This document shows positions 1 through 64,000 of a stretch of 64,000 nucleotides of DNA, piece after piece. The first letter of the stretch is position 1. Each line of letters begins with the position of its first letter. Origin of the DNA: a virus (lineage: Duplodnaviria > Caudoviricetes); IMG/VR virus record IMGVR_UViG_3300031466_000001, positions 64,001-128,000 of that record; one strand, 5' to 3'. The notes beneath the pieces are model-generated. The model had not been told where the DNA came from. It saw nothing but the letters and a program-made list of their open reading frames with translations, and made no database searches. Both the position numbers and the translations under genes were made by a program.

Positions 1-119
1 GGTTTATATGGGAGTTCAAAAGCATGAGGTCCATAAAATTGGTCGACCATCTGATTTAGGATCTTATTTGCTTCAAACCATTCTGGAAAAATTCTATTTG
101 AAGTAGAATCAATATTCAT
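1..119 (-). CDS. hypothetical protein (partial, runs off left edge)
   Basis: ATG at 119 with GGTGA-type RBS; frame open to the window edge (MNIDSTSNRIFPEWF...). Confidence 0.55.
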   Translation of the reverse strand, partial: MNIDSTSNRIFPEWFEANKILNQMVDQFYGPHAFELPYK

Positions 120-146
120 TATATATCACCATCTTTCTTTTACTAT

Positions 147-386
147 TCATTTATTTTTCAATTCAAAATATTCCTGTAATGATGCTAAGTGTTTAGTCCT
201 CCTCATGAAAGTTTGTTTTGTAAAAAGCGCAAGTTCTTTATAATCTTCATCACCAAATAATTCATATAGGGTCATGAAGTCATTATATTCATCGAGCAAT
301 TCGTCCACTTCTTTTCTAATATACTCGATCATTTTTTCAACATCGAAATTAGGTGAATCTTCATACCACTTGCTAATTTTAATCAC
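147..386 (-). CDS. hypothetical protein
   Basis: 79-aa ORF, co-oriented with neighbours. Confidence 0.65.
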   Translation of the reverse strand: MIKISKWYEDSPNFDVEKMIEYIRKEVDELLDEYNDFMTLYELFGDEDYKELALFTKQTFMRRTKHLASLQEYFELKNK

Positions 387-453
387 CCCACTCTTATTTA
401 TTATAAAAAAAATAAGGAGAAAGACAGTCGAATATCTGTCTTTCTCCTTACTG

Positions 454-1971
454 TTATATCTGATTTAAAAAGTTCAAGAATTCATCAGACAGGATATCCG
501 GCGTATTGATTTCAATCTTATTCCCAAGCTTTTCTGGATAATCATAATCCACTATCGTGAAATGAGAGTTGAGAAGGATTGAGAGTAGATTTATGATAAT
601 GTTGTTTTTATTCAGCTCATCAACTACTATACCGAATTTTTCTTGGAGAATAGATTGATACACCGGAGAGTTACGAACCTTTTCCAGAAACTTCTGATTC
701 TGAATAGTCCGTTTGATAAGCTTTTCAACGTTTCCGGATAAGATCATAGGAAGATAGATGAATCCTTGATATTGGAGACGTTTTTTCAGTATCAACATGA
801 GCTTGATATATTGAGAGCGTGTCAAGAGATTAATATCTCTATACCCACCGAAATACTTCGCATAGAAGTAACCTACGAGCTGAACTTGAAATTTGTTGAT
901 CTTGTGATGTTGCTCGTAGAATCTAAGCTCATCTTTGTCGATATCGATACCGAATCGTTTTTTTATCTTTTTGATCGTCTTCTTTATATTAACAGAAGAC
1001 AAGATAACCAAGGACTCATCGATTTTGGCCGAGTTCATTTCAAGCTTATCAATACCGCTCAAACCCTCTGAGTCCTTCGTTGTGGTCAATTCTCTCATCG
1101 TATAATTGTATGGTGTTATTGAAAAGAAGCCAAGCTGTTTATCCAAGACAACGGAGTTGAAACTGATGATGTTTTTGTGGAATCTATATTTCACCATCGT
1201 CTCGGAAATGATGTTCTCTTTCAGCAATGTGTCCATATAGATAAGCGGGTCCATACCCATGATCTCCCGCTGATTCCATATGACACTGTTATTACTATAG
1301 TGCCGTTTTATCTTCGACTCTACAGTTATTCGAAGTTTCAGATAGATATCAACCTTGTCGTCCCACATATAGAACAGATGTTCATAGAAGATGAACAATG
1401 GGGTCTCTTTGTCCTTGATGATGTTATTCCTATTGATATAGTGGAACAACACCGGAACCATGAGTTTCATTCCCATTGAAATCTTCATCATGATTTTTGC
1501 GTGCTCATTGGTGAATTCCAATGTCTCCGCATACTTGATGTTGTTTTTGGACTTAAGGTCGATATAATAATTATCCTCAACCATACGGTTAATTTTCTCT
1601 TTCATCGATTCGGTAAACAATACCGAGTAAAGCATTTTGATGAAAACTTTTCTTTTGATGCGTTTTTTCTTGTTGTCGATTTGATGCTTGAGCATCAGGT
1701 AAGCCATAAGCAGCTCATTATCCGTATCGTAAAACTTGATGAAATAGTTAATATACAAAGCAATTTCGGGCAACTGTTTAACATACGAATCTTTCTTGAT
1801 TACGAATACGTTAAAACCTTTGTTACCCTTCTTGAAAATTTCATCAAACGGAATAATCAGAAGCTTTCCGTCACAACGAACAATCTCGTCTTTAGGATTC
1901 TTATAGACGATCTCATTTTCACTCGCTCCTTTAGCCCATTCATCAACCCTTATAAAATCCTGCTTATTCAT
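454..1971 (-). CDS. putative non-virion RNA polymerase promoter-specificity (sigma-like) subunit, AR9 gp226-like
   Basis: 505-aa ORF two genes downstream of the chaperonin, matching the recalled AR9 order gp228 (chaperonin)-gp227-gp226. Similar size and an early promoter upstream. Assigned by synteny, not motif. Confidence 0.55.
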   Translation of the reverse strand: MNKQDFIRVDEWAKGASENEIVYKNPKDEIVRCDGKLLIIPFDEIFKKGNKGFNVFVIKKDSYVKQLPEIALYINYFIKFYDTDNELLMAYLMLKHQIDNKKKRIKRKVFIKMLYSVLFTESMKEKINRMVEDNYYIDLKSKNNIKYAETLEFTNEHAKIMMKISMGMKLMVPVLFHYINRNNIIKDKETPLFIFYEHLFYMWDDKVDIYLKLRITVESKIKRHYSNNSVIWNQREIMGMDPLIYMDTLLKENIISETMVKYRFHKNIISFNSVVLDKQLGFFSITPYNYTMRELTTTKDSEGLSGIDKLEMNSAKIDESLVILSSVNIKKTIKKIKKRFGIDIDKDELRFYEQHHKINKFQVQLVGYFYAKYFGGYRDINLLTRSQYIKLMLILKKRLQYQGFIYLPMILSGNVEKLIKRTIQNQKFLEKVRNSPVYQSILQEKFGIVVDELNKNNIIINLLSILLNSHFTIVDYDYPEKLGNKIEINTPDILSDEFLNFLNQI

Positions 1972-2024
1972 TATCCCTAACCGCCACCCTCTATTTTAAA
2001 TTTGTTTCTCCACATCCTACCATT

Positions 2025-2034
2025 ATAATATATA
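2025..2034 (-). promoter_or_regulatory. early-type phage promoter motif TATATATTAT
   Basis: ATAATATATA on + strand, 54 bp upstream of the 1971 start; same motif recurs upstream of many replication/transcription genes. Confidence 0.7.
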
Positions 2035-2036
2035 AT

Positions 2037-2858
2037 TTATTTAGGTCTTATTCTCGATATGGATGATTTGCGAGGTTTAATTTTTCCTTTGTCCATAAAT
2101 TTTACTAAATCATCATCCTTGGATTGTCTAGATGTGGAAGTGGCAGTTCTCTTTGTGATGCCCGTTGTTTTATTAGAGGATCTGTTTTTGGAAGAAGTAT
2201 CTTTCTTGGATTTCCTTTTTTCTTCCTCTTCTTCGCGCTTAATTCTATTATTTTCACGCTGGATTTCTCTTTCAATAGTCTCAGTATGTCTAATCTTTTT
2301 AAGAAACTCATCCTTGTTAAATTTTTTAGCTATGAGTTCAATAGCCGACTTTACCATATACTTAGAAGCATTATTCAAAATATGCTGACAAGCAAAAAAG
2401 ATGGTTTTTTCATAACTGACGATTTCACCAGGATTTCGAGTAACCGGAGGATTTTCGAATACCCTCTCATCAAATTTACCAGCAAGTTCTTCCACAAAGA
2501 GTCCGTTGAGGTTAAAAGCATAAGCATATGTGTACGTAAAACTAGGGCTGTTTGAGAAGAATTTTACATAGTATTGATTGAGATTTTTATGTTCTGTGGC
2601 ACCCTCAGATGGTATGAAGTGAAGGACTACGTCATATGTATTCCTTCTTTTAGTATTTTCACTAGGTATAATCAAATGAAAAAAATATGATTGACCATAG
2701 CTATAAATCGTCACAGAGATTTTTTTATCAGGTTTTGAAAGCAACAACTCCAGGCGATTTCGTAAATCATTTTGAATTAACTGTCTACCGGGAATGGCAT
2801 TGCTGCCTTTACCCATCGGATTGTCAACAAACTCCCTAAGCGTTTGGAGGATAAACAT
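2037..2858 (-). CDS. conserved jumbo-phage hypothetical protein with basic C-terminal tail
   Basis: ORF 2037..2882; likely start ATG 2858 after AAGGGGG. Confidence 0.8.
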   Translation of the reverse strand: MFILQTLREFVDNPMGKGSNAIPGRQLIQNDLRNRLELLLSKPDKKISVTIYSYGQSYFFHLIIPSENTKRRNTYDVVLHFIPSEGATEHKNLNQYYVKFFSNSPSFTYTYAYAFNLNGLFVEELAGKFDERVFENPPVTRNPGEIVSYEKTIFFACQHILNNASKYMVKSAIELIAKKFNKDEFLKKIRHTETIEREIQRENNRIKREEEEEKRKSKKDTSSKNRSSNKTTGITKRTATSTSRQSKDDDLVKFMDKGKIKPRKSSISRIRPK

Positions 2859-2922
2859 AATAAACCCCCTTGTATATATCAATAGGGGATGGTGGTTCCA
2901 TCCCCTATTGATATTTATTTTT

Positions 2923-4680
2923 TTATTCGATGTCTGTGTCGCTTTTGATGGTCAAGAATTGGTTACTGCCCATGATCAGCGCAACAATAGAAGTTGCGGC
3001 CTTTGTGATTTCGATATCGGTAAAGCAAGGATTGATAACATCCGAGCTATATTGGTGTGTTATAAGGTTGTAGACTTTTTGATCTTCAACACACTTATCT
3101 ACGATTTGCATAATTTCTTCATCACTCAACGAAGTTCCTTCAAAACCATTTTTCAATACAATAGAAAATACCGAACGAAATGCTTTACTAAAGAGAGTGT
3201 AGATAGTTTCTTCATATTCGACTTCCATGGTCTCTTTTATAAGATCTTTGATAATGATCGGAATAATCAAATTACCACCAATGTTGTAACCATAGTTGAA
3301 CGCAGATTCACATGCGCGAACTGCGTCTTCAACAAGGTCAAAATTTGCACCTTTTTCGAGCGAAGAATTACCACCAACATGAATAACACCCATTTTTCCG
3401 GCAAGCTTAGAAACACGTTTCTTGAGATCGTAAACTTCCGGATTGGGCACATTGAGTTCCATATTGGTCTCTTCGGCTTTTTTATATTTGGTGATTGCAT
3501 CAGTCAACGCAACCTTATAAAGTTCTTCATTTCTCTTTACGAACCCGCTAATCGTCGTTACAGACGGGCCGATCGTGATCTTCTTGGCTTCACCAACGAA
3601 GTCGTCGAGGGGGAACAATTTTTCTTTCTTATTTTCTTGCCCTTCTTCACTCTCATCCTCTTCATTGAGTCCAAGAAGTTCCCTCATATCATTTTCCCGG
3701 AAGATACGGCATCCGGCCATGATTGAAAAATCGTTGTAGAATTCGTGTTGAAGATTATTCACCAACGTTGCACGAGCATAGACAACCTGAGTGGTGCGGG
3801 ATGCTTTAACCTCAAGTTGTACAGTCGAACGAAGGTAGTTCAAGAAAGTTTCATCGTATCTAGGAGCGATAACGACAAGTCTGCGTCCAGATTGCATTGC
3901 AACTTGAATCACATGTTGGATAACATGCTCGAAATGATTTTCCCTATCGACCCTATGATCAAACATGAGAATCAACGGGTTATTAATTTCACATGTTCCA
4001 TCGTCAGAGTTATTGATATAGATGGTATCCAAATAGGAAATCGGAGCTTGATAACCGTCAATGATTTCAAAGAATGTACGATTTGTTCTCGATTTAACAT
4101 ATTCGATGGATGGATTCTTTGTTTTCTCATAGATTTCTCGAATCATACGGGCGATTTTATCGTCCCCGTTAGTGGAAACGAATGCCAATTTATAAATCTC
4201 ATTGAGACCTTCCGTAGTTTCAATGTCGATCTTCTTGGACCGTTTAAGGATTTCCACAGAAATTCTTTCTGCAACCTTAGTGAGAGAGTCAATGAGATCT
4301 TTGGGACGAATTTTGCTCAATACAGGGTCGGATTCGATAGTTTTGAGAAGTTGGTTAGCAGCAACGATAGAAGAAGTACTACCATCGCCGACTTTGATAA
4401 CTACTTGTGCCGCAATATTCACAAGAAGTTGCATAATCGTGTTGTCAATGCTTTCAGAAAACTGAATTTTTTTGAGGATGTTCCAACCGTCTTTCGTAAT
4501 GTGAACATCCCCAAACCTCTCAATAATTGTATTAGAACCGGCGGGACCCAGAGTATTTTTGAGCATTCCTGCCACAGATTCAAAAACAGCACGCACTCTG
4601 TTTCTGAACGTATCCCGATCGATTACATTCCATTTACTCAATACCTTAACATTTTCGGGAGTTGCAATAGTTTCGCTCAT
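2923..4680 (-). CDS. groEL: phage GroEL-like chaperonin
   Basis: Cpn60 motifs TLGPAG, ITKDG, VGDGSTS (GDGTTT-like), VEDAVRA, GG; 585 aa. Confidence 0.93.
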   Translation of the reverse strand: MSETIATPENVKVLSKWNVIDRDTFRNRVRAVFESVAGMLKNTLGPAGSNTIIERFGDVHITKDGWNILKKIQFSESIDNTIMQLLVNIAAQVVIKVGDGSTSSIVAANQLLKTIESDPVLSKIRPKDLIDSLTKVAERISVEILKRSKKIDIETTEGLNEIYKLAFVSTNGDDKIARMIREIYEKTKNPSIEYVKSRTNRTFFEIIDGYQAPISYLDTIYINNSDDGTCEINNPLILMFDHRVDRENHFEHVIQHVIQVAMQSGRRLVVIAPRYDETFLNYLRSTVQLEVKASRTTQVVYARATLVNNLQHEFYNDFSIMAGCRIFRENDMRELLGLNEEDESEEGQENKKEKLFPLDDFVGEAKKITIGPSVTTISGFVKRNEELYKVALTDAITKYKKAEETNMELNVPNPEVYDLKKRVSKLAGKMGVIHVGGNSSLEKGANFDLVEDAVRACESAFNYGYNIGGNLIIPIIIKDLIKETMEVEYEETIYTLFSKAFRSVFSIVLKNGFEGTSLSDEEIMQIVDKCVEDQKVYNLITHQYSSDVINPCFTDIEITKAATSIVALIMGSNQFLTIKSDTDIE

Positions 4681-4780
4681 CTGATCTTTCTCCTCCTGTA
4701 TTTTTATGGTCTTTCTTCATAATTACTGGCTATATTTACCAGCATCCGGTAAAAATATTAGCCCTGTAACTATGAATCTC

Positions 4781-4792
4781 TAATAAAATGTT
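4781..4792 (-). promoter_or_regulatory. late-type phage promoter AACA-N6-TA
   Basis: AACA-TTTTAT-TA upstream of the chaperonin. Confidence 0.6.
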
Positions 4793-4828
4793 AGGGGAGT
4801 AGTAGAATATTATCTACTACTCCCATTT

Positions 4829-5545
4829 TTAACCGAATGCAAAATGTTCTTCTGTCAAGTCTAGAGGCACGAATTGAGCAAAGTCGAATCCGTATTTTTT
4901 GGCCATTTCTTTGCTGTCTATTTTAAGACTGAGCTCCCCATTTTCATCAAGCTTAAAATTGTAGCCATAAGAAGCTAAGAGAACCGTTGTATTTTTTAAT
5001 TTATCTGTAGGAGCTATTTTCATAAGCTGTGTAATGTCATTTAAGACAAAGGCAGTTATAGGTTGATCCACCTTGGATACAACTTCCGCTAAATCTCCAA
5101 CAACATATGAGATTTTTTCCATAGTCCCTGCAGTTGTTTGAATATCTAGATGTATTCTTGGATCATATTTGGGCGAATAGATGTAGATCTTCTTTGTAAA
5201 ACGTTGTGATATTAATAACGGTAGTGATTGACCAAATTTAAGCAGTTCTGAAGCACTATATAAATTTGGAATGCGCGATTTGAGTTCTATTAAGGTCCCT
5301 TCATAGTCAAATTCTTTTTTTGCTAAATATTCAAACACATTGACTTCCGATCTTTGTACACACAATCGGGTCAAGTTTTTAAAATTATAGTCTGAAATTT
5401 CTTCTAGATTAAGGTAATCAGAATAAACATCTTTATATTTTTCGAGTATGGTATAGAGTAATATAGGATATGGACTTTTAATGACTTCCTCGTAAATCAT
5501 AAAAAATGTTTCGGTTTTATATCTTTCGGCTGTAGGGTCCCACAT
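4829..5545 (-). CDS. hypothetical protein
   Basis: 238-aa ORF with AGGTGA RBS. Confidence 0.8.
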   Translation of the reverse strand: MWDPTAERYKTETFFMIYEEVIKSPYPILLYTILEKYKDVYSDYLNLEEISDYNFKNLTRLCVQRSEVNVFEYLAKKEFDYEGTLIELKSRIPNLYSASELLKFGQSLPLLISQRFTKKIYIYSPKYDPRIHLDIQTTAGTMEKISYVVGDLAEVVSKVDQPITAFVLNDITQLMKIAPTDKLKNTTVLLASYGYNFKLDENGELSLKIDSKEMAKKYGFDFAQFVPLDLTEEHFAFG

Positions 5546-5560
5546 CCGACATCACCTATT

Positions 5561-6595
5561 TTACTCGACATTAAGCATCCGTTTGAAGTGATCCAGCGCA
5601 TATTGTGCTCTGGAAAGCCAGGAATTTTTCTTGGCAATAGCTTGACGTGTTACTACCTTATCCGGCGAATTTTCTCTAATTGCTTGAGAAATTACATTAA
5701 TGATATTATTTACATCTCCGAAGTAAACCACGTCGCGGAACTTTTCAAGCTCTTGCATCTTAGATGCAACAACAGGTTTACCTGCACTGAGATATTCATA
5801 ACATTTAACCGGGTCGCAACCCGAAATCATTTTGGTAAGTTTAAACGGAATAATTGCGACATCGAACCAAGAAAGATACCTCGGAAGCTCATTGTATTTC
5901 TTCATCGGTAAGGAAGTAATATTTTTATGCTCGATGGGGATATTGTAGAGGTTATTCCTGCCGATCATTACCACAGGGAAATAGTCGGCAATGGTTTTTA
6001 CCAACTCTACATCCAACCAGGTATAAATTGCTCCATAATAGCCGATAAGGAATCTATTTCCTACCGTCGGCATATCTCTAGGACGTTCCAGTCTCTTTAC
6101 AGCAGGTGAGAAATGGTCATAGTCTGCGCCATTGGGAACCAGAATTGTATTTACACCACGTCTAATATGTTCATCATAGATCACCTTAGCGCTTGCACAG
6201 GTAAGATCTGTTTTTTGCTCCATAATAGGAACTACATTTTTCCAAGCAGAAAATTCATCGGTAGCGAGATCGCACGAATCAAACACAGACAGATCGTGCG
6301 GTGTTTCGTCGATAAATTTTCCTTGATTTACAGCAGCGTAAATAACAACTTTACCCTTAATGAGATGCTTATAATCTACACCCTGCTTGACAATTGTGAA
6401 GTTTGGAAGATCCTTAAATGGTCTAACAATGTCCGGTACGTTTGGAAAGATATTTGCGGGATTGATATAAATAACATTGGCCCCTGCTTGGGCAAATGCT
6501 TTCATAAGTTGCTGAGGTCTTTGATGCATAAAGTTATAATCCATGGACGGCGGATAGATTATCGTGATGGTCTCTTTCCCCATTGGGTGATTCAC
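5561..6595 (-). CDS. GT-B glycosyltransferase (TuaH-like / GT4-related)
   Basis: QRPQQLM N-terminal motif, VPNGADY, IGYYGAI, DPVKCYEYLSAGKPVV. Confidence 0.9.
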   Translation of the reverse strand: MNHPMGKETITIIYPPSMDYNFMHQRPQQLMKAFAQAGANVIYINPANIFPNVPDIVRPFKDLPNFTIVKQGVDYKHLIKGKVVIYAAVNQGKFIDETPHDLSVFDSCDLATDEFSAWKNVVPIMEQKTDLTCASAKVIYDEHIRRGVNTILVPNGADYDHFSPAVKRLERPRDMPTVGNRFLIGYYGAIYTWLDVELVKTIADYFPVVMIGRNNLYNIPIEHKNITSLPMKKYNELPRYLSWFDVAIIPFKLTKMISGCDPVKCYEYLSAGKPVVASKMQELEKFRDVVYFGDVNNIINVISQAIRENSPDKVVTRQAIAKKNSWLSRAQYALDHFKRMLNVE

Positions 6596-6603
6596 TCCCT
6601 CAG

Positions 6604-7284
6604 TTATTTTTGAACCTCAGGTAAAAGATATTTACCCGGAGCAAATACATGGGTTGCCTGAATACTAGTGTCACAATATAGTTTATAGCCGGCTTTTTGC
6701 GCCTCTTCACAGAATACATAGTCTTCCCCATATGTTTCATTAAGTCCATAACGCACACCGGCTTCAATAACATCTCGACGAATTATGTAAACTGCACCGG
6801 TTGTATCCACTTCTAATATTCCAGATCTGAGATTTTTTGGCTGTCTACCTTTAATTAAGATATTGTGCGCATAAATAACATCAGAATTTTTAATTAATGC
6901 AGAAATAATAGCTTTTCCAGACATAATGAGATCAATAATAGTAGTTGGACTATCGAGTATGATATCACTATCTATAGAGAATGCGTATTCACAATCAGAT
7001 TTGAGGAATTCCTCAAGAAATACATTGCGAACTGTCGCAAGATCTTCGAAAGAATAATGACCTCTTGTCCATTGTTTTCTGGGATGTTCGATATCATGAA
7101 CTACATAATTAATCCCGTTCTTTTTAAGAATCATTTCCGTATCGTCAGTGCTGTTATTCAATACATAGCAATATTTTGGAATGATTCCTTGTTGTTTGAA
7201 GAGTGAGTCTAAATGCTCTTGGAAGACCCACCCTCTATTACGAACAGGACCGCCAATGAAGACTTTATACATGGGATACACCAA
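6604..7284 (-). CDS. GT-A (family 2-like) glycosyltransferase
   Basis: GGPVRNR, NNSTD, DxD motif SIDSD, GED.FC. Confidence 0.85.
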   Translation of the reverse strand: MVYPMYKVFIGGPVRNRGWVFQEHLDSLFKQQGIIPKYCYVLNNSTDDTEMILKKNGINYVVHDIEHPRKQWTRGHYSFEDLATVRNVFLEEFLKSDCEYAFSIDSDIILDSPTTIIDLIMSGKAIISALIKNSDVIYAHNILIKGRQPKNLRSGILEVDTTGAVYIIRRDVIEAGVRYGLNETYGEDYVFCEEAQKAGYKLYCDTSIQATHVFAPGKYLLPEVQK

Positions 7285-7390
7285 CCTCGCCCCGTTTAAG
7301 TATAATTATAGGTTTGTACGTTTATTAACGATTTATATTTTAACAAAAAAAAGAGACTATGATAGGAATAGCTATCATAGTCCCTTTTTG

Positions 7391-8197
7391 TTAAGACATA
7401 TAGTTATCAATGTCGTCGAGGTTAGCTAATGTAGCAGTAGGAGCTTCATAGCTACTTTCTCCACGGGAGGGCGATTGATTCACATGGCTAGTAAATACTC
7501 CACCTCCACCACTATTGCGACCATAACCATAACGTTGTTGGCTAGGTACGCCAACTTTGGTGGCGATATCTTCAATTCTTCCCATGAGTTTATCACGGAA
7601 GAATTTGTTTACGAAGCGATCCGCATGAACGGTGGAATTGGACAAACCAATTTTAGCAGCCTTGAGTACTTCATAGAAGGTAATGAACTCACTCTGAATA
7701 TTTTGAGTGATTTCAAATTCACCTTTTTCTGCATCATAGTTATCCACCGTATATGAAGTACGGAAATTATATTTGATAAACTCCTTAGGAAGCATGGTCT
7801 TCTCATCCAGACCTTTGAAAATAGCGAAATATACAACTGGAGTATCATCCTCAATTTGTACACCGACACCAACCAGGGTGTCACCACCAACGGGAACACC
7901 TTTAAAGATCTTCTTCTTGTTTTCAATAGCCGGAAGAATGTGTTCCTCGATTTGTTTGATGATTACAAGCAACTTTTCAAGAGTAATAGCAGTCGAGATG
8001 ACTTTCGAATAATCGAAAAATTCATTTTCCGACCGTTTCGATTCATCCAACGGAGGATGAAGTTTAATGGAAAGAAGTGAATTCCAGTAACCAATAACCA
8101 TTGTCGACGGGGAAGACCCCTGGCTATTTTTGAATTGAATTGCGGTAGTGTTTATGTTGACTTGTTCACGGTTGTTTGAATTCGATTGAAGATTCAT
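7391..8197 (-). CDS. conserved phage protein, possibly single-stranded DNA-binding protein
   Basis: beta-rich core, Gly/Ser-rich linker and acidic-hydrophobic C-terminal tip (LDDIDNYMS); function inferred. Confidence 0.4.
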   Translation of the reverse strand: MNLQSNSNNREQVNINTTAIQFKNSQGSSPSTMVIGYWNSLLSIKLHPPLDESKRSENEFFDYSKVISTAITLEKLLVIIKQIEEHILPAIENKKKIFKGVPVGGDTLVGVGVQIEDDTPVVYFAIFKGLDEKTMLPKEFIKYNFRTSYTVDNYDAEKGEFEITQNIQSEFITFYEVLKAAKIGLSNSTVHADRFVNKFFRDKLMGRIEDIATKVGVPSQQRYGYGRNSGGGGVFTSHVNQSPSRGESSYEAPTATLANLDDIDNYMS

Positions 8198-8351
8198 CTG
8201 GTTAGCCTCCTATATTTTTTTAATTATTATAAAGTTTTAAATATAGTATATTATTATTATTTATGGCGACAATTTTCCCTTATTCTTCCTATTTGGTAGA
8301 TATGGATAGAGCTTTGTCCAATCGTCATCTAAAACGTTCTCAACCCATCTC

Positions 8352-8558
8352 TCACAAACAAGGGTGCTTGTTATCCATTGAAGGACAATCTTCTTTCAAT
8401 TCCCCACTTTTATATGCATCAATTACTTCAAGTGCGATATATTTTTTAATACTGTCGAAGTGTTTATCCATGTCAATTCCTTTTTCCAATGCGGCAATAC
8501 GTTCTTCTTGATATTGTCTACACAGTTGAATAATACGTTTTAATCTATCAGGTTTCAT
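8352..8558 (-). CDS. hypothetical protein
   Basis: 68-aa ORF with GAGGTG RBS. Confidence 0.65.
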   Translation of the reverse strand: MKPDRLKRIIQLCRQYQEERIAALEKGIDMDKHFDSIKKYIALEVIDAYKSGELKEDCPSMDNKHPCL

Positions 8559-8624
8559 GTAATGTCACCTCTTTATTTTAGAAAAATTATTAAAATAAAG
8601 GAATTTTAAAAAGCCCAAGAGTGT

Positions 8625-9065
8625 TTACCTCTTGGGCTTTTTATTCATCTTTCTAAGTCGTTTTTCGAGTTCCCTACGTTGCTTGCGATTCATAAATGGA
8701 ATAACATTCCCGGCATCATTTACAATATCTCCGCCTGGAATCGAGTCAGCCACAAATGAATTATCGTGCGCTATACCATACATTGATGCAGCTTGATTTT
8801 TTCTAATATTTCTAGCCATGAATTCAGGCATCTGAATATCATTCCTAGAAATAATTTTGCTCTCTTTTAATACTCTTTTATTGATTTCCCTCATGGCTTC
8901 ATTATCTTCCAGTTCGGAAATATTTTCTACGGTATCATTATGAATTTTTACTTGAGTTTTAAGATATTCTCCCATGTCAGTCTCAAGTTCTTCTTTGGAC
9001 AAATTTTCATCAGCCAATCTTTTTTCAATTTCTTCCCGCATGAGTTCTTGTTTATCGATAGACAT
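8625..9065 (-). CDS. hypothetical protein
   Basis: ORF 8625..9080; likely start ATG 9065 after GAGGAGG. Confidence 0.75.
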   Translation of the reverse strand: MSIDKQELMREEIEKRLADENLSKEELETDMGEYLKTQVKIHNDTVENISELEDNEAMREINKRVLKESKIISRNDIQMPEFMARNIRKNQAASMYGIAHDNSFVADSIPGGDIVNDAGNVIPFMNRKQRRELEKRLRKMNKKPKR

Positions 9066-9104
9066 TTTTATCCTCCTCACGGTTATTATAGAGAATAAAA
9101 AATG

Positions 9105-9407
9105 CTATTTTCTGACATCCTTAATTTTAAATCTCTCTATCGATTCATTGTAATCCCTCTGCATTATACGCTTTATCCAAAATTTGTACGGCCACGGGAA
9201 GATATTGACAGGTTCCCCATTTTTCATGAATGCTCGTTCTTGAATTAAAAACGTATGATTTAGGATGTAATCGTATCTGTGATAAAAATTAAGAGCATCC
9301 CATTCACTTTCGAATATATATGTGGCTTCGGTATATTTGTCAAATTTAATATATACTTCCCAGATATCGGGTTTTTTCTTAAAAAAACTGAAGATTCTTT
9401 TTATCAT
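9105..9407 (-). CDS. hypothetical protein
   Basis: ORF 9105..9515; likely start ATG 9407 after GAGG. Confidence 0.65.
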   Translation of the reverse strand: MIKRIFSFFKKKPDIWEVYIKFDKYTEATYIFESEWDALNFYHRYDYILNHTFLIQERAFMKNGEPVNIFPWPYKFWIKRIMQRDYNESIERFKIKDVRK

Positions 9408-9537
9408 ATATTTAACCTCTTTCTTGGATTCCTCCTCTTGAATAGGAAAAATAAAGGAATTTAAGACAATGTATATTGAAAAATTAATTTTATCGATGTA
9501 AACATACCAAACCAATCATCAATTATTTTTTTTATTA

Positions 9538-11484
9538 CTAAACTTTCAGAATGTTGCTGATATATTCTCTCTTGCTACTTCTTATAGTTTGAATACCGAG
9601 AGACTCCAATACTGAATAGAATCTCTTGAGATTGTCTGTCACAATTGTCCGATAGTCAATGAATGGAATAATCCAGTCTGGAATCTTTTTAACGTTTCGA
9701 GGCAATGCAATCACTTGCACACCTTTTTCTGCAATTTTCTTTTCTTTATTATTTAATATTTTCTCAACGATGATCCCGTAGTGTTCCGGACTAACGGCCT
9801 TAACCTTTTCAATTTCTGTCGGAGTTGCAAGTTTAACTTTAATGAGGTCAGGTTTTTCAGGTAATTCAATAATATTGACCGGATACAAATAGTTCCAAGC
9901 AATTACAGCTCTGACCCCTTGCATTCTCAAAGGATCGGCATATGATTCAAGTTCCTTAACCGATGTCGGGATAAGGAAACTTTTTTCGCCATTTTTCAGA
10001 GAGTTAATGATAATCTCTTCAAATTTCTCAAGATCTCTCAGAATTTCACCAACGTTAATCTTATTGGCTTTCAAGATTCTTTCTTCAATAATTTTAGTGA
10101 AATATTCTTTGGTTTCTTCCCTGGTTGTAGACTTAATGAAGTCCATACCTTTGATCTCGGTTTTCTCAGGGAATATTTCTTTACCTTCACGAAGTCTGAC
10201 GCTTGCAAAATATCTTTTCTTCTTAGTCGACAAAACAATCCGGCTAAGAAGATATTCGTTTTTCATATTAATCTTAGGACGATATTCTTTGGGAATATTT
10301 GCCGTCTTCGTATATTTCTCAAGAACTTCGGTAATCATATTTGTCAAGATATAACACATCGTGTTGATAGCAATAAATCTAAGTTGTTGATAATCTCTCG
10401 ACGCGAGATGATTGTGAGGTTTAATTACGAAATTAAACATGAACTCGACCCAAGGATTGAGATTCAAAAAGTTCGAGTCTGTATCAACAATTATGACAGT
10501 CTTACGTCTAACGTTTTTCAAACGTTGAATTCTGTCAAAAGAAGGATAATTGTAGAATACAAACTCTTTATAGAAATCCCAGAGATCTTCAAGATTAAAC
10601 TTAATAGATTCGGGAATTTTATTCGGATTCTTGAATTCCTCAACGTTTTCTACAATCTTAACGAGTTTAGTACGAATTTTCGGCAAATAAGAAAACTCGT
10701 AAAGATTGTTTTTGAAATATGCTCGCTTGATATATTCGTCGGATTGATTATTCAGATAGTTAATGAGAAGAGGTTCATATTCTTCTCTATATTCATAAAA
10801 CATTCCTCTCAGTCGATTAAGAATTTTATCTACTGAGATAAAGGGTAGGAAAGAAGCATCCAGCTCATAATCTTCTTTCCGAATATTTTCCAAGAAATTC
10901 ATACAGTCATCCAAATCGATAAACGGTGTGTTGTTGGACATGAATGCTTCAAACGCTTGTTGTGTAGTACTTATAAGAGATTGACCCGCAGCGGTTACAC
11001 TGGTTGCAGTATAAAGATTGAAAAAGTTTGATGTCTCTGCACCAGATGCACCATAATAACTATTCGAATTAACTTTTTCTGTCATTTGAAGTCTGTCGAA
11101 AGTTTGATATTCGTAACTACCTTCTTTATGATTGGCCAATTGAGATTTATACTCTTTCCGGAGAGCCATGAATTTCTCCAACATCACAGCCGCCGGATTC
11201 AACGCTTGCCCTTGATCCTTAAAGAACACACCAAAACCACCCATAACGGGGTTGGTGCGCTCGATCCAATTGACCACACTCAGCAAATCATCACTAACCG
11301 ACTTGTGGATGTAGTTATTATGGATTTCAACTTTAGGGTTAACCAAAGTTTCATCGATAATACTGTCGAGAAATTTATTCAATTCTTTTTTATCTAAGTC
11401 GGGATACATCTGCATCAAAATATTTCTTTGATGTTTTCTCCATTCTTTAAGAAAAGTGTACCTATCTACGAGTTTGTTACCCAT
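9538..11484 (-). CDS. split family-B DNA polymerase, C-terminal (motif B/C, thumb) subunit
   Basis: motif B KVNSNSYYG, motif C IVDTDS, KKRY and EIKGMD motifs; lacks exonuclease and motif A; start ATG 11484 after GGAGG. Confidence 0.88.
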   Translation of the reverse strand: MGNKLVDRYTFLKEWRKHQRNILMQMYPDLDKKELNKFLDSIIDETLVNPKVEIHNNYIHKSVSDDLLSVVNWIERTNPVMGGFGVFFKDQGQALNPAAVMLEKFMALRKEYKSQLANHKEGSYEYQTFDRLQMTEKVNSNSYYGASGAETSNFFNLYTATSVTAAGQSLISTTQQAFEAFMSNNTPFIDLDDCMNFLENIRKEDYELDASFLPFISVDKILNRLRGMFYEYREEYEPLLINYLNNQSDEYIKRAYFKNNLYEFSYLPKIRTKLVKIVENVEEFKNPNKIPESIKFNLEDLWDFYKEFVFYNYPSFDRIQRLKNVRRKTVIIVDTDSNFLNLNPWVEFMFNFVIKPHNHLASRDYQQLRFIAINTMCYILTNMITEVLEKYTKTANIPKEYRPKINMKNEYLLSRIVLSTKKKRYFASVRLREGKEIFPEKTEIKGMDFIKSTTREETKEYFTKIIEERILKANKINVGEILRDLEKFEEIIINSLKNGEKSFLIPTSVKELESYADPLRMQGVRAVIAWNYLYPVNIIELPEKPDLIKVKLATPTEIEKVKAVSPEHYGIIVEKILNNKEKKIAEKGVQVIALPRNVKKIPDWIIPFIDYRTIVTDNLKRFYSVLESLGIQTIRSSKREYISNILKV

Positions 11485-11495
11485 AACCAGCCCTC

Positions 11496-11864
11496 CTATC
11501 TTATAGTACAAATAACTTGATACGCGTCTCTATATTTTATATCTGAAACTTTCTTACTTTGCTTTTCTACTATTTTTAATTCAGGAATATTGTTATTTAT
11601 AAATTTAATAATTCTCTCTATATGCTGCATGTTCTTTTGGTAGCCATATAGCGTAAACCAACTCTTTGTATCTTCTTTGAAAATATCTTTTAAAGGAAGA
11701 GGTAATGTGGTGTCTAATGAGTGTAATAAATCATCAAGAATTGATATCTCCTTTTTAACACTATTCTTTTTATATTCATTTTCAAGATACTTATCGATTA
11801 CCACAAATAACCCATACATTTTATTTTTATATTTTAACTTCAAAGCGATAATACATAAATTCAT
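11496..11864 (-). CDS. hypothetical protein
   Basis: 122-aa ORF; early motif at 11916-11925 upstream. Confidence 0.7.
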   Translation of the reverse strand: MNLCIIALKLKYKNKMYGLFVVIDKYLENEYKKNSVKKEISILDDLLHSLDTTLPLPLKDIFKEDTKSWFTLYGYQKNMQHIERIIKFINNNIPELKIVEKQSKKVSDIKYRDAYQVICTIR

Positions 11865-12031
11865 CCTTCCTTATTTTTTTAAAGTTTATTTTTTCTTCTC
11901 AATTGTGTCTGATCTATAATATATATTTAGATTCCTGCTTAGTAAACTGTTAAAAAGAACATTAAAAATCATGTTCTTCAAAAAACTCATACGAACATTA
12001 AGGTAAAAAAATGAGGAAAGGGATGAATCTA

Positions 12032-12556
12032 ATGGCTAAATCGCTTCTTTTCGGCTCTACCGGTCAACCCGTAGCCGACAATGACGATGTTGAACTCGGT
12101 CTTGAATCTGAAGCCCTCATCATGGAGGCTGCTCTTCTGGAGAATCTGAATCCAGAAGAACTCGACGAATTTATCTCCGATCACAATGAAGTAAATGCTG
12201 CATATCAAGATGAAGTCTTGCTTGAAAAATCTATTGTGCGTCTGGACCGCAATGCACGTTTGTCGCAGGCGCAAAAAGTGGCTGTCTTCACGATTGCAAA
12301 ACAGAAGAACGACCCTATGTTCCGTAAGTTGTTGACGGTATGGCGCATGGAACGCTACCTGGAAGCTGAGCTCTTTAAGAAGTACGGCAATCAGGCTATG
12401 CGTCTTGCTCGCCAAACTGTCAGCAAGGCATCAAAATCGCGTTCGTCGACTGTTAAGAAGGTTGCTCAACGTGCACAGAGTCAATTCAACAAGCCGATTG
12501 CTCCGAAACGAATGACGCAAATGCCGAGCGTAATTGTACCCAATAGTTTCAAATAA
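12032..12556 (+). CDS. probable virion (head) protein
   Basis: late promoter AACA-TTAAGG-TA at 11994-12005; acidic N-terminus with IME/LLE motifs, basic C-terminus, biased codons. Confidence 0.55.
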   Translation: MAKSLLFGSTGQPVADNDDVELGLESEALIMEAALLENLNPEELDEFISDHNEVNAAYQDEVLLEKSIVRLDRNARLSQAQKVAVFTIAKQKNDPMFRKLLTVWRMERYLEAELFKKYGNQAMRLARQTVSKASKSRSSTVKKVAQRAQSQFNKPIAPKRMTQMPSVIVPNSFK

Positions 12557-12563
12557 AAAAAAT

Positions 12564-12600
12564 AAATCCCTGAATAGGCTAAAACCTATTCAGGGATTTT
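12564..12600. terminator. bidirectional intrinsic terminator
   Basis: 15-bp stem AAATCCCTGAATAGG/CCTATTCAGGGATTT between convergent genes, flanked by A- and T-tracts. Confidence 0.85.
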
Positions 12601-12611
12601 AATGTCTTAGT

Positions 12612-13370
12612 TTATGTAAGATTCATTTTCATGAAGTCGTTGTTGATGCGATCGAGAAATATTTTTCTCATTTTTCTCTCACGATCTTCTGTGTAAATTC
12701 TGTCGTAGATCTTTCTGCCATTTTCATCAACAGGGAGTTTTTCAAAAGCGACCATGATGTTACAGAGGTTCTCGAATGGAATCTCATCGATTCTTTCCCT
12801 GACTACGTCATACATATCATCCCGCATGAATGCAATTTTCATGATGTTGAATTTATACGGGGAGATGTGTTTGGCTACGAAATCCCGACTAAAATATGTG
12901 ATACATTCATTGATAATTTCCGTAGTCTCATTCTCCCATCCCTGATCACTGTTAGAAAAATTATCTGTACCGATTTTTTTGACAGCATCGTCAAGAAGGG
13001 AGAACAGTTCGCCGAAAACAATATCATACGCCCTACTACTATAATTACAAATAAAAAATTGTCGCACCAGATCGTCAGAACTACCAGGCTCACCACTGAA
13101 CATACGAACTTGTTCGATAAGGATCTCCGAAGCAATGTGGAAAGCATTTTCGATGATGATATCTTCTGTTACTTCATTGAACGTAAGAAGATCTTTGAGA
13201 TTGAGTTTGGTAAAATTCTTTCTAATGAAATCCATGGGAAGACGGAACGAACTCAGAACGAGATAGCCGTATTCTTCTGGGGTCCCATTGAATTTTTCGG
13301 GCATAATCTCTTTCAGAGATTCTTGATTGAAAGAACCGTCTTCGTTGAAAAACCCTTTAAGTGCTTCCAT
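12612..13370 (-). CDS. hypothetical protein
   Basis: 252-aa ORF with GGAGG RBS. Confidence 0.8.
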   Translation of the reverse strand: MEALKGFFNEDGSFNQESLKEIMPEKFNGTPEEYGYLVLSSFRLPMDFIRKNFTKLNLKDLLTFNEVTEDIIIENAFHIASEILIEQVRMFSGEPGSSDDLVRQFFICNYSSRAYDIVFGELFSLLDDAVKKIGTDNFSNSDQGWENETTEIINECITYFSRDFVAKHISPYKFNIMKIAFMRDDMYDVVRERIDEIPFENLCNIMVAFEKLPVDENGRKIYDRIYTEDRERKMRKIFLDRINNDFMKMNLT

Positions 13371-13491
13371 TGATAGTCTCTACCTCCATACATGATTTTT
13401 ATTTATTACCGTATTTATAATATGTATTTAAAAGAAATTAGTAAACCAATATGTCAATTTCTATGATCCGATTAATCTATCGTTGTTCAAT

Positions 13492-13501
13492 TATATATTA
13501 T
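13492..13501 (+). promoter_or_regulatory. early-type phage promoter motif TATATATTAT
   Basis: exact motif upstream of the RNAP beta'-C gene. Confidence 0.7.
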
Positions 13502-13594
13502 AAGGGTGTTAAAGAGGAGATGGTGGATAAGTAGAAAAATACTATCCAGTTAACAAATTAGTGAGAGATATAATAAATAGGAGGTTGGGATTGG

Positions 13595-15604
13595 ATGATA
13601 GTGCAACCTGGTTTAACAGAAGAAGCAAAGAAAACAATGGAGTTCCTTTCAAATAATATTTTGATTATTGAAAATCACACAAAGAATAAAAAGTCATATA
13701 ATGAGTTCATTGAGAAGATCTATGATTTCGTTAAACAGGGTTTTGAACATAAAGAGTTCCGAACCCATCCAGTTTACTTTAAATTCTTCAATCGAGAAAA
13801 CGAGTATATTCACACACTTCAACTTAGACATTTTTTGACCAATATAATGATGTGGGAACCGTTGGTAAGATTGGAACGGTTCTCACATATCAACCCTCAT
13901 TACATTGTAGACTGCTCAAAGATATCTGCAAATCTCATTAAGTCATATATTGACAATATGATTATAATTCCATTCAGGAAGCAATTCGACAATAAAAAAT
14001 TGAATAAAGTTATTCACGACATGATTCATAATCTGTCTAGGATTTCGACAGATTTCAATATGATTCTTGGTTTGTCAATTAATGTTGAGACATTCATTCA
14101 AGTTGCAGAAAGAAATCCACGATTCAATGAAATAATCAGAACCAAAATCGATGAAAGTATGCAACCGAAGGAAATTGAGGATTATCTTGATCAACTCATG
14201 AATGAAGAAATTGAAATTTTGAAAACAGAAGATAACTTCCTCAAACCCATTCTGATGGCTGGGACAGGTATAAAGCCAAAGCAGCTTACCGAGTTCTCTA
14301 TTAATGGTGGGTTGAAACCGGACCTCTATGACAACACGATTCCTATTCCGATTAACTCGAACTTCATCGTTGGTGGACTGGGTAATGTAACCAATTATTA
14401 TCTGGATTCCCTTGGCGGTCGTAAGGCTGCCATTATGAATAAGCACGTAATGGGCAAATCAGGACACTTTGCCAGAATGGTTATGCTTCTTGCGTCTGAC
14501 ATTGAATTGAAGAAAAAGGGTGAGGGTGCTCTCGACTGCGGAACTCTCTATACTGTAAAGATAGAGGTGAAAACTCGTGAGCATCTTAAGAAACTTATTG
14601 GACGTTATTATCGTTTCCCTCACACTAGGGAATACAAAGTGATTAAAGCCGAGGATGAACATCTTATCGGCAAAACCATCCTGCTCCGTACGCCTGTAAG
14701 ATGTGCAGGAAAGAAAATCTGTATGAAATGTTACGGGGAACTGTATTACACGAATAAAAACCTCAAGTCTGTAGGTGGTTATGCAGGAACTCAGGTCACA
14801 AACCCACTATCACAAAATATTTTGTCAGCAAAACACTTGCTAACTACACAATCAGAAGAAATAAAATTCAACGAAGAATTTTATAAATTCTTCTCGATAA
14901 ACGTTAATGAAATTTATCTGAACACCGAGAATGAGGATGTTGATATCAACCAATATAGCATGATCATTATGAAGGATAACGTTCAGACAATTGATCAATT
15001 CGATGATAGTGAGTTCAACTCATACATCTTGTTGTTCGAATTGAAAAACCGTAAGACCGGCGAGGTCATCGAGATCCGTGAGCAAAACGGAGGAGAAATG
15101 TATATCTCTGAAGATCTCAAAAGGTTACTGGACAATAACAGATCATCCAGAGACTATTACGAGATTCCATTAAGCAATCTGTCTTTTGACGACAGATTGT
15201 TTGTCATGGAAATTGCAAATAATGAACTTACGAAGCCCCTATATAGCATCATGAACCTTCTTAATAGAAGTGATCATGAAGGATGTACTACTGTGGACGA
15301 GATGGTTCAAAAGTTTCTTGATCTACTTATCGAATCGAAATTCTCAGTAGACTCTGTTCACGCTGAGATTTTGATTAGACCGTTGATTAGGAGTACGAAA
15401 GATATACTTCAACCGCCGAATTATCGAAAATATGTAGAAGGTAACGAATATAGGATCTTGACAGTAGACTCTGCTCTTCAAAACCATCCGTCTGTTCTGA
15501 TCAGTCTGTCGTTCCAGGATCTGAGCAGACAATTGATCAAGCCCATCACATTCAGAAAGAGTGGATCTTCGTTCATCGATCCGTTCTTCAAAGAAAAAAT
15601 TTAA
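13595..15604 (+). CDS. multisubunit RNA polymerase beta' C-terminal subunit (probably non-virion RNAP)
   Basis: bridge-helix-like GGRKAAIMNKHVMGKSGHFAR, DCGT, LRTPVRC..ICMKCYG zinc site, trigger-loop-like SQNILSAKH; no NADFDGD (expected in the separate beta'-N gene). Confidence 0.9.
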   Translation: MIVQPGLTEEAKKTMEFLSNNILIIENHTKNKKSYNEFIEKIYDFVKQGFEHKEFRTHPVYFKFFNRENEYIHTLQLRHFLTNIMMWEPLVRLERFSHINPHYIVDCSKISANLIKSYIDNMIIIPFRKQFDNKKLNKVIHDMIHNLSRISTDFNMILGLSINVETFIQVAERNPRFNEIIRTKIDESMQPKEIEDYLDQLMNEEIEILKTEDNFLKPILMAGTGIKPKQLTEFSINGGLKPDLYDNTIPIPINSNFIVGGLGNVTNYYLDSLGGRKAAIMNKHVMGKSGHFARMVMLLASDIELKKKGEGALDCGTLYTVKIEVKTREHLKKLIGRYYRFPHTREYKVIKAEDEHLIGKTILLRTPVRCAGKKICMKCYGELYYTNKNLKSVGGYAGTQVTNPLSQNILSAKHLLTTQSEEIKFNEEFYKFFSINVNEIYLNTENEDVDINQYSMIIMKDNVQTIDQFDDSEFNSYILLFELKNRKTGEVIEIREQNGGEMYISEDLKRLLDNNRSSRDYYEIPLSNLSFDDRLFVMEIANNELTKPLYSIMNLLNRSDHEGCTTVDEMVQKFLDLLIESKFSVDSVHAEILIRPLIRSTKDILQPPNYRKYVEGNEYRILTVDSALQNHPSVLISLSFQDLSRQLIKPITFRKSGSSFIDPFFKEKI

Positions 15605-15717
15605 GAATAATGTCTCGGGTTATCCCGAGACATTATTTTTTTTATTTACATAAACTCAAAGATTTTAAGTATATATTATAATAACGTAATAAATAATAAT
15701 CATATTGGAGGTATTAT

Positions 15718-16248
15718 ATGGAGAAAGTAATGGCAACTGGAATTCCTCTTGGAAAGTGGGCACGTCAAAATGATCCGGGTGATCATAAGTTTAAGCAATA
15801 TTACTGGGATCAGATCAACTTTGTTGCAAATAAAATTGGCCTTCTGTTCTTCGATGATCGACTGACAATCAACGGACTCGGTTTGAGAATAAAAGTAATC
15901 GAGTCTCATGTAGCCAAATCTCTGAGACTCCCAGTATTCTTCTTGGATTTCAAAGATATTTTCGGGGTCGAATTCATACTCGCAAACAATCTCCTCGGAT
16001 GGAGAGTCAGCGTGAATAGTGTTATACCCCTCACTGTCGATTTCTATGATATAGTCGACACCAGAAATAGAAATCATCTGATCTTCGATGCTGGTTATAG
16101 TGAGGATATGGTATATGAATCCCATGAAGATAACAAGTATCGCTTCACTTTCAATTGCTCTGACAGCTTTGACCTCTATGTCGCATTAACCATCATCAGG
16201 AGTCATCTTATCCACACGAATAACTTCATTCCTAAAAAAGCTGGTTGA
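15718..16248 (+). CDS. hypothetical protein
   Basis: 176-aa ORF, GGAGG RBS, early motif 15670-15679. Confidence 0.8.
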   Translation: MEKVMATGIPLGKWARQNDPGDHKFKQYYWDQINFVANKIGLLFFDDRLTINGLGLRIKVIESHVAKSLRLPVFFLDFKDIFGVEFILANNLLGWRVSVNSVIPLTVDFYDIVDTRNRNHLIFDAGYSEDMVYESHEDNKYRFTFNCSDSFDLYVALTIIRSHLIHTNNFIPKKAG

Positions 16249-16249
16249 G

Positions 16250-16432
16250 GTGATCTATATAATGAATAAAAGAATACGATTTGTAAAACGATACAATCCC
16301 AGTGAATGGACTCCTAAAAAAGAAACTTATGAGGATTATTGTGAACGTCATAGAAAGGCCGGCACGGAACCGTTGAATGAGATTCAATGGAGAAGAACAA
16401 TCGTCGATAGAAATTGGCCTATTTTACACTGA
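16250..16432 (+). CDS. small hypothetical protein
   Basis: 60-aa ORF (likely ATG start 16262), followed by a terminator. Confidence 0.6.
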   Translation: MIYIMNKRIRFVKRYNPSEWTPKKETYEDYCERHRKAGTEPLNEIQWRRTIVDRNWPILH

Positions 16433-16544
16433 TCATTAAAAACAAGGATGGATAGAGATAACCATCCTTGTTTTTTTTATTTTTATAAAAACTTTATTAT
16501 AAAGTGATATCTCTTAGTTTTTTTTTGGAGGTGTCTATGATTAT

Positions 16545-17984
16545 ATGAAAAAAACTATAACTGTACGCCATACATCTATCATAGTCACTAACTATGAGCT
16601 TGGTGAAAATAAAAATCTGGAAAATATGCTATCAATTTGGGACCCCATCTATTATAAGATGGACACCCCCGGATTTTTTTATAATGCTGAGAAGAAACAA
16701 CTTTATTTACCCAGAGGTATAGATTTAAATTATCTTGAAAGAGCTTTCGGCGTAAGATGTAAGATTAGCTATGAGCATGATCCCGTAGAACCTGCATCTT
16801 TTCGTCTTTTAAAAGAGCCTAGAAACGATATACAGCGTAAATCTATTTCATTCCTGTTGGGTGAAGGTGAGTTTAGATATGCGAAAAAATATTCCCAACA
16901 GGCTCTTGATTTGGATACCGGTGATGGGAAAACATATTGCGTAATTGCAGCTTTGACTTTCCTTAAAATGAAAGCGATTATTATAACTCCCAATGATAAT
17001 ATTAAGAAACAGTGGATAAAATCTATTATAAATATGACGGATTTAAAAGAACCTTTCATATTTAATATAAGCGGAAGTGATGCTATCAGGAAACTTCTCT
17101 CTATGAAGAAAATTCCTTATAAAGTATTTTTTGTTAACCACCAGACCATCCACAGCTTTGCTAAAAAAGAAGGATGGGATGCTGTTGGTGAATTCTTTGT
17201 AAAATTGGGTATTGGAGTGAAGGTTTATGATGAGGCACATTTCAACTTTGAAAACATGAATTACATCGACCTTCATACCAATACAAAGAAAACAATATAT
17301 CTTACTGCTAATTTCGAACGTTCACATTTCCGTGAAAATATAATTTTTGAAAGATGTTTTAAGAACGTCCCTAAATTCGGTAAAGAAATGGCAGATGAGA
17401 AGAGAAAGCATATCATAGCAGTTATTGTGAGATATAAAACACGTCCGGACATGGGCACTAAGGCCGCTGTTAAGGGTGTACATGGTTTTGACAGAAATAG
17501 ATATATCGACTATCAAATTGGACAAGAATTATTTTATAAAAAGATAATGGAAGTTCTCAATTTTATCGGAGATAAAGAAGGTAAAATAGTTATTTATTTA
17601 TCAAAAAACGATGCAATTGACACATTGTATGATTTTCTGATGGAGAATTATGATAAGAGAACCCCGATGAAATACAATTCGACAATAAGTCCAGAAGAAA
17701 AAGAAAAAGCTTTGAACTCTGAGTTAATTTTGACAACACCAAAGTCACTTGGTACAGGCTCAGATATTCCCGGACTGCGATTTATAATCAATACTGAGCA
17801 ATATACTTCACCTATTACAGCAAATCAAATGCAGGGAAGATTGCGGGAATATGCCAAAGATAAATTTACATTCTATTTTGATTTGGTTGATGTTGGTTTC
17901 CCTCAAACTGAGGGAATGTTAAGAAAGAGAATGAAAACGTTTAAAAAGAAATGTGCTCAGATTATTGAATTAAAACAAAAATAA
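16545..17984 (+). CDS. superfamily 2 (DEAH-type, UvsW-like) helicase
   Basis: Walker A TGDGKT, DEAH, LTAN, GTGSDIP, QMQGRLR. Confidence 0.9.
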   Translation: MKKTITVRHTSIIVTNYELGENKNLENMLSIWDPIYYKMDTPGFFYNAEKKQLYLPRGIDLNYLERAFGVRCKISYEHDPVEPASFRLLKEPRNDIQRKSISFLLGEGEFRYAKKYSQQALDLDTGDGKTYCVIAALTFLKMKAIIITPNDNIKKQWIKSIINMTDLKEPFIFNISGSDAIRKLLSMKKIPYKVFFVNHQTIHSFAKKEGWDAVGEFFVKLGIGVKVYDEAHFNFENMNYIDLHTNTKKTIYLTANFERSHFRENIIFERCFKNVPKFGKEMADEKRKHIIAVIVRYKTRPDMGTKAAVKGVHGFDRNRYIDYQIGQELFYKKIMEVLNFIGDKEGKIVIYLSKNDAIDTLYDFLMENYDKRTPMKYNSTISPEEKEKALNSELILTTPKSLGTGSDIPGLRFIINTEQYTSPITANQMQGRLREYAKDKFTFYFDLVDVGFPQTEGMLRKRMKTFKKKCAQIIELKQK

Positions 17985-18069
17985 TTAAAATACGGGGTTT
18001 ATCAAAACCCCGTATTTTAATTTATATATTATATTTTTGATATTAATAAATAATTAAGGAGGAATTAAA

Positions 18070-18822
18070 ATGACTGGACAACAATCGGCAACCGAAATGA
18101 AAAAACCGAAGCTTCTTTTCGGCCAAATTCGTGAAAGAGACGATGAATATGTTGACGAGGCTTTTGTTGTAATTAAATTGACGAATAACAGCTATGTTGC
18201 CGTCAAATTGTCTGATGATGGTGAACATGGTCCTATTCGTGAATGTGAACATTTTGAAGAAGTGTTTAAAGTTGTGAATAAACGAATTTTTGCAGAATAT
18301 TGCACCATTGAAGGTTTTATGGAAGCCTTCCCAAATTTACTGAAAAAGAGAGGGAATATAGTCGAACCAGCATTTTTCTCTCTATTCAATAAGATTGTAG
18401 AAAGTGTGCTTAATGATAAAGGTTCATTCAATCGGGGGAAAAATAATGAAAATGCTCAAATAGATGTCGATATCTATTCAGTTACCTTTCATTTGAAGGG
18501 TGAAGTCGTTGAGTGTTGGTATAACGACCGTAACAAAAATAAAACTGGAAATTCTGTAGAGATACCCCTCACTGTTTTCTTGGCAAACAACATTACCAAA
18601 GATGTGACAGAGAAAATCGTTGAAAATATGAAAAAGAAAAAATATTCTATGGCATCCTTTGGTAGGAGTAAGATGAGGAACGCTGATGACGATTTCTCCA
18701 ATGCAAGAAATGTTCATTGTCGAAAGACAAATAGGGTTTTATCTGAAAGAGAAGCAGAAAATGAATTTAGATTGCCTATAGTTGAGCCCAATACCGTTTC
18801 ATTATATGAATTCTTTTCGTAA
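18070..18822 (+). CDS. hypothetical protein
   Basis: 250-aa ORF, GGAGG RBS, early motif 18023-18032. Confidence 0.8.
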   Translation: MTGQQSATEMKKPKLLFGQIRERDDEYVDEAFVVIKLTNNSYVAVKLSDDGEHGPIRECEHFEEVFKVVNKRIFAEYCTIEGFMEAFPNLLKKRGNIVEPAFFSLFNKIVESVLNDKGSFNRGKNNENAQIDVDIYSVTFHLKGEVVECWYNDRNKNKTGNSVEIPLTVFLANNITKDVTEKIVENMKKKKYSMASFGRSKMRNADDDFSNARNVHCRKTNRVLSEREAENEFRLPIVEPNTVSLYEFFS

Positions 18823-18953
18823 GAATAATGTAAAGAGATAGTACAAAAAATATTTTATGATAAGGATATAGGATTTTTACCGTATCCTTTATTTTTTTAT
18901 TTATTATATCATAATAATGAAGATAATTAATAAAAAAATTAGGAGGTTAAAAA

Positions 18954-19180
18954 ATGGCTTTCAAAGGTTATAATACTATACAAGAATTACTGGAAAAGGA
19001 CAGGACTACACGGACGGAGAAATTATCAAAATATGGGAAGCAATTAAATACTGCTTAAAAGAAAAGTTGTATTCTTTGGATGAACCGTATGATACGGTAT
19101 ATTTCCCCGGTGTTACTATGGGTGATTGGGTGGAAGCGGTATATTGTGAAATGGAAAGAAGAAAATTAAAGGTCTCATGA
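18954..19180 (+). pseudogene. frameshifted small gene (or sequencing error)
   Basis: AGGAGG-ATG start; adding one base in the A run at 18994-18997 restores a 75-aa ORF ending TGA 19180. Confidence 0.55.
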
Positions 19181-19237
19181 CCTTTTTTTTATTTCTATCT
19201 TTTATTTTTTTTTTCACTAAAAAATAATTAAATTAAA

Positions 19238-19249
19238 AACATAAAGGTA
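19238..19249 (+). promoter_or_regulatory. late-type phage promoter AACA-N6-TA
   Basis: AACA-TAAAGG-TA with no downstream ORF before the terminator. Confidence 0.65.
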
Positions 19250-19317
19250 ATTATCCCAACCCATCCCCAACCCCCCTCAAAGCGGATGCACTCAAATGTG
19301 CATCCGCAATTTTTTTT
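19249..19317 (+). ncRNA. candidate C-rich small regulatory RNA (~69 nt)
   Basis: late promoter, unstructured AUUAUCCCAACCCAUCCCCAACCCCCCUC, perfect 10-bp hairpin GCGGATGCAC/GTGCATCCGC and T8 tract. Confidence 0.6.
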
Positions 19318-19347
19318 GTTAAAAAGGTATATTTTTGGAATATAAAT

Positions 19348-19357
19348 TATATATTAT
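19348..19357 (+). promoter_or_regulatory. early-type phage promoter motif TATATATTAT reading into the foreign-fragment cassette
   Basis: exact motif, associated with a 13-bp direct repeat TATATTTTTGGAA (19328-19340, 19355-19367). Confidence 0.6.
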
Positions 19358-19380
19358 ATTTTTGGAAATACTTATTTGGT

Positions 19381-19466
19381 ATAAAGTCCTGCGGCTCGTA
19401 GGGCCGACGGCGCCGCTTTTGGTCGCGGTTCGCATTCGCAACCGTCGACGCGATGAGGCCAGCGCG
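19381..19466 (-). pseudogene. fragment of siphophage tail assembly chaperone (protein T-like) gene
   Basis: GC-rich (38/60 in 19381-19440); encodes RAGLIASTVANANRDQKRRRRPYEPQDF. Confidence 0.65.
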
Positions 19467-19469
19467 CGC

Positions 19470-19583
19470 CCAGCCCTCAAGGCTAAAGTGCGGATCGCTG
19501 ATCAGACCGCCGAGATCGCCGCTGCCGAATTGATCCACGAACCACTTCGGCGCCGGCACGTGCTCAGTCAGCGATTCGGCGAT
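19470..19583 (-). pseudogene. fragment resembling C-terminal region of Paenibacillaceae-type phage endolysin
   Basis: GC-rich; encodes IAESLTEHVPAPKWFVDQFGSGDLGGLISDPHFSLEGW; resemblance recalled, not searched. Confidence 0.45.
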
Positions 19584-19585
19584 TG

Positions 19586-19750
19586 CTATTTTCTTCGAAT
19601 CAATTTAGTGTTCTTATCCCAATTTTCCATTTGCTTTTTTATAGAATCAAAACGTTCATCCTGTTCTTTTGAAAACTTTTCGAATTTCTCAATATCATCC
19701 ATAACTTTCTTGTGCACAAACCCTATGAATTGTTTGGTTTTAGAGAACAT
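19586..19750 (-). CDS. 54-aa hypothetical protein inside the foreign cassette
   Basis: AGGAGG RBS, MFSKTKQFIG...KLIRRK-stop; upstream TATAAT boxes; below ORF-track cutoff. Confidence 0.65.
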   Translation of the reverse strand: MFSKTKQFIGFVHKKVMDDIEKFEKFSKEQDERFDSIKKQMENWDKNTKLIRRK

Positions 19751-19811
19751 GCGAAATGCCTCCTTTTTCTGAACTTTATTATACGCAAAAAGTATTAATT
19801 ATACCACTGTC

Positions 19812-19850
19812 AAACAACCCCGCCCAGCCACACGGCCAGGCGGGGTTTCT
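19812..19850. terminator. GC-rich host/prophage-type terminator after the holin fragment
   Basis: AACCCCGCC...GGCGGGGTT stem immediately downstream of the holin stop on the minus strand. Confidence 0.7.
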
Positions 19851-19856
19851 TCCCGT

Positions 19857-19967
19857 TCACTTCCCGATGATGTTTTTCGTTCCACTCCAAAGCCCCATCG
19901 CGCTGAACGCCATGACAAAACCGGCCAGTACAGCGTATTTCGGATCGTCCGGCGCCACGTACACGAA
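19857..19967 (-). pseudogene. C-terminal fragment of a phage holin gene
   Basis: FVYVAPDDPKYAVLAGFVMAFSAMGLWSGTKNIIGK-stop; hydrophobic helix and G(L/F)xSGxKN end typical of small Bacillales holins. Confidence 0.65.
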
Positions 19968-19982
19968 CTCGGCGATCTGGTC

Positions 19983-20051
19983 AGTCGCGCGGATCAGGTT
20001 TCGATGCACCGCCTCCGCGAGCTTCACAGCGGCCGCCGGGCGGGTGGTGTA
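19983..20051 (-). pseudogene. internal fragment of an N-acetylmuramoyl-L-alanine amidase (Amidase_3) gene
   Basis: YTTRPAAAVKLAEAVHRNLIRAT, resembling the segment after the ETxxY strand of Amidase_3; 42/60 GC in 19981-20040. Confidence 0.6.
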
Positions 20052-20071
20052 TACTATTAGTCCAAATTAGT

Positions 20072-20112
20072 AAAAAATAAAGGGATGGTTAATATACCAT
20101 CCTTTATTTTTT
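20072..20112. terminator. bidirectional intrinsic terminator
   Basis: AAAAAATAAAGGGATGG...CCATCCTTTATTTTTT. Confidence 0.85.
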
Positions 20113-20563
20113 ATGTTAGCCGCATTTTATTCTTATACATAAATTCTTTTCTTACAAAATAACTATGTTCCTGAAGTTTATTTCGAATATCTTCAGGTAT
20201 AGCTTGGTTTTTACTGACCATTTCATAAACAGCAATGATAGTATCAAACATAACATTTGCCGCTTCAAATGCTTCCTTAGAAGTATAATTTCTATCTGCA
20301 TCGGCTATAAAATATTTAAATAACGAATCTTTTTCCAAAACATCTAATGCAAAACTATAGCTAACGGGATTTGTATTTAATTGAATACAAATTTCAGCAA
20401 CTTCATCTACAAATTCATTTAATTTTTTTGCATACTCGTCAAATACTGAATGTGTAGGATCAAAATCCGTTCCGGTCACTTTCCAATGAAGAACCTTCAT
20501 GTTGTGAGCGTACACGACAAGTACAGACAAAAGACGTTGAATTGGATTAAACATTTTTTTCAT
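20111..20563 (-). CDS. dps: Dps / ferritin-like DNA protection protein
   Basis: HWKVTGTDFDPTH..FDE...DEVAE matches the Dps ferroxidase signature. Confidence 0.85.
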   Translation of the reverse strand: MKKMFNPIQRLLSVLVVYAHNMKVLHWKVTGTDFDPTHSVFDEYAKKLNEFVDEVAEICIQLNTNPVSYSFALDVLEKDSLFKYFIADADRNYTSKEAFEAANVMFDTIIAVYEMVSKNQAIPEDIRNKLQEHSYFVRKEFMYKNKMRLT

Positions 20564-20574
20564 CCTCCATTTTA

Positions 20575-21300
20575 TTATGCAATTACAAATTGATCCACGT
20601 CAAGATGGAATACATCTTTCCATCTCTCGATGAGATCTTTTCTTTCGCTTTCAGCATTCGACCATTCATCAATCTTCAAACTAAAGTTACCGTATGCCGT
20701 TTGAATATCAGTATAATGCTTCATTGCATTATATAAAAATATCTTTACGTCAAGAAGGGCTAATTCATAGAAAGATTGCCAAGTCGAATTAGAAATAGAT
20801 GCGAAATTGTCTAGATGTTGTAATGCAAATTCAATCTTAAGTTCATCTGCAATGGTAGTTAAATTATATAAGTATAAGAGATTGGGATGTCTAAATTTGA
20901 ATGTGAAAGAAGGAGTCGAAATAGATTGAAGGTTTGCATATGCTTGAGTTAACATGAGATCATTATATGCGTAATAGTCTGCTGTTAATTCGGGACTAAA
21001 GTATCCATTTCCGAGCATTTTATTACGCGGAGTAATCTTTCTAATATAAAGAATTTTATTGTCGCCAAAAATATCAGGTAATTCATAGATAGATTCTTGA
21101 TAGTCGGTCTTTAGTGCTCTCATTTCCTTCAAATTCATATCCACTTCAAGTATATACGGAGAATAAGTGCTAAAAACAGGGAGAGTTTTTATTCTAAGAA
21201 CATTGATGATGGCTTCATCTTCTTTTTCAAACGGAATCACCAATCCGTAAATTCCTAAATCAATTTTTATAGACGTTAAAAGGTCACTTGTGTTGAGCAT
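20575..21300 (-). CDS. probable virion neck / head-completion protein
   Basis: late promoter 21327-21338, next to the head protease; size and C-terminal pattern reminiscent of myophage neck proteins; start ATG 21300. Confidence 0.45.
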   Translation of the reverse strand: MLNTSDLLTSIKIDLGIYGLVIPFEKEDEAIINVLRIKTLPVFSTYSPYILEVDMNLKEMRALKTDYQESIYELPDIFGDNKILYIRKITPRNKMLGNGYFSPELTADYYAYNDLMLTQAYANLQSISTPSFTFKFRHPNLLYLYNLTTIADELKIEFALQHLDNFASISNSTWQSFYELALLDVKIFLYNAMKHYTDIQTAYGNFSLKIDEWSNAESERKDLIERWKDVFHLDVDQFVIA

Positions 21301-21413
21301 TTTTATCACTCCTAAGCACAATATATTACTTATCTGTTACTAAAAACAGCTATTAAAGGAAAAGAGATATAAATAATACCTAGTTACCGTCTGGCAACTA
21401 GGTATTATTTTTT

Positions 21414-22253
21414 TTACAGTTTACTCATGAACGAACGAATATCTTGTTTGATACGATCTTCGATTTTAACTACGAAAGTACGGTTACCTTCACGGACGAT
21501 AACGTTCTTAAAATCCTTAGAGACTTCCATGGACTCCATTGCTACTTCATATACATTGGAGACAGCACGCAGGTTCTTGGATTCCATTTTAATGAAGTCT
21601 TTGATCTGAGACTCATTTACAGGTATGAGAGTACCTTCGGATACAATATTGGTGCCACTATTGAACGACTTAACGATTTTTTGAATTGGTTTACTTTTAT
21701 CACGATAAGCCTCAGGATGGCTAGGAAGAATAACCCAGTCGTAACATACGATATGGCAACGAGATTGCATTACCGCACTACCGTCTTGGAATTTGGTCAA
21801 CTGAGCAAGGGCTCTAAGACTAAACGCCGGTTCCATTCCCTGAAGAATCATCCGGGTAAATTTAGATCCGGGACCATTATCGTCAAATGTATCAATGTTA
21901 CCCATCAATACATTGTCGCCTTTATACCAGAATTTATTAATCCTATGAGAAACGTTGTTAGGGTCAATGGTGAGAATTCGTTTGACATCATCGCTCATAG
22001 GATGACCTGCTTCCCCACACCATGTGCGATTTTCGATAAGTTCGGAAATGTGAGGAGCCGACAAAGAGGCTTTCATAGGAGCGGATCGATATTCGCGGCG
22101 GTTTCTATTTTGACGGTCGAAAACTTGGAGAACAGTATCAAAATTAACGTAGAAAAGACCGTTTTTATCAACGACTTGTACGTTTTGAGGCTTAACAGGA
22201 TCAGATGCGGCCTCCATAATGAGGTACGCTACTACCTCACCTCTATTTACCAT
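21414..22253 (-). CDS. prohead (head maturation) protease
   Basis: NRNRREY, GEAGHP (catalytic His), AFSLRA (catalytic Ser), YDWVILPS; T4 gp21-like; late promoter 22287-22298. Confidence 0.88.
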   Translation of the reverse strand: MVNRGEVVAYLIMEAASDPVKPQNVQVVDKNGLFYVNFDTVLQVFDRQNRNRREYRSAPMKASLSAPHISELIENRTWCGEAGHPMSDDVKRILTIDPNNVSHRINKFWYKGDNVLMGNIDTFDDNGPGSKFTRMILQGMEPAFSLRALAQLTKFQDGSAVMQSRCHIVCYDWVILPSHPEAYRDKSKPIQKIVKSFNSGTNIVSEGTLIPVNESQIKDFIKMESKNLRAVSNVYEVAMESMEVSKDFKNVIVREGNRTFVVKIEDRIKQDIRSFMSKL

Positions 22254-22383
22254 ATTTATTCACTCCCGACTTTCTTGTATTTTTATTATTTAAATGTTGA
22301 TATTTGAGGACTATACCTGATCTTTATTTTTTGGAAAAATCAACAAATACTTAAAAATAACACGAAAGGAAGAGAATGAGTAT

Positions 22384-24630
22384 ATGGGAGATAAAATGTT
22401 CCAACCCGCCAATCATAGCGTTTCATCTGTCCCTACAGGAAATCGTGCGGTTTCCATTAAAGAAGCATTTGAGACATTGAAAAAAGATTATAGTCCTTTA
22501 AAGGTCATAGAATTTATGGATATTGTAAAATCCAAGAATCTTAATGAGGTTCTTGAAAATGCTAAGTTTATATTTTCCGAACCTACAGTCGGTCACAAGT
22601 TTATTTCAAATGTTATTAAAACCTGCGAAATCCCGACAGAAAAACTTGTTTATCTCCAAGAAAAAATGAACCACTTCTACAATAATGCATTAAAAGGCGG
22701 CTATAATAATAAAGAGCATCTTGAAAGTATAAAAGAATCGCTCAATTATTTAGACCAGATTTTGATCGATAAAGATACTGAAAAGTACATCGCAAACGAA
22801 ACCATTTATGAAATTTACAAACAGTATCTTCCCAGACAAACCCTGACAGGAAATTCTGTTTCTGACGAATTGGATATCATTGTGTTTAATATTGGTGAAT
22901 CTCCGTCGATCGTAATCCCCTATGCAAAAGGATTAGAAGAAATTAGATGTGCAGATGATTTCCTGCGCAATGATCCATCGGCAATTATTATTAAAAATAC
23001 ATCGGTTGTTCTTAATATCCCTAATAATTTAAAGGATGAATACAAAAACCATATTGAGAAACTCATCAATCTTCCTGTAAAAATTGCTGATATGTTCCAT
23101 GAGGCTGAAAATGAAAAATATTGCAATAATGCTACGATTGAAAGTGTTAAAGCTGTAATGAAAGTTCAGCTTCAGAGGATTGATATTGCTCTCGGACAAG
23201 GAGTAGGAGTTGTAGAATTCCTTAACCAATATGCTGAAAAATTGAAAGAAGCTATCGGAAAGCTTTGTGAGCTTTCTGAGAAGAAGCTTCAAGTAATGAA
23301 AGAGGGTTTCGATGGTCTGATAGCAAGTTTTGCTGCAGATGGTATTTATGAAGACCTCTTCCCGGATGAATTGGATGAATATGATAATTTGGATGAAGAA
23401 GATGAGGATATCGAAGAAGAAATCGAGGACTGTGAAGATGATGACGAGGAAGAAGAAAATAAAATTGACTTTAGATTGATGGAACAATCTTTTGCGATTC
23501 AGTTCGTTAAAGCTTTCTTCAATGACAATGAAGAGATAAATCTGGAAGCATTTAATAAAATGATCGATATTGCAAATCTTTACGAATTGGTACTGGAAGC
23601 AGCTGAAAAGAAGAAAAGTTTAATTCTACATTCCCTTAATTTACGGAGATATAATTTTACTCCGGGCCAATGGTTGATTTATCTTCTTCTTACTGATCCC
23701 ATTAATTTCTATATGACATATACTGCATTTGCGAAAGATAAAAAGGGAAGTTCTTTTTACAAAGAAGTCAATAAAGTATATTATGAATTTAAAAAAGAAT
23801 GTAAAAAGGCGAAAACAAAAGAAGAAATTGGAAAGAAAATTGCCGAATGTGATAAGCTGATTAGTAAGTTGGAATCTGGTAAGGAAAAAATTGCACAAAA
23901 AGTGGGACCTGATTCGATGGGTCGTATAAAAGAAGGATCAATTCCTTATAAATTTAGAATGGATGCAATTGATACTACCTTGATCAAACTTAAAAACCTT
24001 AGAATTGATCTTAAGAAAAAGCTGGAAACGGTTAAAGAGTCGTTTGAACCTGATATCAATATTTCGTTTGACGATATCGACGCAATGTATGACGATAAAA
24101 TCTTTGAAGCGGAAATTATCCGAAAAGCAGCGATTGCTGCCGATAAAGGAACAAGAAAAATTATCCATGGCATACGTCGTAAAAATTTAAATAGAAAACG
24201 TATAACAGCTATTGCGAAACGTGTTCCGCAACGCATTGATAGAATGACTGACACCGTTATTAACAGCCTTGTAAAACTTGATCGTGAAGAACGACGTAAG
24301 CGTATTATCGAAGGCGGTTATAAACTTAGACTTTTTAAACTTATTAGGAAAGCAGCCATGACGGGGGCTCTTGCTTTTATTCATCCTGCCATTGCAGCAG
24401 TAGGTCTTATCGCAAGTATTGCTCGTGATAGAAAATTAGATAAAAGGGTCCGTATGCGTATTGTGGATGAACTCGAAGCCGAATTAACCATTGTTAATGA
24501 AAAAATTGAAGATGCAAAAGCTGCCAATGAGCGTCAGAAAAAGTATCAGTTGATGAGACTTAAAAATAAACTTGAACGGGACATTGTTCGAATTCGTTAT
24601 AATATTAAGGATATGGAGGAAAATCTATGA
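22384..24630 (+). CDS. large virion structural / inner-head protein
   Basis: late promoter AACA-AATACT-TA 22342-22353; acidic tract, many xE-A/S/G motifs, C-terminal hydrophobic helix and coiled coil. Confidence 0.6.
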   Translation: MGDKMFQPANHSVSSVPTGNRAVSIKEAFETLKKDYSPLKVIEFMDIVKSKNLNEVLENAKFIFSEPTVGHKFISNVIKTCEIPTEKLVYLQEKMNHFYNNALKGGYNNKEHLESIKESLNYLDQILIDKDTEKYIANETIYEIYKQYLPRQTLTGNSVSDELDIIVFNIGESPSIVIPYAKGLEEIRCADDFLRNDPSAIIIKNTSVVLNIPNNLKDEYKNHIEKLINLPVKIADMFHEAENEKYCNNATIESVKAVMKVQLQRIDIALGQGVGVVEFLNQYAEKLKEAIGKLCELSEKKLQVMKEGFDGLIASFAADGIYEDLFPDELDEYDNLDEEDEDIEEEIEDCEDDDEEEENKIDFRLMEQSFAIQFVKAFFNDNEEINLEAFNKMIDIANLYELVLEAAEKKKSLILHSLNLRRYNFTPGQWLIYLLLTDPINFYMTYTAFAKDKKGSSFYKEVNKVYYEFKKECKKAKTKEEIGKKIAECDKLISKLESGKEKIAQKVGPDSMGRIKEGSIPYKFRMDAIDTTLIKLKNLRIDLKKKLETVKESFEPDINISFDDIDAMYDDKIFEAEIIRKAAIAADKGTRKIIHGIRRKNLNRKRITAIAKRVPQRIDRMTDTVINSLVKLDREERRKRIIEGGYKLRLFKLIRKAAMTGALAFIHPAIAAVGLIASIARDRKLDKRVRMRIVDELEAELTIVNEKIEDAKAANERQKKYQLMRLKNKLERDIVRIRYNIKDMEENL

Positions 24631-25400
24631 CTGATTTTATAGATATTCTTTTGGAAGCGAGAGGTGGAAGAACTAGACCTAGAAGAAGAGTAATCAAAGT
24701 TAACACCGATGAACAAAATGTGACTGATTACAGTGAAGAAGTAAATGAAGAAGAAATTGAAAATGAACAAGATGGACAAGAAGATCAAAACGAAGACAAT
24801 GAAGATATCGATCAAGATGAAGAACCTATCGACTATACAGAAGAAGAATCTGAGCTTAATCCCGAAGACAATCAAGAAGACGAAGATTCTGATAACGAAG
24901 AAACAACCGGTGATGAAGACGGTGAGACCGAATCGGGTGGTTCCGATGAAGATGGGTCAACTGACTACACTGAGGAGACATCTGATGGAGATAATGATGT
25001 AGGGGACGAAGTTGATAATTTTGGAGAAGACGAAACTGAAGCCGATGAAGGGGGTGGCTCCGGTGAAAATTCAGAAGAAAATAATGAAAACGATGATGAG
25101 AAGACGAATAAACGTCTTCTGTTAGCAGATTTTACAACTTTCTATAATTTGAATAGAAATGTTATACGAAAATTATCTTCGACAAATAAACCAGATGTTT
25201 TGATTAATAAAATCATTAACCAAGTGAAAATTAATTTGATCAAACTTGATGGTTTACTTTTTGATTACATTGTATACCAATTTCCAAAGGAGAGTTATGT
25301 TAATAATCTCTATAAATATAATAGTTTCATCGAAGCTTTTAGATTGAATGCTGAGATGCTTAAAAAAATAAGGGTTTTGACTGACAATGATAAAACATAA
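24627..25400 (+). CDS. highly acidic putative scaffold / head core protein
   Basis: D/E-rich low-complexity tract with three DY(T/S)EE repeats, directly upstream of the major capsid gene. Confidence 0.55.
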   Translation: MTDFIDILLEARGGRTRPRRRVIKVNTDEQNVTDYSEEVNEEEIENEQDGQEDQNEDNEDIDQDEEPIDYTEEESELNPEDNQEDEDSDNEETTGDEDGETESGGSDEDGSTDYTEETSDGDNDVGDEVDNFGEDETEADEGGGSGENSEENNENDDEKTNKRLLLADFTTFYNLNRNVIRKLSSTNKPDVLINKIINQVKINLIKLDGLLFDYIVYQFPKESYVNNLYKYNSFIEAFRLNAEMLKKIRVLTDNDKT

Positions 25401-25405
25401 TTATA
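25394..25405 (+). promoter_or_regulatory. late-type phage promoter AACA-N6-TA
   Basis: AACA-TAATTA-TA upstream of the major capsid gene. Confidence 0.7.
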
Positions 25406-25433
25406 AAAAAATAAAGGAAGGAAGTGTAAATCT

Positions 25434-27173
25434 ATGGCGTCCTTTGATTACCTGGACGACGAATTCCAAACCACTAACGTGGTTGGTAGTTTTGTAACAG
25501 ACCGTGAGCATGATTTCAAAGCATCCATCAAAGCTGTACTTGAGGGTTTCCGTAATGCTACGCAAACGGACCCGATTGAGGACATCGCAAAGATCCTCAA
25601 AATCGAATCTCTGACTGAGGACTACAAGAATCGTCTTATCGGTGACGTTCTCACGGAAAGTGCAATTAAAGACGATCCGTATCTGTCGCTGATGCCGGAG
25701 AAACTGGAACAGCTTTTCGAAAACACGAGGGTGGAAATCCTGCGCGAATCTTCGGTTGGTCAGCTGGCCCCGATCGTTGGTATCTCGCTGCCGGTTCTGA
25801 AGAAGAACTATCTGCAATGTCACTCGAAGGACATTGTGATGACGGAAGTTCCGGCTAAGCCGATCGTGAAGGTTTCTTTCGAACGCCGTTTCCTGAAGGA
25901 TAAGAACGGCAACAGGTACTACATCCCGGAAATCTTCTACGATGACAGCTACAAGAATGTGCTCGGTGAAATGCGCGGCAAACCGATCAGTAACAAATGG
26001 TATCCGGAAGTTGGCAGCCTGCCGTTCCAAGACCTCGACCTGCTGACGGAATCCGGCGGTTCGATGCAAATGCGTGACTCGCTGGGTCTGGACTTCGTTA
26101 TTGACGCTGTTCAAATCGAAGTTATGGGTCCGGCCGCTACGCCGACGCCGGTTCTGAAGACCATCGAAGGTCTGAACATTGTTCCGGATACGGGTGTCAA
26201 TGGTGGTGCCGGTATCGGTTCCTTCAGCTATCGTATCAACACGGAAGACGAGCAAGGCAACCCGGTAAGCGACGTTATTGTCGGTCAAATCAGCTTCTAT
26301 GACGGCAAAGTCTCGGTCGCTTCGACAGGTGGCAAGATCAAGAAAGTTCGTTTCGGCGGTCATCTGTCGAACCAAAACAACGTTAACACGGTTGACTTGG
26401 ACCGTGAACGTGAGAACCTGACGTGGCAAATTCCGGACGGCTATCGTCTGAACACGGGTCTGACCATTGAGAAGATCAAGGACTACAAGGCTCTGTTCAA
26501 CACGGATATCACGACGGAAATCATCGCCGATATTTCGACGGTTCTGACGCAACTGGAAGACTCGACGATCCTGGACTTCCTGGATTCGAGTCTGGCAAAA
26601 TGGAAAACCAAGAAGAATCTGCCGTTTGGTTACACGGATGGCTTCGTAGAATCCTACCGGTTCTCGGCTACTCCGCCGGCAAACATCTTCGTTACGGTTT
26701 CGCAATGGATCGGTTCTGAACTCAAGTACTTCCTGAACCGTGAAATTGACCAACTCAAAACGAAGCTGCGTACCGAAGACATCATGTTCGTGGTATATGG
26801 CCACCCGAACAACATCACGCTGATCCAAGATGATGTTCGTTGGGTCATCGACGAAGACACGAAGATTGGCGGTATTCAACTGGACTACAAGTTCGGTGTT
26901 ATGACCGCTAACAAGAACCGTGTCCATGTTGTCTCCACGCTTAAGGTGCCGAAGTCGAAGGGCATTCGGATCGTTGCGTATCCGCTGTCCAAAGAAGTCA
27001 TCACCTTCAAGCATTACAAGTACAGCCTGAACATCGAAAACGTCTACCGGAATCCGTTCACGCCGCTGACGCCGAACGTAATGGGTGTATCCCGTTACCT
27101 GACGACGGAAGTTCTGCCGGTTCAAGGCGAATTCATCATCTACAACGACGATTTCGGTCGTCAAGAGCTGTAA
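25434..27173 (+). CDS. major capsid protein precursor
   Basis: 579 aa, strongest codon bias in the window, late promoter, position between scaffold-like gene and terminase module, propeptide-like N-terminus. Confidence 0.8.
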   Translation: MASFDYLDDEFQTTNVVGSFVTDREHDFKASIKAVLEGFRNATQTDPIEDIAKILKIESLTEDYKNRLIGDVLTESAIKDDPYLSLMPEKLEQLFENTRVEILRESSVGQLAPIVGISLPVLKKNYLQCHSKDIVMTEVPAKPIVKVSFERRFLKDKNGNRYYIPEIFYDDSYKNVLGEMRGKPISNKWYPEVGSLPFQDLDLLTESGGSMQMRDSLGLDFVIDAVQIEVMGPAATPTPVLKTIEGLNIVPDTGVNGGAGIGSFSYRINTEDEQGNPVSDVIVGQISFYDGKVSVASTGGKIKKVRFGGHLSNQNNVNTVDLDRERENLTWQIPDGYRLNTGLTIEKIKDYKALFNTDITTEIIADISTVLTQLEDSTILDFLDSSLAKWKTKKNLPFGYTDGFVESYRFSATPPANIFVTVSQWIGSELKYFLNREIDQLKTKLRTEDIMFVVYGHPNNITLIQDDVRWVIDEDTKIGGIQLDYKFGVMTANKNRVHVVSTLKVPKSKGIRIVAYPLSKEVITFKHYKYSLNIENVYRNPFTPLTPNVMGVSRYLTTEVLPVQGEFIIYNDDFGRQEL

Positions 27174-27200
27174 TTTTCCTTTGTCCGATAATGAATAAAA

Positions 27201-27243
27201 ATAAAAGACGGCAACTCTTATATAAGGAGTTGTCGTCTTTTAT
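27201..27243 (+). terminator. intrinsic terminator after the capsid gene
   Basis: ATAAAAGACGGCAACTC/GAGTTGTCGTCTTTTAT stem. Confidence 0.75.
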
Positions 27244-27273
27244 AATTCTTTAATTAAGGAAGGGTGACAGATA

Positions 27274-28512
27274 ATGAGTAAGAGCCAAGATATGATCCTC
27301 CTTGAGGAATGTTTTTATGATATCAAAAGTAAGAATAATGTCAATGGTGCAATACTTAGAATCCAACGTGTGATTAAGCGGAATTTTGATATCAACTTCA
27401 CAATCAATATCGTCAATAATGATACTAGAGAATTTTTTGGTATGAGTATTTATCCTAATAAAAATCAAATAGAAAAGATCATTGATGCTATTGTCAATAA
27501 AAAGTCCAGTACAGATGTAGTTATTGATCTTTGGCAAAAGACCGACGAGTGGGTTCTTGAAATTGATTCTATTTTGCTCTATGATAAGAACCTTAATGCT
27601 AATCCTGCGGAAATTGTGGCAGTTCTTCTTCATGAGATTGGTCATGTTGTTTATTCCAACTCTATCCCTCAGAGGGTAAACCGCATTCTCCGCTATAAAA
27701 TGATGCACGCTAATCTTGCTTTGAAAAAGCTGATTAGCTGGCCCAAAGCACAAAAAATTATTCAACTTGTTTTTGTGGATGCTTGTAGCTCTAAGAACTT
27801 TCGTTATACAAATCTTAAAACTGAAAGAGTTGCCGACCAGTTCGTTGAGAAAATGGGTTATGGTGAGAACCTTAACAACTTCATTGATAAACTCGTTGCA
27901 ACCCAAGGAAATCGTCTTGTAAATCGAACTGAAGAACAGGTCGATCAAGACATTACTGCTACGGTAAATTGGACTTTTGTTAATATTGCAGAACTTGAAT
28001 TCCGTAGAAGTAATCTCAGAACTACTTTACAAACAGAACTCCTGAAAAATCCGAGTCGTTTTGTAAGGGATATCGTTTACGATATTCGCAGCACATTCTT
28101 TGGTAAGGGTGAGAGTGAAAATCCCTATACTGACGCGGTTAGAGAACAATATCTTACCAATGAATTTAACGTCATTGTAAAAGAGGGTCTGCTCAGTATC
28201 TTTGATAAAAATGGAAAAGTAAAGAAAATCACCCAAGCAGATATTGATATTCTCTCAGTTGAAGTTGGTCGTATTGAGAATGAAGACGACAAGATCTATG
28301 TATTGGATCTTATCTATGATAAACTTTCGGTCATTAATGCTGCACTTGATCTTATTAAAAATGGTCAAAAGGAAAAGGTTCCTGTATCTAAGGATACTCT
28401 CGAATCTTTCAAAGCCCAACTTGAACGAATGAGAATAATGGCCCTCGAAACTCCCATCAAACCCAAACAATACGGGGTCTTTATTAAGTACCCTAAGGGC
28501 TATGAGGGTTAA
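27274..28512 (+). CDS. virion-associated protein with HExxH zincin-like motif
   Basis: AVLLHEIGHVV and downstream ERVAD; located in the head cluster. Confidence 0.6.
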   Translation: MSKSQDMILLEECFYDIKSKNNVNGAILRIQRVIKRNFDINFTINIVNNDTREFFGMSIYPNKNQIEKIIDAIVNKKSSTDVVIDLWQKTDEWVLEIDSILLYDKNLNANPAEIVAVLLHEIGHVVYSNSIPQRVNRILRYKMMHANLALKKLISWPKAQKIIQLVFVDACSSKNFRYTNLKTERVADQFVEKMGYGENLNNFIDKLVATQGNRLVNRTEEQVDQDITATVNWTFVNIAELEFRRSNLRTTLQTELLKNPSRFVRDIVYDIRSTFFGKGESENPYTDAVREQYLTNEFNVIVKEGLLSIFDKNGKVKKITQADIDILSVEVGRIENEDDKIYVLDLIYDKLSVINAALDLIKNGQKEKVPVSKDTLESFKAQLERMRIMALETPIKPKQYGVFIKYPKGYEG

Positions 28513-28532
28513 GGTCGGGGAGTTGGTCTCTC

Positions 28533-30596
28533 ATGTCCGGTAAGAAAAGAACTTTTATTTACGATATAAAAACACGTAATCTATCGTTCCTTCAGGTTGC
28601 AGTTGATTTAAAAAGACTCGGTATTAAAAATAATATGTTTTTTCTTCGACTCTATGATGAAACACTCCAAGGGGTTGATCCGTTCTCTCCCTATTTGACA
28701 GAGGACCAAATGGTTCGTATTATTAATGAATGTATGGTAAACCCCTGGTATTTCCTGCGTGAATGTGTGAGAATTCCGGACCAAGGTGGTAACGGCATAC
28801 CTTATCAACTTCACCGGGCCAATCTGGCACAAACATTCTGCTTCCTTCTTGGTATAGACCATTATGTGGTCATACCTCGTCAGAAAGGTAAAACACAATC
28901 AGCCATAGCAATTATAGACTGGGCATTTCTGTTTGGTACAACTAACTCTGAAATTGCATTCATTAATAAGAGATCTGAGGACGCTATCAATAACTTGGCA
29001 CGTCTCAAAGCTCAAAGAGATCTCTTGCCTTCTTATATGCAAATGAAGATTGCATATGATGAAGATGGAGATGAAGTTAAAGAACGTAATAATGTCAAGT
29101 CTCTTATGAATCCCACGAATAAGAATAGAATCGTCACCAAACCCTCGGCCACATCTATACAAGCAGCGGATGGTATTGGTCGGGGTAATACGCAACCCAT
29201 CCAATATTACGATGAAGTTGAGTTCACTCCGTTTATTAAGACAATTATTGAGGCTGCCGGTCCTGCATTTGTCACGGCGGCACGGAATGCAAAAAGAAAT
29301 AACTCTGCATATTGTCGTATATTTACATCTACTCCTGGCGACTTGGATACTCAACCAGGTCAAGACGCTATGGAGATCATCTCTAAGACCTGTAAATGGA
29401 CTGAAAAGTTCTATGACTGGTCTTTGGATGACATTAATGAATATATCGAAAAATGTTCCGAGAATAAAATCGTTTATATCGAATACAGCTACATCCAATT
29501 GGGTGAAGGTGAAGAATGGTTTAACGAACAATGTCGTATTCTTAACAATAACCCACAGAAGATAAAGCGTGAAATTTTGCTGAAACGTATGCGCGGTTCT
29601 CAGGATTCGCCATTTGATCCTGAAGATCTCGATGCATTGCCTGATATGAAAGGTATAATTAAAGATGAAATATTCATTAATAAACTATTCCCTCTGTATA
29701 TTTATGAAGAGCTGGATAAAGAAAGAATTTATATGGTTGGTGTTGACGTAGCAAGTGGTTATGGTGACAGGCGGGATAATTCAGCACTGACTATAGTTGA
29801 CCCTTATACTCTTAAAGTCGTAGCAGAATTTAAATCGCCATACATCAGTGAGGCTGAATTCACAAAATTCATCTATACGTTAGTCAGAAGATATATTCCT
29901 AGGGCTATCGTTATCATCGAACGAAACAAAGGTAGTGCTATTATTGAATTCTTGCGTCAAACTGAAATTGCTAGAAATATTTACTTTGAAAATGTAAAAG
30001 ACCCGATGGAAGAAAGTGTCGTCGACCGTCTTGACAATAAAGGATTCCTCAAGAAAGAAGCCAACAAACGTCGTATGTTTGGTGTCTGGACTGGTCCTAA
30101 ATCACGCGAAAGAATGTTCGAACTTCTTTATGTACATGTCAAAGAGAAAAAAGACAAACTCATTGGCCAATTCTTGATAGACGATATCTTGAGTCTTGTT
30201 GTTACAAAAGGTGGAAAAATTGTTGCAGGGCAAGGATTCCATGATGACAACGTAATGTCATATTTGATGGTCCTTTATGTGTATTATCACGGCAATAATC
30301 TTTCCAGGTTTGGATTCACTAAAGGATCTCTTCCTGATGAAAACGAACGAAATAAAGGTCTCGATTATGAAGATATATATGAGGAATTACCTGAGGATTT
30401 AAAAGAGGCATTTAAGAACGTAGGATCAAAAACACTGGCAGATTATCAAAATGATATGGCAATGGAAATAATGCGTGCACGAAGAGAATCCAATATGATT
30501 GATGCAATGCTTAGACCTAAAAACTACGTAGAAGATCAAGATGCGTATGATGAGGATATGATAGATATGGATCTTTTTGATGAATTGAATAACTAA
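28533..30596 (+). CDS. terL: terminase large subunit
   Basis: Walker A PRQKGKT, Walker B YYDE, TST coupling motif, nuclease GVDVASG..DNSA, HDD. Confidence 0.93.
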   Translation: MSGKKRTFIYDIKTRNLSFLQVAVDLKRLGIKNNMFFLRLYDETLQGVDPFSPYLTEDQMVRIINECMVNPWYFLRECVRIPDQGGNGIPYQLHRANLAQTFCFLLGIDHYVVIPRQKGKTQSAIAIIDWAFLFGTTNSEIAFINKRSEDAINNLARLKAQRDLLPSYMQMKIAYDEDGDEVKERNNVKSLMNPTNKNRIVTKPSATSIQAADGIGRGNTQPIQYYDEVEFTPFIKTIIEAAGPAFVTAARNAKRNNSAYCRIFTSTPGDLDTQPGQDAMEIISKTCKWTEKFYDWSLDDINEYIEKCSENKIVYIEYSYIQLGEGEEWFNEQCRILNNNPQKIKREILLKRMRGSQDSPFDPEDLDALPDMKGIIKDEIFINKLFPLYIYEELDKERIYMVGVDVASGYGDRRDNSALTIVDPYTLKVVAEFKSPYISEAEFTKFIYTLVRRYIPRAIVIIERNKGSAIIEFLRQTEIARNIYFENVKDPMEESVVDRLDNKGFLKKEANKRRMFGVWTGPKSRERMFELLYVHVKEKKDKLIGQFLIDDILSLVVTKGGKIVAGQGFHDDNVMSYLMVLYVYYHGNNLSRFGFTKGSLPDENERNKGLDYEDIYEELPEDLKEAFKNVGSKTLADYQNDMAMEIMRARRESNMIDAMLRPKNYVEDQDAYDEDMIDMDLFDELNN

Positions 30597-30688
30597 AAGT
30601 ATAATTGTATAGGGTAAAGATCAGCCCTATACAATTATACTTTTTTTATTACAAATAGATATATAAATATAGAAAGGACGGTATATTC

Positions 30689-31441
30689 ATGAACGACTTC
30701 CAAGAAGAAGAGTATGAGATTCTGTCCGAGACAGAAACTGATATTTTGATCACGGATTTTCCTGTTGAGCTGATTAAGGAAAACATAAGATATCAAATAA
30801 ATAACCCATTGTCAACCGATGTGAACTATATTTCCAACGTCATTGATAGATACCGCATTGTTAAAGAAACAGTTATTGATGACGAGGAATCTCTCAAGAA
30901 ATTAAATTCATCTACAATGGATTTCTTCAATTTCATTATTTCCCAGATTGATGAAAAATTTGATCTTGGGATCAATCTGGACATGTTTGATAATCTGGAA
31001 GACAGTATGGAGACTGGAATTGCACTTTATCACTTCTTGATTCTCCGATATAGAAAAAATGTAACTAAATTCATTCATAAATATATTACAAAAAATAAGA
31101 AATTCTTCGTAGAGCAATTTGGAGATGAGCAAAGGAAAAAGGATGTAACCTCTGTAGCTACCAAAAAGAAAATTAAAAACAAAGATGATGCATTAATTGT
31201 TTCAAATCTTCCAAAAATTATTAATTTTATCTTAACCATGGATATTGAACCCCTTGACTTTATTAAATACATTGCTAGCGATGATAATTATGATGCATCT
31301 ATTATTAGAAAGCTTATTCTTGAAGGAAATCTTCTCGGTAATTTTGTCAGGGATTATTTGGATATCATTGTAAGCGATTACGATGATGTACTTGACGAGA
31401 TCCAGACCGAGGTAAAAATGAAGCTTTTAAATAAATCTTAA
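30689..31441 (+). CDS. conserved hypothetical protein
   Basis: 250-aa ORF with AAAGGA RBS. Confidence 0.8.
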   Translation: MNDFQEEEYEILSETETDILITDFPVELIKENIRYQINNPLSTDVNYISNVIDRYRIVKETVIDDEESLKKLNSSTMDFFNFIISQIDEKFDLGINLDMFDNLEDSMETGIALYHFLILRYRKNVTKFIHKYITKNKKFFVEQFGDEQRKKDVTSVATKKKIKNKDDALIVSNLPKIINFILTMDIEPLDFIKYIASDDNYDASIIRKLILEGNLLGNFVRDYLDIIVSDYDDVLDEIQTEVKMKLLNKS

Positions 31442-31477
31442 TATATAAAAAACTAAAGAAAAGGAGTTCAGATCCAG

Positions 31478-32533
31478 ATGGAAAACCAAAATGTACAAAA
31501 CGTCGAAGCTGCTGTTAATGAAACGAATGAAAATCTGCAAGAACAACAAACTGCTGAGCAAGAAGAGTATCAAATCGTTGAAGTTAACGGGGAGAAAGTT
31601 GCGGTTAAGCCCGGAAGTACTGAGGCTGAGATTGCTAGGGTTAAGCATCTCTTTGGCCTTAACAATATGCTCGATTCTGTAAAGAAACTCAATGAACAAA
31701 TGAAAGAACGTCAGCTGCATTTTCTCGGTGACGACGAATCTAAGATCGATCATTTTACTTCTATTCTTGAAAGTAAGACCATAGAAGAAATTAAAAATGC
31801 CTCGGATGAAGAAATTATGGATCTTTTCAAAACCGAGGATGGCGGAACTATTGAGCTTGTTCTGGATATAAATAATCCGGAGGAATCGTTCAAATTCCGT
31901 CGCGATTTCCTTATTTTCATGAAGGAAAGCATTGATGCTCAAAAGGTTATCGATGAGGAAACGGCGAAGATTGAAAAAGAAATTGCTGAATCCAGGGAAG
32001 AGCTTAACAAGCTTATTGAACAATTTGGTGATTTCGAAACATACATTGAAGAAACAATGAATAAACGATTGGAAGTTGCTACTGGTAAAGAAAGAGAGCG
32101 TTTGCTAATCGTTAAACAAGCATATGAAGAAGCGGAAAACCTCAACGAAATCTATGAGCACTACAAGAACAAAGGTACTATGATGATTATTAATACCATC
32201 GAAGACCTTAAAAGTATTTCTCGGGCAAATCGTGTATATGAAAAATATAAAAAGCAACTTATTAAATTGAATATCAAAACGGATCTTACGGATTTTGACA
32301 ATCTTGAACTTAAATTGGACGAGAAGTATCATCCTTATGCAAATGTCTTCCTTTTTGCAGTTATCAAATATATTGCTTATAAGAAAGATGTGTCTGTTAA
32401 TAAAGACGGTGTGTTTTTGGCTCGTCTTGGAGAAAATGTGCGTAAACTCTTTGCAGACAGCTTCAAAGATGAAGCAAAGAAAGAAAAATTCAAAGCATCT
32501 ATTTCCAAAGTCCTCGATCTGTTTATTCAATAA
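31478..32533 (+). CDS. hypothetical coiled-coil protein
   Basis: 351-aa ORF with AAGGAG RBS. Confidence 0.8.
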   Translation: MENQNVQNVEAAVNETNENLQEQQTAEQEEYQIVEVNGEKVAVKPGSTEAEIARVKHLFGLNNMLDSVKKLNEQMKERQLHFLGDDESKIDHFTSILESKTIEEIKNASDEEIMDLFKTEDGGTIELVLDINNPEESFKFRRDFLIFMKESIDAQKVIDEETAKIEKEIAESREELNKLIEQFGDFETYIEETMNKRLEVATGKERERLLIVKQAYEEAENLNEIYEHYKNKGTMMIINTIEDLKSISRANRVYEKYKKQLIKLNIKTDLTDFDNLELKLDEKYHPYANVFLFAVIKYIAYKKDVSVNKDGVFLARLGENVRKLFADSFKDEAKKEKFKASISKVLDLFIQ

Positions 32534-32601
32534 AAAAGGCCCTTCGTAAAAACGTGTTGAAATAGCTGTTTTGTTCATACTCTAAAAAATCATAAAGTGT
32601 G

Positions 32602-32630
32602 TTGAAATCACCTCCGATGATTGGTAAAAT
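32602..32630 (+). promoter_or_regulatory. host sigma-A type promoter inside the IS remnant
   Basis: TTGAAA-17 bp-TAAAAT with extended TG. Confidence 0.65.
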
Positions 32631-32655
32631 TAAGGTAAAGGAGGAAGAATGCAAA

Positions 32656-32802
32656 ATGATGGAAACTCCCCAAATTGGAGACTTTGTAACGGATGTGTAC
32701 GGGAATAAAGGTGTTGTTGCATCTGTTTATTTTGATTATGTTCGGCTGACAGATGGAAAACATGTATATAAAAGAGCAATTTCTAAAATTGTAAAGGAGT
32801 AG
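32656..32802 (+). CDS. 48-aa passenger protein (SH3/KOW-like beta pattern)
   Basis: AAGGAGG RBS; MMETPQIGDFV...GVVASV... Confidence 0.65.
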   Translation: MMETPQIGDFVTDVYGNKGVVASVYFDYVRLTDGKHVYKRAISKIVKE

Positions 32803-33042
32803 AAGGTGAACATACTCAATTTCCCTTCGCTATCAGTCACCAACGTCCTGAAATAGAAGAGCAAACCGTCACACTTGGAGCAGACATTTCAACCCTAATC
32901 AAGCGTATCGAAGAGGGGTCGTTATGACCATTTTTCAATACACTTTTACGAATACCCTAAAAAAACAATAGGGTAAGAGTAGATTTCACTTCTACTCTTA
33001 CCCCCCTTATTTTTTGCATTCATAGAAAGGGTGATATAGATT

Positions 33043-33780
33043 ATGATTGAAAAATATTTACTTAATGACGGAGAGAACATTATCTTTGTCGGTCATTATA
33101 TGGAGGCATATATTCCAGAATTTTACTTCGAGGGTAAGTTAGCAGAAGACTATGGTTCTTCAATCAATGTATTTGGTTTATTCAATGTGAGAATGTTTGA
33201 TGAAAATGGAAGATCAGAAAAATTGGAAACATTTAATCTTCCATCCATGATCAACATCTATCCCTCAGAGACTGAAACAAAAGAACTTCAACTTATTCCC
33301 GGAGACGACGGTGTATTGGATCGTTACAGAGTTGCCAAATTCTTTAAGGGTAACAAAGTTATGGCCAATAGCTTTCCTCAAGATGCTTCTAACGTAGAAC
33401 TTTTTATCAATCTTTTATTTAGGGGAAAAGTACCCCCGACTATCCCATATGATCAAATTGTAAAGATTTGGCAGAAAAATCTTGAAATTAACAACGTTAA
33501 ACTCGGTGTAACATCTACCGTTCTTGAAATTATTGTTTCCGAAATATATCGTAACAAAAAGAAACCAGAGGAAACGTTCGCTAAAGTTGTTGGTAAAGAT
33601 CCAAAAGTTTCCCAATATGCATATAAAGCTGCAAATATTCGTGAGATTTGTGCTAGAAACTCAACATTTGCAGCACTTACCTTTGAAGATATTGACTCAA
33701 TGATTACAACATCTCTCAATATCAATAAATATAATAAAGAAGAATCTGAGTCACCAATCGAAAAAATCATAAAGATGTAG
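33043..33780 (+). CDS. conserved jumbo-phage protein in the tail module
   Basis: 245-aa ORF with late promoter AACA-ATAGGG-TA 32964-32975. Confidence 0.75.
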   Translation: MIEKYLLNDGENIIFVGHYMEAYIPEFYFEGKLAEDYGSSINVFGLFNVRMFDENGRSEKLETFNLPSMINIYPSETETKELQLIPGDDGVLDRYRVAKFFKGNKVMANSFPQDASNVELFINLLFRGKVPPTIPYDQIVKIWQKNLEINNVKLGVTSTVLEIIVSEIYRNKKKPEETFAKVVGKDPKVSQYAYKAANIREICARNSTFAALTFEDIDSMITTSLNINKYNKEESESPIEKIIKM

Positions 33781-33828
33781 GGTCTCCAAAGAACATTAAA
33801 TTAAAAATAAGTATAGGAGGTAGACGAT

Positions 33829-35688
33829 ATGCCGCAACCTGGACAAATTATCCCGGATTATTTACATCCGAGTGTTCAGACCATCATCAATGATAATACC
33901 GAATTCGTTGAAGAAACGTCTCAACCGGATCTCGGTATTAGGTCGCTGTTCGTATTCACATCTGGCAAGGGTAGAGACGGTGTACTGCTTGAAATGGCTA
34001 ACCGCACTCAATTCATCGAAGAGTTTGGTAAGCCGGACTACAGCAAGTACGGTCAGCCGATCTACATGCCGTACGCGTTCCTTTCGTCGAGTCAGACTCG
34101 CGCATATTGCATGCGTGTTATGCCTGACGACGCATCTTATGCAAATAGTGTCGTTGTAGCAAAAGTGAAGGTCGATACTATTTCTGGCTCGACCCCGGTT
34201 AAACGTCTTCTTATCCGTTTCCAAGTGTCCAACATTGGCAACATCACGGACAAAGAAGAACTGCTTCCGCTGGCTGAAGCCATGACGAATACCGATCCTG
34301 ATGCCGATGGTTTCATGACCTATCCTCTGTTTATTCTGAATTCGCATGGTCGTGGTGTATATGGTGACGCTTTCCGTTATCGTATTTCTACGGCTATTCA
34401 AGCAGACAAAGAAAATGAATACAAGAACTATCGTCTTGAAGTTTATGAGCTTGAAAACAGCCTTAAACGGAAAGAAGTCTTTGAGGGAACTCTGAGCCCG
34501 GATTCCGTTCAAGGAACGACGTCCCTTTTCTTCGAAGACGTTGTTAACGATTCGGAAAACGGTAGCAACAAGATCAACATTACCGTTATCGTGGATTCCT
34601 TCAAGGCAATCTTTGATATGTACAAGGAAGAAATTAATCCGACAACGGAATTGACGTTCGAAACTTTCGACTTCCTGTATGGTAAAGACAAAGACGGTCA
34701 ACCCATTCAAGGTATTGCTTATGACACGGAAGATCCGGATTATGTATCTCTGGATACTGTTTCCGGTATTCCGCTTGCAGGTGGTAGTGACGGCTCTTTT
34801 GCATATGAAGAAGCAAACCTCGCTATCCGTGAAGAAGCTATCATTGAAGCTTATCAGAAGGCATTCCGCGGTGAATATGACCGCGCAATTCTGAGTAAGC
34901 GTCGTACTCCGTGCCAGTTCATCTTTGACGCCGGCTACCCGGAAGAAGTCAAGAGTGAACTCATCACGCTCATGACCAAACGTTATGATGCTTATGGGTT
35001 CATTGATGCTGGCATTCTGAACTCTGTAACGGATGCTATCGCATGGGGCGAATCCATGAAGAACGTTGGCGACAGGGTGTTCTCGAAAGAGTTCCAGCAC
35101 TACAAGACGCGCGATCCGTTCACCGGTAAGATTATTCCGGTCACTATCACGTACTTTTATGCCAATGCCCTTCCGATGCACTTTATCACCAACGGAAACC
35201 ATATTCCGTTCACGGGTGAAAACTACGCCCTGCTTACGGGCCACATCAAGAATTCGCTTGCTCCGATAGTCGACGCTGACGACGGAGACGTCAAAGAACA
35301 ACTTTACTTGCTGCGTCTGAACTATTTCCAAGCTATCGCTGAGAATACGTTCGTTCGCGGTACTCAAACGACGTCTCAAAATGTCTGGTCTGATCTTTCG
35401 GAAGAAAACAATATGCACGTCCTGCTTGAACTCAAGCGTATGATTGAAAATATGGTCAGCTCGCTTGCATACAACTTTGCTGAAGCCGAAGACCGTATTC
35501 GGTTTACTGAAACCGCTCAACGCTTGATTGGTCCGTACATCGGAACCAAGATCCGTGAAGGGTCAGTTACTTTCCAAATGTCGCCGTGGGAAGAACAACG
35601 TAGCATTCTCCATTGCTACCTGAGTGTTGTCTTCCGTACGCTTGGTAAGCGCGGTATTGTCGAAATTGACATTAATCCGCGTGTCTAA
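33829..35688 (+). CDS. contractile tail sheath protein
   Basis: HPSV.T.I.D N-terminus, FGKP, MRV, sheath-type C-terminus; late promoter 33792-33803; strong codon bias. Confidence 0.85.
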   Translation: MPQPGQIIPDYLHPSVQTIINDNTEFVEETSQPDLGIRSLFVFTSGKGRDGVLLEMANRTQFIEEFGKPDYSKYGQPIYMPYAFLSSSQTRAYCMRVMPDDASYANSVVVAKVKVDTISGSTPVKRLLIRFQVSNIGNITDKEELLPLAEAMTNTDPDADGFMTYPLFILNSHGRGVYGDAFRYRISTAIQADKENEYKNYRLEVYELENSLKRKEVFEGTLSPDSVQGTTSLFFEDVVNDSENGSNKINITVIVDSFKAIFDMYKEEINPTTELTFETFDFLYGKDKDGQPIQGIAYDTEDPDYVSLDTVSGIPLAGGSDGSFAYEEANLAIREEAIIEAYQKAFRGEYDRAILSKRRTPCQFIFDAGYPEEVKSELITLMTKRYDAYGFIDAGILNSVTDAIAWGESMKNVGDRVFSKEFQHYKTRDPFTGKIIPVTITYFYANALPMHFITNGNHIPFTGENYALLTGHIKNSLAPIVDADDGDVKEQLYLLRLNYFQAIAENTFVRGTQTTSQNVWSDLSEENNMHVLLELKRMIENMVSSLAYNFAEAEDRIRFTETAQRLIGPYIGTKIREGSVTFQMSPWEEQRSILHCYLSVVFRTLGKRGIVEIDINPRV

Positions 35689-35720
35689 TACAAATAAAAA
35701 ATAGAAGGGAGATGGAATAA

Positions 35721-36527
35721 ATGGCTGAGACTACGCTTCAGACTAACATCAAACAACCCAGTGACAAAATCACTCAGTACTCTTTGTTCCTTGGCGGTCT
35801 CAACACCAAGGCCGGAGTAATTGAGCAATACTCGCCTCTGCGTACTGGTTATGCCCGTATCTTTTTTGTTAAGATGCCGGTTTTCATGAATAAAATCTTC
35901 CCGAATAAGACTAAGAACTTCAAGCATATGCTTGAATATGGATTCGTCGGTATCGACGGTATCCAAAACACGACGCTTGAATTCGAACAAGTCACGGGTG
36001 GTTACAACGCCCGCTCGTTCGACGTTCCGTCGACGGCTCGGGACGAAACGACCGAGGTGACGATCCGTCTCTATGAATTCACTGGTTCGCCGGTACGTGA
36101 GTATACGGAGATGTGGATCTCTGGTATTTCGGACCCGGTCACCGGTATCGGTCACTATCATGGTGCTATTGGTCAAGATGGTATTGTCTACAACCAAGCA
36201 AACCATGTTGCCGAAGCAATCTATGTACAAACTGACCCGACCGGCCGTGAAGACGGTATCGAGTATGCGTGCCTGCTGACGAACATGATTCCGAAAAACG
36301 TCAAGAAGGATCACTTCAACTACGAATCGGGTCAACACCCGGTAGTCCAAGTTGACGTGCCGTTCAGCTGCGTTAAGTACGAATCGCCGCAAATCAACAC
36401 CATTGCAAAACAACTTATTACGAAATATAAGATTCTTCGCAATTTCCTGGATTTCAACTCGGGTTACACTATCGACAACGTCAACAACATGCCCGTACCT
36501 CAAATCAGCGACTGGCCTACGCAGTAA
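35721..36527 (+). CDS. tail tube protein
   Basis: directly follows sheath; biased codons; tube-like beta pattern (EVTIRLYE..GSPV...W). Confidence 0.75.
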   Translation: MAETTLQTNIKQPSDKITQYSLFLGGLNTKAGVIEQYSPLRTGYARIFFVKMPVFMNKIFPNKTKNFKHMLEYGFVGIDGIQNTTLEFEQVTGGYNARSFDVPSTARDETTEVTIRLYEFTGSPVREYTEMWISGISDPVTGIGHYHGAIGQDGIVYNQANHVAEAIYVQTDPTGREDGIEYACLLTNMIPKNVKKDHFNYESGQHPVVQVDVPFSCVKYESPQINTIAKQLITKYKILRNFLDFNSGYTIDNVNNMPVPQISDWPTQ

Positions 36528-36535
36528 TAAAATTA

Positions 36536-36567
36536 AAAGATCCCATACCGTACGGTATGGGATCTTT
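36536..36567. terminator. bidirectional intrinsic terminator
   Basis: perfect 15-bp stem AAAGATCCCATACCG/CGGTATGGGATCTTT between convergent genes. Confidence 0.85.
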
Positions 36568-36581
36568 ATTATGTTTTTTTT

Positions 36582-38819
36582 TCACTGACCGGAATTATCA
36601 GATTCGGGTCTATTTTTCTTATTTTCTGTGAGTCTAGTCGCTTCAACAAAAGCATCTCTAAGTATTTCTTCTGCACGATTCCACGGCAACATCGGAAGAA
36701 CTTCCTTAGCGAGATTCCTATAAAGAATGTCTTTGAGTTTGTTATCAAATTCAGTCTGTTCGGATTGTTCGCCGGTCATTGCCTTAATGAGCATATTGAT
36801 AACTACATCGGCATTAGAGACAATGTCCGACATGTTGGTGTTATTCAGAGATTTGGGTGGCATAAGTTTAAATTCAAAGCTTTCGATAATATCATCGTCG
36901 ATAGTACTACTGGTGAAACGAAGAATCTTTTTATAAAGCTCTGTGGTACAGTTATTGAAATCCATCTGATAGCTGATAACACGTCTCAGGAATTTTGCAT
37001 TTGCCATAACCAGAGTTTTTGCATAGTCTGCTTGATTGATGTACTCCATAATAACTGAAGGAACACCAGTGGAATTAATATATGCAGTACGAAGAAGTTC
37101 CATGAGTTCAGTATTCAACTGGACATCTTGCCCAGACAGGATATCGAAATCTATACCTCTTTCACCGCTTCTTCCTATAGGCATGAAGATATCTTTTGCA
37201 TGGCCGATTTTAGAAATCATCGAGTTGTAGTTGAGAAGATCCATGAAATTGATTTGTCTTTCGCGGATGGAGCGAGCTATTTCTTGTATCTTATTAGCTA
37301 TGTTCGCATCGATTCCGGAGGATCTCACATAGTATACTCTGGTATCATTGGAACGGCTAATGATAGTAACCATCTTAAAAATGAGCAACGCAAGGTATAG
37401 TTTAGCATAGAAGAGAGAAGGCATAATTATAGACTGCCCCTCACCTTCTTCATTTCTGTTCACATGGAATTCGGTGACGTAATCGACTGGAATGAATTGG
37501 AATCTGAGATCTTTTTTATAAATATCATTATAAATCAGTGAGTTCAAAATGAGTTCTTTGAATTTATGATTCTCTTCCAGGAATTTCTTATTAAATGCCT
37601 TTACGATCTTATCGGTAATTTTAGAAAGAAAGTTTGTCTCTAAATCTTTGGGTGTACCAAATGTAAAGTTAGCACGGATCGTTTGTGAAAAAGGAGTTCT
37701 AGAAACCTCTGTTGCAACTTGATGTACGTAATAATACCCGATTGTATGATCAAGGATTTTAATTGGAATCATACGACGAGGGTCAATGAGTTTAATATAG
37801 CAATCATTGAACATGGAAAAATCTTTTTCAGAATCTTTAAGTTCTTTGGTTCCATCTGCATACATAGACGCGGAGGACTCGTTTTTCTTAATGCTATCTT
37901 TTGAAATTTTATCTGCCATCTTTCTAAACGGACTATCCGTTCCGAAGAGAGCATCCAAATCATTTGCTCCCTCCAAAACAAGAGGAAGAGGAATGTCATC
38001 ATTAACAACCTCAATATTTTCTAAAACATTGTTAAACGTCTTCTTCAAATCTGCCAAATTTACATTTTTCAAATCAGATTCTTCTCTGAAACTTTTTACG
38101 AATTCATCACTTACGGCTTCTAAAGTATATTTAATTCTTTGCTCGGAACGTTGTTTCTTTTCAGTATATTGCTGATACAGCTTAGAGTATGGAATAGTAT
38201 AGACATAATATTTCCCATATTGGAGAGTATTGGGAATAATATGGTCTTTGAGTTTTTGAAGGAGTTGGAATTTCTTTTGAATGTTTTCCACGGTATCTCT
38301 TAAACCTAATTTATCTTCACTACCAGTCTCCTGATTTTTGAAGGTCAGGCTGCAAGAAACATAGGATGAAAGATCGTCTGCAGATACGATAGCGTCTCTT
38401 GTAGTATTAAGTGCTTCTTTCAGTTCAAAAAGCTGATTACAAATAATATTCAGATCTTCATAAAGAAGATTTTGATTCTTGTAACGTTCATAGAAGAAAC
38501 TAAAGATACCGCTACCGGATTCGTCCGAGAAAATTTCCTCCATAGATTTCGGATTGTTTCTCAGACTATTTTCCCTATCCTGCTCATTAAAAAGTTTTAC
38601 AAGGAAAACAGAGATATCATCTCCGGTATATTTAGTAAATTCTTTGATGTCATCATAAATAACATCATCTATCTCATTAGAGATTCTCTCAAGTTCCCTT
38701 TCTCGCTTGAGATTAGGAGAGCCGAGATTTTCTATATATTCGTTGAATAGTGAATTGAGTCTTTGGAGAGGTTTTTCTATTCTTCTGACTGTAGTTCTTC
38801 TATTATTAGTTTTAGCCAT
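36582..38819 (-). CDS. portal protein
   Basis: ~745 aa; T4 gp20-like features (YGKYY, RVYYV, DIFMP, GVPS); late promoter 38853-38864; start ATG 38819. Confidence 0.72.
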   Translation of the reverse strand: MAKTNNRRTTVRRIEKPLQRLNSLFNEYIENLGSPNLKRERELERISNEIDDVIYDDIKEFTKYTGDDISVFLVKLFNEQDRENSLRNNPKSMEEIFSDESGSGIFSFFYERYKNQNLLYEDLNIICNQLFELKEALNTTRDAIVSADDLSSYVSCSLTFKNQETGSEDKLGLRDTVENIQKKFQLLQKLKDHIIPNTLQYGKYYVYTIPYSKLYQQYTEKKQRSEQRIKYTLEAVSDEFVKSFREESDLKNVNLADLKKTFNNVLENIEVVNDDIPLPLVLEGANDLDALFGTDSPFRKMADKISKDSIKKNESSASMYADGTKELKDSEKDFSMFNDCYIKLIDPRRMIPIKILDHTIGYYYVHQVATEVSRTPFSQTIRANFTFGTPKDLETNFLSKITDKIVKAFNKKFLEENHKFKELILNSLIYNDIYKKDLRFQFIPVDYVTEFHVNRNEEGEGQSIIMPSLFYAKLYLALLIFKMVTIISRSNDTRVYYVRSSGIDANIANKIQEIARSIRERQINFMDLLNYNSMISKIGHAKDIFMPIGRSGERGIDFDILSGQDVQLNTELMELLRTAYINSTGVPSVIMEYINQADYAKTLVMANAKFLRRVISYQMDFNNCTTELYKKILRFTSSTIDDDIIESFEFKLMPPKSLNNTNMSDIVSNADVVINMLIKAMTGEQSEQTEFDNKLKDILYRNLAKEVLPMLPWNRAEEILRDAFVEATRLTENKKNRPESDNSGQ

Positions 38820-38925
38820 TTTATAACCGACCACCTTTACTACAACTTATTTTATAGATCTGTTCGACTGAGTAAATTATAGTCGGATTTTTGCAAAAAA
38901 ATAAAGAGAGCATAACTTATGCTCT

Positions 38926-39600
38926 CTAATCAGTGGGCATCTTTATACAGCTATAAAGATGAAAAGAGGATATTGAATTATTCTCATCCATCAATACAGC
39001 CTCGAAAATTTCTTCGTTTATTTCCGAAAACAAGAACCATATATCTGAACTATTTTTCAATGTGGGTAATAATTCTTTTGACATTTTAATCCGAAAATCT
39101 TCATACTGATGAATCAGTATCTCACCGTCAAGCAATGTCTGAGTGGCTTCATCGCTCATTTTAATAGACTTTTGCTTGAATTGTTTAATTTTCTCTTTCA
39201 CTTTGAAATAGATATTGGGAATAATCGAATCGCTTATTTCGCCAATAACAAAGTTCAATTCTTTCTTATCCGTAGAGACTTTTATTTTAATCAGATTATT
39301 ATCTACTACAATTTCTTCAATTTCGGATTTCTTATAATCCTTAAAAACTTCGGAAATTTTTACACCATTGAGTATAAGAAATCCGGAATTTGTCATCGCA
39401 CTAACAATTTCCTGTATTGTCTCTGATTGAGCAAAATGGTATCCTATATCAATAACTTTGCTATTTTGATAAGGTAATGCAATTCCGTCTCCAAAAAGGC
39501 AATAGACCTTACACATACGTCTCATTACCTTATTCAATTCTTCTACTTTCTTAATGATTTTTTTATCTACTTTAAGGTTGTCCATTACCATCATCCCCAA
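38926..39600 (-). CDS. hypothetical protein translationally coupled to the DNA polymerase subunit
   Basis: 224-aa ORF overlapping the end of the upstream gene. Confidence 0.75.
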   Translation of the reverse strand: MGMMVMDNLKVDKKIIKKVEELNKVMRRMCKVYCLFGDGIALPYQNSKVIDIGYHFAQSETIQEIVSAMTNSGFLILNGVKISEVFKDYKKSEIEEIVVDNNLIKIKVSTDKKELNFVIGEISDSIIPNIYFKVKEKIKQFKQKSIKMSDEATQTLLDGEILIHQYEDFRIKMSKELLPTLKNSSDIWFLFSEINEEIFEAVLMDENNSISSFHLYSCIKMPTD

Positions 39601-41428
39601 TTTCGATAACTAATTTGTCGATAAAATGTGTATTTCCATACAACTCAGGAACTTTATATTTCTTTCTATTCTTGATTCCAAACTGTTCACGAACTTTCTT
39701 ATCCAATTCAAGAATACCAGGGAGACCAAACCATTTGGTTCCCATGAGCCCATAGTTTCCAATAAGATAATTGTCTACAAACTCTTTACCTTTGTCATCA
39801 ATGTCACTGTTATCCGAATTTTGAATCTTACGACTAACTTCCCCAATTGAACTATCAATGATCAATTTTCCAATCATAGTATTAGGTGCAACGTTGAATG
39901 TTATAATTATATTTGGATACATGGACGAGAAGTCCATATCTACAGCATTATCGTAAATAAACATGCTTCTTTTTCCAAAAATCTTAACCCCAGTATGTGA
40001 ATTAAGCATGGGGTCTGCAACTAATGCACCATCGAATTTTTCATCGTCATCGCCTTCATCCGATTCTTGTGCTTTTTTGTTCTTAGTACTCTCACCGTAA
40101 TCAACGTTGATGTTATTCCCAATAATCAGACCCTGTTTATAAAACTCAACATAGGCCCGATTCTTAAGGAACACCGTCTGTTTGAATACTTTGTGATATA
40201 CAGTAGCATTTGCATATGCTCGTTGATAAATATTATCAGTATCTCCGGTTTTATCCTCAATTCCCATTTGAAGAAGAACGTCTTTTATATTATATTTAAC
40301 GAAAAGCCAATAATCAACCCATGCTAATGTTTTGATATTGGCAGCTTCGCTGTAATCAAGCTTAGAATCACCAATCTCTTTCTCTGCAACTGCATTAAGA
40401 GAAAAGGATCTGATCTCTCCTTGACCTTTTCTAAGTCCGCCATAATTGATCATTTGGTCGAGATACGTTGTATATGAAGAAATTCTAAAATAGTCTCCCT
40501 TATTGGGAATGGAGAAAGTTTTATAATCTTTCTTATAGAAAAGATATTTGACTTTGAAATCTTTATGACACATAACTCTTATGGGATCTAATCCGAGTTT
40601 CTTCAGGCGTTCGATAATGTACGGAATATCGAAGCCCATGTTCCAAATCAACATAAAATCCCGTTTAAGAGTGTTAATCAATTTAAACATATCAACTATG
40701 AGATCACATTCATCATCATACATGTAAATATTGTAATCCAGCACTCCATAAACATCATCAAAGTCATCATGGAGTTCTTTAATAAACTCATCCACTCTTG
40801 CTTCAAAATCTGCAATTAATGGGTTTTCAGGATTTCTTAAAAGAAAAGTGAATACTGATTTACTCTCTTTATCTACAATGGTTGCTGCATTAATGGGACA
40901 TTCTCCCTCTTTCGGAAACCCATCAAACTTATAGCTGTCAACCTCAATATCGAGAAACTGCTTTGTAATATATTTGGGTCGATCATTGTCGTTGTGTAAA
41001 ACCCATTGAATTCTCACCCAGTTTTCGATATCATAATCTGAACCAAATACATATGGGTATTTATGAATTTCATGAATTTTACCCCAATTACCTGTAGCTT
41101 TACAATCTTCAATAAATTTTTTAAACATGTCACCCGCTTGCTGGGCGATATAGAAGGGAAGATTGTTAAATTTACATCTATGCATCTCTGTCTGATCGAG
41201 TTCAATAAATAATTTATTATAATCGTAGTTACGATATTTTTCTTTTGTAAAATAAATCTCAATTTCAGGCTCTCTAATTGTTTCAACAAATTTTTCTCCC
41301 GTATCAAGATCTTTATAGATAATATCAAGATAGTCTGCATCCCCACCAACTTTTTTATTATGATACATAACATTTAACAACATCGTATTTTCTTTATTTC
41401 TATGAGGTATAAATTTCAAGTTTATCAC
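39572..41428 (-). CDS. split family-B DNA polymerase, N-terminal subunit (3'-5' exonuclease plus motif A)
   Basis: ExoI LDIEVD, ExoII WNMGFDIPY, ExoIII YNIKD, polymerase motif A DMDFSSMYPNII. Confidence 0.9.
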   Translation of the reverse strand: MINLKFIPHRNKENTMLLNVMYHNKKVGGDADYLDIIYKDLDTGEKFVETIREPEIEIYFTKEKYRNYDYNKLFIELDQTEMHRCKFNNLPFYIAQQAGDMFKKFIEDCKATGNWGKIHEIHKYPYVFGSDYDIENWVRIQWVLHNDNDRPKYITKQFLDIEVDSYKFDGFPKEGECPINAATIVDKESKSVFTFLLRNPENPLIADFEARVDEFIKELHDDFDDVYGVLDYNIYMYDDECDLIVDMFKLINTLKRDFMLIWNMGFDIPYIIERLKKLGLDPIRVMCHKDFKVKYLFYKKDYKTFSIPNKGDYFRISSYTTYLDQMINYGGLRKGQGEIRSFSLNAVAEKEIGDSKLDYSEAANIKTLAWVDYWLFVKYNIKDVLLQMGIEDKTGDTDNIYQRAYANATVYHKVFKQTVFLKNRAYVEFYKQGLIIGNNINVDYGESTKNKKAQESDEGDDDEKFDGALVADPMLNSHTGVKIFGKRSMFIYDNAVDMDFSSMYPNIIITFNVAPNTMIGKLIIDSSIGEVSRKIQNSDNSDIDDKGKEFVDNYLIGNYGLMGTKWFGLPGILELDKKVREQFGIKNRKKYKVPELYGNTHFIDKLVIEIGDDGNGQP

Positions 41429-41579
41429 ACCCCGTAAATTACTAGTTACATTGATGTTAACCCGTCTTTATAAAAGAATCTCACTTTATTTCTGAGAAAA
41501 TAATATATAAACTACAGATTAATTAATTTAGCATCTTGAAAACACTTTAATAAAGAGATAAACTGGAGGTGCAACCAAG

Positions 41580-42734
41580 ATGGAGAAGAACGGTTTGCTT
41601 GTAATTAATATTGATATTGATGAGAAAGTCAATATTATTGAGGGTCTCAAGTCTCTTAAACCGCTTCCCGGTACTAATTCAAAGGCTAGCTTAGATGAAG
41701 AGAGAAACGAGCCCCTATTGTTGACGAAATTAGGTAAGAAGGATAAAAAGAAAAAGAAGAAAAAGAAAGGAAAAGAAGGTTTATTTGATGGAGTTGATTT
41801 CTCACTAAGTAAAAATTTCGACGACGATGATGAAGGAGAAGAGCAAAAAGAAGAACGAAAATTCACATTCCTCGAAGCGGATGACATGTTCAGAGATGAT
41901 GAAGAAACCGATCTTACTGAGGAAATTAGTAAAGACCAGAAAAAAAATTATAAGAAACGGGAAAGTGACTTCGAGAAAAAATTCGATGAAGAGTTAACTA
42001 TTCTTTATGATCTCTTGGAAGAAGTGAATAAATTCGGTAAATCTCTGGAGAAAAAATATCATGCTTTGGAAGCTAGTAAGGTTAGGGGTATTAGCAAATA
42101 TACCAATGACCTCATAGTCTCAATCCTGTCCAGTAAAGCAAGTAAACTTCAAATTGTTAAAGAAATTGCAGCCATTAAGAAAACAATTCAAGATCTTAAA
42201 TTTAAAGCAGAGAAAGAAGCTCGGGATAAAGAAGGCGATATCTCTAGAGACCAAATTGCCGCAGCATATCTTTCTCGGGTATTTAATAACGTTGGTAGAA
42301 ATAACTTTATTCAAGGTGCTGGTGGAATGGGATTTGCTCCTCGTAGCCAAGATGATGACGATGATGAAGTTCTTGAAGAAATTGAATCCCGTCGTGGAAA
42401 TAGTGACTACCAGCGCGAAAGAATCTATGATATGATCTTGAATCGACTGGAAAATGAAAGAGATGATGGTGTTCGATCTTTCTATAGGGCACCTGAAGCA
42501 GATATTTATCTCAAATATGAGAATGAGGGAATAAATATTTGTGTTAAAAGATGTATTGACGACGGTTCGTGGCAATTTATTGCTGTAAACCGTGACGGTC
42601 AAGAAGTTCCCGACTATCCTCTCCCTAAAAAGAAAGACGTCGGTTCTGTTAAATTTAGTGCAGACGGTCGTCGTATGACTGATGGTAGGGGAGTTACCTA
42701 TAAAGTAATTGAATACTCTGCTCCAATCGAATAA
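41580..42734 (+). CDS. conserved late protein (K-rich/acidic, coiled coil)
   Basis: GGAGG RBS; late promoter AACA-CTTTAA-TA 41541-41552. Confidence 0.75.
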   Translation: MEKNGLLVINIDIDEKVNIIEGLKSLKPLPGTNSKASLDEERNEPLLLTKLGKKDKKKKKKKKGKEGLFDGVDFSLSKNFDDDDEGEEQKEERKFTFLEADDMFRDDEETDLTEEISKDQKKNYKKRESDFEKKFDEELTILYDLLEEVNKFGKSLEKKYHALEASKVRGISKYTNDLIVSILSSKASKLQIVKEIAAIKKTIQDLKFKAEKEARDKEGDISRDQIAAAYLSRVFNNVGRNNFIQGAGGMGFAPRSQDDDDDEVLEEIESRRGNSDYQRERIYDMILNRLENERDDGVRSFYRAPEADIYLKYENEGINICVKRCIDDGSWQFIAVNRDGQEVPDYPLPKKKDVGSVKFSADGRRMTDGRGVTYKVIEYSAPIE

Positions 42735-42737
42735 AAA

Positions 42738-42779
42738 AATAAAAGAGGATGATGGATTTTACCATCATCCTCTTTTATT
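42738..42779. terminator. bidirectional intrinsic terminator
   Basis: 18-bp stem AATAAAAGAGGATGATGG/CCATCATCCTCTTTTATT. Confidence 0.85.
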
Positions 42780-42786
42780 GTTGTTC

Positions 42787-43452
42787 TTATGCACGAATAA
42801 GATTTCCGTTTCTTTCCATTTTGAATCTTTGAGCCCGATTCTCTCCGAGCTCTTTATCAACCATGCTACGAAGCTGCCGGAATGTACTTACGATAGCTTC
42901 GTATTCTGCTCGTTTTTCGTGTAAATCGAGGAGCTCATTTTTCAATGACCTGACCTCTGCAGCGTAATGGCGTATCCTCTCTTCCATTTGCAAGAGCATC
43001 ATTTCGGCAGCCTGTCTACGCTGCTGTTCTTCTCTGATAGTATTACGTAAGATTTTTTCATTCTTTGCGTATTCCTGATTTTGTCCTGTGATAACCTTGA
43101 TAAACAAATTGAGAGAATCTATCTCTTCTCTCAAACGTTCAATCACTCGATCCCGTTCTTCGATCTCTTGTGTGGAAAGAGCATCCGCCTTTTGAGCGAT
43201 TGCTATAGCTTCCATAAGATCTGTTTCGGCAGTTGAAGTATCGGCTTCGAGAATAAGACGATACCGTTCAACTTTACGGAAGCGAGTATAAGCACCAAGA
43301 AGTGCAGACGGAGAAACTCGGATATAGTTCTCCGAAATGATTTTGAACGAAGACGAATTGGAATGTCCTTGTTCCCTGAGCGCTTTCATCAGAGTAAACA
43401 AGTACACGATATCTTCATCATTCCAGCGTTTATTGGTTCGATGATTTTTCAT
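42787..43452 (-). CDS. RsfA-like (prespore) transcriptional regulator
   Basis: Myb-like N-terminus W..ED...L......REQG.....F, coiled coil, C-terminal FKMERNGNL resembling RsfA FKMDxNGNL; early motif 43500-43509. Confidence 0.6.
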   Translation of the reverse strand: MKNHRTNKRWNDEDIVYLFTLMKALREQGHSNSSSFKIISENYIRVSPSALLGAYTRFRKVERYRLILEADTSTAETDLMEAIAIAQKADALSTQEIEERDRVIERLREEIDSLNLFIKVITGQNQEYAKNEKILRNTIREEQQRRQAAEMMLLQMEERIRHYAAEVRSLKNELLDLHEKRAEYEAIVSTFRQLRSMVDKELGENRAQRFKMERNGNLIRA

Positions 43453-43537
43453 AAATGTAAGTCCTCCTATTTTATTAATTATATTGACGATTCATATCTA
43501 TAATATATAATCATCAATTTTGAAAATCCGAAAGGTA

Positions 43538-46204
43538 TTATGAAGCCTTAAAAAGAATATTGACATTCCGATAGTTGTCAATAGAGACATCCGACGTCAT
43601 AATAATATCGACAGGATAATTGTCAAACATGTTGTTATGAGTAATAAGGAAAGTTTGTTCGCAATTAATGACATCAAGAAGAGTCTCAAGTATCCCTATA
43701 AAAGTAGTACGATAACTAGTATCAAGTGTAGAATCAATTTCATCCAAAAGCATAATGTTATAATCTCGAAGGGATTGTACGATCAAAGCAAATGAAATTG
43801 CCAATGAAATAAAAGTCCTTTCACCCTGAGAACATCTTATTGCATCATGTACACGAACTCCTTTCTTAATGTATGGAATACGGAATTCATCTTCGTTGAT
43901 AACAAAATCATCGATCTCCAATGTATCTTGGTAAACCGACTCTAGAAGTTGGTTTACAAACGTTTTAGTACTTTTCAAATATAGCTGAATATACAAAAGA
44001 GGTACACCTTTAGTTGAAGAAAGAGACTCTCTAATAATTTCAACTTCTTCGTATTTTTCTTCGAGAGTTTTTCTCTCCTCATTAAGTGCATTGAACTCTC
44101 TCAGCCTATAATCTATGTCTGCAACCTCTGCTTCAAGTTCAGAGATTTCTCTATCTAAGTCTCGTATAGATACCCTATTTCTTTCAATCAACGATAGATA
44201 ATATTGAATTTTACCATGTGTTTCTTTCTTTTCCTCAATAAGCTTAATCGTTTCCTTAAGTTTTTCCTCTGTTTCAGAAATAAGTTCTTTAATTTTCTTA
44301 AATTGATTGAGATCGGCTAATGAGGATTCCAATAAAGTTATTTTTTTATTCAAATCGTTGCTTTCTTCTTTCAATTTTTCAATGTCCTTTTCTACAGAAG
44401 ATATTTGTTCGTCTAATACAAAAATTTCATTTTGAAGAGATGTCAGTGAAGAACTATTTTTTTCGATGAATTGAAGTTCTTTTTTAGTTTCTTTGATTTT
44501 ATTGTCCAATTCTTTAAATTCTTCATATTCCTCCAAAGCAGATATATAATTAGTGATATAATCCTCATCGTATACAATCGTTCTATTTTTTATAGAATTG
44601 AGAATATTTTTAATATTAAAGAAATCCTCAGGCATTCTTTCGATAAGATTTTTGTTAGATTTAATAACCATAAAAATATACTCGATTTTCTTCATAATGT
44701 CGATATATGAAAGAAGTCGTTCTCTCTCAACCTCTAAAGATTCCAATTCTGCTCGAAGTTTCTTTGAGTGAGATTCTTTGTCTGGAATCTGCTTGTGATC
44801 CTCGTAGAATTTTCGATACGGACATTCACAATTCGTATCATGAGGAACATACAAAACATATACCTTATCCTCATTATTCAAATTGATTTTGAGTCTTTCC
44901 AACTCAGAATGAATACTATTTATACGCCTATCGATTTTATTAACTTCTCTGCGTACAAAAGAATCGACATCCTGGCCTTTATTAAACATATCTACTACAT
45001 CATTAATTGAACTGGAGCTAAACTCATAGACATTTGTTGCAACTTCATTTATTTCCTGAAGTAGAGAAAGAGCCTTCAGCATATCATCTTTTGTACATTT
45101 GGGATTGAAATTTTTAAATTTTTCACCAAGCTTATCCTTTTTCTTATTGAGTTCAAGATAGTAATCACTAAGTCGGTCATATTGCAATTCGGAAGACACA
45201 TATTTTAAATTTTCTTCTTTTTCTTGTTTCTGAGTAATAAGTGAATTTAACTGGGTGAAGAAGAAATCAATTTTACTCTTATTGAGAGAGATACTATTCG
45301 TGTGATTATCTATCAACATAGTTATTTCTTTAATTTTAGAATCGACGTCTCCCTCAATAACTAATACATTACTAGAAATCTTCCCGCCAAGGTCATTAAG
45401 ATGAGTTTTGAGACTGGAATACTCTCTTTCCAGAGATTTTGTCTCTAAAATAAATGAATCCAATCCTTGGGGAATTAAAGATTCAATAAACCCTTGGAGC
45501 TTACCATTTTCACTACCAATTTCGTCACGATGTAAACGAAGTTTAGAGATTTTATCATTCAATTTACTCATTTTTTCACGTTCATCATTTTCATTAAAAA
45601 CCTTAAGTTTTGCAATCTTAAAAGTTACAGTTTTTATCAATGATTTAAGAACACGAGCGTCTTCTCCAACTTTTTTATGTAGCTTAAGATAAAGATTGAT
45701 ATCTTTAAGCAAATCTGACATGAAGTTCTTACGATCACTTGCTTTCATATCTATAAACCCTGATACATTAGATCCAAGACGAAGGAGCCTAAAAAGATCG
45801 GACTCGATTGACAATTCGAGTTCGACAATTTCATTAAACGATTTTACATTTCCATTAGGATTAAGCTCCTTACCATTCTTACTAATGAAACTTTTAATAC
45901 CCTTATCGTTTTTAAACTGATAAAAATGTTTAATAATGTATTCGTTACCATTATGGAGATAATGAATCTCCTTATATCCGTTTTCGCCCTCAAGAATAAA
46001 ATCCTTCCCACTCCTAATATCCATAGAACCTGGATATGCATAAGGATTCAAGAGACTGAGAATACTAGTTTTACCTGAACCGTTTGGTCCAACCAGCAAT
46101 ATAATGCGATTTTTTTGATTAGACAAATCTATCTCAATGTGCTTTTTTCCCATTGCTGTAAAAATCGGTGCTATGTTGGTAGCAATAAGCTTTGTAATTT
46201 TCAT
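43538..46204 (-). CDS. sbcC: SbcC/Rad50-like SMC-family ATPase
   Basis: Walker A GPNGSGKT, long coiled coils with central CECP hook, signature CSQGE, Walker B LLDEID, H-loop ITH; ORF to 46222, likely start MKITK 46204. Confidence 0.88.
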   Translation of the reverse strand: MKITKLIATNIAPIFTAMGKKHIEIDLSNQKNRIILLVGPNGSGKTSILSLLNPYAYPGSMDIRSGKDFILEGENGYKEIHYLHNGNEYIIKHFYQFKNDKGIKSFISKNGKELNPNGNVKSFNEIVELELSIESDLFRLLRLGSNVSGFIDMKASDRKNFMSDLLKDINLYLKLHKKVGEDARVLKSLIKTVTFKIAKLKVFNENDEREKMSKLNDKISKLRLHRDEIGSENGKLQGFIESLIPQGLDSFILETKSLEREYSSLKTHLNDLGGKISSNVLVIEGDVDSKIKEITMLIDNHTNSISLNKSKIDFFFTQLNSLITQKQEKEENLKYVSSELQYDRLSDYYLELNKKKDKLGEKFKNFNPKCTKDDMLKALSLLQEINEVATNVYEFSSSSINDVVDMFNKGQDVDSFVRREVNKIDRRINSIHSELERLKINLNNEDKVYVLYVPHDTNCECPYRKFYEDHKQIPDKESHSKKLRAELESLEVERERLLSYIDIMKKIEYIFMVIKSNKNLIERMPEDFFNIKNILNSIKNRTIVYDEDYITNYISALEEYEEFKELDNKIKETKKELQFIEKNSSSLTSLQNEIFVLDEQISSVEKDIEKLKEESNDLNKKITLLESSLADLNQFKKIKELISETEEKLKETIKLIEEKKETHGKIQYYLSLIERNRVSIRDLDREISELEAEVADIDYRLREFNALNEERKTLEEKYEEVEIIRESLSSTKGVPLLYIQLYLKSTKTFVNQLLESVYQDTLEIDDFVINEDEFRIPYIKKGVRVHDAIRCSQGERTFISLAISFALIVQSLRDYNIMLLDEIDSTLDTSYRTTFIGILETLLDVINCEQTFLITHNNMFDNYPVDIIMTSDVSIDNYRNVNILFKAS

Positions 46205-46271
46205 AGTTTCATCCTCTCCCAAAAAAATAAAATTCCCTCTGTAGATCTGTTACAGAGGGAATTTTATTTGA

Positions 46272-46505
46272 TTATTCGTCTTTCTCGTTAATTTCTTTTA
46301 CGGCATATTTAACTATTCTGAATGACTCATCGACATATGTGGCACCTTCGATCGGAAGGTGGTCCATTTTTTCAACTTCTTCAATGGCTTCTTCCAGAGA
46401 AGAAGCTTCAATTTCAACAGTATTTTCAACTTCCCAAGTAACTAGGATTTTATATTTTCTTTTGTTTGCATTAATTTCTCCATTAGCGGCGAGTTCTACT
46501 TTCAT
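46272..46505 (-). CDS. small hypothetical protein
   Basis: start MKVELAA at 46505 after AGGAGG; the longer ORF call overlaps tRNA-Leu. Confidence 0.7.
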   Translation of the reverse strand: MKVELAANGEINANKRKYKILVTWEVENTVEIEASSLEEAIEEVEKMDHLPIEGATYVDESFRIVKYAVKEINEKDE

Positions 46506-46557
46506 TTTTTTCCTCCTTTTTTCCATAATGATTGATAAATATTTTTTCATAATGGTT

Positions 46558-46643
46558 TGGTGCCGAGGAGGGGACTCGAACCCCCATGACCCGAAGTCGC
46601 GGGATTTTAAGTCCCGTGCGTCTGCCAATTCCGCCACCCCGGC
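46558..46643 (-). tRNA. tRNA-Leu (TAA)
   Basis: cloverleaf with long variable arm, anticodon loop CT-TAA-AA, encoded CCA. Confidence 0.95.
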
Positions 46644-46660
46644 GCGATTAAAATTTAAGT

Positions 46661-46737
46661 TGGTGGGCCCTGCAGGACTCGAACCTGCGACCGATCGGTT
46701 ATGAGCCGACTGCTCTCACCAACTGAGCTAAGGGCCC
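46661..46737 (-). tRNA. tRNA-Ile2 (CAT anticodon, lysidine type; may be auto-called Met)
   Basis: GGGCCCTTAGCTCAG...GTCGG-CT-CAT-AA-CCGAT...CCA; body resembles Bacillota tRNA-Ile(CAU) rather than initiator or elongator Met. Confidence 0.85.
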
Positions 46738-46748
46738 AGATAGGTATA

Positions 46749-46824
46749 TGGTGCCGCCTGAGGGACTTGAACCCCCAACCATCTGATTACAAGTCAGACG
46801 CTCTACCAATTGAGCTAAGACGGC
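46749..46824 (-). tRNA. tRNA-Thr (TGT)
   Basis: cloverleaf, anticodon stem TCTGA/TCAGA, loop CT-TGT-AA, encoded CCA. Confidence 0.95.
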
Positions 46825-46829
46825 ATATA

Positions 46830-47036
46830 TTACATTATGTGATCTTTTATTGAATAAAAAGATCCATGTTTTATCAACAAGCCATTTTCACACAAACGAT
46901 CCAAATATCTCTTAAGTTTAATTTTGTCTATAGTATCGCTGACCTTATTGTATAATTCTTCAAAAATGAACGGTCTTTTAAATTTAGATATTTCACCGAT
47001 AATCTTTTTTGCTGTATCCAATTTCAACCACCCCAA
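46830..47036 (-). CDS. small winged-helix-like protein
   Basis: F.FEELY...LKRYLDRLCENGLL.K.G..Y pattern; start may be TTG 47021. Confidence 0.55.
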   Translation of the reverse strand: MGWLKLDTAKKIIGEISKFKRPFIFEELYNKVSDTIDKIKLKRYLDRLCENGLLIKHGSFYSIKDHIM

Positions 47037-47170
47037 AGATATATAACACTGGACCCGGAGGAATTTGAATTATCAAATTCCATCAACAGGCCCAGCGGAA
47101 GGTTGGTTTAACTTCTTCAAAGTTTTGTTTGTTTCATTTTTATTTAATATAGGATTAATATCCATTTATA

Positions 47171-47845
47171 TCACAAGAATTCTTCGCTTGAAAGATGAAT
47201 GGGATTTGGAAGAGGATTAATTTTATCAGTTCCATTATCCTCAATGATCATATCCCATCTAACACCAAGAATCTCACACCATATTTTAAAATTCTTTACT
47301 GTCATCTTGGTATTTTTGACGAGACCACTTTTCAGATTATTGAGTGCATGTTGGTTTGTAAATTTGGACTTATAATTTTTGAGATTGACCTTCTTATCGA
47401 TGATAATTCTTTTAACAAGATACTTCAAGAAATCATCATCTTCCTTAATCGTTGGCAACCAAAGCTCTGTATTATTATTAATAACCTCGATATCCTCAGC
47501 GTCGATGAAGCTATCTTTCGAAGTTTCCATCTCTTTGAAGATTTTATCGAGATTAAGTTCATTCACATTATCAATGTGATACTTCTTGGCAGTTTCTTTG
47601 TCATACTCGACAAAGATATAGTTACCCTCACGGTCTTTCCAAATTCCAGCTTCAAGCTTTTCTCCTTGCTTAAAGTCTTCAGGGACCTTTCCCTTATAGA
47701 CATAAACATGCTCACCCTTGATATAGCCGATTCCTTTCTTAAGTTTCATTCCTGGAATGTATATTGTTACTTCATGAAATTCATCATCGACAATTATGTT
47801 GGTTCTGCCTGTAAAAACTCTAACCGTCGTGATTTTTTCAGTCAT
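47171..47845 (-). CDS. hypothetical protein with possible C-terminal HTH
   Basis: GGAGG RBS; early motif 47865-47874; NNLKSGL...MT...F..WCEILG. Confidence 0.75.
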   Translation of the reverse strand: MTEKITTVRVFTGRTNIIVDDEFHEVTIYIPGMKLKKGIGYIKGEHVYVYKGKVPEDFKQGEKLEAGIWKDREGNYIFVEYDKETAKKYHIDNVNELNLDKIFKEMETSKDSFIDAEDIEVINNNTELWLPTIKEDDDFLKYLVKRIIIDKKVNLKNYKSKFTNQHALNNLKSGLVKNTKMTVKNFKIWCEILGVRWDMIIEDNGTDKINPLPNPIHLSSEEFL

Positions 47846-47903
47846 TCATAACACCTCCACAAAGATAATATATAAATATTTACTCAACTATATTATTCGA
47901 TGA

Positions 47904-48638
47904 TCATTCTTTTTTCTCTAGATCGGACATTATATCTGCTTCTTTTACTATTCCTCCAGTTGATTTGACAAATTCCTTCGATGCTTTTTCAAATACACTT
48001 TTCTTAGGTTTCGCTTTAATTAACGGCTTGGTATTTTCTAACTCCCCTGCTTTAATTGCAGAGATATAGTAGTTTATTAACGCTTGAGAATAGACAAAGA
48101 TATTTGTCTGTTTTAATGCATAAAGTAGACTTTCAAATGCATCAATAGGGAGTTCGACAAAATTGTTGTTATTATTTAGGTAAAGAATGACCCCTTCATA
48201 CGAGAGTTCATTTTCGTCATATATTTTAGCAGGCTTTAAAACCATCCTGTTACCATTGCCAAGATTGTAAATTCTTACCACAGCTTTTTCTGCCTCATCG
48301 GAATAAATAACGATTTCATTTTTGGAATTTACTGCAAAAATATTGCCGTTATATATCGAATCAAGCATTTTTTCAAAACCTTTAATAATCTGAATTATAT
48401 TTCTTTCGTTAATAATGATACTTTTATCTTTATCCCATTCGGTATTATCAATCAATTCAAGAGTCAAAAATGATTGGAAATCTAATTTCAAATACGTTTT
48501 TCCTTGAAACGTAAATTCATTGTGAAAATTTTCCACCCTGCCATCTTTTTCTTTTAATAATTTAACATGTATCCTCAATATGAGATTAGCCACAGGCTGA
48601 ATTATAATTCGAGATATTTTTTGCAGATTCTCTAGCAT
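47904..48638 (-). CDS. conserved hypothetical protein
   Basis: 244-aa ORF with AAGGAG RBS. Confidence 0.8.
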   Translation of the reverse strand: MLENLQKISRIIIQPVANLILRIHVKLLKEKDGRVENFHNEFTFQGKTYLKLDFQSFLTLELIDNTEWDKDKSIIINERNIIQIIKGFEKMLDSIYNGNIFAVNSKNEIVIYSDEAEKAVVRIYNLGNGNRMVLKPAKIYDENELSYEGVILYLNNNNNFVELPIDAFESLLYALKQTNIFVYSQALINYYISAIKAGELENTKPLIKAKPKKSVFEKASKEFVKSTGGIVKEADIMSDLEKKE

Positions 48639-48732
48639 AATTTATTCTCCTTTGAAAAAAATAAGGGGAATTCTACACCCCTTTATTTTTCTGTTTTCAG
48701 TTAAATGGAAAGTAGAATTCCGAGATTACCGA

Positions 48733-49311
48733 TTAGTGTACAACTCCTGCTGATTCAGGTTCTATAAATATATTGGCACCTTTACCAACCTCGAATTTAT
48801 TATCTTCAATTACTTCGTTAATCAATTTATTAAATTGATCGATGCCGAATATTATCGCAAATCTTATGTAATCTTTGTTTCTATCATTTTTAATGGAGTA
48901 GTAAAGCATTCTATTTATAAACCTAGCTCTTTGTAATGATCCATAAAAAATATCGGGGTTAAGGTGATAGTATCTAAGGTGATCTATTATCTTAGGAATA
49001 GCCGTTTCATTCAGCCAATTCAAAAAGGCAAGAGGTATGATTTTAATTGGTGTTAATTTATCCTTCGGAATATCGACTTTATTAACAACCCGTGTTAAAA
49101 GATCTTTGATATCTTTACATTCCCGCGATTTTACATCGAAATAATTGCCAATAAGAACGAAGGTGTAAGCTGCAAATATGTCCACTTCTTTATCAAATTT
49201 AGATAAAGACGGATATTTAATCCCGTATAATGCGCGGGAATCACCATTTTTAATTACATTCCTGATAAATTTTTCATCTTTACGTTTTTCAATAAAATTA
49301 AGAATAGACAT
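48733..49311 (-). CDS. hypothetical protein
   Basis: 192-aa ORF with AGGAGG RBS. Confidence 0.78.
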   Translation of the reverse strand: MSILNFIEKRKDEKFIRNVIKNGDSRALYGIKYPSLSKFDKEVDIFAAYTFVLIGNYFDVKSRECKDIKDLLTRVVNKVDIPKDKLTPIKIIPLAFLNWLNETAIPKIIDHLRYYHLNPDIFYGSLQRARFINRMLYYSIKNDRNKDYIRFAIIFGIDQFNKLINEVIEDNKFEVGKGANIFIEPESAGVVH

Positions 49312-49386
49312 ACATGGGCCTCCTAATTATTAATTGTATAAAAAATAATCAGGGAACCGCAAAGGTTCCCTGATTTAAATCTATTT

Positions 49387-51060
49387 TTATAGATCGTCGT
49401 CATTATCGTTGATATTTATCCAGACCCTGAGATAACCATTGTCATACTCAGTTCTCTTTATCGACGACATTCTGACAACTTCTCTTAAATTTCTTTCTTG
49501 GTCAAAGAGTTCTTGAATCGTTTCACATTTCTCAAACGGGTCCACGTAAAGAATATCTTTGTTCTGCTCTTTGTGTTTCTTAGACATCTCTTTCTGGAAA
49601 TCGAAAATACCATCCTCAGGTTCATGAGCTCCATCAAAATACAACCCTTCGGTTTTACAGAAAGGCGTGATGATACCAGATGAACCTGGGTCGCTTGTTC
49701 CACAGACGTTGATATCCAATCTTCCCAAATATGATGGGTGGATACCTCTATATTTCATCGGAATATTGTTTTCGTTTTTATTACCAAGAGAGTTTGGACC
49801 TTTCAAGGTAAATCTAAGTTTTGCAAAGAAGTCCATATCATTAATGCGATCATCATACCGAAGCAATCCGGATATATGGAGTTGATCCATCAAAATATTT
49901 CCGGAAAACTTCAAGATTTCTTTTACTTTATCCAGAGTAACTCTGCTACCAGCAGCGATTACCCGATTCATTCTTTCATTAAAAGCTTTTGTCAGCAGAG
50001 ATACAATATATTCATTGCACCTCAAACGTTTATTTGTCAAATCCATGTTATCCTTTTTACGAAGTTCGTTGTAATTTTGGACCATCCAGCGAAGGATGGA
50101 ATAGATGGATTTTTTATTCGAATCGTTGATCTTAAGAATATCTTTCGTCGTTTCATCAAGCATACGCTCAATGAATTTCAGTGTATTTAATCCTTTTTCC
50201 ATGTAGTTATATGAATTGGTAGCGTGCATACTTCCAATCCATTCAATCCAGTAGTTTCTATTATCAAGGTCCTCATAATTCAAACGATTTGTAACAAATC
50301 GCAGAATCATGGACACTATTGATTGCACATATTGATACTTTAGAAAGAAATAACGGTTTACTTCCAAAAATAGTTTATTTTTTATCTTGAAATAGATGTT
50401 ATTCTCTTTATCCCCTTCTTCTTCAACGAATCTAACCACTTTATCAACGCTGAAGAATTTAAGGGTTTTGGTAACACCCATTTTCGCAAAATAAATCAGT
50501 AAAAGGTCTATCTCTTTCCTAAAGATAAGCAAATATGTGGGGGCAGTATAAAAATTACCGTCGGTATCCTCAAACTCCCCTTTAACACGTTTAAGAACTA
50601 CTGGAACCAGAGATTTAAGTGTCAAATTCTGGCGAGTTGTATAGGTAGAAGAATCTACCAATTGATAGAGCAAAAGATATTTCTTACCTTTGATTGTATA
50701 GTAGCCATTTTCGTCAGCTACTGGGATAAGAAGCTTCTTAGTTACGATCGCTTCCTCACCCTTACATTCCAGCTTGAACTTGAGACGAAGCTCCATGTAT
50801 CTGCTATCTTGCATGTACATGTAGCGCGTATCGGATTTCTTTCTGGATTTTTTACGGGTAGTCATATATTCATTGAGATCAATCTCTTTCTCATCCTCAA
50901 TGAATGTATAACCGAGAAATTTAATATATTCAAGGACCTCCAATGATTTACATGCGTTTACAATTAGTTTAATGAGGTCCTCATCGTATTCGCGGGTAAT
51001 GAGACCGTAGTTAATTCGTTTTTCATTTTCGTTTTCATAATTCGCTATGAAATCTCTCAT
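49387..51060 (-). CDS. multisubunit RNA polymerase beta N-terminal subunit (probably non-virion RNAP)
   Basis: GYYTIKG....QL, KGP, RGIHPSYLGRLD....SDPG (beta Rif-region-like); early motif 51122-51131. Confidence 0.88.
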   Translation of the reverse strand: MRDFIANYENENEKRINYGLITREYDEDLIKLIVNACKSLEVLEYIKFLGYTFIEDEKEIDLNEYMTTRKKSRKKSDTRYMYMQDSRYMELRLKFKLECKGEEAIVTKKLLIPVADENGYYTIKGKKYLLLYQLVDSSTYTTRQNLTLKSLVPVVLKRVKGEFEDTDGNFYTAPTYLLIFRKEIDLLLIYFAKMGVTKTLKFFSVDKVVRFVEEEGDKENNIYFKIKNKLFLEVNRYFFLKYQYVQSIVSMILRFVTNRLNYEDLDNRNYWIEWIGSMHATNSYNYMEKGLNTLKFIERMLDETTKDILKINDSNKKSIYSILRWMVQNYNELRKKDNMDLTNKRLRCNEYIVSLLTKAFNERMNRVIAAGSRVTLDKVKEILKFSGNILMDQLHISGLLRYDDRINDMDFFAKLRFTLKGPNSLGNKNENNIPMKYRGIHPSYLGRLDINVCGTSDPGSSGIITPFCKTEGLYFDGAHEPEDGIFDFQKEMSKKHKEQNKDILYVDPFEKCETIQELFDQERNLREVVRMSSIKRTEYDNGYLRVWININDNDDDL

Positions 51061-51171
51061 CCCAACTTTGACCTCCCAACATCAGTTTTCCCATATCATC
51101 TATTGTAATGTAAGCTAATAAATAATATATAATTTATCACCTCCTCTCTTTTCCAAAAAATCATTTATTTT

Positions 51172-51444
51172 TTAAACCCCTACATTTTCTTCATTGTTTG
51201 TCTGCTTCTCTGATGTATAATTTGCCGTTAACAGATTTTTGAGCCGTGGATCATCTTTTTCGAAAAGTTTCACTATATATCCAGCCACTTCCCTTATGGG
51301 AATAGCCGTGAGTCTATCCTTGTCAACGAATTCCTTAATGGCATCATCTTCATTTATACCCACTCTAAGCCCGACATATTCCAGCCTAGAATAGTCATTA
51401 GTTTCAGCAAGAATCAAAAATACATCCATTTGATTATTATTCAT
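51172..51444 (-). CDS. hypothetical protein
   Basis: 90-aa ORF with GGAGG RBS. Confidence 0.7.
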   Translation of the reverse strand: MNNNQMDVFLILAETNDYSRLEYVGLRVGINEDDAIKEFVDKDRLTAIPIREVAGYIVKLFEKDDPRLKNLLTANYTSEKQTNNEENVGV

Positions 51445-51568
51445 TGTAAATCCCCTCCCATATTCTTTTAAACAAAAAATTTATTCATTTTAATCAAAAA
51501 GAAATCTTTTTGATTAAAATGAAGGTCCGATGGTGATCTTAATGACCACCATCGGACTTGCGGCCGAA

Positions 51569-51925
51569 TTATTCTTCGGTTTCGTTGTCGTCTTTGACGA
51601 TGAGTTTGAATTCCGGTCCCGGAGTAGCAATCGGGACATAATTGCCTTCTTTTTCTGCGTCTTCAGAGCCGCTCCGATGGCTTACACCGATATCAAGCAG
51701 TCCCATCAGATTGAGGATGTAATCGGTGTCCGGAGCTTTCCGTTCGTTGACGAAGTTGATGGCGCAGAGCAGGAACGCGCGGGCAATCGTCGGAATCCCT
51801 ACAGCATGGGTAATATCAACGCCGTGTTGCTCAAGCAGAAGCTTTTGAGCACGTTCAGCAATCTTCATGATTTCCTTTTCGTTTTCACCAATTTCCACCG
51901 GAGTAAAGCTAGTTTTGTTTCCCAT
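51569..51925 (-). CDS. small abundant protein, possibly divergent HU/IHF-like DNA-binding protein
   Basis: GGAGG RBS, strong codon bias; helix-helix-L.L.GL...V...VP...PG..FK pattern; function inferred. Confidence 0.4.
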   Translation of the reverse strand: MGNKTSFTPVEIGENEKEIMKIAERAQKLLLEQHGVDITHAVGIPTIARAFLLCAINFVNERKAPDTDYILNLMGLLDIGVSHRSGSEDAEKEGNYVPIATPGPEFKLIVKDDNETEE

Positions 51926-52018
51926 GATTTTTTACCTCCTGAAATTTAGATTCATTAATATGTTAGTAGGTTGATAATAATTTACCAACCTAAACCAACC
52001 AAAGGTTAGTTATTGATT

Positions 52019-52301
52019 TTACTCAGCAAGTTCCATTATATTTCCAATTTGCACGTCTTCGGGGAGAGATGAAACGACATCAGAGATTGTCATTTTTTTT
52101 CCATCTTCCCTTAATTCAATTACAATTTTTCCGACATCTTTGCCGGTTTTTTGATTTATTATATTTTTGAAGAATTCATACACAACACTTGGAAGAACAC
52201 CTTATGGGACATAAAACTTCTCTTCTCCCAATTAATTTTGCCCTGATAACTTTCAGAAGATCATATTCTCCCGAAAGAAGGCCGATTTTCTTACGTCTCA
52301 T
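52019..52301 (-). pseudogene. frameshifted small gene (or sequencing error)
   Basis: AGGTGA-ATG start; removing one base near 52202 restores a 93-aa ORF MRRKKIG...LCPIGVLPS...MELAE. Confidence 0.5.
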
Positions 52302-52306
52302 GTTAA

Positions 52307-54415
52307 TCACCTTTTATAATCAAATTTTTTATATGCTTCATCGATTGTGATTACCGGTATATTGTGTTTCCTAGCTTTTTCAATTTTTGAACTTAATACA
52401 TTTGGTGCAGTTATCAACAAATCGATATTTTTGTTAAAAGTTTCCGTCACTCCAATATCCTTAGATTTGAGATAATTTTCAAAATCTTTGTCTCTTACTT
52501 TCGTAAAGCAAACGATCATTTTATAATCCTTTGCTTCTTCCCGTTTTACTTCAAGAACGGAACATAGAAATCTGATCAAATCTATATTGATCCTAATACC
52601 CTGAATGACTTTTTCCGCTGTCTTTTTCTGTATCCCTCCGATCTTCAGCAATTTTTCATAGTTGTTTTTAGTAGCTATGTCTAGCAGTTCGGTAAGATAA
52701 TATATATTCAAAATATTTTTAAAAATTCTCCTACCGATGCCAGGGATACCAATTGAGCCGAGCAATTCATAATCATAAACTTTCTTCCTGGAATTGATTC
52801 CTTTAATCATCTTTCGTACTGACTTTTCACCAAATCCAGGAAGTTGAGATATGATGTATTCGTGATTTTCAAGCTTATACAAATCCTCAATGCTATTGAG
52901 GAATTTATATTTGTAGAGGGTAGTTATGGTTCCCACTGAAATTTCGGGAATCTTCATTTTTTCTACATAGTTCACAATCTTTCCAATTTTCCTACAATCA
53001 CAATCAAGATTTACACAACGAAGAACCGGGTCCCTAACCAACGGTTGATTACAATATACACAGTGCGTTGGGGTTGTAAATTTCTTACCTGACCCCTTAC
53101 GACACGTTTCATCTTTCTCCAGATATGGGACGATATTATATTTAATAATAACCTCGTCACCTTCTCTAAGATCAAGACTTTCGAAAATGTCGATAGAACC
53201 GAGGGACGGACTATCAATTGTATTGCCATTGAGTTTTACCGGTTCCACAATTGCTACAGGTGTCACAGTTCCAAATACACCGACAGAGAATTCGACATTT
53301 TTCAATACCGTTTTCTTCTGTTCCGGCGGGAACTTGTAAGCCACTTCAAATTTATTTATCTTACCGTCTTCCCTACCAAGGGATTCTTGAACCATGGGAT
53401 TGGTGAGACGAATGACAACCCCATCTATATCAATACCGAATCTTTTCTCTACTTCATCTCGTATATTTTCAATTTTCTCTTTGATGTCGTCCAAATCACG
53501 CAAATTGGCCGTTGCTGAAGGATAGTCATCCAAAGTTGATTTAGGTATTTTTATTTCTTTGGTTTCATAATTTTGAACTTGCAACGGGATGATTGTAATA
53601 TACGGGAGATACTTTCTATCAAGATCTTTCGTTCTGAAAATTGAACTTACCGCAATTCTCGGATTATTAACATGGCCGAAATCTTTACAGAACTTCTCAT
53701 AATTATCTCGGCTCATGACTGTTTCGGTCTTGATACCAATCTCATAATATTTAAACTCTTCAATGAAATCAAAGCTTGTACCTTTAAACATCTTAGTCAG
53801 GTCAACAGCCTCATTTGAATCTGTATCTCCTCGACTCAAAGCTCTCTCCACAGTATGAGTTACATCCGTTTCAAATACGATAGAAATACCATCCCATTTA
53901 GGGGTTATCAAAACCTCCAGCTCATTTTCTCTGAGACTTCTCCCAAGACGATTCTCACACGATTTGATCCATTCCTCAAGAGATTTCCTTACTTCCTTCT
54001 TGTTTTTAGGTTTATCACTATTCTTGATAAAATGAATTTTATCTAAAGTTCCTCTCAGATCAGGATATTTGTGAAATCCTGTCGGTATATCTTTAACACC
54101 CACAGATGCACCAACGATTTCATTACCGTTAATGCTTCTATGGACTTCATATAATATGTCATACTCCTCATCAGGAACCGGCGATTCAATATTGCCATTG
54201 TTATAAATTTCCTGGAGGATATTAATAATCAGCTCTATTATCTCTTTATCGTCTTCGTCATAATTTTCAACTGCATTACTATAATAATTTACCAAGCTCC
54301 TAATTTTAGTCAAATTTTTCAATCTGTCTACAACTATATCGAAATCTCCTACAGTTCTGAGATTATTAAGATAAGCAACAAGTTCAGATTTTATGTTGAT
54401 TTTGTCAATCATCAC
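52307..54415 (-). CDS. ligA: NAD-dependent DNA ligase
   Basis: KWDG adenylation motif, SRGD, IDGVV, AYKF, OB fold, Cys4 zinc finger, HhH, C-terminal BRCT. Confidence 0.93.
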   Translation of the reverse strand: MMIDKINIKSELVAYLNNLRTVGDFDIVVDRLKNLTKIRSLVNYYSNAVENYDEDDKEIIELIINILQEIYNNGNIESPVPDEEYDILYEVHRSINGNEIVGASVGVKDIPTGFHKYPDLRGTLDKIHFIKNSDKPKNKKEVRKSLEEWIKSCENRLGRSLRENELEVLITPKWDGISIVFETDVTHTVERALSRGDTDSNEAVDLTKMFKGTSFDFIEEFKYYEIGIKTETVMSRDNYEKFCKDFGHVNNPRIAVSSIFRTKDLDRKYLPYITIIPLQVQNYETKEIKIPKSTLDDYPSATANLRDLDDIKEKIENIRDEVEKRFGIDIDGVVIRLTNPMVQESLGREDGKINKFEVAYKFPPEQKKTVLKNVEFSVGVFGTVTPVAIVEPVKLNGNTIDSPSLGSIDIFESLDLREGDEVIIKYNIVPYLEKDETCRKGSGKKFTTPTHCVYCNQPLVRDPVLRCVNLDCDCRKIGKIVNYVEKMKIPEISVGTITTLYKYKFLNSIEDLYKLENHEYIISQLPGFGEKSVRKMIKGINSRKKVYDYELLGSIGIPGIGRRIFKNILNIYYLTELLDIATKNNYEKLLKIGGIQKKTAEKVIQGIRINIDLIRFLCSVLEVKREEAKDYKMIVCFTKVRDKDFENYLKSKDIGVTETFNKNIDLLITAPNVLSSKIEKARKHNIPVITIDEAYKKFDYKR

Positions 54416-54542
54416 ACATATTCCTCCTATCTTTATCCGTTAATTGTCTGTTTTCTTACACATCATATTCTACTTCACAAATTAATAATATATAAACAAA
54501 AAAAACAGGCTGGGAACATTTATCCCCCAGCCTGTTTTAAAC

Positions 54543-55361
54543 TCACCGAATTTGGCTGAGCTTATTTCCGAATCCCGAAATAACATCACCGAAACTCGGA
54601 AACGCGAAAACTCCCGGTTTGGCGTTATCATCTTGAACGGGATTGGAAGAATCATTGTCGCTGATTGAAACGACCTTACCTTGGGATACCATGAAGACCT
54701 TATCGTCATCGGTCCCCCTGGTTTTCTCCCCTTGAGCTGCCGCTTCTTGAGCCTTATTTTTGTCGGCTTTCTCAGACTCAAGACGGATGGCCGCAACCAT
54801 ATCCATGATTTCAAGAACATATTTGTCCTCGCTGACAAACTTGTGGACCACATTTTTCAGCAGTTCACGAAGCTTGTCATTCATGTGCGGCGCGATCTGT
54901 TCATCCTCCGAGATGGCCGTCCAGATCAGTGAACTGATGAGCTGTCGCCAATCCTCTTGAGTGAAATTTGCAGTATCCTTGTTGTTGGCAACAATCTGTT
55001 CTACTGCTTTATGCATGAACGATTGTGCCTTTTCATAGAAGTACCTGCGCGCATTCGTGTCGTCGATCGGAATCTCCTCAATATTGAGGAGATTATTGAC
55101 CCAGTCCTGACTGGGGTCCTCATAGGTTACCGGAAAACTCAGCCTATTCAGTTTTGCGACATCTTCAGCAAGCTCCTCCTGTGCAACCATTGTCTTGATG
55201 TCGACGCGCAAGACCCCGTCACTTTCATCGGGCGAGGATGTCGCTCCTTCAGTGACAACATAGGTCGACCCGTTCGCCACAGTGTCGAACGTCGGACCGT
55301 CCTTTCCCGTCTTTTTGGTCGATTTGTTGGTCGCCTTGGGGAAAGTATCTTTTTTAGCCAT
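54543..55361 (-). CDS. ParA-partner protein (putative centromere-binding adaptor)
   Basis: overlaps the parA stop; flexible basic N-terminus; GC-richer codons. Confidence 0.55.
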   Translation of the reverse strand: MAKKDTFPKATNKSTKKTGKDGPTFDTVANGSTYVVTEGATSSPDESDGVLRVDIKTMVAQEELAEDVAKLNRLSFPVTYEDPSQDWVNNLLNIEEIPIDDTNARRYFYEKAQSFMHKAVEQIVANNKDTANFTQEDWRQLISSLIWTAISEDEQIAPHMNDKLRELLKNVVHKFVSEDKYVLEIMDMVAAIRLESEKADKNKAQEAAAQGEKTRGTDDDKVFMVSQGKVVSISDNDSSNPVQDDNAKPGVFAFPSFGDVISGFGNKLSQIR

Positions 55362-56148
55362 ATTTTAAAACCTCCCAAATTTCTTGATATAAATCAAAGT
55401 ATTTTCTTGAAGTTGGATGGTCCGGATCATGTAACGTAGAGGGTAATCCACCATACGCTACAGATGAAGCGAACCGTATAGATTTAGGGATAACCGTTTC
55501 AAACAGAGTTATTCCGGCTCCTTGGCAGAACTGTCTACATTTTGCAAGAATATCACTGTGAAGAACAGTCTTGGTGTCAACTATGGTAGCAATAACTCCA
55601 CCAACTTCCGCTTTGGCACCATGGTCCTGCTTGAATTCCGAAATAGCAGACAAAATCTTAACCAGCGAACGCATAGAATACGTCTCTGGTTGAAATGGTA
55701 TGAACAACTTGTCGACAAATTTGATAATGTTTCCCTGCATCAATCCGAAATGTGCTGGGGAATCCACAAGAACGAAATCATAGTTCTTGGCAATACTGGA
55801 TAATGACTCACGCATTAGATCAAACGGTTTGGGGAATTCTACGAAATTCCCTATAACCTTGAAGTCCAAACTTTCCAAACGATCATTTGCCGGAATAATG
55901 TCAATGTTTTTCGTCAGTTTAATTACGGCTTTCTCTGCGGGTATTTTCCCAGTCAAAACTTCAAACAACGTGTTTTTAACATTGTCAGGATTTTTTCCGA
56001 ACGAGAGTAAGCAATCACCTTGCGCATCAGTATCAACGATGAGGACTTTATATTTTCGGGAAAGAACTCCTGCAACATTTACCGTCAACGACGTTTTAAG
56101 TACTCCACCTTTGCGCGTAGAAAAAGCTATGACAAAAGTATTCTTCAC
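55354..56148 (-). CDS. parA: ParA/Soj family partition ATPase
   Basis: deviant Walker A KGGVLKTS, VDTDAQG, DFVLVDSP. Confidence 0.9.
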   Translation of the reverse strand: MKNTFVIAFSTRKGGVLKTSLTVNVAGVLSRKYKVLIVDTDAQGDCLLSFGKNPDNVKNTLFEVLTGKIPAEKAVIKLTKNIDIIPANDRLESLDFKVIGNFVEFPKPFDLMRESLSSIAKNYDFVLVDSPAHFGLMQGNIIKFVDKLFIPFQPETYSMRSLVKILSAISEFKQDHGAKAEVGGVIATIVDTKTVLHSDILAKCRQFCQGAGITLFETVIPKSIRFASSVAYGGLPSTLHDPDHPTSRKYFDLYQEIWEVLKYG

Positions 56149-56299
56149 GACTTATTCCTCCTACGACACAGGAATAATATATAAACAAAAACTGAGTGGG
56201 TCTTATTCCTGCTTCCTATCCCACTCACTTTTATAATATATAGATAAACGCATTAAAAAAACGATAAATACCTAGTGTTAAACACTAGGTATTTATCGT

Positions 56300-57250
56300 T
56301 TAAATTTCATTCAATGCTCTGATAATATCTCTAGCTCTTTGTTCATATGTATGTTTTTCATAAACCAATTTTTGTCCTTCCAAAGCAATCTTTTTCCGCT
56401 TATCTTCATTGTAGAGATAGTAATTAATGAGTTCATATGTTTCTTCCACACTAGACGAAGCAACAAGATGCTTATGGTTGACAAACATGGATTCTATGGC
56501 TTTAGTTCTGGATGTAAGGAAAAATCCACCGCATCCCAGAACTTCAAATGTTCTCATTGATTGCATAGTCGTAGAATCTACTACGGAATGCACTCCGAGA
56601 ACAAACTTGACATTCGAGTATGCGTGGAGGGTTTCTTCCATAGGCATGTATCCTTTATAAACCTCATTAGGTACATGATACCTAAATTGAGGATTGACCC
56701 ATTCAGGCCCTCCGTAAATCTCAATGTTTCGTCCAAGATTAATAAACGGTTGAATAATAATTTGATAAGCTTCATATCTCGTATCGTAATAATTATAGTT
56801 ATTGCCAATGAAAATAGCGTCGAGATCTTTATACTTAGGATTGCTACCCTTGTTGTTATGAACACTGGGATCAATAGCAAAAGGTACACAAATTGCTTTA
56901 ATCCCATTTTGCTCATATTTTGGGATTGCCTCAATACAAGGAGTTGCAACAAGTACAGATCTCTTACCCCAGTCTTGAGAAAGAGTATCGATCCATACAG
57001 GATCTTCAATACCCCAATAAATCATTTTCAAACCAAACTCTTCAACTACAGGAAATACCCATCTATCGGCGTTGATTCCGCCCTCCATGAGAACGTAATC
57101 AGGTTTAAATTCATCCAATTTTTTCTTAAATCCTTCGATAGTAGCTTCTTCAGGGAATAATAACATTTCAGTTTCCCAACCGTTTTTCTCAAAGCCAATC
57201 TTCAAACCATATTTGATAATTGGCGCAGAGTTAAGGAATAAAATTTTCAT
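56300..57250 (-). CDS. CgeB-like glycosyltransferase (spore maturation protein family)
   Basis: YWGIEDP, FIGNNY, SMRTFEVLGCGGFFLT, HTYEQR; late promoter AACA-TTTTTT-TA 57283-57294. Confidence 0.85.
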   Translation of the reverse strand: MKILFLNSAPIIKYGLKIGFEKNGWETEMLLFPEEATIEGFKKKLDEFKPDYVLMEGGINADRWVFPVVEEFGLKMIYWGIEDPVWIDTLSQDWGKRSVLVATPCIEAIPKYEQNGIKAICVPFAIDPSVHNNKGSNPKYKDLDAIFIGNNYNYYDTRYEAYQIIIQPFINLGRNIEIYGGPEWVNPQFRYHVPNEVYKGYMPMEETLHAYSNVKFVLGVHSVVDSTTMQSMRTFEVLGCGGFFLTSRTKAIESMFVNHKHLVASSSVEETYELINYYLYNEDKRKKIALEGQKLVYEKHTYEQRARDIIRALNEI

Positions 57251-57357
57251 TCCGTACACTCCTTATTGAAGGTATTTCTAATTAAAAAAATGTTCTCTAT
57301 GTTACTAAAAATTAGTCAATAGACAAAAAAAATAAAAGAGGGTATTTTATACCCTCT

Positions 57358-59634
57358 TTAAACATCAATTTCAACTACCAACATTTTTTCACGTCTCTTT
57401 GCCAGCTCGATTTCCCGCTGAATCTTTTCTTCAACTTCTTCAGGTGTACCGACGAGAATGATGTCGCCTTGAAATTTCTTTCGGACATCAATTTCTAGCT
57501 TAATGTCATTGAATTCTCTTTCTGTGCAAATGAACAGTCTACCATCGTATTCGTAATCCTTGATCAGGTCAGTATCGATCTTGACAACATACTTATCTTC
57601 TTCGAATTCAATTTTCAATCCTAAAAAGAGAAGATATGCGTTCAAGATCTCAACGTTCCTGTTTATGAAATCATTTCGATCGTTGAATTTCTTCATCTCT
57701 TTGAGATTGGTCATAAGTTCTTCACCAAGATCCCTACGACCAAGTACAGATGATCTGTAGAAGAGATGAAGTTTTGCAATAATATTTGTATCTACACCGA
57801 TGGCACTGTTTATATTTTCTTGGTCGCCAATTCTGATAGGTGTTTTACTATAAAGCTCTTGGTGAGTTTTAGCTTTATTCGTTTTCTCAGGAAGACCTTT
57901 TCTTGATAAACCTCCAGTAGACCGTACACTAAGGCCCTTTTTCGAAGTTTGTTTCAGTTTGAGAATATACATGTCGCCTACAATCAGTGGCTTAAGAATT
58001 TTTATGGTTCGACCAAATTTATTGACATACACGTTATAGGGTTTTATCCAATCGAACTCTTTATAAATCTTCCTAAGTCTATCAAACAACGGCTCAGTTT
58101 CCCATAATGGAGGGACATGGATATAAATTCCCTCTTTGATAATATTATCAAAGAACGTTTCCCTGGACTTTTTGTTGAGAGATTTAATATATTTGGAAAG
58201 TTTCTCAGCTTGCCGTTCATTGAAATGCTGGACAATTCTCACGAGAAGATCTTCTTTTTCATCCAAAGAACTCAATGTAGCCAGTTTTTCCCGAACCCGG
58301 TTACAAATAAACGTTATCGACTGTTCATAAAGCTGCATGGAATTCAACCGGTTAATAACCCCAAGGCTATTGAAAATGACATCGATCCGTTCTCCAGTTT
58401 CGAGGAATGGCATTTCTTCATCTGGTACAATTACCGATACAACACCTTTATTACCATGTCGTCCAGTAATTTTTTGACCAGCACTGAGAGAGATATTTCT
58501 CTCAATCGTGAATTCAATGATCATGTTACTGAATACGGAATTATCTTCTTCTCTCCACTTATAATTTTCGTCAAGATAGTTCTTTGCTCGTTTGTAATAA
58601 TAGTTAATGTCTGATGAATAGTTAGAACCTGATTCAATGATTTTCTTACAACGGAGATAGATCTTTCGATAGAAGTTCTCCTGAAGCTCCAAGTATTTGA
58701 TAAATTGAGAATTGAAGCTATTTCTCTCAATCTTATCGAGAGGTTTATTGCAATAGATATTTATATCTACTACTCGCCCCTCGCAGAAATAAAGAGTATC
58801 GGAAGAATAATTGATCTTTCTGAGATTGGATTTTTTCAAATCGTAAAGCAATTGAGAATTGTGAATTCTTCTTTTTGCACAAACGATCCTATCGACGACA
58901 AACTCATTGATATCCGGAAAGCACTTATATGTTTCGGAGTCGCCATAAATGTTCGGAAGTATGTCATTATCGTTTACCGAAACCTTTACGGTTTCAATCT
59001 CTTTGGACAACATTTCATTCGCCAGAGATTGAGATACCTTAACAGCATCTTCAATGGTATAGTTGTCCAACAGATAAACGAATTTTACGTTCTTACCATA
59101 ACAATAGTTCATATTGTCATCATACGACGTTGTCTTATAGAGAACTTCTCCCTTTTTGACAACGTCGCCAACTTTTTTCGAATCGATAACATCGGTGTTA
59201 TATGAATAGCCGAATTTCTCGGTCAAATCTTCAACAACACGTTTTTCAATGATGTCGTACATATCCTTCTCTTTGTCATAGACAAACAAGAAGTAAATAT
59301 GATCATCATTGACACCATCTTCATACTTGGAAACCTTATCGATGATTTCCAAATCGGATTTGGCTTTATAATAGCCAGTAGAATTCTTACCAACAATATT
59401 TTCATAGTTGGTGAACACAAACGGGAAATCCGGATTAACGAGATTCACAGCCTGACGAAGATGGCTTGTAAACATAATATTTCTGGCCGAACTGATATAT
59501 CCAGGATTGGTAAGCAATGTTGCTCCGAATATATCGTCTTTAAAACTGAATTCTTTTTCTTTCTCAGCCAATGCCTCTCTAAGACTTAAAGTTTCTGAGG
59601 GTGCCTCTCTTCTACCTTGAGCCATTCCAACCAT
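57358..59634 (-). CDS. multisubunit RNA polymerase beta C-terminal subunit (probably non-virion RNAP)
   Basis: R..M...H.RQAV, YTIEDA, GQKITGRHGNKGVV, NSLGVINR, YILKLKQ, RIGDQE; early motif 59663-59672; start may be ATG 59625. Confidence 0.92.
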   Translation of the reverse strand: MVGMAQGRREAPSETLSLREALAEKEKEFSFKDDIFGATLLTNPGYISSARNIMFTSHLRQAVNLVNPDFPFVFTNYENIVGKNSTGYYKAKSDLEIIDKVSKYEDGVNDDHIYFLFVYDKEKDMYDIIEKRVVEDLTEKFGYSYNTDVIDSKKVGDVVKKGEVLYKTTSYDDNMNYCYGKNVKFVYLLDNYTIEDAVKVSQSLANEMLSKEIETVKVSVNDNDILPNIYGDSETYKCFPDINEFVVDRIVCAKRRIHNSQLLYDLKKSNLRKINYSSDTLYFCEGRVVDINIYCNKPLDKIERNSFNSQFIKYLELQENFYRKIYLRCKKIIESGSNYSSDINYYYKRAKNYLDENYKWREEDNSVFSNMIIEFTIERNISLSAGQKITGRHGNKGVVSVIVPDEEMPFLETGERIDVIFNSLGVINRLNSMQLYEQSITFICNRVREKLATLSSLDEKEDLLVRIVQHFNERQAEKLSKYIKSLNKKSRETFFDNIIKEGIYIHVPPLWETEPLFDRLRKIYKEFDWIKPYNVYVNKFGRTIKILKPLIVGDMYILKLKQTSKKGLSVRSTGGLSRKGLPEKTNKAKTHQELYSKTPIRIGDQENINSAIGVDTNIIAKLHLFYRSSVLGRRDLGEELMTNLKEMKKFNDRNDFINRNVEILNAYLLFLGLKIEFEEDKYVVKIDTDLIKDYEYDGRLFICTEREFNDIKLEIDVRKKFQGDIILVGTPEEVEEKIQREIELAKRREKMLVVEIDV

Positions 59635-59690
59635 CCCTTCTTTTTTCTTTCTATACCTATTTATAATATATAAAATAAAGAAGCGATGGT

Positions 59691-60962
59691 TTACACCACC
59701 GCTCCTAATTCACTAACTTCATCGTATGCTTCACCCTCTTGAGATCTACTCAAGCGGATAAGAGTTTCCGTAAGGTCGACAACCTTAGAGGTTTCATCGG
59801 GATCGACTCTAGAGAGTTGCTTTTCAAGTAACGGGATAGTTGAATTGTATAGTGCGAATCTGAGTTTTTCGTCAGCCATAAAACTCTCACGAAGTTTTCT
59901 GTCGTCAAATTTAATGTCTTCATAGCCAATGACATACTTTTTAGGATTCTTGCCGCCGATAAGTTCATTGGCTTGAGCAAATGCATATTGCGAATAAATA
60001 TGGTCAAAACCACACATTTGATTGTAAACCAAATCACAATATTGCCCAGCCATATTGGTTCTGGATTTGAGAAAGTCTACTCTAACATCAAAACCGTTAA
60101 AACCATCTTTATCCATCGTACGTTTATCCCCAACTTTAGATGTGAATTTCACGAGAGTGTTAGCATAATAAAGTGGAGCGAAACCACCTGGAATAGATTC
60201 ATCCATACCAAGATAATTGAGCTGGGGTTGTGTACGTTGCATCGGATTGATATTGATTTTAGTTTTGAGATGGTTAATTGCAATGACGATGATATTATAG
60301 CTCTTAATGACAGGGATTAGTCGGTTGTAAAATTGTGAAAGTGCTCTTGCTACACGGTTGGCATACGTCATACCCGCCATACCTTCCATTTCTTCTTCCT
60401 TGGATGCCATGACAGGAATGGAGTCAATAATGACAACCGTAGGCACAAAAGCCATGATGGGATTACCGAATTCATCTTTTAATTTTGTGTCATACATCAT
60501 ATTTTCACGTTCTTCTTCTTTAACTTTGCAGATAGCAAGAATAGCATCGAGGATATCCTCAATATAGCTTTCCTCTTGTTTAAGAACGTATTTTTCTTCG
60601 AGTTCAACAGTCGAAAAACCGGTAACGTTCCTAACACGAGTATATGTAGTAGCTCGTTCGAGATCATAATGCTGGACGAAACCATTCGGAAAAGGACGCA
60701 CAATATTAGCTGCCGCCTGAATAGCAAATGTGGATTTAGCTGTACCGGGTTTTCCAATAATGGTTACAAAGGAACCTCCAAGAATACCAACAGAAGGATA
60801 TTCTTCTACCAGGCTGTCGTTGTTGTCTTTTACCTGGATCATATATCCATTACGATAATCAAAGGTTGAGAATCCTGTTCTATAACTAATAGAAGTTTGT
60901 GTTTTTCTGAAGAGACCACGTTTGTCATTTTCCCTGAGACGGGCCAAAAGTCTATTAGACAT
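59691..60962 (-). CDS. RecA/UvsX-like recombinase
   Basis: Walker A GKPGTAKST, YDLE, IIDSIP, INH, PGG.A..YYA. Confidence 0.85.
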   Translation of the reverse strand: MSNRLLARLRENDKRGLFRKTQTSISYRTGFSTFDYRNGYMIQVKDNNDSLVEEYPSVGILGGSFVTIIGKPGTAKSTFAIQAAANIVRPFPNGFVQHYDLERATTYTRVRNVTGFSTVELEEKYVLKQEESYIEDILDAILAICKVKEEERENMMYDTKLKDEFGNPIMAFVPTVVIIDSIPVMASKEEEMEGMAGMTYANRVARALSQFYNRLIPVIKSYNIIVIAINHLKTKININPMQRTQPQLNYLGMDESIPGGFAPLYYANTLVKFTSKVGDKRTMDKDGFNGFDVRVDFLKSRTNMAGQYCDLVYNQMCGFDHIYSQYAFAQANELIGGKNPKKYVIGYEDIKFDDRKLRESFMADEKLRFALYNSTIPLLEKQLSRVDPDETSKVVDLTETLIRLSRSQEGEAYDEVSELGAVV

Positions 60963-61161
60963 ATTTAAACATCCTTCCTACAATTTTAGGAATTTTAACA
61001 AGACGAACAGGCTTAAACTTCTTTTTATATTTCAACAAAATTTGACCACAATCATCACATTTGATAACTTTAAAAGTAGATTCATGAATGGGGGTCGCTT
61101 TATCTCATTTTGCGATACCACAAGTAGGACAAATCAATTCTTCGGTGACCATACATACCAT
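60955..61161 (-). pseudogene. zinc-ribbon protein gene interrupted by in-frame TGA
   Basis: GGAGG-ATG; CPTC...(TGA 61105-61107)...CDDC in one frame; end overlaps the recA-like start. Confidence 0.6.
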
Positions 61162-61270
61162 ACTTCCTCCTATTCGTTATATAGTTTAATATAAAGTTCC
61201 TCATATAATAAAAAGAAAAAAAATAGGTAAGACCAGATGCAGAAGAGCATCTGGTCTTACCATTACGTTA

Positions 61271-62203
61271 TTAGTACTTAACTTTGAGGATTCGACGATC
61301 AGAGAAGAGTCCGTAAACGAGTTTGAATTCGTGCAGGAAATTGACTTCTTGACCGTAAACGTCTTCAAATGCTTCGATAGCGTCATCGTACTTGTACGAC
61401 GACGAGTTCACGAAGAGCGTAACAGCAGAGAAGAATTGCGACTTGACGTCTTCAACAACTTCTCTGACCGTTTCCGGCGTAACTTCAACGATCGTATGCT
61501 TACTCGGATCGATAAGCTCATCGAGCTTAGCACGATCACCCGGCAGGGTAAGAACCAGATGAGTAACACGAGCCGGGCGGAAACGTTTAACTGCGATGAA
61601 ATCATACGATTCGTCATCCGGAAGCTTCTCGCCACCAGTGATGTTCAGTACGATTCCTTCTTCGCTGCTGGAGAATTCATATGTAGTAAGCTCGCGGGTT
61701 TCTTCTTCCAGAAGCGTAAAGGTGAACTTCGAAGACGGGTTGTTGAACGAAACGATGAACGAAAATTCACCGCTATAGACAAAACTTTCCAGAAGGAAAG
61801 TGTTATGATTGTCCATGGAGACAATCTTCCGGCCACGCAGACGAACCGATGCGAGTAGAATGTCCTTGACATTCTCAGCGCTCTCGCTAACGAACGGCCG
61901 GAACGCTTTGCGATTGAAGGTGATATTGGTGTTACGAGTCGGGATGGAACAAACCACACCCTTGTCGTTGTTCACTTCACCTTTAACGATTTCAACAACT
62001 TGGTCATAATCTTCAAAGATCGAGTGATAAGCAAGAATCGAAATTACTTGTCGCGTGATCTTTTTACGTTTGTTGTTGAATCGACTTTCCGGCGCATCTT
62101 TGCGCTTCATGAAACGGACAACATTTCCAGAATCGTTGATTTTTTCGATGGTCCACTGATTTTTTGTTTCATTGTAGATGCTGAACATTTGTTCTACCTC
62201 CAT
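61271..62203 (-). CDS. conserved hypothetical protein (highly expressed codon profile)
   Basis: 310-aa ORF; late motif AACA-ATTCAT-TA upstream. Confidence 0.8.
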   Translation of the reverse strand: MEVEQMFSIYNETKNQWTIEKINDSGNVVRFMKRKDAPESRFNNKRKKITRQVISILAYHSIFEDYDQVVEIVKGEVNNDKGVVCSIPTRNTNITFNRKAFRPFVSESAENVKDILLASVRLRGRKIVSMDNHNTFLLESFVYSGEFSFIVSFNNPSSKFTFTLLEEETRELTTYEFSSSEEGIVLNITGGEKLPDDESYDFIAVKRFRPARVTHLVLTLPGDRAKLDELIDPSKHTIVEVTPETVREVVEDVKSQFFSAVTLFVNSSSYKYDDAIEAFEDVYGQEVNFLHEFKLVYGLFSDRRILKVKY

Positions 62204-62273
62204 TGTGATTGGAATCTAATGAATTGTTAATAATTTAATAAAGAAATATTTGGAAAAAAAGTGATCCGGAAAT

Positions 62274-62540
62274 TTATCCCAGATCAACTTTTACATTCCC
62301 ATATTGATCGGTGATCATAAAACCACCATTTTCTTTTTTAACGTCGCTTGCATCAAGCTTTCGGTCGTCTCTCCGAAACTTCATTCTAACGGAACCATCG
62401 CCGTCAACGTATATATTTATGTTCCTTGATGACCCAGCGACGCCAAGGAGTTCGATTCGACCAAACACTCTTTCCAGTATATCAAGCTGATCTTTGGTTC
62501 CAGTAATAGTATAAGTTCTGGTCTCTTTCTCCATATGCAT
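62274..62540 (-). CDS. hypothetical protein
   Basis: 88-aa ORF with AAGGAG RBS. Confidence 0.7.
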   Translation of the reverse strand: MHMEKETRTYTITGTKDQLDILERVFGRIELLGVAGSSRNINIYVDGDGSVRMKFRRDDRKLDASDVKKENGGFMITDQYGNVKVDLG

Positions 62541-62620
62541 TCTCCTTATGCTATTTTATTATTTTTTCGAGAAGAAAAATAAACGCGGAGTGTGATCAAC
62601 ACACTCCGCGTTTCTGGTAA

Positions 62621-63502
62621 TCAAAGATACTTGGCGTACTTTTCTTTCTCCGAAAGTTTGTTCGTAACCTTCCGGATCTTCGGATAGTTCTCTTCCGAGA
62701 TCGAGGAGAATTGAATGCGACGGGCCCCATCGTTACCTTTGCTGTCTTCCTTGATACGGATATTGACATACCGATCAATCAGAAGATCTTCGATTTCACC
62801 CTTCTTGCACTCTTCAAGCGTGTCAAGTGCGAACTCGGTCATCCGATTCCATACATTGAGCTGACGCTCATTGAAGTTCCGGTGCGTGTCTTTGCGCTCA
62901 AGGAGAATTGCGATTGCAACGTAGTTGAGAGCATCTTCACCGAAGAGCTGCTTAAACAGCTTCCGGATACTCTTTGCGCTGTCCAGACCGATATCGTTTT
63001 CCTTCGCAATCGCATAGAGCTTGCGAAGAACGTTGCGTACATGAACCCCGATATAACGGTCGTCCACAACGACTTGCGGATGCGTTACAACAACGAGCAG
63101 TTCCTTGATGAGATCTTCGCTCAGGCCGGTCTTTTCGGCGACCTTCTTGACACGCTTCTTCAGGAGCTTGTCGATAATATCGCGGTAGGCATCGACAACT
63201 TTTGCGTCGAGATTGTCATAACGCCATTCCACGAGAGTATTGATGACCATCGCAAGAGCAAGGTCGACCCGCGGCGGGTTTTCTTTATCCTTCAGGAGCT
63301 TCTGAAGGGTCTTGACAAACTTCGGAGATGCCATGCGGTCGAAGAGTTCGGAAATCACTTCCGCATTCTTCTTCCGATGACCTTCCTCGATGTAGAAGCT
63401 AACGATGTCGTCCAGGTAGCCCCTGAGGACGGCCATGCGTTGCTCCTTGTCCCATTCTTTGACCTTCTTCGGTTTCCACGTTTTGAGGAATTCTTTGATC
63501 GC
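62621..63502 (-). CDS. conserved hypothetical protein (highly expressed codon profile)
   Basis: ORF to 63523; likely start MAIKE 63502 after GGAGG. Confidence 0.8.
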   Translation of the reverse strand, partial: AIKEFLKTWKPKKVKEWDKEQRMAVLRGYLDDIVSFYIEEGHRKKNAEVISELFDRMASPKFVKTLQKLLKDKENPPRVDLALAMVINTLVEWRYDNLDAKVVDAYRDIIDKLLKKRVKKVAEKTGLSEDLIKELLVVVTHPQVVVDDRYIGVHVRNVLRKLYAIAKENDIGLDSAKSIRKLFKQLFGEDALNYVAIAILLERKDTHRNFNERQLNVWNRMTEFALDTLEECKKGEIEDLLIDRYVNIRIKEDSKGNDGARRIQFSSISEENYPKIRKVTNKLSEKEKYAKYL

Positions 63503-63568
63503 CATCTTTTGTTTGCCTCCCATTTAATTTTTTTGGCTTATACTTATTTTGTTTATTCAATTATAAAT

Positions 63569-64000
63569 TTACATAAATTTACTGAACTCATCATCGAGGT
63601 TGTCTTCGCTGATTCGTTTGGAGATGGTTTCAGTTTGACGAAGACTCTTGATGAGATCAGTTTTAACGTCATCGAGAAGAGAAGTTTCCTTGGTGCGGGT
63701 GAGTTGAGCTTCTACTTCAGCAATGCGCTGAGCGATCTTCTCAATCCGATCATCTGGAATAGAGAGACCCGACATAATGGCGATAACGCGATTCACGTCG
63801 TCGTTAACGCCATTGATGTAAATATGCTCAAACTCTTCAACCGGCTCGCCAAGAATCGATTTGAACTTGGGCATAGTCGGATCAAACGCTTTGTGGATTT
63901 TCTCACTCAGATTGGTGATCAATCCAAACTTGCGAATGATCATATCTCTGTCAAGTTCGGCATGAGCGCTCACTTTCAAGGAATCGATGAGGCGATCTTC
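63569..64000 (-). CDS. probable tubulin/FtsZ-family (TubZ/PhuZ-like) protein, C-terminal part
   Basis: frame open to the window edge; N.VIAIMSGLSIP..RI motif, coiled-coil tail and LDDEFSKFM end resemble TubZ C-termini; GTPase signature lies outside the window. Confidence 0.5.
   Translation of the reverse strand, partial: EDRLIDSLKVSAHAELDRDMIIRKFGLITNLSEKIHKAFDPTMPKFKSILGEPVEEFEHIYINGVNDDVNRVIAIMSGLSIPDDRIEKIAQRIAEVEAQLTRTKETSLLDDVKTDLIKSLRQTETISKRISEDNLDDEFSKFM

Follow-up and report, generated by a model that had tools for sequence, protein, structure and literature searches.

A predicted late C-rich small RNA of an AR9-related jumbo phage and its complementarity to start regions of non-virion RNA polymerase genes

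Jumbo phages with two multisubunit RNA polymerases (RNAPs) express their genes independently of the host. We know of no account of how they balance the split subunits of these enzymes, the genes for which are scattered over 200-250 kb. In phage T4, translation of early genes is shut off by RegA, a protein that recognises AU-rich sites. For Bacillus phage AR9, experiments have established AACA-(6N)-TA/G as the late promoter, transcription starting at its last base, and late-promoter-driven antisense RNAs have been described (PMC5312081). One small RNA (sRNA) was predicted in a study of phiKZ and could not be detected (PMC8244752). In the literature we found no validated trans-acting sRNA for jumbo phages with two multisubunit RNAPs, and no phage sRNA that controls a phage RNA polymerase. 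Here we describe a locus that may encode an RNA of this kind.

The DNA analysed, hereafter the window, comprises 64,000 nt with 37% G+C from an uncultured jumbo phage that is distantly related to the Bacillus phages AR9 and PBS1 (amino-acid identity about 30%). Three of its genes match by tblastn AR9 genes annotated as non-virion RNAP (nvRNAP): beta'-C (13595-15604, + strand; AR9 g154), beta-N (49387-51060, - strand; g105) and beta-C (57358-59625 or -59634, - strand; g089). A fourth, at 454-1971 on the - strand, is gp226-like according to PHROG 25005 (E = 4e-31) and to a gene order shared with AR9 (primase, one gene, gp226, g227, GroEL); no direct tblastn match of this gene to AR9 g226 was obtained. 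Among the remaining called genes, most of those with at least about 90 aa were scanned with PHROG, and no further RNAP subunit emerged in the window. The gene for beta'-N is absent from the window and from the related fragments G001, G008 and G009, and was examined in the relative G002. A virion-RNAP beta' gene lies about 6.7 kb before the window start (L123 6783-8363); its start region is ordinary, GAGGAGG followed by an AT-rich spacer. Three tRNA genes are clustered at 46561-46824 (- strand).

The element of interest occupies 19238-19317 and consists of the following parts:

19238..19249, + strand: late (non-virion RNAP) promoter motif AACA-TAAAGG-TA, AACATAAAGGTA, with AACA at 19238-19241 followed by TAAAGG and TA; the predicted transcription start is A19249
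19249..19281, + strand: C-rich, G-free unstructured 5' region of 33 nt, AAUUAUCCCAACCCAUCCCCAACCCCCCUCAAA, the proposed seed
19282..19307, + strand: perfect terminator hairpin of 10 bp, with seven G-C pairs and a 6-nt loop
19308..19317, + strand: AA followed by T8 (19310-19317), the 3' end of the predicted 69-nt RNA

The 33-nt leader contains 20 C and no G, with C runs of 3, 3, 4 and 6 (CCC, CCC, CCCC, CCCCCC), and the stretch AUCCCAACC lies within this proposed seed region. When the 70-nt RNA 19249-19318 is folded, only the terminator forms (-20.6 kcal/mol, z = -7.4; none of 200 shuffles folded as well), and all 33 leader nucleotides, the C runs included, are unpaired in both the minimum free energy and the centroid structure. 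The 3' part has the make-up of an intrinsic terminator, a G+C-rich hairpin followed by AA and T8. No open reading frame (ORF) of 30 aa or more is present on the + strand of the element, and an Rfam search with it returned no match at the gathering score nor at E values up to 10. Composition sets the leader apart as well: 15 C or more combined with no more than 2 G occur in just two 30-nt windows on both strands of the 64 kb, namely in this element and in the antisense of the terminase start region.

The upstream gene (18954-19180) has a weak terminator of its own at 19168-19185 (7 bp, three G-C pairs), so that the element sits between two terminators. This gene is broken over two frames (34 aa, then at least 37 aa), possibly by a frameshift, a sequencing error or decay into a pseudogene. 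On the other side, the block 19328-20112 includes GC-rich islands at about 19380-19590 and about 19790-20050 (58-70% G+C against 37% for the phage), which flank a small AT-rich ORF with a strong ribosome-binding site (RBS) at 19586-19750 (- strand); an ORF at 19347-19559 (- strand) gives a weak Pfam Phage_tail_T match, and an early-type box TATATATTAT at 19350 is directed into the block. The whole block is missing from G002 and may be a foreign mosaic or an assembly chimera.

The AR9-type late motif appears to be in use in this phage. We counted 85 copies of AACA-N6-T[AG] in the window, 22 of them in intergenic DNA, which makes up 11% of the sequence; from the density in coding DNA about 8 would be expected there, so that about one third of the intergenic copies can be put down to chance. 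Twelve intergenic copies lie 37-45 nt 5' of a start codon, and the genes behind them include those of the tail sheath, of virion proteins and of beta'-C. Both the intergenic enrichment and the spacing to start codons indicate that the motif is used. The copy at 19238 is the only clean orphan in the window, a promoter that leads to a terminator instead of a gene. A second AACA-N6-TA motif, AACAAAGAGCTA at 56266-56343 (- strand), lies inside the 3' end of gene 56300-57250, is followed by a strong 18-bp terminator and is probably a chance motif at an operon end. These results agree with an earlier note, made from the sequence alone, which had described a late promoter, some 33 unstructured nucleotides, a 10-bp hairpin and T8 without an ORF: all these parts are present at 19238-19317, and both the AR9 consensus (PMC5312081) and the positional enrichment in the window speak for a late promoter. 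The same note had named four nvRNAP subunit genes, which the matches to AR9 g154, g105 and g089 and, for the gp226-like gene, PHROG 25005 and gene order bear out.

A comparable unit exists in G002 (IMGVR_UViG_3300004463_000226), a complete genome of 234,335 bp that is collinear with the window at about 65% nucleotide identity. It is located at the equivalent convergent junction, just downstream of the ortholog of 20575-21300, where AACATATAAGTA is followed by a leader of 51 nt and by a hairpin with T7; this hairpin has 14 bp judged by sequence and 15 bp when folded. The unit has no convincing ORF, the longest being of 32 codons, and its predicted fold places UCCCCU in a hairpin loop. The two units share only the promoter block (TAATTAA...AACATA.A.GTAATT) and the motif AUUAUCCC(C), while the unit body and the upstream genes differ; the block AACATA.A.GTAATT is preserved despite a diverged transcribed body.

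Further homologs were sought without success. The fragments G001, G008 and G009 are 99% identical to the window and do not cover the element. We found no relatives by DNA among GenBank phages and no exact 22-mer of the element in IMG/VR; a degenerate promoter-plus-seed pattern, run against IMG/VR and JGI metagenomes, recovered only G002, its copy and unrelated coding sequences, and loci anchored on the neighbouring 250-aa and Dps-like genes yielded none that was informative. In the complete or near-complete relatives G003, G005, G006 and G007, the gp226-like proteins of which are 52-58% identical, the syntenic junction is free of orphan late promoters. AR9 lacks a syntenic unit, for which the 41-nt gap between g162 and g163, behind the helicase operon, leaves no room.

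Is the element a gene at all? Its hairpin could be a back-up terminator of the upstream operon, with the C-run as a spacer and AACA-N6-TA as a chance match. Tandem terminators are plausible, given the weak one that precedes the element, and about one third of the intergenic late motifs are expected by chance. However, the promoter block is kept at the G002 junction although body and upstream genes are different, a 33-nt stretch with 20 C and no G is nearly unique in the window of a genome with 37% G+C, and the pairing energies described below exceed those of shuffled sequences, all of which makes this explanation improbable. We consider it very improbable that the element acts at the DNA level, in replication, packaging or protein binding. 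The complement of the leader, GGGGGGTTGGGGATGGGTTGGG, is a canonical G-quadruplex motif with four runs of at least three G and 2-nt loops, the top strand is correspondingly an i-motif, and intergenic C7-N3-C7 elements occur elsewhere in the genomes of relatives; but the syntenic unit of G002 has no quadruplex potential and still keeps promoter and terminator, and the position between these two favours an RNA product. We predict that the element is a genuine late sRNA gene, and regard this as likely.

The proposed targets of this predicted sRNA are sites close to start codons. We called 60 start regions in the window with a home-made caller, whose choice of starts favours Shine-Dalgarno-like upstream sequence, and ranked them by duplex energy alone and by duplex energy plus the opening energies of both partners (a home-made equivalent of IntaRNA). 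The regions discussed below are:

51056..51085, - strand: beta-N start region, in which GUUGGGAGG and GUUGGGAUG are predicted to pair with sRNA nt 2-24
1966..1995, - strand: gp226-like start region, GGUUAGGGAUAAUG, predicted to pair with the sRNA 5' end
13576..13605, + strand: beta'-C start region, AGGAGGUUGGGAUUGGAUG, with a 9/9 match at 13583
59611..59640, - strand: beta-C start region, AAGGGAUGGUUGGAAUGG
28501..28535, + strand: start region of the terminase large subunit gene (28533-30596), a non-RNAP gene
39581..39610, - strand: start region of a 219-224-aa gene (38926-39585/39600), containing UUGGGGAUG
11476..11505, - strand: start region of the DNA polymerase C-half gene (9538-11484), UAGGAGGGCUGGUUAUGGG

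Complementary sites are GGTTGGGAT at 13583 (+ strand), GTTGGGAT ending at 51066 (- strand) with an extra GTTGGG at 51075-51080, GGGATGGTTGGAAT at 59624-59637 (- strand), GGTTAGGGATAAT at 1970-1982 (- strand) and TTGGGGATG at 39592-39600 (- strand). With accessibility taken into account, beta-N ranks 1 of 60 (duplex -24.9; its start codon is conserved in the protein alignment), gp226-like 2 of 60 (-24.4), beta'-C 3 of 60 (-23.2 to -23.3) and beta-C 7 of 60 (-18.8 to -20.1); the ranks without accessibility are 2, 3, 4 and 9, beta-C being the ninth. The terminase gene forms the strongest raw duplex (-28.0; rank 1 without and 5 with accessibility), a counter-intuitive outcome, as its repression would fall late in infection. 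The 219-224-aa gene, which overlaps the end of the DNA polymerase N-half gene, has a 9-mer match at 39600, a duplex of -20.3 and accessibility rank 4, and the duplex of the DNA polymerase C-half gene has -22.7 (rank 5 without and 9 with accessibility). We also scanned both strands for duplexes in an unbiased way, in about 25,600 windows of 30 nt with the self-complement excluded. The order was terminase, beta-N, gp226-like, beta'-C (the last three thus at ranks 2-4), then a site inside GroEL, then the DNA polymerase C-half, with beta-C at about the 11th distinct site.

All the sites that the earlier note had listed as complementary, at beta'-C, beta-N, beta-C and gp226-like, were found where it had placed them, as was the match in the gene coupled to the DNA polymerase (39592-39600), which is the one at accessibility rank 4 of 60. 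Generic GGAGG-type sites pair far less well, as that note had required: the RNAP duplexes reach -19 to -25 kcal/mol, whereas the median over all start regions, ordinary AGGAGG ones included, is -9.9. Its expectation that RNAP genes would lead an accessibility-based ranking holds for ranks 1, 2, 3 and 7 of 60, with the qualification that the terminase and DNA-polymerase genes score high too.

How much of this is specific? Perfect matches of 8-9 nt were rejected as evidence: the window holds 46 complementary 8-mer matches (about 35 distinct sites) and 11 complementary 9-mer matches, and since dozens of such short matches arise by chance, they are insufficient. The summed energy of the four RNAP start regions (-91.4) was reached by 0.4% of mononucleotide and 0.8% of dinucleotide shuffles; over all shuffle sets the proportion was 0-0.8%, the real sequence beating 99.2-99.6%. 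The RNAP rank order was matched by 15-24% of composition-matched 33-mer shuffles, and the RNAP start regions are among the most G-rich (14-15 G per 42 nt against a median of 9). As shuffles match the ranks and rarely the energy, specificity in the window is mainly that of a C-rich RNA meeting G-rich sites, to which sequence order adds a real but moderate share.

The relative G002 provides an independent comparison. Ranked against 252 start regions of its own genome without accessibility, the G002 RNA places beta-N first (-25.8) and gp226-like second (-23.6). A rank sum of 3 or less for these two was obtained with none of 110 shuffles (minimum 6, mean 99.5), and their summed energy is -49.4 against -31.5 +/- 4.5 for shuffles. 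With accessibility, beta-N stays at 1, gp226-like falls to 5 and beta'-N comes 8th of 252, at corrected energies that are modest (-11.6 and -7.6) and with a site for beta'-N that is only a 5-bp GGGGA match. The beta'-C and beta-C start regions of G002 are ordinary (ranks 70-141; beta-C 74-89; with accessibility 70 for beta'-C and 89 for beta-C), as are those of DNA polymerase, and terminase ranks 36-98. The complementarity that the earlier note had claimed for all four subunit genes is not conserved, pairing of beta'-C and beta-C being absent in G002.

The beta-N start region reads GUUGGGAGG...GUUGGGAUG in the window and UUUAGGGGGAUGACCGAUGC in G002 (GUUGGGAUG against GGGGGAUGACCGAUGC), and each RNA matches its own beta-N, through AUCCCAAC in the window and through AUCCCC and GCAUCG in G002. 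For gp226-like, the core GGGAUAAU(G):AUUAUCCC is kept in both phages. Between the two RNAs, too few for covariation statistics, beta-N and gp226-like retain their predicted pairing and beta'-C and beta-C do not.

These comparisons also bear on whether a real late sRNA might have another job, such as regulating host mRNAs or titrating, as sponge or decoy, either a G-rich RNA or a protein that binds C; or it might be the processed 3' end of the upstream operon. The RNAP complementarity would then arise incidentally, from a C-rich RNA and start regions that happen to be G-rich. When the C-rich sequence is shuffled, the RNAP start regions of the window still rank almost as high as with the real sequence, genes other than those of the RNAP (terminase, DNA polymerase half) score equally high, and in G002 no terminator is visible by eye between the upstream gene and the RNA unit, so that the terminator of the unit probably ends the upstream operon too. 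Against this, the G002 ranks of beta-N and gp226-like depend on sequence order (0/110 shuffles), and the same two genes lead both independent rankings. On balance we judge another job for the RNA unlikely.

The opposite sign of regulation has to be weighed as well. G-tract start regions could adopt structures that hold translation back, such as two-tetrad RNA G-quadruplexes, and the C-rich RNA could open them, or stabilise the mRNA, as a late activator. Four runs of at least two G with short loops (GGTTGG-like) are confined to 5 of the 60 window start regions, those of gp226-like, beta'-C, beta-C, terminase and the DNA polymerase C-half, and to 4 of 252 in G002, gp226-like and beta-C among them; such rarity would suit this reading. 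RoxS reportedly activates a target, and counts for it too. Moreover, nvRNAP subunits of AR9 are mostly expressed continuously, without shut-off (PMC5312081). However, the predicted duplexes cover Shine-Dalgarno sequence and AUG, which would normally block initiation, two-tetrad RNA quadruplexes are weak, and beta-N, the top candidate target in both phages, has no four-tract motif. Late activation therefore seems to us a rather poor prospect.

With repression by pairing as the preferred reading, the promoters of the target genes become relevant. Each of the four nvRNAP genes is preceded, at 45-101 nt, by an early-type box TATATATTAT, which resembles an early promoter sequence quoted for AR9 (PMC5312081); beta'-C carries a late motif in addition. 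More generally, the box (TTA)TATATTAT occurs at 19 window sites (e.g., 2032-, 13494+, 51129-, 59670-). Many genes of replication and transcription, and the four nvRNAP genes too, have it at a distance of 27-101 nt upstream, and an early-type box precedes the gp226-like gene in 16 of 16 relatives examined (loci L027-L042).

Outside the window phage and G002, nvRNAP start regions are mostly ordinary in G003, G005 and G007 and entirely so in AR9, and in G006 those of gp226-like and beta'-C are G-rich (14 and 13 G). Two kinds of unit were encountered in the relatives. Intergenic C7-N3-C7 elements (CCCCCCCTATCCCCCCC and similar) are present at G002 53362-53386 (+ strand), G005 205163-205180 (- strand) and G006 192625-192656 (- strand); an Rfam search matched none of them, and their complementary strand is prone to form quadruplexes. 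Units made of a late motif and a terminator and antisense to opposite-strand start regions were seen by eye at G003 46659 (- strand), G005 72887 (+ strand) and G002 181876 (+ strand), AACA-N6-T[AG] in relatives being taken as the late promoter by assumption. A further one, the C-rich orphan at G003 110943 (+ strand), was rejected as a homolog of our element, as it is a cis-antisense RNA, the exact complement of the region where the neighbouring gene 110195-110947 starts. Additionally, G005 has a group I intron (L068 165-401, about 200165-200401, - strand; Rfam RF00028, 97.5 bits), and the AR9 beta'-N gene g270 is likewise split by an intron, which carries an HNH endonuclease gene.

Altogether, we propose the following course of events. 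The element would be a stand-alone gene for a non-coding RNA of about 69 nt, which the nvRNAP would transcribe late and the intrinsic terminator would end. Its single-stranded, C-rich 5' 33 nt would pair in trans with G-rich regions reaching from the Shine-Dalgarno sequence into the AUG, in a manner like that of C-rich Bacillota sRNAs. The mRNAs of nvRNAP beta-N and of the gp226-like promoter-specificity subunit would be the best-supported targets, with beta'-C, beta-C, the terminase large subunit and the two DNA-polymerase-linked genes as extra candidates in the window phage. Because all four nvRNAP genes have early-type boxes, the likeliest outcome would be RBS occlusion on mRNAs of genes with early-type promoters (that of beta'-C having a late promoter in addition), and these boxes fit a late shut-off. 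As the gp226-containing nvRNAP holoenzyme would make the RNA, and the RNA would limit synthesis of nvRNAP subunits, a negative feedback loop would result.

The layout of the element, the places in which its promoter motif recurs, the syntenic unit of G002 and the computed pairing ranks are observed; production of the RNA, its pairing in vivo and its repressive effect are what we infer here. Repression of beta-N and gp226-like is plausible, and control of all four subunits is unproven. For the reading as a whole, of a late nvRNAP-made sRNA that occludes RBSs in trans within a feedback loop, we see the case as evenly balanced. It is a more tentative proposition that the C-rich RNA made by the nvRNAP pairs with the RBSs of this enzyme's own dispersed subunits, at least beta-N and gp226-like, and so closes an RNA-mediated feedback loop. 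Late-motif cis-antisense units in relatives, together with the late antisense RNAs of AR9, suggest that this lineage may have late RNA-mediated silencing of start regions in its repertoire; the loop may have evolved from such late cis-antisense RNAs, and the regulon may be marked by start regions with G-tracts, prone to form quadruplexes, through which the loop would operate. If true, this would be a first case of a viral multisubunit RNAP that regulates itself by means of an RNA. It would also offer a simple and testable handle on the late stage of the programme, in the form of a seed of 33 nt and a handful of short target sites. The predicted pairing with beta-N and gp226-like, kept in two phages, is a starting point for experiment.

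Among described systems, the C-rich sRNAs RoxS/RsaE share with the window element a short RNA, several accessible C-runs, predicted pairing with G-rich Shine-Dalgarno and start regions and an intrinsic terminator; the G002 RNA resembles them also in a CCCC motif in a hairpin loop. Membership of RsaE/RoxS or another Rfam family was rejected, there being no gathering-score match and no RsaE match at E up to 10. Moreover, RoxS/RsaE have a host redox-responsive promoter and targets in host central metabolism, whereas the window element is phage-encoded, has a late promoter of the phage nvRNAP and is predicted to target the phage's own polymerase genes. The late antisense RNAs of AR9 are alike in promoter class (AACA-N6-TA/G), in the late timing that is predicted here and in origin from the same RNAP type of phage, and the relatives G002, G003 and G005 have late-motif-plus-terminator units antisense to start regions. 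Those of AR9, however, are antisense in cis to an overlapping gene, while the window element has complementary sites 5-32 kb away; cis-antisense identity was ruled out for it, as no gene is called opposite 19249-19317, where only a 15-codon micro-ORF could be read by eye. With T4 RegA the element would have in common that a later product represses dispersed earlier mRNAs at their initiation regions; in contrast to that protein, the proposed effector is an RNA, and the loop would close on the very polymerase that transcribes it.
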